The position numbers were made by a program, and so were the translations under genes. The notes below the pieces were generated by a model that was given only the letters and a program-made list of their open reading frames with translations, was not told where the DNA came from and did not search any database. Shown here piece after piece: positions 1 to 20,000 of a stretch of 20,000 nucleotides of DNA. The DNA is from an uncultured virus (IMG/VR IMGVR_UViG_3300017747_003095) (lineage: Duplodnaviria; Heunggongvirae; Uroviricota; Caudoviricetes). Positions within the stretch are counted from its first letter, which is position 1. Each line of letters starts with the position of its first letter. Location: the IMG/VR virus record IMGVR_UViG_3300017747_003095. One strand, given 5' to 3'.

Positions 1-1
1 A

Positions 2-1489
2 GCAGCGAAGCAGCTTTCTCAAAATCTAGCAGCCTGGAAAGCAGACAAGGCCCAAGCTAAAAAAGAAAAAGAAGCCAAGGCCTCTAAGGCCATGGACGAA
101 ATGATGAAGTTTGATCCATCTACTTTTAATAGAAAGATTAGAAGCGAGGCTACCGCTGGTTTCGAGAAGTCTAAAAAAGAACTTGAGAACGCAATAGAGG
201 CGGGCAAGAGCGAGAGAGAGCTTCTAGATATCGTTTATCAAGCTGGGAAGAATCTTGCTTCATATAAAGATCAGAGTAATAACAGGGACTTGCTAGATAA
301 ATATGTTTTAGCAAACCCAGGAAAAGCTCCGACTGTATTAACAAACTATTCTGCAAACAACAGAAGCAGACTCTCTGAAGATGAAATAGTTCTTTTGCAA
401 GGATTTGGTGTTGGTTACGATAGAGAAACAAATATTTTAACATCCTTTGGATATGAGCCTGTTGACGTAAGGGCGGCACTTAATCAAGCTAAACCAACAG
501 AGGATGAGCTACTTGCGACCACAAGTCAAGATGATATACAAAAAAATATATCCATCATCAAAACTAAAGCAGGATACGATCCGATAGCATTTGCAAGACT
601 AAAGCCACCCGAGCAGAGATATGCATTAAGCTTGGCTAATGTAATGTACAACGAGCCAGGAGCTATTGGGTCTATATCTGAAGAGGTTTTAAGAAAGGAT
701 TATGGAGGAAACTATGACAGATATCTCGTAGCAACAAGATCCAAGCTGGATGAAATGATGAAAAATACAAAGGAAGGAGATCCTCTTCCGACGCCTTTCG
801 ATGCACAGAGAGCTATCGCTATTGATTATATGGTCAAAACCCATGCTCCCGAATGGATACAGGCGTCTACAAAAACGATAAACTTAACCGAGCCCCCCAA
901 AGTTACTGATCCTAAAAATAAGGGAGCACAAGGAAATCCCGCAGCTGCTACTGCTGAAGGACATCTTTCGACAGCTGGAAAAAAGCTAGCAAAAAATCTA
1001 GGCATGGATGAACAGACGGCTATAAATATTTCTTTGAATAGGGTAGAGGCAACACCTGAACAGAGAAAGATAGCCAATAAAATAACTAAAAACAATATAC
1101 TTGGAGAAGGGCCAACGGTATCTTTCAATACAGGAGGCACAGAGGTAGTTACCATAGGATCTATAAATGTAAATCCAAGAAAACTCTGGTATGACACGAA
1201 GAATAAAAAGTTTCACCTCTCTTACGATAAGCAGGTCTCTGGAGAAGGGACTTCTTATAATCTAGCAGCAGAAGATAAGGTTCTTACATGGGAAGAATTA
1301 AAGCAGTTAGATAGCTCTGGTAACACTAATGTAAAAGCGCAATTGGAGCAATGGGATCTTAACGCAGCAGCGAACAAAGTTCCTACTGTCTCTAATTATA
1401 TTTTATCTAAAGGCACAGCTAGAGCAGCAGCAGCAGCGCCATCAGGATCAGGATCGGCCTCTTCATATAATTGGACTGGAGGTAAATAA
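2..1489 (+). CDS. 5'-truncated hypothetical phage protein (>=495 aa), probable internal virion/ejection (cargo) protein
   Basis: The frame is open from position 2 (AAKQLSQNLAAWKADKAQAKKEKEAKASKAM...) into the listed ATG at 92, so the true start probably lies upstream of the window. TAA at 1487-1489, 9 nt before the giant gene. Charged/helical N-part and low-complexity tail ARAAAAAPSGSGSASS. Function is inferred only from position next to the giant gene. Confidence 0.75.
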   Translation, partial: AAKQLSQNLAAWKADKAQAKKEKEAKASKAMDEMMKFDPSTFNRKIRSEATAGFEKSKKELENAIEAGKSERELLDIVYQAGKNLASYKDQSNNRDLLDKYVLANPGKAPTVLTNYSANNRSRLSEDEIVLLQGFGVGYDRETNILTSFGYEPVDVRAALNQAKPTEDELLATTSQDDIQKNISIIKTKAGYDPIAFARLKPPEQRYALSLANVMYNEPGAIGSISEEVLRKDYGGNYDRYLVATRSKLDEMMKNTKEGDPLPTPFDAQRAIAIDYMVKTHAPEWIQASTKTINLTEPPKVTDPKNKGAQGNPAAATAEGHLSTAGKKLAKNLGMDEQTAINISLNRVEATPEQRKIANKITKNNILGEGPTVSFNTGGTEVVTIGSINVNPRKLWYDTKNKKFHLSYDKQVSGEGTSYNLAAEDKVLTWEELKQLDSSGNTNVKAQLEQWDLNAAANKVPTVSNYILSKGTARAAAAAPSGSGSASSYNWTGGK

Positions 1490-1498
1490 CAAATCAAC

Positions 1499-4400
1499 AT
1501 GGACGAAAGAGCAATTGACGATTTATTTAATCATGCTAGGTCTTTAGGATATAAAGACTCTAGAGGCAACTTCCTTAATCTGATTTATACAGATCAGAGG
1601 GCGTTTAATGACATGTTCTCTTACGCTAAGTCTAAGGGATTTAATAAGAACGAGGATGATTTTTCGATTCTAATAGGAAAGAAACAAGGCTCGGGAAAAG
1701 CAGCCCCTGGAAGCGGAGCTGGGCCTTCTGGGGGATTAAGATTACCATCGAATCTAAATAAGCAGCAGGTAAAAAGCTTTCTGGGTAGGTATGGCGCATC
1801 TTTTACAGATGATCAATACGACCAGATAGCTAGTAGGGTGAAAGGTAAGTCGATGGAAGAGGCGATGCAAATCGCTAGAGAGATCACTACTCCGACACCA
1901 CAACCTGTACGGATGTCATCTCTTGATGCTGGAAGGCAAATGCTTGCATCCGCAGCAGAGCAAAGGACAGGCCTTGCTGAACAAGTACAGCAAGAAGAGC
2001 CGTCAACAAGTGGCTATCTTTCACCAGAGCAACTCCGACGCGCCGAAATGGAAGATGCTAGAATACCATCATCCACGCTGCCTACGCAAGGGCAGCTAAG
2101 GGCTGATTTCGCAACGCAATTTAGAAAAGAAGGAGAAGCAAATGCTGCTGATCTGGTTTCTAATTGGGACTCGGAAGGAAAGAAAAAAATGCTCGCAATC
2201 TATGCCGAAGAGGCTATGGAAAACGATAGCGACGAGCTAGACTTCGGCCCTTTTGGAACCGTTAAGATGGGCGAAACGCCAGAAGAGGTTCAAAGAAACT
2301 TAGATCAGCTTATAAGCATCCCGCAACTAGGGACTCTAAAGGCCGAATATGGATTTAGTACAAAACAAATTTATGATAAACTAAAGTCTGACCTTGGCTA
2401 TGAAAATGATAAGAAGTTTGAAGAAACCTTGCTTAAGTATTTTAAGTCAAACGAAGGTCTTAAATACGTAGTTGACGATAGTAAGCAAAAGCTAAGCATA
2501 TATAATCAACTGTACGAAGAGGCCCTGCAAAACCCAAACACACCCCAAGAGGATCTTGATGGCTTAAAGCAAATGATTAATAAAGAGCTCAAGATACAGG
2601 GCATGGGTGAGATTATAGATCAAGCTCAATATAATAGATTATCAATTGGTGAAAAGGCGCCAATAGCCTTGGCGTATGGAGGCAGCACACTTAGGTCACT
2701 TGCAAATTCGCTAGAGCTATCTCTTACAGAATTTACTGTTGGAGTTATGGAAGTCGTGTACGAGCCATTCCTAGCAGATGAACATCAAGGCATGGTTAGA
2801 GACCTTTTGATGTATCAACCATTGTCGGAAAAAAGAAAAGCTGCAGAAAAAACCGCAGAACTTCCCTATCAAAGCGTATCCTCTCAATCTGTTATAGATG
2901 GTCTCAATATACTTAATTTCACAACAACGGCAACGCAGGTCACTGGCTCTATAGCTGTGACTTACGCTGGAGGATTTATGGGAGGCGCTGCTTTAGTATA
3001 TGGTGACGCTGTAGATGAAGCCTTAAAAGGAGGTTATAGCCGAAACGAAGCTAAGGCTTACGGACTACTTAACGCAGGAATATCTGGATACCTTGAAAAA
3101 ATAGGTCTTAAAGGCATAACAAAAACGATTACCACAGACGCTGAGAGAAGATTAGTATTATCCGCTATAAGATCGGAGTTAAAGAAGGGAACAAGCGTAG
3201 ATAAAGTAGTCTCTATAGTCACAAATAAAATAGCTAATTCTATTGGATCTCTAGTTAAAGGTGGAACTCCAGAAGGCTTTACAGAGTTCGCTCAGACAGG
3301 CCAAGAGCTTCTATTGAAAAAGGCATTCAATAGAATGGTTTTAGATGAAGGAGAGAAGGGGTTTGAAGAACCATCACTAGACGAAGCTTCCAAGATGTTA
3401 GGCGAGGCGTTTGTTGTCGGATTTTTTAGTGGAGGATCCGTCCCGTCTCTTATATCAGCATTTTCAAAAGGAAACACCAAGTATGAAGATGTAGCTAATG
3501 CCGTAGTGGCTGGCAAGAAAAAGGTGTCTGATATCGTAGAGACAACAAAGGGTCTTATATTGTCTGGGAAGGTAAGCGCAGTTGATGGACGTGCATTTAT
3601 TGAAAATCTTAAGATAGCAGAAGCAGCAAAAGCTACGCTACCAACTTATGTGAAAGATAAGCAACAGCGCATCCGTGCCATATCACTTGTTATGGAGCGA
3701 AACAAGCTCACACAAGAAATGAATAGTGCAGATCCAGACCTTCAGGATGGGTATAAGAAAAGGCTAAATGAAATAAAGCAGGAGCTTAAATCTATCGCCG
3801 ACAAGAACTGGGTAGCGCCAACTAATGCATTCACTGCGTCGACATCGCCGGGCTTCTCTGCCGCGATGAGCGCATTGTCACAAGAGCCAGATACCGACAA
3901 GGCTGCAAGGGTTTTCAACAAGACTCTTGGCGTAAACAACGGACTTCTGACAAAGATAACGAAGGCGATGGAAGCTGGGACTGAGATAGCTACTCAATTA
4001 TCTAAAAACGTAGCTGCAGATCTTGAGATGTTTGTTGAAAAGTTGTCTAGCATGGACAACAAGACCCCTGCAATGCAGGAGGCGATAAAGTCAGCTACAG
4101 ACATCATCCAGAAGTTAAATGATTATGGCAACAAGCGAGATTCCGTGCCAAGTGAAGCAGGTGTAAGCCTGAATATGGATGAAATCATTGGAAGAATTGC
4201 CGCTGGCGCTGAAGCCGGAGACATGGACTTCATGGAAAATGTTCCAGAAGAAACATTAGATCAAGTCGCTACCACTCTTTCAGGAATAATGTCTGGTGCG
4301 GATGTGTCAGAGGAGGATGCAGGAGCTGCCGCAGATTTTCTATACGGCAGATATAAGCAGCTTACGGACCTAAAGGCAAAGATCAGTAAGAAAATAGAAA

Positions 4401-7400
4401 CAGAAAAGGATGCTACCAAAAAGACTAGGCTAGAAAAATCTTTATCTGCTATCAACGAGGCTCAGTCCAAGCTTGACCAGGACATAAGTGTCACTGTTAA
4501 GTACCAACAAGAGAAAGCCCTCCGTGATGAAGCTGCAGGTACAAGAAAGCAGGTGCCACTAGGAGAACCCCAAGCAGAGCGAAAGAGCGAGAAAGAAAGC
4601 GAGAAAGAGCTCCCGGGCAAGGTATCGCAAGAGTACAGTCCTGAAAACATGGACGCGATACAAGAGGAGTTCGAAGCTGAAAACGGTCGACTAGATCCGC
4701 TTATCATACGAGCAATCAACTCAGTAAACAAGCTACTTTCTAAGATAGCTCCTAACGTAAAGATATACGTACACACCTCTGTTGATGATTACGTTAAGAC
4801 GCTCGCAGAAGAAGGTCTAAGACCTGCTGATGTCGCTGGGGCTTCTAGGACCTACGGTAAGGTCGTTCAGGACGAAAATAAACGTATACAGTCGCTTCAT
4901 ATAAACCTTCAGCTTATAAACGACTCAGCTAATGCTGAAGAAGGCGTTAGAGGCATATACCACGAGGCTACTCACGTAATACTTGATGTATTCTTTAGGG
5001 CTAATCCAAAGATGATCGCTGATATGATCGACTCTATCAAGTCGTTTGTACCTAAGGGAGTATCTGAGCAATTGGATGAGTTTCTTGAAGAGTACGTGAA
5101 TGAAACTGACGAAATAAACGCCGAGGAGTACATATCCGAGTTGGTTGATATTCTCGCCAGAACAGAGAGTCAGCTTGATAAACCGACCATATCGAAGATA
5201 ATCGGTGCAATAAACGACGTTATACGCCGTGCTGCACGAGCCTTAAATATACAGGACCCAGAAAGGTTCCTTATCAAGAATGATCGCACCGACTTTATTG
5301 ACTTCTTAAACTCATTAGCTACCGCTACAACTAGTGGTCTTGAGTCGGATATTAAAAACAAAGAAAGACTACAGAAAAAGTATGCCGTTCAAAAGCAAAC
5401 AGCAGGTAAAGTACCTGTACAGCCAAGAGCCAGAGGTGGCCAAGAGGTGGCGGAAGGAGAACCCGAAGCAGAACCTGAAAACATTGCCGAAGAAGGCGAA
5501 ACCCAAGAGCGGACCAGCAAGTCAAGTAAAAAACGTAAGAAGAAAAAAGAAGTAGGAACAGAATTCTCTGATGCATCAAGTCCTCAGTTTAGTCTTAATT
5601 TGAATAAAAACCTTAGCGAGGACCAACAGAACTCCGTAGGGCAAATATTCGATCAGGTACTTAGTAATGATGATGCGACATTTAGTGAGACTGTAAATAT
5701 AGATGGATCTATTGGCAAAGACGTTCCTAAGCAGAAAATAGAAATAAGCGAATCTGACAACAGACCTGAAGCTGATTTTATGAGAAGGCTTAGGATTCCG
5801 CTTGATTTTATACTTGGGAAGTCTGTAGGATTAGGCATGTCTGACACTCTAACTACTGGCGAAAGAAATGTAGAGGTGCTTGATCTTAAAACAAATAAGA
5901 AGAGCAAGCAAAAAGTTAGGGACGAAGGTGGAATCGGATATCCATTTAAATCTCTTATGGACTTGCTTAATGGCAAGATCAAAAAAGGAGAAAAGATTTT
6001 CGGCTGGGCTTCGGTGAGTAAAGGCGCTGGAACAGGAATGATCACGGCTGCAAAAAAAGCATCAAAAATATCAGGCAGGGAATTAAAGGACATATACATA
6101 AGTAATCTAGGTCTTAATAAAGAGCAAATAAGTAGACTAGAAGATGCTATTCCAGACAATAAACAATATGGAATAGTTGCCATATATAAAATGGGTGCAG
6201 ATGGTATATATAGCAATGAAGCATATTCGAGAGAGGCCTTTAGACAGATTGAAACTCTGCTAGATCAGGATGAAAAGAATCAATTTTTTGTCCTAGCAAA
6301 GCAGCGTCTTAATGATTTAAAGTGGGAAAATAAATCAAGCTTTATTGGTTCAATTAATGCAGCCAATTCGTTTATAGAACTTGAGAATATTCTTCATGGA
6401 AGCGAGTCTAAAATGCCATTAAAGGCTAAGGCTAGTATAATGAAGAAAGTTTTTCTGTCATCAGAAGAAACGGAATCAAAAGGTAAATCGGGCAATAAAT
6501 TAGGTGAGCTATTAAAGAGTAAAGGAATTTCTATAGAAAGCGTAGCTAGAGCTATAGAAGAACCTGTTATGTCTGACCTTAGTAAGGGTCAGCCAGTGAT
6601 ACTTGTCGCTATAGATGGTAGTTCCAAAACAATAGAGGACAAGCTTCGGGAAAGACATAAGAACTACCCTTTTGGTGTAGAAGGATTTCCTATTGGAGTA
6701 TTTGAAGAAACAACTCAAATGCATCAGTTATCAACTGTTTTAATGGATGCGTTTGTCAAGTCATCTACAGTTATAGTTGATGAAAACGCTAAGTTTACAG
6801 ACCCTGCTAAACCAGGAGCTAAAGCTGAAGAAGCACGTGTCAGTATATATCAAGATTCTGAAGGTGATTTCCGTGCCGATAAAGGAAAGGGTGGAGATAA
6901 AGAAAGAATAAAAGACAGCAATGGAGATCCTGTAAAAGCTAAAACAAAGGATCTATTATTAAGCAAACTCAAGAAGCTAGGGTACGTCATTAGTAAAAGC
7001 ATAGCCCAGACAAGATATACTCAGGTTATTAATGGAAGTACATTTGGGGATGTAATGCAAAAGCTTAAGATTGGATTTACATCAATACTAGAAAGTCCAC
7101 AATTAACAGCTCAGCAGAAACTAGTAAAATATTTACAGTTAGCATTCCCTGGTATTGTTGTAGAAATGGACTCAGTAGAGTACGATAAAATACAGCAAGG
7201 CTTCGTAGATCAAAAGCTAATAAATAAAGACGGTAAGGTATATGGATTTGTAAAAGAAGGACGGGTGTATCTTAACCCTACTTACTTAAATAACAATACG
7301 CCAATACATGAATTTGGTCACGTATGGAATTTCGTGGCTAAGAATTTCAGACCAGAAATATATTCAAAAGGTGTTAGTCTAGTAGAGGGAAGTGAATATC

Positions 7401-10400
7401 AAGATTCTGTACTTCAAGATGTTAAGTATAGAAAATTGATAGAAGCAGAATTTGGAAGAAAGGCTCTCATTAAAGACAAGAAAACAGGTAAGTATGTTAT
7501 AAATAAGCAATTTGACAGGGCTAATGAAGTTGCTGATTCAGTTGCTGACGAAGCCTTGGCTAAGGCGATAGGCGATAAAGGAGAGTTGTTTGTTAACGAA
7601 GCACAAAAGCGCGATTTTAAAGACTGGCTTAATACGCTATACAAGGCAATAAAGAAGGTTATCGGATTTGGAGACATGACCGAGGACCAGTTCCAGAATT
7701 TAACATTAGATCAATTCGTTGACTCGGCTCTTAAAGAGATTCTAGGTGGCCAGGAAATAACCAAGGTAACTAGTAGTGAATTGGCTTCTGTGGGAAAAAC
7801 TTCAGCGAAGTTCCTGATTGCCGGGGAGAATGCTAATCTAGAGCAGAATGTATTAGGCAATTTGCGTGTTGCTAACGAAATGGAGGCAAGCAATCAAGAC
7901 GCTAAAACCATTCGCCTTGCAACGGGATGGGAAAGAGGTGCTGATGATAAATGGAGATACGAGGTTCAAGACAATATTCCTTTCTTAAAGGATACTGTTA
8001 AGCAGATGAAAGAGTTTTTATCTGAAAATGATGCTCAAAATACAAGCCAGAAGGCAAATTATTTTCTTCCAAAAGAGCTGTTAAAGCTTTATCCTGAATT
8101 GAATGATGTGACCATAGTCTTCAACGATAAATTCAATGACGATGAAGCTTCATACAATCCACGCACCAAAACTATTGAAGTAAACGTAGGCGTATATCCT
8201 AAGAATACAGTATCTGCATTGCTGCACGAGATACAGCATGTAATACAAGATATAGAGGGCTTCGCTAAGGGAGGTAATGTTGAGGAATTTTCTGACTTTA
8301 GAAACGAGCAAATTATTAATCAAGTTTCGTTTGAAAAAGAACAGCTAGAGAGGCAATATAAAAAACAGCCTTTATCAAGAGATATTATACTAGAGTTTGA
8401 TAACTACATAAATCAGAAAGATGGTATTACTAAAATGTATAATGAATTAAGTGATAAATACGACATTTCAGTAAAGTCAGTAAGAGATGCCGCTAATTAC
8501 CTATATGAATTGATAGGAGATGATCCTACGATGGATAATTATGTTAACAAGATTGCCTTTTTTAATGACGTAATATCTAGTAAAAACCCATTTAGGCAAT
8601 ATGAGAAATTAGCTGGAGAGGTAGAAGCTCGGAATGTACAGGCTCGTATGGAGATGACTCCCGAGCAACGTAGGGCAACTACTCTGCAGGAAACCGAAAG
8701 CGTACCAAGAGAAGAACAAACAGTAAGGGGTGTACTAACCTCAAAGTCATCGAAGGTAAGTTCTGCATTGGCAAATGTTAAGAATACGGCTAAGGCCCTG
8801 GAGGGGAAAAATACATTCGACCAGCAAGATGAAAAAGCAGAAGTTATAGTTGGTAAAGAAAAAGACAGATGGGGTCGTTCTCAAGTTTGGAGAGAAAGAA
8901 TAGAAAACGCAGGAGATATACTTAGGGAATTGTCAGGTAGAGGCAACAATCCTGATGTTAAATATTTACAAGAAAAAATAAATAAGATAAAGAATTGGAT
9001 TTTAGATGGAAGCGGATTTAGCGAACTACCAAAAAGCATTAAAACCTTAAAGGATGTTGATGAATCAAATGTTAGATTTTCTTCCGCTGTTGATGGGAAG
9101 AAATATTTAGATAAGTTTCATAATGATGTCTTACAAGAAACTATTGACGCTTATAAAGGTATTGTTGTAAAAACAGAAGAAGAGCAAGTTGTAAAAGATT
9201 TTATATTAACCTTACTACAAGGAGATAAATCATCTATATCTTCTAGCTTAAAAGAAGTTGAGGATATTGTTGGTAGAATAAAAAAACAAGGGGAATTAAA
9301 ATCAACTCCATTAAATGTTTCTGAAGCCTATCACGAAGCCAAGGCGGACGGAAGTAACCCTGAGTTAGTTGAAGCGGTAGAGGCGTTGCTTGGGGATCAG
9401 GAAGTAAAACCTGAATTAACCTCAAAATCTTCGAAGGCAAGTTCTGGACTAACATCAAAGTCATCAAAGTCCAAAGGCCCGCTAGGCTACGATCCGAACC
9501 AAGCGGCCGACAGAGGCACTAAACAAGATCGTGACCTACAGCAGAATATCTACGACTTGGCTCTTAGTATATGGGACTCGACAAAGGATCTCATGGATAT
9601 GACTGCTGATATCTACGTAGCAGTTAGCGACGAGTTAGACACGCCTCTTAATGCTGTGCACATAGCCGAGTTGATAAAAGACCTTCGCATTGGCAACAGA
9701 CCGGAATATACTAAAACACCAGAAGGCAAGTACAAGCGCAACAAAACGAAGCTAAATGTCAGCTCTGTAATGGACAGCGCTCTTGTGGCATTGAGCGGCC
9801 TTGTTACAAACAGAAGAGTGGATAAGGGTATTATCGCTAGTCTTATAAACTCCCTTAAAGGTGGACCTCAATATACCGTGGAAAATCAGATAGATGTAGA
9901 TGCTATAGCCGATACTCTTTTTGACATATTCGGTGACTCTGCTAATATTGCGACCTTACAGGAGCTTTACAAAATCGCAGAACTGGCTAAGGGTGGTTTG
10001 AGAACTACGATGTTTGCCAGAATCGCTAATAATTCATGGAACAAAGCAAGAGAGTCTAAGGATCAACAGGAGAAGCTGGCGTATAGAGATCTTGGGAATA
10101 TGGCCTTGAATCAATTAGCTCAAGAAGCTACTGAGTCAGGAAGGTTTAATGCTATGATCTACAGGATCCAGAAGCTCAACCCAGAATTCCTTGCCTCTTT
10201 CGAGAAGTCAAGGGTTAGGCGAGAGACTGAATCGCAAATGAGAGGGGCGGGCCAGAAGAAGTCAGATGTGGATTCTGTCACAACAGAACTCAACACGGCT
10301 CAGGAGCAGGCAGCTGAACAGGCTGTTAACTCACCGTCTGTACAAGCGGCTATCAATACCGCTACTGGCGTCCCTCCGGGACCTAGTACACCTCCTCCTG

Positions 10401-13400
10401 CGCCAAAACCAAAACCAGCCGGACCAAAACCAGGCGGACCAAAACCTCCTGCGCCAAAGCCAACAGGCCCTCCTGTTAGTGAGGCTGCAAGTAAAGCGGC
10501 TGATGCTAGGATCAAAGACCTGAAAGGGAAGCTAAAGAACCTCTTCTCTGGTAAAACTTCGAAGTCAGCGAGAGCAATCCCTGCAGGTATGAATCCAGAA
10601 ATTCTGGATATCATCACAGAGCTTGCTAGGAATTACATCGTAAAAGGATTCACGGATAGGACGGCGTTGATTTCAAAGATCAATGGTGACATAACCGCTG
10701 CAGGTGGGTCTGTGACAATGGACTACTTCACAGAGATGTGGAACGAGGTTCAGGTTGAGGCTGTTCAGCAAAGGAACACTATAGCTGCAAATTCTCTAGC
10801 GAACAGAATCGTCGGCAAGGTAAAGAGTACAATTAGGGAGTCTACCAAGACGTTTGATCCAATCGATGAGTTAATAACAAATCTTGTTAATAAGGCGACA
10901 GAAGATGTTAAAACGCCAAAGAAAGCCAAGGAGTCTCCACTAGAAATAATCAAGAGACTGGTAGTAGAATACGATACAGCCAAAAAGATCTGGGAGGCTT
11001 CAAAAGCAAATGTCAAAGCGAAGATTGACCTACTAGACCCTGCTAAGTTCACTCCTGCAGAGAAGCAGGCTATGAAAGACAAGCTGAATTCTTTCTTTGA
11101 GAATGATCTAAGCTACTTCGAGATCAAGAAAACACCTACAGCATCTCCTAATGCGACAGTCAGAAATGTTATCAAGCAGGAGATGAAAGAGAAGAAGCTC
11201 AAGATTGAGGAGATTTTGCTGATGGCTACTTCGAAGCAGGCTAAAACCAAGGAGGAGTTCATTCAGAATATTGTAGATGATATTGTTAACTCAACTGGCA
11301 TATCCTATAGCGATGCAATCAGAATCGCCGAGGACTTCGCTAACAAATACGATCAAATTGTAAGCAAGAAGCAGGAGTCTATCCTTAAGAGGTTTTCTAA
11401 CTCTATCAGGGTAAGGAACATTAAGAAAAAGTCTCAGGGCCAACGTGCTTTTGAGATGATTAAGTACGGCGTAATAGATCCATCCATTAAGATCCATGAT
11501 AAAAATGGAGATATTATAGACTCGGCAATGCTTTTAGCTGAGTTATTCGGCGTTCCATATATTGATGAGGAGACGAGAAATGAGCTAGACAAGTTTGCAG
11601 AGGAGATCGCAGCTGCTCCTGAGGGCGTTATCCGTCAGCAGGTTATCAATGAAATGATGATGTTTATGAAGATGCATCAGTTCATACAGTTAGGGTCGCT
11701 AGGAACTCGTATTATGACTCAGTTCTACGCCAACATACTTACCAGCGGTGATACGCTCTTGAAGGCCTTTAACTCGAACATTGTAATGAATCCGTTTGAG
11801 TTTCTGACCATAGCCACAAGGGCTGCAATAAAGCGTGACTTTGCTTTAATACCTCTCCTTACAAAAGGTTACTATCAGAAGAAAGGCGTAGGCTCAATAA
11901 AAGAGTTAAAAGCTGATCGACCGCTGAGGGATATTGATGGGTATGTAATCAACCAAGGCGAGACATACTACCTATTCAGTGACAAAAATATAATGAGCCA
12001 AGCGAATCCAAGGGCAGCTGCGCTTAGCGGTCACTACCAAGGGCTTCTTCAATACAGCACCTCAATTAACCAAGCTAGAGCGGTGCTAGGAGGTCTTATC
12101 GAGCATGAAAACTATACCGACAATATCACAGGTGCTGTTTATGCAAAATACGGAAGAACAAAAGCAGGTAGGGCATGGGGTAGGTATGTGACAGCCGCTC
12201 AGAAGGGTCTTGGGGCAATAGACGTACTATTGACAGCAGGTGCTACCGGAGCTAGATACAGTGACTTATTGTATGACGCAATCAGGTTCTATGCTAAGTC
12301 AAAAGGAGAGAAAATAAAGGGCTCTGAGATTGTTAAGATCATAAACCTTTTGCAGGGATACTCTCCAATGGTCCAGTTAGATGCTTACAATCAAGCAATA
12401 GCCGAGATGCAGGGCCTTGAAAACGGCCGTCTTGATCTATCTGATAAAAAGAAAAAGACATTACTTCTACTAAGGGTTGAGGATATTGTCAGACAGAAAA
12501 TGTCAGACAGATACCAGCAAGCTGTTAATGCAAGTCCTTGGTTAGCGGGACTTAGTCAGCAAGAGATCGCCGACCTGCTCGACGGAGCAAAAGACATTAC
12601 AACCAAGATCGGATTAATGGGCACTCCTCCTGGGACAGGCGGGGTATTGTCTCACTATTTAGCAATCCCTGGAAGAGCCTTTAGGTTCTCTAATATGCAA
12701 GTGGGCGCATTCGTAAAAGCGCCTATTAACGGCGCTATGTTCCTTGTGCAAGGAAACACGCCGCTTGCAGCTATTATGACAGGCGTAAGGCTACTGAAGA
12801 GTCAACGGGGCTTTGGTTTAGGATCTAATGAGTTCTTTAAGAAGGAAGGTATCAGGACTAGCATGTACGGAAAGACCAGATATTCTAGACAATTGGGTAA
12901 AAATGCATCGTTAATATGGAACCTAGAAAAGGAGGATTTGCTAGTTAAGTTTGCCTTGATACAAACTGCAGCTATATCATTGACTTTTATGTCGACTAAT
13001 GCAGTCATCGTAGGTCTTGCGTCTATGTTTGATGATGACGACGAGGGCAGAAAAAAGAGAGATCTACTGCTTAAGGATGGACTTGAATACTTGAAAAAGA
13101 TTCCACAAAATGAAAGGGAGTTAATGTTCTTTGGGGACATATTATCCCCTGATAAAAAGAAAAGAGAAGGTATATGGAAGCAGCTTCCGTTCTATACTAC
13201 TGGTTCAATGTATGGATACCAGGCCGGAGGTTACGGAAAGATGCAAAGTCTTAAGGCTAGATACGGAATTGAGCCACATACCGCCTATTCTTATGGAGTA
13301 AAATTATTTACATACAAGGACAATCCTTTACTGGGGGCCTTCTTTATGGAGATGGCTGCGTCAACGGATGCGATACTATTCAACGAGTCCGCAAATCTTG

Positions 13401-14311
13401 AGGACAATCAGTTAGGTTTGGTTCTGATGTCAACTTGGGCTCAAATGAACTTATTTAGAGATCAAGCTAGTTTAAAAAGTATCTCTGAAATCACAGAGGC
13501 ATTTGCAGGGCAAAGGGCTTACGAAGGTCTAGATAGTCCGCTTCAAAGGCTTGAGATGTACGGAGGTAAATCAATTGGAAATCTTGTATCAAACCTAACT
13601 ATGCCAGCCGCGATGAAGAACATTAACCAAGACGTAATGGCGATGCTAGGTCAGCATATGGATGACCCAAAGACCTTTAAGGAGTTTGTTGTATATAGAT
13701 GGCCGATCATCGGAAGTGTTGTTATAGAAGGCGAAAAGACAGGTCCGTTTGGATATCCAGTCAAGACTCAACCTAAGCGAGTGTTCCCAATCATAGCTGA
13801 GCCATTTAAGTTGCCTTTGATGCTAGACGGAAGTATAGACTTGCCTACTGTAGATCAGCTGCTTTCGACAGAGGATGCTAAGTACACCGCCTTGTTCGTA
13901 AGAAACAATAACGATAAATTTCTCAACCCTGAGATATCTGGGTATTACAAGGCGGATAAATACGGTGACTTCGAAAGGAAGACCTTTTCTTTGGAACAGA
14001 GGAAGAAAATCAAAGAAGAGTACAAGCTCTTAATGAGAGAATTCGCTGAACAGAATATTAACGTAGTTCAATCTCCTAAAGAATTTAATACTAATCTAAA
14101 GCTATTCTTAAGTTTATACGGAGCAGAAATGGGCAAAAATACAGTTACTACTGTAGGTTATAAGCGATACATCATCAACAAGGTAATGGGTGCCGAGGCG
14201 AAAGATATACTTCTCGATGAAGCGGATGGCTTTTACAATATGGGCAAAGATGAGTTGACTCTTGACAAGATCAAAAAGACCGAAGAAGGATTTGTGCCGC
14301 TAGAAAGGTAG
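1499..14311 (+). CDS. Giant (4270 aa) large polyvalent-type virion/ejection protein with three HExxH metallopeptidase-like modules and an LPD23-like domain
   Basis: Uninterrupted 12.8-kb ORF, ATG after A-rich aacaaatcaac, TAG stop. Motifs: HEATH (4961), TPIHEFGH (H at 7307), LLHEIQH (H at 8225) ... AGEVEARNVQ (G at 8615), and IRLATGWERGADDKWRYE (LPD23-like, ~7910-7963). Architecture fits the polyvalent proteins described by Iyer et al. 2017. Confidence 0.85.
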   Translation: MDERAIDDLFNHARSLGYKDSRGNFLNLIYTDQRAFNDMFSYAKSKGFNKNEDDFSILIGKKQGSGKAAPGSGAGPSGGLRLPSNLNKQQVKSFLGRYGASFTDDQYDQIASRVKGKSMEEAMQIAREITTPTPQPVRMSSLDAGRQMLASAAEQRTGLAEQVQQEEPSTSGYLSPEQLRRAEMEDARIPSSTLPTQGQLRADFATQFRKEGEANAADLVSNWDSEGKKKMLAIYAEEAMENDSDELDFGPFGTVKMGETPEEVQRNLDQLISIPQLGTLKAEYGFSTKQIYDKLKSDLGYENDKKFEETLLKYFKSNEGLKYVVDDSKQKLSIYNQLYEEALQNPNTPQEDLDGLKQMINKELKIQGMGEIIDQAQYNRLSIGEKAPIALAYGGSTLRSLANSLELSLTEFTVGVMEVVYEPFLADEHQGMVRDLLMYQPLSEKRKAAEKTAELPYQSVSSQSVIDGLNILNFTTTATQVTGSIAVTYAGGFMGGAALVYGDAVDEALKGGYSRNEAKAYGLLNAGISGYLEKIGLKGITKTITTDAERRLVLSAIRSELKKGTSVDKVVSIVTNKIANSIGSLVKGGTPEGFTEFAQTGQELLLKKAFNRMVLDEGEKGFEEPSLDEASKMLGEAFVVGFFSGGSVPSLISAFSKGNTKYEDVANAVVAGKKKVSDIVETTKGLILSGKVSAVDGRAFIENLKIAEAAKATLPTYVKDKQQRIRAISLVMERNKLTQEMNSADPDLQDGYKKRLNEIKQELKSIADKNWVAPTNAFTASTSPGFSAAMSALSQEPDTDKAARVFNKTLGVNNGLLTKITKAMEAGTEIATQLSKNVAADLEMFVEKLSSMDNKTPAMQEAIKSATDIIQKLNDYGNKRDSVPSEAGVSLNMDEIIGRIAAGAEAGDMDFMENVPEETLDQVATTLSGIMSGADVSEEDAGAAADFLYGRYKQLTDLKAKISKKIETEKDATKKTRLEKSLSAINEAQSKLDQDISVTVKYQQEKALRDEAAGTRKQVPLGEPQAERKSEKESEKELPGKVSQEYSPENMDAIQEEFEAENGRLDPLIIRAINSVNKLLSKIAPNVKIYVHTSVDDYVKTLAEEGLRPADVAGASRTYGKVVQDENKRIQSLHINLQLINDSANAEEGVRGIYHEATHVILDVFFRANPKMIADMIDSIKSFVPKGVSEQLDEFLEEYVNETDEINAEEYISELVDILARTESQLDKPTISKIIGAINDVIRRAARALNIQDPERFLIKNDRTDFIDFLNSLATATTSGLESDIKNKERLQKKYAVQKQTAGKVPVQPRARGGQEVAEGEPEAEPENIAEEGETQERTSKSSKKRKKKKEVGTEFSDASSPQFSLNLNKNLSEDQQNSVGQIFDQVLSNDDATFSETVNIDGSIGKDVPKQKIEISESDNRPEADFMRRLRIPLDFILGKSVGLGMSDTLTTGERNVEVLDLKTNKKSKQKVRDEGGIGYPFKSLMDLLNGKIKKGEKIFGWASVSKGAGTGMITAAKKASKISGRELKDIYISNLGLNKEQISRLEDAIPDNKQYGIVAIYKMGADGIYSNEAYSREAFRQIETLLDQDEKNQFFVLAKQRLNDLKWENKSSFIGSINAANSFIELENILHGSESKMPLKAKASIMKKVFLSSEETESKGKSGNKLGELLKSKGISIESVARAIEEPVMSDLSKGQPVILVAIDGSSKTIEDKLRERHKNYPFGVEGFPIGVFEETTQMHQLSTVLMDAFVKSSTVIVDENAKFTDPAKPGAKAEEARVSIYQDSEGDFRADKGKGGDKERIKDSNGDPVKAKTKDLLLSKLKKLGYVISKSIAQTRYTQVINGSTFGDVMQKLKIGFTSILESPQLTAQQKLVKYLQLAFPGIVVEMDSVEYDKIQQGFVDQKLINKDGKVYGFVKEGRVYLNPTYLNNNTPIHEFGHVWNFVAKNFRPEIYSKGVSLVEGSEYQDSVLQDVKYRKLIEAEFGRKALIKDKKTGKYVINKQFDRANEVADSVADEALAKAIGDKGELFVNEAQKRDFKDWLNTLYKAIKKVIGFGDMTEDQFQNLTLDQFVDSALKEILGGQEITKVTSSELASVGKTSAKFLIAGENANLEQNVLGNLRVANEMEASNQDAKTIRLATGWERGADDKWRYEVQDNIPFLKDTVKQMKEFLSENDAQNTSQKANYFLPKELLKLYPELNDVTIVFNDKFNDDEASYNPRTKTIEVNVGVYPKNTVSALLHEIQHVIQDIEGFAKGGNVEEFSDFRNEQIINQVSFEKEQLERQYKKQPLSRDIILEFDNYINQKDGITKMYNELSDKYDISVKSVRDAANYLYELIGDDPTMDNYVNKIAFFNDVISSKNPFRQYEKLAGEVEARNVQARMEMTPEQRRATTLQETESVPREEQTVRGVLTSKSSKVSSALANVKNTAKALEGKNTFDQQDEKAEVIVGKEKDRWGRSQVWRERIENAGDILRELSGRGNNPDVKYLQEKINKIKNWILDGSGFSELPKSIKTLKDVDESNVRFSSAVDGKKYLDKFHNDVLQETIDAYKGIVVKTEEEQVVKDFILTLLQGDKSSISSSLKEVEDIVGRIKKQGELKSTPLNVSEAYHEAKADGSNPELVEAVEALLGDQEVKPELTSKSSKASSGLTSKSSKSKGPLGYDPNQAADRGTKQDRDLQQNIYDLALSIWDSTKDLMDMTADIYVAVSDELDTPLNAVHIAELIKDLRIGNRPEYTKTPEGKYKRNKTKLNVSSVMDSALVALSGLVTNRRVDKGIIASLINSLKGGPQYTVENQIDVDAIADTLFDIFGDSANIATLQELYKIAELAKGGLRTTMFARIANNSWNKARESKDQQEKLAYRDLGNMALNQLAQEATESGRFNAMIYRIQKLNPEFLASFEKSRVRRETESQMRGAGQKKSDVDSVTTELNTAQEQAAEQAVNSPSVQAAINTATGVPPGPSTPPPAPKPKPAGPKPGGPKPPAPKPTGPPVSEAASKAADARIKDLKGKLKNLFSGKTSKSARAIPAGMNPEILDIITELARNYIVKGFTDRTALISKINGDITAAGGSVTMDYFTEMWNEVQVEAVQQRNTIAANSLANRIVGKVKSTIRESTKTFDPIDELITNLVNKATEDVKTPKKAKESPLEIIKRLVVEYDTAKKIWEASKANVKAKIDLLDPAKFTPAEKQAMKDKLNSFFENDLSYFEIKKTPTASPNATVRNVIKQEMKEKKLKIEEILLMATSKQAKTKEEFIQNIVDDIVNSTGISYSDAIRIAEDFANKYDQIVSKKQESILKRFSNSIRVRNIKKKSQGQRAFEMIKYGVIDPSIKIHDKNGDIIDSAMLLAELFGVPYIDEETRNELDKFAEEIAAAPEGVIRQQVINEMMMFMKMHQFIQLGSLGTRIMTQFYANILTSGDTLLKAFNSNIVMNPFEFLTIATRAAIKRDFALIPLLTKGYYQKKGVGSIKELKADRPLRDIDGYVINQGETYYLFSDKNIMSQANPRAAALSGHYQGLLQYSTSINQARAVLGGLIEHENYTDNITGAVYAKYGRTKAGRAWGRYVTAAQKGLGAIDVLLTAGATGARYSDLLYDAIRFYAKSKGEKIKGSEIVKIINLLQGYSPMVQLDAYNQAIAEMQGLENGRLDLSDKKKKTLLLLRVEDIVRQKMSDRYQQAVNASPWLAGLSQQEIADLLDGAKDITTKIGLMGTPPGTGGVLSHYLAIPGRAFRFSNMQVGAFVKAPINGAMFLVQGNTPLAAIMTGVRLLKSQRGFGLGSNEFFKKEGIRTSMYGKTRYSRQLGKNASLIWNLEKEDLLVKFALIQTAAISLTFMSTNAVIVGLASMFDDDDEGRKKRDLLLKDGLEYLKKIPQNERELMFFGDILSPDKKKREGIWKQLPFYTTGSMYGYQAGGYGKMQSLKARYGIEPHTAYSYGVKLFTYKDNPLLGAFFMEMAASTDAILFNESANLEDNQLGLVLMSTWAQMNLFRDQASLKSISEITEAFAGQRAYEGLDSPLQRLEMYGGKSIGNLVSNLTMPAAMKNINQDVMAMLGQHMDDPKTFKEFVVYRWPIIGSVVIEGEKTGPFGYPVKTQPKRVFPIIAEPFKLPLMLDGSIDLPTVDQLLSTEDAKYTALFVRNNNDKFLNPEISGYYKADKYGDFERKTFSLEQRKKIKEEYKLLMREFAEQNINVVQSPKEFNTNLKLFLSLYGAEMGKNTVTTVGYKRYIINKVMGAEAKDILLDEADGFYNMGKDELTLDKIKKTEEGFVPLER
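1502..1678 (+). repeat. Two-copy 30-aa N-terminal repeat of the giant protein
   Basis: DERAIDDLFNHARSLGYKDSRGNFLNLI aligns with DQRAFNDMFSYAKSKGFNKNEDDFSILI at an exact 30-residue period. Confidence 0.75.
4700..5330 (+). other. Zincin-like metallopeptidase module 1 within the giant protein
   Basis: SLHINL strand, then GIYHEATHVIL (HExxH at 4961-4975), then NAEEYISEL (candidate third ligand Glu) about 50 aa later. Boundaries approximate. Confidence 0.6.
5382..5555 (+). CDS. Small basic 57-aa protein nested in the +1 frame of the giant gene (candidate overprinted gene)
   Basis: ATG at 5382 after A-rich acagaaaaagt (A at -3), TAG at 5553-5555. Translation MPFKSKQQVKYLYSQEPEVAKRWRKENPKQNLKTLPKKAKPKSGPASQVKNVRRKKK resembles, from my recall, small stand-alone phage proteins of the form MPFKSxxQx(R/K)YxYxxxPE(I/V)AKRW...LP. 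The ORF track starts it earlier, at 5334. Confidence 0.6.
   Translation: MPFKSKQQVKYLYSQEPEVAKRWRKENPKQNLKTLPKKAKPKSGPASQVKNVRRKKK
7110..7760 (+). other. Zincin-like metallopeptidase module 2 within the giant protein (polyvalent-protein MPTase type)
   Basis: VYGFVKEGRVYLNP...NTPIHEFGHVW (HExxH at 7307-7321), then DEALAKAIGDKG and FKDWLNTLYKAIKKVIG. Boundaries approximate. Confidence 0.7.
7811..8730 (+). other. LPD23-like domain followed by metallopeptidase module 3
   Basis: FLIAGENA...ANEMEA...TIRLATGWERGADDKWRYEV...LLKLYPEL...ALLHEIQHVIQDIEGFAKGGN...YEKLAGEVEARNVQARM, matching my recall of the LPD23 + HExxH/GEVEAR arrangement in polyvalent proteins. Confidence 0.75.
8736..9446 (+). repeat. 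~30-nt imperfect direct repeat pair (8736-8765 and 9417-9446), both encoding (L)TSKSSK(V/A)SS
   Basis: taacctcaaagtcatcgaaggtaagttctg vs taacctcaaaatcttcgaaggcaagttctg, 27/30 identical. A third, shorter copy follows immediately (ctaacatcaaagtcatcaaag, 9449-9469). Confidence 0.85.
10373..10474 (+). repeat. Pro/Lys/Gly-rich low-complexity linker with short internal repeats
   Basis: PPGPSTPPPAPKPKPAGPKPGGPKPPAPKPTGPP; nucleotide repeats cctcctgcgccaaa x2 and ggaccaaaacc x2. Confidence 0.85.
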
Positions 14312-14332
14312 CGGTACAAATCATTTTTTTTG

Positions 14333-14340
14333 TATATTTG
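14333..14340 (+). promoter_or_regulatory. Putative Bacteroidota-type -7 promoter element (TAnnTTTG) driving the structural cluster
   Basis: TATATTTG preceded by a T-run, in the only 50-nt intergenic gap, ending 21 nt upstream of the TTG start at 14362. No properly spaced -33 TTTG is visible. Confidence 0.55.
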
Positions 14341-14361
14341 AAACCATAAAAACGTATAGCA

Positions 14362-14943
14362 TTGGCACTTAAGATCAACTTCTCCTACAGCCAGAGTGCA
14401 GACGCCAAGACGCTGTATATCTACGACACGACAGGCGTTTATGATGCGGTTATGAACGATACAGGGTGGGGAGGTCCGAACCCGGCGATAGGGTCTGCGA
14501 CCTCTGACCAAGTTTCAATTCAGATGATTGGGTCAAGTGAGGTTTATACGGTACCGATGTACCCCACACTTCCGAACACAAACAGCATTCCGTTTTCTAT
14601 AGACTCCTCGATGCTAGGGCTAGGTCTTGACGCTCAGATTCCTGACGGTCAGTATATCATTACTAGGCAGGTGGTTGTTTCTGGTACCAATTACCAAGCG
14701 ACAAAAAGAGTATTCTTTATTAGCATCCTAAAATGCTGTGCCGATACAATGCTAGACTCCGATACCAATACTGGACGTTGTAGTTGTGGGTGTAGTGGTA
14801 ATGGATTTACAAATGCTACGATCTTGCAATACTCTATTTTCACTCTAAAGAAAGCCTTTAAGTCATTAAAATTTGAGAAGGCTGATCAAATATTCAGATA
14901 CGCACAAGGTTTGTGCAAAGAAAAAAACTGTAAAAACTGTTAA
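14362..14943 (+). CDS. Hypothetical virion structural protein (193 aa), beta-rich N-domain plus Cys-rich C-terminus
   Basis: TTG start after aaaaacgtatagca; LYIYDTTGVY...TGWGGPN...IPDGQYII; C-terminal KCC...CSCGC...CKEKNCKNC; TAA 2 nt before the next ATG. Confidence 0.75.
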   Translation: MALKINFSYSQSADAKTLYIYDTTGVYDAVMNDTGWGGPNPAIGSATSDQVSIQMIGSSEVYTVPMYPTLPNTNSIPFSIDSSMLGLGLDAQIPDGQYIITRQVVVSGTNYQATKRVFFISILKCCADTMLDSDTNTGRCSCGCSGNGFTNATILQYSIFTLKKAFKSLKFEKADQIFRYAQGLCKEKNCKNC

Positions 14944-14945
14944 TC

Positions 14946-15926
14946 ATGGTTGACTTAGGCTGCGGATGTGATTCAATAGAGCTGCCATTTGGCCCTAGCG
15001 GCAATGACGGTAGAAGCGTCTTTAATGTAACGACAGGTCCGTTTGTTCAACCACCTGTCGGGTCTGATGAAACCATTGTAGTTAATGATACGGGCTCGTT
15101 TACAAACCAATGGGCGGCGAGAAAAAATCTGGTATCAGTTTTTGATCCTACAGGAAACGGAGGTTTTTATGAGGTTGTTTCTACTACAGGGACAAATCAA
15201 ATAACAATAAAGAACCTAGGATATGCAGGATCTGCTCCCGCTTTGACACCTATTTTGGCCGGAGCAAAGGTAGTTCCGTCTGGGGTTCAAGGCGCGGCGG
15301 GTCCGCCTGGAGCTGCTGGAGGAGCAGGTCCTGTAGGTCCTGCAGGAACAGCATCTACACTAGTTAGGACTTATGTAGACACCTCGATAAGGGCCGTTCC
15401 TAACACATCTGGGTTTGGTTTGATACCTACCCAAACATTTTCCGCGCCTATTCTTTGTCCTCAAAACGGTGATGCTGGAAGGATTAAAGGGCATTTTGTG
15501 CTAAGGGGCTCTGGGTCATTTAGCCTAGGCAGGCTGATTGATAACATAGATTTCTTTATCGGTAAAACAGGCGTTGCTTTTAGTGCAATCGTTCCGGTCC
15601 CGAGTGCCGAAACAAGCTATGACAGCCAGCTTCAGATTAGAGAAATAGATCTAAAAGATATTTCCAACTACACTTTTGTTTCGTTCGAGATAACAATCAA
15701 GAGGATATCATCAACATCTAGTCTGATACTTGTTCAGTGGTGGTTAAACAACGTGCAAACGCCTGGGTTGCAGGGTTTTTATGTTGGATCTTCTTTAACA
15801 ACTGGTTCTGTAGATTTCAACACTGGATCTTCGATTGATTTTGCGGTTAGATCTTCCGCGACATACACGGCAGGTGGTATAGATGTATCTCTAGCTAGTT
15901 TAACAGTTGAAAAAATAATCCAATAA
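14946..15926 (+). CDS. Collagen-repeat-containing virion fibre/spike-like protein (326 aa)
   Basis: Eight Gly-X-Y triplets (GVQGAAGPPGAAGGAGPVGPAGTA) between two beta-rich domains; N-terminal GCGCD; closely spaced with both neighbours. Confidence 0.75.
   Translation: MVDLGCGCDSIELPFGPSGNDGRSVFNVTTGPFVQPPVGSDETIVVNDTGSFTNQWAARKNLVSVFDPTGNGGFYEVVSTTGTNQITIKNLGYAGSAPALTPILAGAKVVPSGVQGAAGPPGAAGGAGPVGPAGTASTLVRTYVDTSIRAVPNTSGFGLIPTQTFSAPILCPQNGDAGRIKGHFVLRGSGSFSLGRLIDNIDFFIGKTGVAFSAIVPVPSAETSYDSQLQIREIDLKDISNYTFVSFEITIKRISSTSSLILVQWWLNNVQTPGLQGFYVGSSLTTGSVDFNTGSSIDFAVRSSATYTAGGIDVSLASLTVEKIIQ
15282..15353 (+). repeat. Collagen-like (Gly-X-Y)8 repeat
   Basis: Direct translation; locally GC-rich. 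Confidence 0.9.
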
Positions 15927-15927
15927 A

Positions 15928-17106
15928 ATGGCACTTACAGAATACATCATAACATCAGCAGGAGGTACAATCAACACATACCTAGATAGAGGTTTTATTA
16001 TCTCGTCTCCTGCGCCCGTTACGCTTGCTGCTAGCTTTTCTATTGTACCGACATTGCCACTGACGAATACTCCAATAACAATCAGATGGAATGCGTCTGT
16101 TAGCCTAAATACATTCATAATTACCATTGGAGGTATTTCGGTAAATCAAGACCAGGTAAACCAGCCAGGTACGTTCGAGTTGCTTTATGACGGGGCTGCA
16201 TATACCTTGCAGTATTTCCCAGACTTCGCCGAAAGGCCGCAGGAGACATTCGGTGTTACAACCCTATTAGTCCCTGCTGCAGCAACTCCGCTAACGATTA
16301 CCCCGGGAACTAGTACTAGGACATACGTACTTACAGGGCCGACCGTTCTATTAGGAAACTATGTGGTAGATGGTTCTACTGCTGGCGTTACTAACGGATC
16401 ATCTGTTAGGGTTGTGATTGCAGGAGGCATTACCACGGGTCTTAATACGGTAACCGTGTTCGGGCTCCAGATCTCTAAATACGACTGCTTTAATGGCGGT
16501 GTTGAGGTTTATGCTGAGTACAACGCTACGACATTAGCTTACGTTGCTACCTACGTAAACAAGAATGTTCCGCTAGGGAAACTGTCTACTACAGGTTTTG
16601 TTTCCGGTGACAATGGCAAGCTAGTATCATACGACTTTGCTACAGATTCTTTTGTGGCGGCTTTCTTGTCTGGCACAAATCTTCCGTCGACATTCAAAGG
16701 GATCAACATAACAACGGTAACGGTTCCATCTGCTAGGCTTTTGACAGGGAATACTGTTCCCGTTACAATCGTTCCAGCATCTGGGTCAACCTCAGTGGTT
16801 GAAGTTCCGCTAATGTTTATCGTAAGATATATCGCAGGAACAGCCGCATACACTACCAATACAGATGTCCTTTTCGAATACACTGGCCCATCTGCTACGC
16901 AAAAGATCTGTACGAAAACTAATATGCTAGGCTTTACAACGTCTGGTATAGATGTTATTATGCCAGACAATTACAACCTACTAGGATCACCAGCGATCAT
17001 CCTTACGCCAAACTTCCCTATCAATATGAGGGTACAGACGAGCAATCCTCTAGCGGGGGACGGGTCGATTGTGGTGTATGCTATTACGACAACACTAAAC
17101 ATCTGA
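15928..17106 (+). CDS. Beta-rich virion structural protein (392 aa), Thr/Val/Gly-rich, likely tail/baseplate or decoration
   Basis: ATG 1 nt after the previous TAA; very low charge; apparent duplicated N-terminal domain and a C-terminal beta-sandwich-like domain (TVTVPSARLL...PVTIVPA...NPLAGDGSIVVY). Confidence 0.72.
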   Translation: MALTEYIITSAGGTINTYLDRGFIISSPAPVTLAASFSIVPTLPLTNTPITIRWNASVSLNTFIITIGGISVNQDQVNQPGTFELLYDGAAYTLQYFPDFAERPQETFGVTTLLVPAAATPLTITPGTSTRTYVLTGPTVLLGNYVVDGSTAGVTNGSSVRVVIAGGITTGLNTVTVFGLQISKYDCFNGGVEVYAEYNATTLAYVATYVNKNVPLGKLSTTGFVSGDNGKLVSYDFATDSFVAAFLSGTNLPSTFKGINITTVTVPSARLLTGNTVPVTIVPASGSTSVVEVPLMFIVRYIAGTAAYTTNTDVLFEYTGPSATQKICTKTNMLGFTTSGIDVIMPDNYNLLGSPAIILTPNFPINMRVQTSNPLAGDGSIVVYAITTTLNI

Positions 17107-17109
17107 TAG

Positions 17110-17493
17110 ATGCAGCTCTACACTAGCGATGATGTTTTAAAGAGGGCTTGGATAGCAGATTCCAAGCAGGCGGATCTAATGATCGACGCTATCGCTGCAT
17201 CGTATAGTGGCAATGTAGATCAATTTAATTGCATCTTTAGTAGTGTAGCAAACCTGCACTGGCTTAGCGAAGCGTTGAAGTGCTATAGAATTATCGGTGA
17301 TTTTGACATAAATGACTTCGATAACAATGACTTTAATGTGATTGGTTTGAATTGTTTGACTCAAGAAAACCTTCAAGGGATAATTCTTAAAATAGAAAAC
17401 ATTGTAGGGCTTTTGTGTGGATGCGATCCAGAGGCTTTGATAAATGATTCTCTTCCAGATATAATCAAGTACACAGACGAAAAATACTACTAG
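17110..17493 (+). CDS. Small acidic Cys-containing hypothetical phage protein (127 aa)
   Basis: TGA-TAG-ATG junction; five Cys including NCLTQE...LLCGC; internal DFDIN-DFDNN-DFN repeat. Confidence 0.75.
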   Translation: MQLYTSDDVLKRAWIADSKQADLMIDAIAASYSGNVDQFNCIFSSVANLHWLSEALKCYRIIGDFDINDFDNNDFNVIGLNCLTQENLQGIILKIENIVGLLCGCDPEALINDSLPDIIKYTDEKYY

Positions 17494-17498
17494 TTACC

Positions 17499-19034
17499 AT
17501 GGCAACACAATCACAAATCCAAGCGTTAATAAACCAGATTCAGACCGGAGCTAGTTATACTGCCAATGCGCTAAACACGTTGATGAATAACCTGCTAGGG
17601 ACTATATTTAGTCCTTTCTATTCAGCGGCGGGAAAGCCCGACACGTTGAGTAATCAGACACAGGGTTTTAAGGCTGGTAGCCTAGGGGTGGATACCAACA
17701 ATGATAGGATTTATGCGTGTTCATCTTCTACTGACTCAACTGCTACATGGGATCAAATAACCCAGGATAGAGCCGTGTCAAGTATAGTAGCATCTATTGG
17801 CGGTACATTGACCCTAAATGACTCTGATGCATTTGTTACATATAGTGGATCACAAGATGGAGTTACGGTAAATCTTCCCGTTGCAGCGAATTCATATTCT
17901 GGCAAGATTGTTAAGGTTTACTTTGACGCTGTTTCAACAAGCGGGCCTGGTGTAGAGTTTGTTGTTCCAGAGCTATCTCCATACACAGTCTTGTTTGCTA
18001 ATGTCTATCAAAATAATAACGTAATCGATTTTATATTTGATGGAAGTACATGGGCTGGATACTTTTCAAGTGCAAGCGGGCAAGACCTACAATCTGTATA
18101 TGATACAGGAAATGATATAAACACATATCAACTAAGGATAGACGATTCAAGTACTGATAATCTATATATTGGAAAAAATGATGGAACTCTTTCTGGTAGT
18201 CTTAATATTGCCATAGGAAAATATGCACTTAACAGTTACAGTCAATCTAATGGGATTGGCATTGGCGTTGAAGCTGGCGGTGGTAGCAGTGGTAACGGCT
18301 CTATATCAATTGGTAATCTAGCTGGTAAACTTTCTAGTCATTCGGGATCAATATCTATAGGAGGCGCTGCAAACGCATCTTCTACTGTAGGTGGAAATAC
18401 AATAGCTATTGGCACTAATGCTGGACTTACTAATACAGCCCTTAACTCAATATTCATCGGCAATTCTTCTGGTAATCAGTCTGGAGGAACAGGTAATATT
18501 ATGATTGGCGAAAATGCTGGATATGTGCCCTCTAATACTATTGATTATTCTATATTTATTGGAGCGGAGGCAGGTCAATCTGCGCAAGCAGGTTCTGACT
18601 ATTCAGTTTCAATAGGATATCAGGCTGGTCAAACGTCAACAGGAGACAATACTGTACACATAGGAAGAGGGGCTGGTAAATCAAGCGTTGGCTCTAGCAA
18701 TGTGTTTTTAGGATATAATGCTGGAATCCAGAATACTGGAGGTAATTGTGTATTTTTAGGGCTTAATTCTGGCGCAAATAATACTGGGACTAACACTTCG
18801 GCATTGGGCACTGGCACCGCATCCGGGAACACTGGAAGCAATTGTGTTATATTAGGTAGCCTTGGCGGAGCTGGCAATACGATATCTAACGCTACAATTA
18901 TATCGAACAACAGTCTTCCGGAGTATGCTAGCCATGCTGCTGCTGTAACTGCCTTTAGCGCTGGTTCCTCTGGAGACACCTACCTATATTACAACAGCAC
19001 AAACTTCGCTATTGAAGGCGTAAGAATACCATAA
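17499..19034 (+). CDS. Tail fibre/receptor-binding-like protein (511 aa) with YadA-head-like beta-roll repeats
   Basis: About 15 repeats of (N/S)x(A/F/S)(I/L)GxxAG with mostly 16-aa period; FIFDGSTW domain end and QDLQSVYDTGN neck-like motif upstream. Confidence 0.78.
   Translation: MATQSQIQALINQIQTGASYTANALNTLMNNLLGTIFSPFYSAAGKPDTLSNQTQGFKAGSLGVDTNNDRIYACSSSTDSTATWDQITQDRAVSSIVASIGGTLTLNDSDAFVTYSGSQDGVTVNLPVAANSYSGKIVKVYFDAVSTSGPGVEFVVPELSPYTVLFANVYQNNNVIDFIFDGSTWAGYFSSASGQDLQSVYDTGNDINTYQLRIDDSSTDNLYIGKNDGTLSGSLNIAIGKYALNSYSQSNGIGIGVEAGGGSSGNGSISIGNLAGKLSSHSGSISIGGAANASSTVGGNTIAIGTNAGLTNTALNSIFIGNSSGNQSGGTGNIMIGENAGYVPSNTIDYSIFIGAEAGQSAQAGSDYSVSIGYQAGQTSTGDNTVHIGRGAGKSSVGSSNVFLGYNAGIQNTGGNCVFLGLNSGANNTGTNTSALGTGTASGNTGSNCVILGSLGGAGNTISNATIISNNSLPEYASHAAAVTAFSAGSSGDTYLYYNSTNFAIEGVRIP
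18159..18870 (+). repeat. Beta-roll repeat array (xIxIGxxAG), ~15 units
   Basis: NLYIG, NIAIG, GIGIG, SISIG, SISIG, TIAIG, SIFIG, NIMIG, SIFIG, SVSIG, TVHIG, NVFLG, CVFLG, TSALG, CVILG. Confidence 0.85.
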
Positions 19035-19038
19035 CATA

Positions 19039-20000
19039 ATGTCTGAAGTAAGGAAGAGAGTAGCTTTACCGCTAGTTGGCTCTGATATATTTCAGGTCAT
19101 CCGCCCTAGTCAAAATAGTAGCCAGCTACTAGACGTAACCCTGTCTCAGCTGTATTCATTTATAACGGCTCAGTTCGGTGGCGGTGGTGTCACTAGCGTA
19201 AACGGCCAGACAGGTGTCGTGGTGCTAGCACTAGACGACATATCTGACGTCAATACCCCCTCGCCCACTGCCGGGCAGATCTTGCAATGGAACGGTACTA
19301 ACTGGATCTCTGCAACCGTAGGCGCCGCTGCATGGGGGACCATAGGTACGGGCACGGGCGTAGGAAGTCAGGCTGACTTGGTTGCTTATCTACTAGCAAA
19401 TTACCAGCCGCTAGGTAGTTATGTTCCCAGTACTAGAACGATAACCATCAACGGCCTTCCGCAGGATCTAAGCGCAAACAGATCATGGAGTGTCGGAACG
19501 GTTACGGGAGTAACGGCAACAGGCCCTATTACATCATCAGGAGGAACGGCGCCTGTCATATCTACATCTATGGCTACAAATAAGCTAATAGGTAGAGGAA
19601 CAGCAGGGACAGGTGTAATGGAGGAGATAACGCTAGGCACAGGGTTGTCATTATCAGGAACTACCTTAAACGCAACAGGCGGTGGAGTTTCTCCTCTAAC
19701 AACAAAGGGCGATCTATACACATTTGACACTGCTGATACAAGGCTTCCTGTAGGATTACCTACGCAAGTTTTATTGGCAGATCCTTCTACAGCAACAGGG
19801 CTTAAATGGGGCAACAATACAACGCCTCCTGCAACGGGTTATTATGGTCAGTATTTTTCTTACGTCACCCAGTCTGCAACTACAGCCAATGTAGGAAAGG
19901 CAATGATATTTGAAACTCTTGATTTATCAAATGGAATCACGGTAGTTACAGACGGAACGGCATTAACTAAGATTACATTTGCTAATACAGGAATTTACAA
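19039..20000 (+). CDS. 3'-truncated modular tail fibre protein (>320 aa), absent from the ORF track
   Basis: ATG at 19039, 4 nt after the previous TAA. I translated it open to the window end: MSEVRKRVALPLVGSDIFQV...GVTSVNGQTGVVVL...LDDISDVNTPSPTAGQILQWNGTNW...VPSTRTITINGLPQDLSANRSW...PLTTKGDLYT...TGLKW...YYGQYFS...ITFANTGIY. These are typical phage fibre shaft modules. Confidence 0.85.
   Translation, partial: MSEVRKRVALPLVGSDIFQVIRPSQNSSQLLDVTLSQLYSFITAQFGGGGVTSVNGQTGVVVLALDDISDVNTPSPTAGQILQWNGTNWISATVGAAAWGTIGTGTGVGSQADLVAYLLANYQPLGSYVPSTRTITINGLPQDLSANRSWSVGTVTGVTATGPITSSGGTAPVISTSMATNKLIGRGTAGTGVMEEITLGTGLSLSGTTLNATGGGVSPLTTKGDLYTFDTADTRLPVGLPTQVLLADPSTATGLKWGNNTTPPATGYYGQYFSYVTQSATTANVGKAMIFETLDLSNGITVVTDGTALTKITFANTGIY

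What the first reader, a model, noticed from the sequence alone, without database searches (positions are those of the whole stretch)
5382..5555. Overprinted gene inside the giant gene: basic 57-aa MPFKS... protein in the +1 frame of an acidic linker
Seen: the DNA encoding the linker YAVQKQTAGKVPVQPRARGGQEVAEGEPEAEPENIAEEGETQERTSKSSK also reads, one base shifted, MPFKSKQQVKYLYSQEPEVAKRWRKENPKQNLKTLPKKAKPKSGPASQVKNVRRKKK*. It has an ATG with an A-rich, A(-3) leader like the real genes here, a protein-like aromatic core (F, Y, Y, W) and a Lys/Arg tail. GC in 5401-5520 is ~55% by hand count, above flanking samples (~44% at 4621-4920, ~33% at 6061-6360), as might be expected under dual constraint. 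From memory, not a search, MPFKSxxQ..Y.Y...PE.AKRW...LP occurs as stand-alone small phage genes, and AIQKQ...VPVQ...GQEV.EGEP linkers recur in giant phage proteins. That would mean the conserved linker is really the shadow of this hidden gene. Inference: a small basic, possibly DNA-binding/condensing virion protein translated from within the cargo gene, which standard annotation would miss.
Basis: partly seen in the sequence, partly recalled or inferred. Interest (0 to 1): 0.88.

Follow-up and report, generated by a model that had tools for sequence, protein, structure and literature searches.

The report
Conserved small gene inside giant gene
A 57-codon gene for a tiny basic phage protein is written one base out of frame inside a 4270-codon phage gene, and comparison with hundreds of phages shows that evolution preserves the small protein, so the giant protein's "linker" is only its by-product.

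Summary
Window 5382-5555 (+) is an ATG-started 57-codon ORF in the +1 frame of a 4270-codon gene (1499-14311). ORF length alone is unremarkable, but the peptide belongs to a large uncharacterised family of small phage proteins. Family members occur free-standing next to portal, terminase or scaffold genes, as N-terminal domains of longer proteins, or nested. Nested copies are always +1, inside giant virion genes or inside unrelated ~400-aa scaffold-position genes. Substitutions follow the small frame: pN/pS is 0.30 there against 1.55 in the giant frame. ATG precedes PFKS in 80 of 80 loci found with a pattern that lacked the ATG. Among loci chosen through a neighbouring gene, 47 of 49 giant genes carry the nested ORF. 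In freshwater metagenomes, DNA from other phages piles up exactly on 5382-~5496. The start has an A-rich, weakly folded leader with A at -3. Nested copies also show giant-frame constraints: no stops, T-poor and G-rich third positions, and raised GC. I conclude it is a real embedded gene, and the older of the two frames. Translation is not demonstrated and function is unknown; I infer a head-assembly role. Cultured Flavobacterium phages (Elemovirus) carry it unannotated.

The parts
5382..5555 (+). Nested small gene: 57 codons plus TAG stop, in the +1 frame of the giant gene. The family core is codons 1-39 (5382-5498). Codons 40-57 are a basic tail that is longer here than in most relatives (41-52 codons).
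   Evidence: AlphaFold2 on a 62-sequence alignment gives mean pLDDT 84, with helices at residues 6-15 and 17-26 and a low-confidence tail.
5352..5381 (+). Putative internal translation-initiation region: A-rich, weakly structured leader with A at -3.
   Evidence: A fraction 0.60 over -20..-1, with 6 of 257 internal ATGs as high. MFE of -30..+30 is -3.1 kcal/mol against a giant-gene mean of -9.26 (sd 3.64), and 4.2% of windows are as weak. Real gene starts in the window give 0 to -6.7.
1499..14311 (+). Host giant gene, 4270 codons, a polyvalent-type virion gene. Pfam LPD23 matches residues 2108-2159, followed by a sub-threshold zincin-like match at 2200-2256.
   Evidence: Relatives' giant genes sit at the end of a block of virion structural genes.
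5381..5557 (+). The giant-frame reading of the same DNA: an acidic, E/P/Q/A/V-rich linker (giant residues 1295-1353), the 'shadow' of the small gene.
   Evidence: 46-66% identity in eight short linker-only matches among 34 relatives' giant proteins; the -1 frame of nested copies is 23% Glu.
5513..5530 (+). TSKSSK motif in the giant frame, overlapped by the tail of the small gene. The motif recurs at giant residues 2414, 2641 and 2652, with a variant at 3020, and no alternative-frame ORF lies at those places.
   Evidence: A 30-35-residue stretch around residues 2598-2637 is 48-58% identical in five relatives.

Best explanation
Window 5382-5555 is a genuine protein-coding gene embedded in the +1 frame of the giant virion gene. 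Its product is a ~40-residue two-helix hairpin with a lysine-rich tail, from a widespread, uncharacterised family of small phage proteins. I infer that ribosomes start on the giant gene's mRNA at the internal ATG. That ATG is preceded by an unstructured A-rich leader with A at -3, the kind of signal Bacteroidota-type ribosomes use in place of a Shine-Dalgarno sequence. The giant gene reads the same DNA one base earlier, as a disordered acidic linker. The small gene is the older partner. Elsewhere it stands free beside portal, terminase and scaffold genes or forms the N-terminus of scaffold-like proteins. Giant genes, and separately ~400-aa genes in the scaffold position, have grown across it in the one frame that can be kept open. 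Shown here: homology, frame-specific purifying selection, start and stop conservation, initiation-like signals, and dual-coding signatures. Inferred: that the protein is made, and that it works in head assembly or virion loading, for example as a portal-, scaffold- or capsid-targeting module with a basic tail. I give that role about 0.35.
For: (1) Homology. One search found 29 small proteins, all containing MPFKS; 28 start with it. Ten columns are invariant over 30 sequences. One search gave 72 representatives at E<=1e-3, most matching from residue 1.
(2) Layouts, for 80 loci plus the window: 32 nested in giant ORFs, 18 nested in ~385-450-aa ORFs, 27 free-standing, 4 as N-terminal domains.
(3) Selection. 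For 31 distinct giant-nested copies, codons 1-29, pairwise differences at small-frame positions 1/2/3 are 0.252/0.182/0.418. pN/pS is 0.30 in the small frame and 1.55 in the giant frame; free-standing copies give 0.31. The pattern holds outside the ascertainment pattern (codons 14-29, n=17: 0.381/0.203/0.446).
(4) Independent DNA evidence. Contigs of other phages in four freshwater metagenome runs cover 5382-~5496 at summed depths of 27-3117, against 0-27 in the flanks. At least 29 contig ends diverge exactly before 5382. Of 18 variable places in the ORF, 11 are small-frame third positions, 5 are first and 2 are second.
(5) Start codon. ATG precedes PFKS in 80 of 80 loci found with a DNA pattern that did not include the ATG, and the small frame is closed 0-77 codons upstream.
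(6) Ascertainment-free test. Loci were chosen by the upstream neighbour gene. Of 49 that show >=1200 aa of the giant ORF, 47 carry the nested ORF, and all 52 nested copies seen are in frame +1.
(7) Initiation signals. Leader A fraction is 0.55-0.58 against 0.35-0.40 in the host-gene background. A at -3 occurs in 21 of 32 and 38 of 48. The start is less folded than the host mean in 44 of 45 nested loci. A at -3 is a positive determinant in Flavobacterium johnsoniae (PMC6847099, abstract read).
(8) Dual coding. Nested copies (n=92) have GC 0.468 against 0.356 in flanks, higher in 92 of 92. Their third positions are 3.3% T and 53.9% G. Free-standing copies (n=26) have 23.4% T and 28.5% G, with GC above the flanks in only 5 of 26. 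Free-standing copies carry a mean of 3.6 stops in the -1 frame.
(9) Synteny. L038 reads portal - small gene - scaffold - major head protein. The mid class reads TerL - portal - host gene with nested copy - capsid-like protein. L071 and L047 have TerL directly before the small gene.
Against: There is no evidence of expression: no RNA run holds the stretch, and no proteome or ribosome-profiling data were reachable. The window's own peptide matches no Pfam or PHROG model and gave no tblastn hit at 1e-3 in cultured phages; a family member had to be used to reach Elemovirus, at weak E-values of 0.2-0.9. Two of 49 giant genes lack the nested ORF with no remnant, so it is dispensable in some phages. 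Three loci (two distinct sequences) have TAG at codon 30. One predicted protein, P0033, carries the peptide in frame at its C-terminus. The loci compared are phylogenetically related, so the Wilcoxon p-value and the counts are not independent trials. Standard pN/pS is biased in overlapping frames. The structure search found only family members and no solved fold, so the proposed function rests on gene order and fusions alone.
Confidence: 0.85

Rival explanations
1. The small-frame peptide is not a separate protein. It is reached by programmed frameshifting in one of two ways. Either a +1 shift from the giant frame gives a truncated giant protein with an MPFKS tail, or initiation at 5382 is followed by a -1 shift in the lysine-rich tail, which would fuse the peptide to the downstream ~2900 residues.
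For: The window has A_AAA_AAG in the small frame just before its stop (sequence). P0033 is a 1075-aa predicted protein with the peptide in frame at its C-terminus. In-frame N-terminal fusions to long proteins exist: P0087 at 1014 aa, P0067 at 851 aa and L070 at 610 aa.
Against: The ends of the other 31 giant-nested copies mostly read AAG AAG TAG/TAA without a canonical X_XXY_YYZ heptamer, and the DNA just upstream of the ATG is not conserved. The ATG is invariant (80 of 80), which a shift from the giant frame would not require. The small frame is closed a few codons upstream. Relatives of P0033 (66-86% identical; L206, L208) have the ordinary out-of-frame layout with a stop 5 codons before the ATG. 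Free-standing copies have the same basic tail with nothing to shift into.
Confidence: 0.06
2. The stretch is a mobile or recombining cassette that moves between phage genes and is merely tolerated. Its spread, rather than a function of the nested protein, would explain the island of similarity.
For: It sits in unrelated host genes: 0 BLASTP hits between 18 mid and 34 giant hosts with the shadow masked. It lies at variable positions (host residue 500-1126). In seven loci it lies on the other side of a shared domain compared with the window. The DNA similarity island starts exactly at the ATG. A hidden out-of-frame homing endonuclease inside a phage gene has been described (PMC11855218; search listing and abstract only).
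Against: About 45 residues hold no nuclease or recombinase domain. Copies differ at most synonymous sites (80-89% DNA identity, changes at third positions), which indicates long purifying selection and not recent transfer. Sequence subfamilies track their genomic contexts. Mobility would in any case not remove the need for the frame to be coding.
Confidence: 0.05
3. The nested copy is a relic of a fused gene, or a by-product of selection on the giant protein's linker or on an RNA or DNA element, and is no longer translated.
For: No expression data exist. Two of 49 giant genes lack it. Three loci carry an internal TAG.
Against: The giant frame's third positions are the least variable and its first positions the most variable, the reverse of what selection on the linker would give. 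The three-base periodicity is in register with the small frame. ATG and stop are kept in all nested copies examined. pN/pS is equal in nested and free-standing copies (0.30 against 0.31).
Confidence: 0.03
4. It is a chance open frame in low-complexity DNA.
For: Other +1-frame ORFs of 85 and 57 codons exist in the same gene and look like off-frame noise.
Against: All the homology and selection evidence above.
Confidence: 0.01

Closest known systems
Embedded same-strand phage genes: lambda Rz1 inside Rz (+1 frame), and phiX174 B inside A and E inside D (named from my own knowledge; PMC5295617 on Rz/Rz1 seen in a search listing only)
   Same: A small gene lies wholly inside a larger one on the same strand in a shifted frame, presumably with its own internal start, and is conserved across relatives.
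   Different: Here the embedded gene is the older, widely free-standing one, and the enclosing frame is the younger reading, a linker. The hosts are 2000-4000-codon virion genes or scaffold-position genes. The same small gene is embedded in at least two unrelated host gene families. No functional pairing of the two products is known.
phrog_1375 (PHROGs family of small phage proteins, function unknown)
   Same: 30 of 62 family members match it, best E 3.4e-7. Those members align with the window's peptide over its first ~40 residues.
   Different: The window's own peptide does not reach the model even at E<=1. PHROGs records no function and no nested layout.
Overprinting with disorder in one frame, as reviewed for viral overlapping genes (PMC8227390 and PMC6195259, abstracts seen in the listing)
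   Same: One frame encodes a structured protein and the other a compositionally biased, probably disordered segment.
   Different: Classical overprinting creates a new gene inside an old one. Here an old small gene seems to have been overrun by the growth or fusion of larger genes.
Pfam DUF3008 (PF11450)
   Same: It is the nearest named cluster by language-model features (score 0.84, a lead only). From memory, it shares a similar MP.KS..Q start.
   Different: None of 62 family members matches it at E<=10. I do not file the gene there.

Membership tests
MPFKS small-protein family (includes phrog_1375) | Significant sequence similarity to family members over the N-terminal ~40 residues | tested here: met
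   best E 3e-14; 20 of 29 at E<=1e-3; 72 at E<=1e-3. Invariant M1 P2 F3 K4 S5 Q8 L12 S14 P17 A20 in 30 sequences.
MPFKS small-protein family (includes phrog_1375) | Direct match of the window's peptide to the PHROG profile | tested here: not met
   0 families at E<=1. Membership therefore rests on similarity to members, 30 of 62 of which match phrog_1375.
MPFKS small-protein family (includes phrog_1375) | Small size, family motif at the very N-terminus, basic C-terminal tail | tested here: met
   57 residues, starting at M1, with a Lys/Arg tail. Relatives are 34-84 residues.
Embedded overlapping gene (Rz1-in-Rz type layout) | Wholly inside a longer ORF, same strand, shifted frame | tested here: met
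   All 52 nested copies in the neighbour-anchored set are +1.
Embedded overlapping gene (Rz1-in-Rz type layout) | Purifying selection acting on the embedded frame | tested here: met
Embedded overlapping gene (Rz1-in-Rz type layout) | Both products are made | not testable with these tools
   No RNA holder was listed, and no proteomics were reachable.
Programmed ribosomal frameshift site | Conserved slippery heptamer at the frame junction | tested here: not met
   the window has A_AAA_AAG, but the ends and upstream flanks of the other 31 giant-nested copies show no conserved heptamer.
Pfam DUF3008 | Match to the Pfam model | tested here: not met
   0 of 62 members at E<=10; none for the window's peptide.

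The most novel reading that the evidence does not exclude
The small protein is an ancient head-assembly adaptor: a portal-, scaffold- or capsid-targeting hairpin with a DNA- or acid-binding tail. It is needed in trans to load the giant cargo protein or to nucleate the procapsid. Phage lineages have repeatedly let scaffold and giant cargo genes grow across it, so that one mRNA delivers both partners. Conserved 'linkers' in giant phage proteins would then be a general sign of hidden, older genes, and gene engulfment a route by which polyvalent giant genes are assembled.
Probability: 0.2. Interest if true: 0.85.

Novelty: new variant of a known kind. Interest (0 to 1): 0.7.

Why it matters
Standard gene callers forbid genes inside genes, so this protein is missing from the annotation of cultured phages that carry it. 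In Elemovirus the match lies under one 3694-codon 'structural protein'. Yet it is among the most conserved coding stretches of these genomes, up to 97% identical over 31 residues between phages whose giant proteins are 23-35% alike. The case shows that a conserved 'linker' can be the shadow of a hidden gene. It gives an unusually clean example of an old gene overrun by a younger frame. It also supplies a cultured phage-host pair in which a start-codon change that is silent in the giant frame can test the function directly.

Tried and rejected
- Pfam, PHROGs and PDB sequence searches with the window's peptide or the family profile gave no family or structure, apart from phrog_1375 for members.
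- tblastn of the window's peptide against cultured phages found nothing at 1e-3. A free-standing member was used instead.
- Relatives of the giant protein's flanks were sought. The downstream 301 residues gave none and the upstream 251 residues gave two at 30% identity, neither with a family motif in the 6.7 kb fetched.
- No whole genome is held for the window.
- The window's neighbour genes have no tblastn match in cultured phages and almost no PHROG or Pfam match.
- No RNA holder was listed for the stretch, so expression could not be examined. The runs laid were DNA contigs only.
- P0033 was not found in viral contigs. Relatives were found in metagenome contigs.
- Fold searches against PDB gave nothing at E<=0.001. 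Against BFVD only uncharacterised family members appeared.
- Paper searches for the motif, phrog_1375, polyvalent proteins with overlapping genes, embedded genes and nested small phage genes found no description of this family. One motif hit was a chance C-terminal string. The polyvalent-protein paper has no occurrence of 'overlapping', 'frameshift' or 'linker' in its main text. PMC7077304 does not cover the elemo phages.
- The other long +1-frame ORFs of the giant gene look like off-frame noise and were not searched.
- No complex prediction was run, because the report claims no specific binding partner.
Full report
**What is there.** Window 5382-5555 (+) is an ATG-started ORF of 57 codons ending in TAG. 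It lies in the +1 frame of a 4270-codon ORF, 1499-14311. That giant ORF reads the same DNA as an acidic Glu/Pro/Gln/Ala-rich linker (its residues ~1295-1353). The giant protein has a Pfam LPD23 domain (E 6.7e-13) and a sub-threshold zincin-like match, so it is a polyvalent-type phage protein.

The ORF as a whole has GC 0.483 against 0.413 for the giant gene. ORF length is not itself remarkable, because the same frame holds an 85-codon and another 57-codon ATG ORF whose translations look like off-frame noise.

**The peptide belongs to a real protein family.** A word-indexed search of 5.8 billion proteins returned 29 small proteins of 42-62 residues. All contain MPFKS (28 start with it), and 20 have E<=1e-3, the best at 3e-14. 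Ten columns are invariant over 30 sequences, and the substitutions elsewhere are conservative. An exhaustive HMMER search of 1.84 billion representatives gave 72 hits at E<=1e-3, mostly 43-100 residues matching from residue 1. A few longer proteins carry the motif at their N-terminus, and one (P0033) carries it at its C-terminus.

No Pfam model matches the peptide or any of 62 members consistently. No solved structure matches the family profile. phrog_1375, of unknown function, matches 30 of 62 members but not the window's peptide itself. AlphaFold2 on the 62-sequence alignment gives a confident two-helix hairpin (helices 6-15 and 17-26, pLDDT about 89-96 over residues 1-40) with a low-confidence basic tail. 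Fold searches found only uncharacterised family members in BFVD and nothing in the PDB.

**Four layouts of the same gene.** Among the best 80 loci plus the window:
- 32 copies are nested in ORFs of 762 to more than 3100 codons (many cut by the locus ends).
- 18 are nested near the 5' end of ~385-450-codon ORFs.
- 27 are free-standing.
- 4 are N-terminal domains of longer proteins.

Every nested copy has the same frame relation to its host (+1). With the shadow masked, the 18 mid-size hosts share no BLASTP hit at E<=1e-4 with the 34 giant hosts, so at least two unrelated gene families enclose the same small gene. One of the 18, L075, looks like a chance open frame in high-GC DNA rather than a real host gene.

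Gene order ties the family to head assembly:
- Free-standing copies lie between portal and scaffold (L038, followed by the major head protein), or directly after the large terminase (L071, L047).
- The mid-size hosts sit between the portal and a capsid-like structural protein, which is the scaffold position, and have very acidic N-termini.
- One in-frame fusion, P0038, continues into a long, highly charged Lys/Glu-rich segment that looks like a scaffold protein to my eye; this was not tested.
- The giant hosts end a block of virion structural genes.

Cultured phages carry the nested form unannotated. Flavobacterium phages of the genus Elemovirus (68 records) and an uncultured podovirus genome have it inside 3694- and 3859-codon genes. 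The tblastn support for these matches is weak (E 0.2-0.9), but the ORFs read as clear family members with a Cys-containing insertion. Gordonia phages have a distant 46-residue version between the two terminase genes.

**Selection follows the small frame.** For 31 distinct giant-nested copies, codons 1-29, mean pairwise differences at small-frame codon positions 1, 2 and 3 are 0.252, 0.182 and 0.418. The giant frame's third position, which is small-frame position 2, is the least variable. pN/pS is 0.30 in the small frame and 1.55 in the giant frame, and free-standing copies give 0.31. Those loci had been chosen by similarity to the peptide, so I removed that bias in three ways.
- A DNA pattern for PFKSK.Q..[YF]L without the start codon found 80 loci, and ATG directly precedes it in 80 of 80. 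The codons outside the pattern (14-29) keep the same ranking (0.381/0.203/0.446 for 17 giant-nested copies).
- I picked 80 loci through the neighbouring upstream gene (phrog_35506-like). Of the 49 that show at least 1200 residues of the downstream giant ORF, 47 carry a family ORF (HMM E<=1e-3), always in frame +1, at host residues 500-1126. Two carry none, and no remnant is detectable in them.
- I laid contigs from four freshwater metagenome runs on 5000-6000. Pieces from other phages (80-89% identical) pile up on 5382-~5496 at summed depths of 27-3117, against 0-27 in the flanks. At least 29 contig ends diverge exactly before 5382, into A-rich sequence. Of 18 variable places inside the ORF, 11 are small-frame third positions, including eight consecutive codons; 5 are first positions and 2 are second.

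**The giant frame leaves its own marks.** Nested copies (n=92 distinct) have GC 0.468 against 0.356 in their flanks, higher in 92 of 92. Free-standing copies (n=26) have 0.389 against 0.422, higher in only 5 of 26. Small-frame third positions are 3.3% T and 53.9% G when nested, against 23.4% and 28.5% when free. Lys codons are 70% AAG against 43%. The resulting giant-frame peptide is 23% Glu. Free-standing copies carry on average 3.6 stops in that frame. Both frames are therefore maintained: the small one for its amino-acid sequence, and the giant one for openness and for small or acidic residues.

Between giant proteins that are otherwise 23-35% identical, with domains in a different order, this linker is among the best-conserved stretches. 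It was found in 10 of 34 hosts; eight of those are short matches confined to the linker, at 46-66% identity. In seven loci a domain that lies upstream of the small gene in the window lies downstream of it.

**How it probably works.** The nested ATG has the features of a start site in organisms that do not use Shine-Dalgarno pairing.
- The A fraction in -20..-1 is 0.60, reached by only 6 of 257 ATGs inside the giant gene.
- There is an A at -3.
- Folding energy for -30..+30 is -3.1 kcal/mol against a gene-wide mean of -9.26, within the range of the window's real gene starts.
- Across nested loci, the leader A fraction is 0.55-0.58 against 0.35-0.40 background. A at -3 occurs in 21 of 32 and 38 of 48 copies. 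The start is less folded than the host-gene mean in 44 of 45 loci. These loci are related, so the counts are not independent.

Adenine at -3 and weak structure are positive determinants of initiation in Flavobacterium johnsoniae (PMC6847099, abstract). Cultured relatives infect Flavobacterium. The host of this window's phage is not known; the phage occurs in freshwater metagenomes, and run X1 holds identical pieces but may be the source sample. I infer internal initiation on the giant mRNA yielding the free 57-residue protein. Its role, a head-assembly or virion-loading adaptor with a basic tail, rests only on gene order and fusions.

**Rivals.**
- Frameshifting is suggested by the window's A_AAA_AAG before the stop and by P0033. 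However, no heptamer is conserved among the other nested copies, the ATG is invariant, and relatives of P0033 have the ordinary out-of-frame layout.
- A mobile-cassette origin is compatible with the variable positions and unrelated hosts. It is not supported by any enzymatic domain, and the near-saturated synonymous differences point to long purifying selection and not recent transfer.
- A relic, or selection on the linker itself, is contradicted by the position-specific pattern.

**Novelty.** Embedded same-strand genes are known in phages. This case differs in four ways: the embedded gene is the older and widely free-standing one; the hosts are giant virion genes and scaffold-position genes; it recurs in hundreds of contigs; and it is absent from annotation.

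My paper searches found no description of it. The library lacks most subscription journals, and I saw no supplementary files. I treat that note as a lead that my own tests agree with, not as independent evidence.

Noticed in passing
window 5513-5530, 8738-8755, 9419-9436, 9452-9469, 10556-10573: A giant-frame motif (L)TSKSSK recurs at giant residues 1339, 2414, 2641 and 2652, with a variant KTSKSAR at 3020. No open alternative frame lies at these places. The stretch around residues 2598-2637 is 48-58% identical in five relatives' giant proteins. These may be processing sites or module boundaries.
   Followed up: partly
L213 13887-, L230 13561-, L224 13166-: In three loci (two distinct sequences) the nested gene has TAG at codon 30, where the family has Gln (CAG). 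The small-frame codons after it remain family-like and differ by synonymous changes. All long + strand ORFs in L213 and L224 end in TAA (9 of 9 and 10 of 10). This may be TAG read-through or recoding, or a tolerated truncation.
   Followed up: partly
protein P0033 (no locus): This 1075-residue predicted protein has the family peptide in frame at its C-terminus. Its relatives L206 and L208 have the normal out-of-frame nesting. It is probably an indel or a gene-calling effect, but its contig could not be fetched.
   Followed up: partly
L081 9001-9129; L083 9001-9132; many of L239-L288: A subfamily of the nested gene, found in Elemovirus and relatives, has an insertion with two cysteines (ACY..NPKWDC), and some members have N in place of S at residue 5.
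   Followed up: no
L070 6001-7833; L061 6001-6132 and 6623-6955: The family motif is fused to a protein with a DUF6321 domain in L070. In L061 it lies about 500 bases upstream of a separate DUF6321-like gene (phrog_4689). This is a possible functional link.
   Followed up: no
protein P0036 (729 aa): Five tandem repeats match only residues 10-40 of the small protein (sequence). It may be a distant repeated version of the second helix, or a chance compositional match.
   Followed up: no
window 10266-10523 and 1926-2099 (+): Two other long +1-frame ATG ORFs (85 and 57 codons) lie inside the giant gene. The first overlies the Pro-rich low-complexity segment. Their Leu/Arg/Gln-rich translations look like off-frame noise.
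   Followed up: no
loci L003, L007 and others, 1-4200; L081, L083: A conserved gene order precedes the giant gene: phrog_38031/18548, then phrog_17252 (~136 aa), then phrog_13764 (virion structural), then phrog_35506 (~450-610 aa), then the giant gene. The window's 5'-cut upstream ORF (2-1489) is in the place of the phrog_35506-like gene but matched no model.
   Followed up: partly

Follow-up and report, generated by a model that had tools for sequence, protein, structure and literature searches.

What role does a short peptide play when it recurs, almost letter for letter, along a single giant protein of an uncultured phage? A preliminary description of this locus had noted that the hexapeptide TSKSSK punctuates the protein at the boundaries of its modules. 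We find that TSKSSK is one dialect, that of the phage encoding the protein studied here (P0001), of a junction peptide of the form T-(S)-[KR]-[AS]-[SGAR]-[KR] that marks every module boundary in the protein family. A co-evolving protease, be it an embedded zincin or a maturation protease, may recognize the peptide and cut the protein there; such cutting is hypothetical, and we put the chances of this reading at about even.

The giant protein and its modules

The protein is encoded in a 20-kb stretch of DNA (the window) of a 68,957-bp contig. All of the coordinates and codons claimed for TSKSSK and TSKSAR were reproduced in a single open reading frame, which is made up as follows:

1499..14311, + strand: giant open reading frame of 4,270 aa (P0001), a polyvalent-type phage protein with a Pfam LPD23 domain
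1499..5512, + strand: conserved N region, aa 1-1338, segment class B (BLASTP, segment clustering)
5513..5530, + strand: copy 1 of the peptide (JN), TSKSSK, aa 1339-1344, T1339 invariant; coil, pLDDT about 30
5531..8737, + strand: cargo cassette A, aa 1345-2413, with parts common to P0012-P0014, P0016 and P0002; it contains HEFGH at aa 1937, LPD23 at aa 2108-2159 and HEIQH at aa 2243
about 7793-7813, + strand: internal degenerate site GKTSAKF in cassette A, near aa 2099-2105
8738..8755, + strand: copy 2, TSKSSK, aa 2414-2419; coil, pLDDT about 23
8756..9418, + strand: cargo cassette B, aa 2420-2640, with its core at aa 2438-2605
9320-9391, + strand: adaptor of cassette B, SEAYHEAKADGSNPELVEAVEALL, aa 2608-2631, which recurs in other proteins
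9419..9436, + strand: copy 3, TSKSSK, aa 2641-2646; coil, pLDDT about 26
9452..9469, + strand: copy 4 (JC), TSKSSK, aa 2652-2657; coil, pLDDT about 31
9470..10555, + strand: conserved C1, aa 2658-3019, segment class C (segment clustering)
10556..10573, + strand: copy 5 (J5), TSKSAR, aa 3020-3025, within the conserved C region; loop flanked by confidently predicted helices
10574..14308, + strand: conserved C2, aa 3026-4270, segment class A, mostly helical

Homologues of 2,500-4,200 aa are found on contigs of 48-70 kb. The family, with proteins of 3,000-4,300 aa, has a common layout in which an N region with an HExxH zincin at its end is followed by one to three swappable cargo cassettes and then by the conserved regions C1 and C2. 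Cargo in the family includes ART, GNAT, DUF7178 and LPD23/zincin domains. The N region of P0001 is 37-64% identical to those of P0002-P0011, with BLASTP alignments that stop at query positions 1315-1385, and copy 4 of the peptide directly precedes the conserved C region (YDPN..AADRG). Cassette B is 80% identical to part of P0015 over query positions 2416-2651, and 10 free-standing proteins of 177-197 aa match its residues 2438-2598/2607 and end there. C1 is closed by a Pro-rich linker (about nt 10367-10477), with Pro-rich tandem repeats that constitute families D2 and D9, and C2 has a hydrophobic stretch near aa 3820-3845. The preliminary description had counted three peptidases in the protein. 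Three HExxH motifs are indeed present; the support from domain families consists of one LPD23 match (E 6.7e-13) and one sub-threshold DUF6782 match, and the count is otherwise a reading of the sequence.

Coincidence of the peptide with module boundaries

Homology breakpoints and Pfam domain edges both coincide with the sites, in agreement with the proposal that the peptide sits at module boundaries. Among 16 family proteins, which are related, fall into about five lineages and are not independent for the boundary and dialect statistics, 55% of 626 internal BLASTP endpoints were within 30 aa of a site, compared with 6.3% of random positions (maximum of 9.1% in 1,000 draws). The segments between sites occur in varied combinations, namely D-F, E-F, J-F, J-I, E-I and H-D. 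Sites bracket the ART-PolyVal domain of P0056 (2146-2287, between sites 2122 and 2300), the ART domain of P0024 (478-611, between 454 and 625) and the GNAT domain of P0027 (2262-2323, between 2154 and 2375), and in domain searches of P0001 and family members no Pfam envelope overlapped a site.

The sites had also been assigned to linkers, and in two AlphaFold2 models all five are in coil with low pLDDT. Since the first of these models was poor overall (mean pLDDT 50), we take this result as supporting evidence only. At J5 the pLDDT is 57 versus 80-91 in the neighboring helices of the AlphaFold2 prediction, and residues K3022, A3024, R3025, P3028 and A3029 are invariant. The hydrophobic fraction is 0.22 in the 20 aa on either side of the sites versus 0.30 in the whole proteins.

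Given that the linkers are rich in Lys, Ser, Glu and Pro, it might be argued that low-complexity sequence rich in Lys, Ser and Thr yields the same hexamer by chance. We reject this explanation as practically impossible. No hexamer reached four copies in 500 global shuffles or in 500 shuffles within 30-aa blocks (the top copy numbers in the two sets were 2 and 3), which bears out the statement that the repetition is far beyond chance, and relatives with different linker composition keep the motif at the same joints. The family pattern has three to six matches in each of P0001-P0011, against 0.12-0.23 expected. The motif is specific to the scaffold: P0012-P0021, which are other giants with common cassettes, have one match in 10 proteins, and among 32 further large proteins with cassette B or its adaptor, two have one match each and none has two. 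Within the window, the sites are absent from the six open reading frames downstream of the giant gene, and the partial open reading frame upstream has one loose match, EAKASKAM.

Lineage dialects of the peptide

One condition under which the preliminary description would have fallen, an absence of repeated boundary motifs from homologues, does not hold. All 15 of the related giants carry their own version at the same joints, with TKASK, TKAGR, TKSSR and TRARR as the dialects of relatives, and there are about 55 junction sites across the 15 relatives and five in P0001. Core identity is 4.32/5 across different joints within a protein versus 3.53/5 at the same joint between proteins, and the within-protein value was reached by none of 5,000 label permutations. 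J5 has no variable cassette beside it and still follows the dialect, reading TSKSAR with the extra Ser in P0001, TKSSR in P0053 and TRARR or TRSRR in the TRARR clade. An internal control is provided by a look-alike of the peptide within C2:

12158..12172, + strand: look-alike TKAGR, aa 3554-3558, inside conserved C2

The look-alike reads yekhakT[KR]AG[KR].wgkyv in seven relatives, whatever their junction dialect.

Codon usage and DNA ancestry of the copies

An alternative explanation for the uniformity of the copies is that they are a legacy of recombination, in which the junction was duplicated with each cassette insertion and the copies are held uniform by gene conversion, within a harmless linker that has no reader. 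Two features of the DNA are pertinent to this explanation:

8722..8765, + strand: left arm of a 44-nt imperfect direct repeat flanking cassette B (family D1)
5382..5477, + strand: conserved tail YAVQKQ..VPVQ..EGEPEAEP, immediately before junction 1, with Y1295-Q1300 invariant

The right arms of the repeat are at 9403-9446 (80% alike over the 44 nt) and 9436-9479 (61%). Thus, copies 2, 3 and 4 share DNA ancestry and are not fully independent, and the repetition is partly duplication; gene conversion could be an added source of uniformity among copies within one protein. Recombination as the origin of the pattern also fits with the assortment of cassettes at the sites, with the longer unit GKPGIETKASK that is repeated at two or three joints in the TKASK lineage, and with the conserved DNA island just upstream of JN (the 5382..5477 tail).

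The codons, however, are at odds with a passive legacy. Selection at the level of the peptide had been proposed, and all 20 of the core codon differences among the four exact copies are synonymous, with two to five of the six core codons differing in each of the six pairings, whereas the 10 flanking codons have 5-10 non-synonymous differences. Copy 1 has AGC/AGT codons for Ser where the other copies have TCN, and copies 1 and 5 have only 9-13 of 18 core bases in common with the rest. A recombination legacy also fails to account for J5, which is embedded in conserved sequence with no adjoining cassette and follows the dialect down to the extra Ser, or for P0015, which has cassette B and no motif on its N side. 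We therefore consider this explanation unlikely, though it deserves to be kept in mind.

The suggestion that the copies double as microhomology for module exchange fared poorly. Except for the 44-nt repeat that flanks cassette B, the copies have no above-chance DNA similarity outside the core of 6-7 residues, and the site in the conserved C region co-varies with the others even though no cassette exchange happens there.

Possible readers of the peptide

We infer that a specific reader of the peptide exists and, one step further, that this reader may be a protease and that cleavage may occur. A sequence-specific protease would read the peptide and cut the giant into the N region, cassette A, cassette B, C1 and C2, either while still inside the capsid or once the protein has been ejected into the host. 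The candidate proteases are the conserved zincin that is embedded a short way before the first site and the head-maturation protease of the phage. Protease and sites would co-evolve, which would result in a single dialect at all sites of each lineage. Cassettes would be swapped at linkers mainly because linkers tolerate breakpoints, and an incoming cassette would have to end up flanked by the resident dialect. The ART-PolyVal and GNAT domains of the relatives, together with the virion-type neighborhood of the gene, suggest that the whole may form an injected effector system. A bolder version is a portable cleavage code, with one protease in or alongside the giant, a five-residue peptide (TKASK, TKAGR, TKSSR, TRARR and TSKSSK being its dialects), protease and sites that are re-tuned in each lineage, and cassettes between the sites that are released as anti-host effectors. 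We offer this version tentatively and think it somewhat more apt to fail than to hold.

The features of the embedded zincin are:

4619..5335, + strand: zincin-like domain with HExxH, aa 1041-1279; AlphaFold2 pLDDT 70-92
4961-4975, + strand: HEATH, aa 1155-1159, with H1155, E1156 and H1159 invariant

In 15 of the 15 proteins that span this region, a conserved HExxH zincin precedes the first site by 60-190 aa. In P0001, E1209, E1210 and E1214 are conserved downstream of the HExxH, and the domain is predicted to fold as strands followed by helices. VIA-align matches to zincins (3e11, 1yqy, 6fpc and 6mdx) had Z values of 5.0-5.3, which are inside the noise range, Foldseek found no match for the domain, and AlphaFold2 did not put the tail with site 1 into the zincin cleft. 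The dialects track clades in the zincin tree and the C-region tree alike, and so the zincin is not singled out as the reader; among the sequence, tree and model comparisons, nothing ties it to the motif.

Family proteins yielded nothing in favor of cutting, whether as a cleavage product, a naturally split gene or an N-terminus. Two candidates were rejected: P0022, taken as a stand-alone C region, starts at an internal Met of a 99.8% identical cluster mate of 3,942 aa, and P0057 and P0025, taken as a natural split, are broken about 50 aa past a site.

A different kind of reader would be a docking partner, in which case the peptide would never be cut. Basic linker peptides would all attach to a single partner (for example a chaperone, the portal, the packaged DNA or the inner wall of the capsid), whose surface co-evolves with the motif, and the giant would be held for packaging and ordered ejection. 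Docking would explain the single dialect per protein, the co-variation of J5 and the peptide-level selection without cleavage, and the linkers are strongly basic, as exemplified by TSKSSKKRKKKK at JN. A purely electrostatic contact with DNA, though, would preserve composition and not five or six exact residues with an invariant Thr. In addition, the small residues at the center of the motif (A/S, then S/G/A) would be more typical of a scissile site, and the placement of a site at either end of every small enzyme cassette fits release better than anchoring. On balance docking seems unlikely to us.

Comparison with known systems

The giant family is a variant of the polyvalent-protein theme, one that gives exact sites. 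Polyvalent proteins are encoded by phages, prophages or conjugative elements and unite a number of unrelated enzymatic or effector domains in a single, very large polypeptide, and both features are found in the giant. Further likenesses are the putative zincin-like hub with its HExxH, the LPD domains, and the ART-PolyVal and GNAT cargo of the giant's relatives. In polyvalent proteins the zincin-like domain consists of a three-stranded sheet, the HExxH helix and a Glu helix downstream of it. Release of domains by embedded zincins was predicted in the available text of the study of polyvalent proteins (Iyer, Burroughs, Anand, de Souza, Aravind 2017, PMC5512222), the main text of which names no cleavage or junction motif and does not use 'linker' or 'boundar*'. 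Relative to the proteins described in that text, the giant family adds a fixed scaffold of N-zincin, C1 and C2 and a short site with lineage dialects. The proposal of 2017 that phages have their giant polyvalent proteins split into separate enzymes has so far had no defined sites; the giant family supplies exact residues, natural dialect variants as specificity controls and a conserved candidate protease by the first site.

In RNA-virus polyproteins, a protease and its short cleavage sites are encoded in one open reading frame, and the sites change along with the protease from lineage to lineage, as is proposed for the giant. The proteases and the host domain of life differ from those of the giant, whose cleavage is hypothetical. 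An analogy between polyvalent proteins and RNA-virus polyproteins is drawn in the available text of PMC5512222.

MARTX toxins (multifunctional autoprocessing RTX toxins; reviewed in PMC3153235) are the closest parallel in architectural logic. The giant has no match to a cysteine protease domain or RTX repeats (Pfam and NCBIfam, E up to 0.01 / 0.1), and with no sequence relationship the likeness to MARTX is one of analogy only. MARTX toxins are cut in the linkers between effectors. They depend on RTX repeats and on a protease domain of the cysteine type, and bacteria secrete them to act on eukaryotic cells, whereas the giant has a zincin as its protease candidate, a phage as its carrier and bacteria as its target.

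Prohead protease motifs of the T4 and phiKZ type end in Glu, unlike the site in the giant, which is basic with a center of small residues. In a parallel to the cleavage reading, large-phage head and ejection proteins of the SPN3US gp245 type have several sites with a short motif that is read by one morphogenetic protease, and the available text of PMC10052503 describes proteins cut by prohead proteases in large phages as packaged and later ejected.

N4 virion RNA polymerase gp50 and phi24B gp47 resemble the giant as giants of podophage virions (2,800-3,500 aa), with folded units on long linkers and an HExxH or MuF-C peptidase domain, according to the accessible descriptions, in which no repeated junction peptide is mentioned for either. 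The N4 protein is reported there to be packaged and ejected uncut despite its HExxH and long linkers, and thus the precedent cuts both ways, lending support to docking as well. The N and C regions of the giant had no tblastn match in 50,697 phage records. The N4 protein has a single-subunit RNA polymerase domain at its center. For the giant, searches of Pfam, PHROG, NCBIfam and PDB gave no RNA polymerase match by sequence, and its center is variable cargo.

If the cleavage reading is true, it would explain how many anti-host enzymes are packaged via one gene and one packaging signal, and why cargo modules are exchanged freely at the joints. The family would then also offer a compact, orthogonal set of protease and sites. 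On the bolder, portable-code version, DNA phages would have in the giant a plug-and-play system for delivering polyproteins, which would be the phage counterpart of MARTX toxins and of RNA-virus polyproteins, and changes in dialect would insulate co-infecting relatives from each other's proteases.

Genomic setting and abundance

The giant family is best explained as belonging to uncultured freshwater phages of about 60-70 kb, with its genes adjoining tail-fiber-like genes. The open reading frames that follow the giant gene are fiber- or spike-like, with matches to phrog_4636 (tail spike, 8.5e-5) and phrog_32934 (5.6e-12), and the nearest Atlas clusters are viral, which serves as a lead only. 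The family appears to be abundant in freshwater metagenomes. The island at 5382..5477 is DNA common to far more abundant relatives: in four freshwater metagenome runs, read depth over it was up to 4,133 versus about 3-30 in the flanks.

The junction peptide in the giant protein

The only giant ORF of the window encodes P0001, a member of the polyvalent-protein class. In P0001 a conserved N region with a putative HExxH zincin is followed by cargo cassettes A and B and the conserved regions C1 and C2. P0001 carries five copies of a short junction peptide, which has the general form T-(S)-[KR]-[AS]-[SGAR]-[KR].

1499..14311, + strand: giant ORF, encoding P0001 (4,270 aa)
aa 1339: TSKSSK, copy 1 (JN)
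aa 2414: TSKSSK, copy 2
aa 2641: TSKSSK, copy 3
aa 2652: TSKSSK, copy 4 (JC)
aa 3020: TSKSAR, copy 5 (J5)

Coordinates and codons of all five copies agree exactly with those in the preliminary description, which had also held that a four-fold hexamer was far beyond chance. The highest hexamer counts in shuffled P0001 were 2 and 3, and four copies were reached in 0/500 global shuffles and in 0/500 shuffles within 30-aa blocks, so a chance origin of the repeated hexamer is excluded. Selection on the peptide, proposed earlier from the codon usage, is likewise upheld. When the four exact copies are compared in pairs (six pairs), 2-5 of the 6 core codons differ and all 20 of these differences are synonymous, while 5-10 of the 10 flanking codons differ non-synonymously. 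The Ser codons are AGC/AGT in copy 1 versus TCN in the other copies. A signal at the DNA or RNA level, such as a promoter or internal start, was rejected since unrelated codons encode the lineage-specific versions (dialects) of the peptide and the P0001 copies differ at silent sites.

One alternative is that the junction peptide is a legacy of recombination. A 44-nt direct repeat surrounds cassette B (8722-8765 versus 9403-9446, 80% identity; third copy at 9436-9479, 61%), and the assumption that the copies are independent consequently fails for copies 2, 3 and 4, which have a common DNA ancestry. Longer repeated units in the lineage with the TKASK dialect fit the same explanation, as does a conserved DNA island that immediately precedes JN. 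A recombination legacy leaves the silent-site divergence of the copies, the AGY/TCN split of the Ser codons and J5 unaccounted for, and we consider it rather unlikely. The 44-nt repeat resembles a junction duplicated on cassette insertion, and the tandem motif pair at 9419/9452 looks like a cassette slot left empty. Elsewhere in the gene, the Pro-rich linker that separates C1 from junction 5 is encoded by 15-nt tandem repeats (10394-10463; PKP/GPKP units).

The DNA island spans 95 nt at the end of the N region (5382-5476, YAVQKQ..VPVQ..EGEPEAEP). In four freshwater metagenome runs its contig depth rose to 4,133 versus ~3-30 elsewhere in the gene; variant letters are numerous in it, and loose ends occur at both flanks. 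The island, at least 85% identical, is common to far more abundant relatives and located at the edge of the variable region. Strains in the four DNA runs were near-identical, so that the lack of cassette-loss joints and of changes at the motif codons carries no information.

Dialects of the junction peptide

Relatives were gathered with a word-indexed search (20 other giants), an exhaustive HMMER search with aa 2640-3839 (33 proteins) and cluster look-ups for full-length mates; a third homologue search added no family members, and the DNA of the relatives had no match in viral, metagenome or genome contig collections. An exact 50-mer of the window likewise gave none among the metagenome and viral contigs. 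BLASTP with the relatives P0002-P0011 showed conservation of the N region (query residue 1 to ~1340) and of the C region (~2640 to 4270) around a variable center. At the matching joints these proteins carry their own repeated version of the peptide, which answers the question of whether homologues have boundary motifs of their own.

Dialects at matching joints
TSKSSK: P0001
TKASK: P0003-5 and P0008-11
(GKK)TKAGR(T): P0002, P0006, P0007
(L)RTKSSRG: P0053
(T)TRARR(T): P0024, P0027, P0056

Matches to the family expression TS?[KR][ASP][SGA][KR] number 3-6 in each of P0001-P0011 versus 0.12-0.23 expected from shuffles. Ten other giants that have the cassettes without the scaffold yielded one match in total, and a single match was seen in two of 32 further large proteins with cassette B or its adaptor, two matches in none. 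Degenerate versions occur at some further joints (TRARA and TRART in P0056, STKGRA in P0011, TQGRA in P0010). Just before LPD23 in cassette A, P0001 has GKTSAKF (aa 2099-2105, window 7793-7813), where P0006 has GKKTKAALV and P0002 GKKIKSGL; GKTSAKF resembles a junction site in decayed or weaker form.

Core identity averages 4.32/5 between different joints within a protein (76 pairs) versus 3.53/5 for the same joint between proteins (205 pairs), and the within-protein value was reached by 0/5,000 label permutations. J5 is the most telling site for one dialect per protein. It lies within conserved sequence, with F3016, G3018, P3028 and A3029 invariant and no adjoining variable cassette, and it is TSKSAR in P0001 (with the extra Ser of the other four copies), TKSSR in P0053, TRARR or TRSRR in the TRARR clade and TKAAR or TKPAR in the TKASK and TKAGR clades. 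A look-alike at aa 3554, in a conserved folded part, reads T[KR]AG[KR] regardless of dialect.

Junction peptides at module boundaries

The BLASTP breakpoints of P0001 coincide with the TSKSSK copies. Matches to the conserved ends stop at query residues 1315-1385 and resume at 2632-2650; P0015 has only residues 2416-2651 in common with P0001 (80% identity), and P0013 and P0014 share residues 1331/1363-2433. Among 626 internal endpoints from 16 family proteins, whose relatedness makes the endpoints non-independent, 55% fall within 30 aa of a site versus 6.3% for random positions (maximum 9.1% in 1,000 draws). When the inter-site segments were clustered, classes D, E, F, H, I and J combined freely, and every break fell at a site. 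Sites also bracket known domains, and in P0001 and the relatives examined none is overlapped by a Pfam envelope.

Cassette orders from segment clustering
B-D-F-C-A
B-E-F
B-J-F
B-J-I
B-E-I-C-A
B-H-D-C-A

Domains (aa) bracketed by sites
P0056: ART-PolyVal 2146-2287, flanking sites 2122 and 2300
P0024: ART-PolyVal 478-611, flanking sites 454 and 625
P0027: GNAT 2262-2323, flanking sites 2154 and 2375

Ten proteins of 177-197 aa occur free-standing and align to cassette B at aa 2438-2598/2607, where they end; the core of cassette B is therefore an autonomous unit.

The preliminary description had placed every copy in a linker, and all five do lie in coil or loop of AlphaFold2 models, one of them poor. 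Site 1 falls within ~120 disordered residues that follow a confident alpha/beta domain (aa 1041-1279, pLDDT 70-92) in the model of aa 1020-1400. In the model of aa 2050-3100, which is poor overall (mean pLDDT 50), sites 2, 3 and 4 are in a long coil (pLDDT 23-31) and site 5 is in a 16-residue loop (pLDDT 57) between helices at 80-91. Within 20 residues of 55 sites, in both directions, the hydrophobic fraction is 0.22 versus 0.30 for whole proteins.

A putative reader of the junction peptide

The conservation pattern points to a sequence-specific reader, a putative partner that would recognize all sites of a protein, because an exact core sits between freely varying flanks, the peptide itself is under selection, a single dialect is used throughout each protein, J5 included, and the motif is absent from other giants with the same cassettes. 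The most economical reader would be a protease, since the sites sit in exposed linkers that flank small enzyme cassettes on both sides, the motif center is small (A/S, then S/G/A) and a conserved HExxH domain lies upstream of the first site. In 15/15 proteins that include the region, this domain precedes the first site by 60-190 aa. Cleavage at the junction peptide, which we propose, stands at roughly even chances; it would split P0001 into aa 1-1338/1344, 1345-2413, 2420-2640, 2658-3019 and 3026-4270. The same reader-type evidence could be accounted for by a docking motif that is left uncut, which we regard as unlikely. Against cleavage, N4 vRNAP is reported to combine an HExxH domain with long linkers and to be ejected whole.

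If the peptide is cut, the embedded zincin is a candidate protease, and the main text of a survey of polyvalent proteins published in 2017 had predicted that embedded zincins carry out processing, with no sites named there (PMC5512222). Three HExxH motifs occur in P0001 (aa 1155, 1937 and 2243), and Pfam searches returned LPD23 (aa 2108-2159, E 6.7e-13), a sub-threshold match to the DUF6782 metallopeptidase and nothing else. PHROGs and NCBIfam searches gave nothing meaningful for the giant protein, and a PDB sequence search gave nothing. Foldseek with the zincin model found no match at E <= 0.001, and fold matches of the domain reached only Z 5.0-5.3, within the noise range. The tail with site 1 is not docked in the zincin in the AlphaFold2 model, and a complex prediction for the zincin domain with the 42-aa JC linker, run with no controls, scored 0.00, which speaks neither for nor against binding. 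The zincin tree follows the dialect classes; the C-region tree follows them too, so co-evolution with the dialect cannot be pinned on the zincin.

The phage maturation protease would be an equally good candidate. Phage prohead proteases share the fold of herpesvirus assemblin, whose scissile bond joins Ala to Ser and is preceded by one variable residue and, before that, a beta-branched or aliphatic one. By analogy, this site may resemble T-K-A-S-K cut between A and S, and we treat the likeness as a lead. Two other modes of cleavage were rejected: a Thr nucleophile acting in self-cleavage would require a folded domain, and the sites sit in disordered linkers, and OmpT-type dibasic cleavage is at odds with a dibasic pair found only in the TRARR dialect.

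Three cases that might have represented split genes or variants were set aside. P0022 (1,615 aa) appeared to be a free C region starting 6 aa past a site and matches the C-terminal part of a 3,942-aa cluster mate at 99.75% identity; it is ambiguous as a split gene because its start is an internal Met of that mate. P0057 plus P0025 correspond to a break of P0056 at aa 1326/1339, which is not at a site, and the ORF of P0024, an apparent zincin-less member, fills its 7,000-bp contig and is hence cut off.

The logic of the P0001 family is closest to that of MARTX toxins and RNA-virus polyproteins, with conserved ends around exchangeable central effectors, a protease embedded in the protein (a candidate here) and short inter-module sites, although none of the domains of those systems is present in P0001. 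In the full-text literature searched and the main text of PMC5512222 we found no account of polyvalent proteins whose junction peptide differs in dialect between lineages, and the strings TSKSSK, ETKASKA and KKTKAGRT gave unrelated matches only in full-text literature.

The adaptor element and neighboring sequences

An adaptor of ~24 aa, SEAYH(K/E)AKADGSNPELV(K/E)AVE..LL, occurs at window 9320-9391 (aa 2608-2631), with a T-K-A-S-K site 8-12 residues after it in the family of P0001. Among the proteins fetched, 49 hold 65 copies (at most 3 per protein, 70-85% identity), after which a variable linker and (K/R)DVESTAKALEG usually come next; a related element, NTAKALEG, lies at ~8786-8809, just after motif 2. 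In P0094 the adaptor brackets ART-PolyVal and ParB_N domains. The adaptor has no Pfam family, and its string is absent from the full-text literature searched; it could serve polyvalent proteins in general as an element at module ends.

Neither megablast with the window nor tblastn with the upstream ORF and the N and C regions matched any GenBank phage. The upstream ORF (window 2-1489, open at its 5' end) has EAKASKAM at residue 26 of the partial protein, in a Lys/Glu-rich helix-like stretch; it fits the family consensus KASKA, not the dialect of P0001, and is probably due to chance. Downstream, a Cys-rich 193-aa ORF with the C-terminal end CKEKNCKNC (14362-14943) precedes four Gly/Ser/Thr-rich, fiber- or spike-like ORFs (14946-19998) with weak matches to phrog_4636 (tail spike) and phrog_32934; none of the ORFs in 14362-19998 carries a junction peptide.

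P0018, a polyvalent protein of 2,953 aa on a 2.7-Mb bacterial contig, shares only the LPD23/zincin cassette with P0001. It has a junction-like repeat of its own, ..FSLNEDNDSEFAKAVD, in four copies (aa 1296-1315, 1893-1907, 2465-2484 and 2878-2896); AKFSLES in P0012 and QFSLNLN just after site 1 in P0001 were noted along with it.
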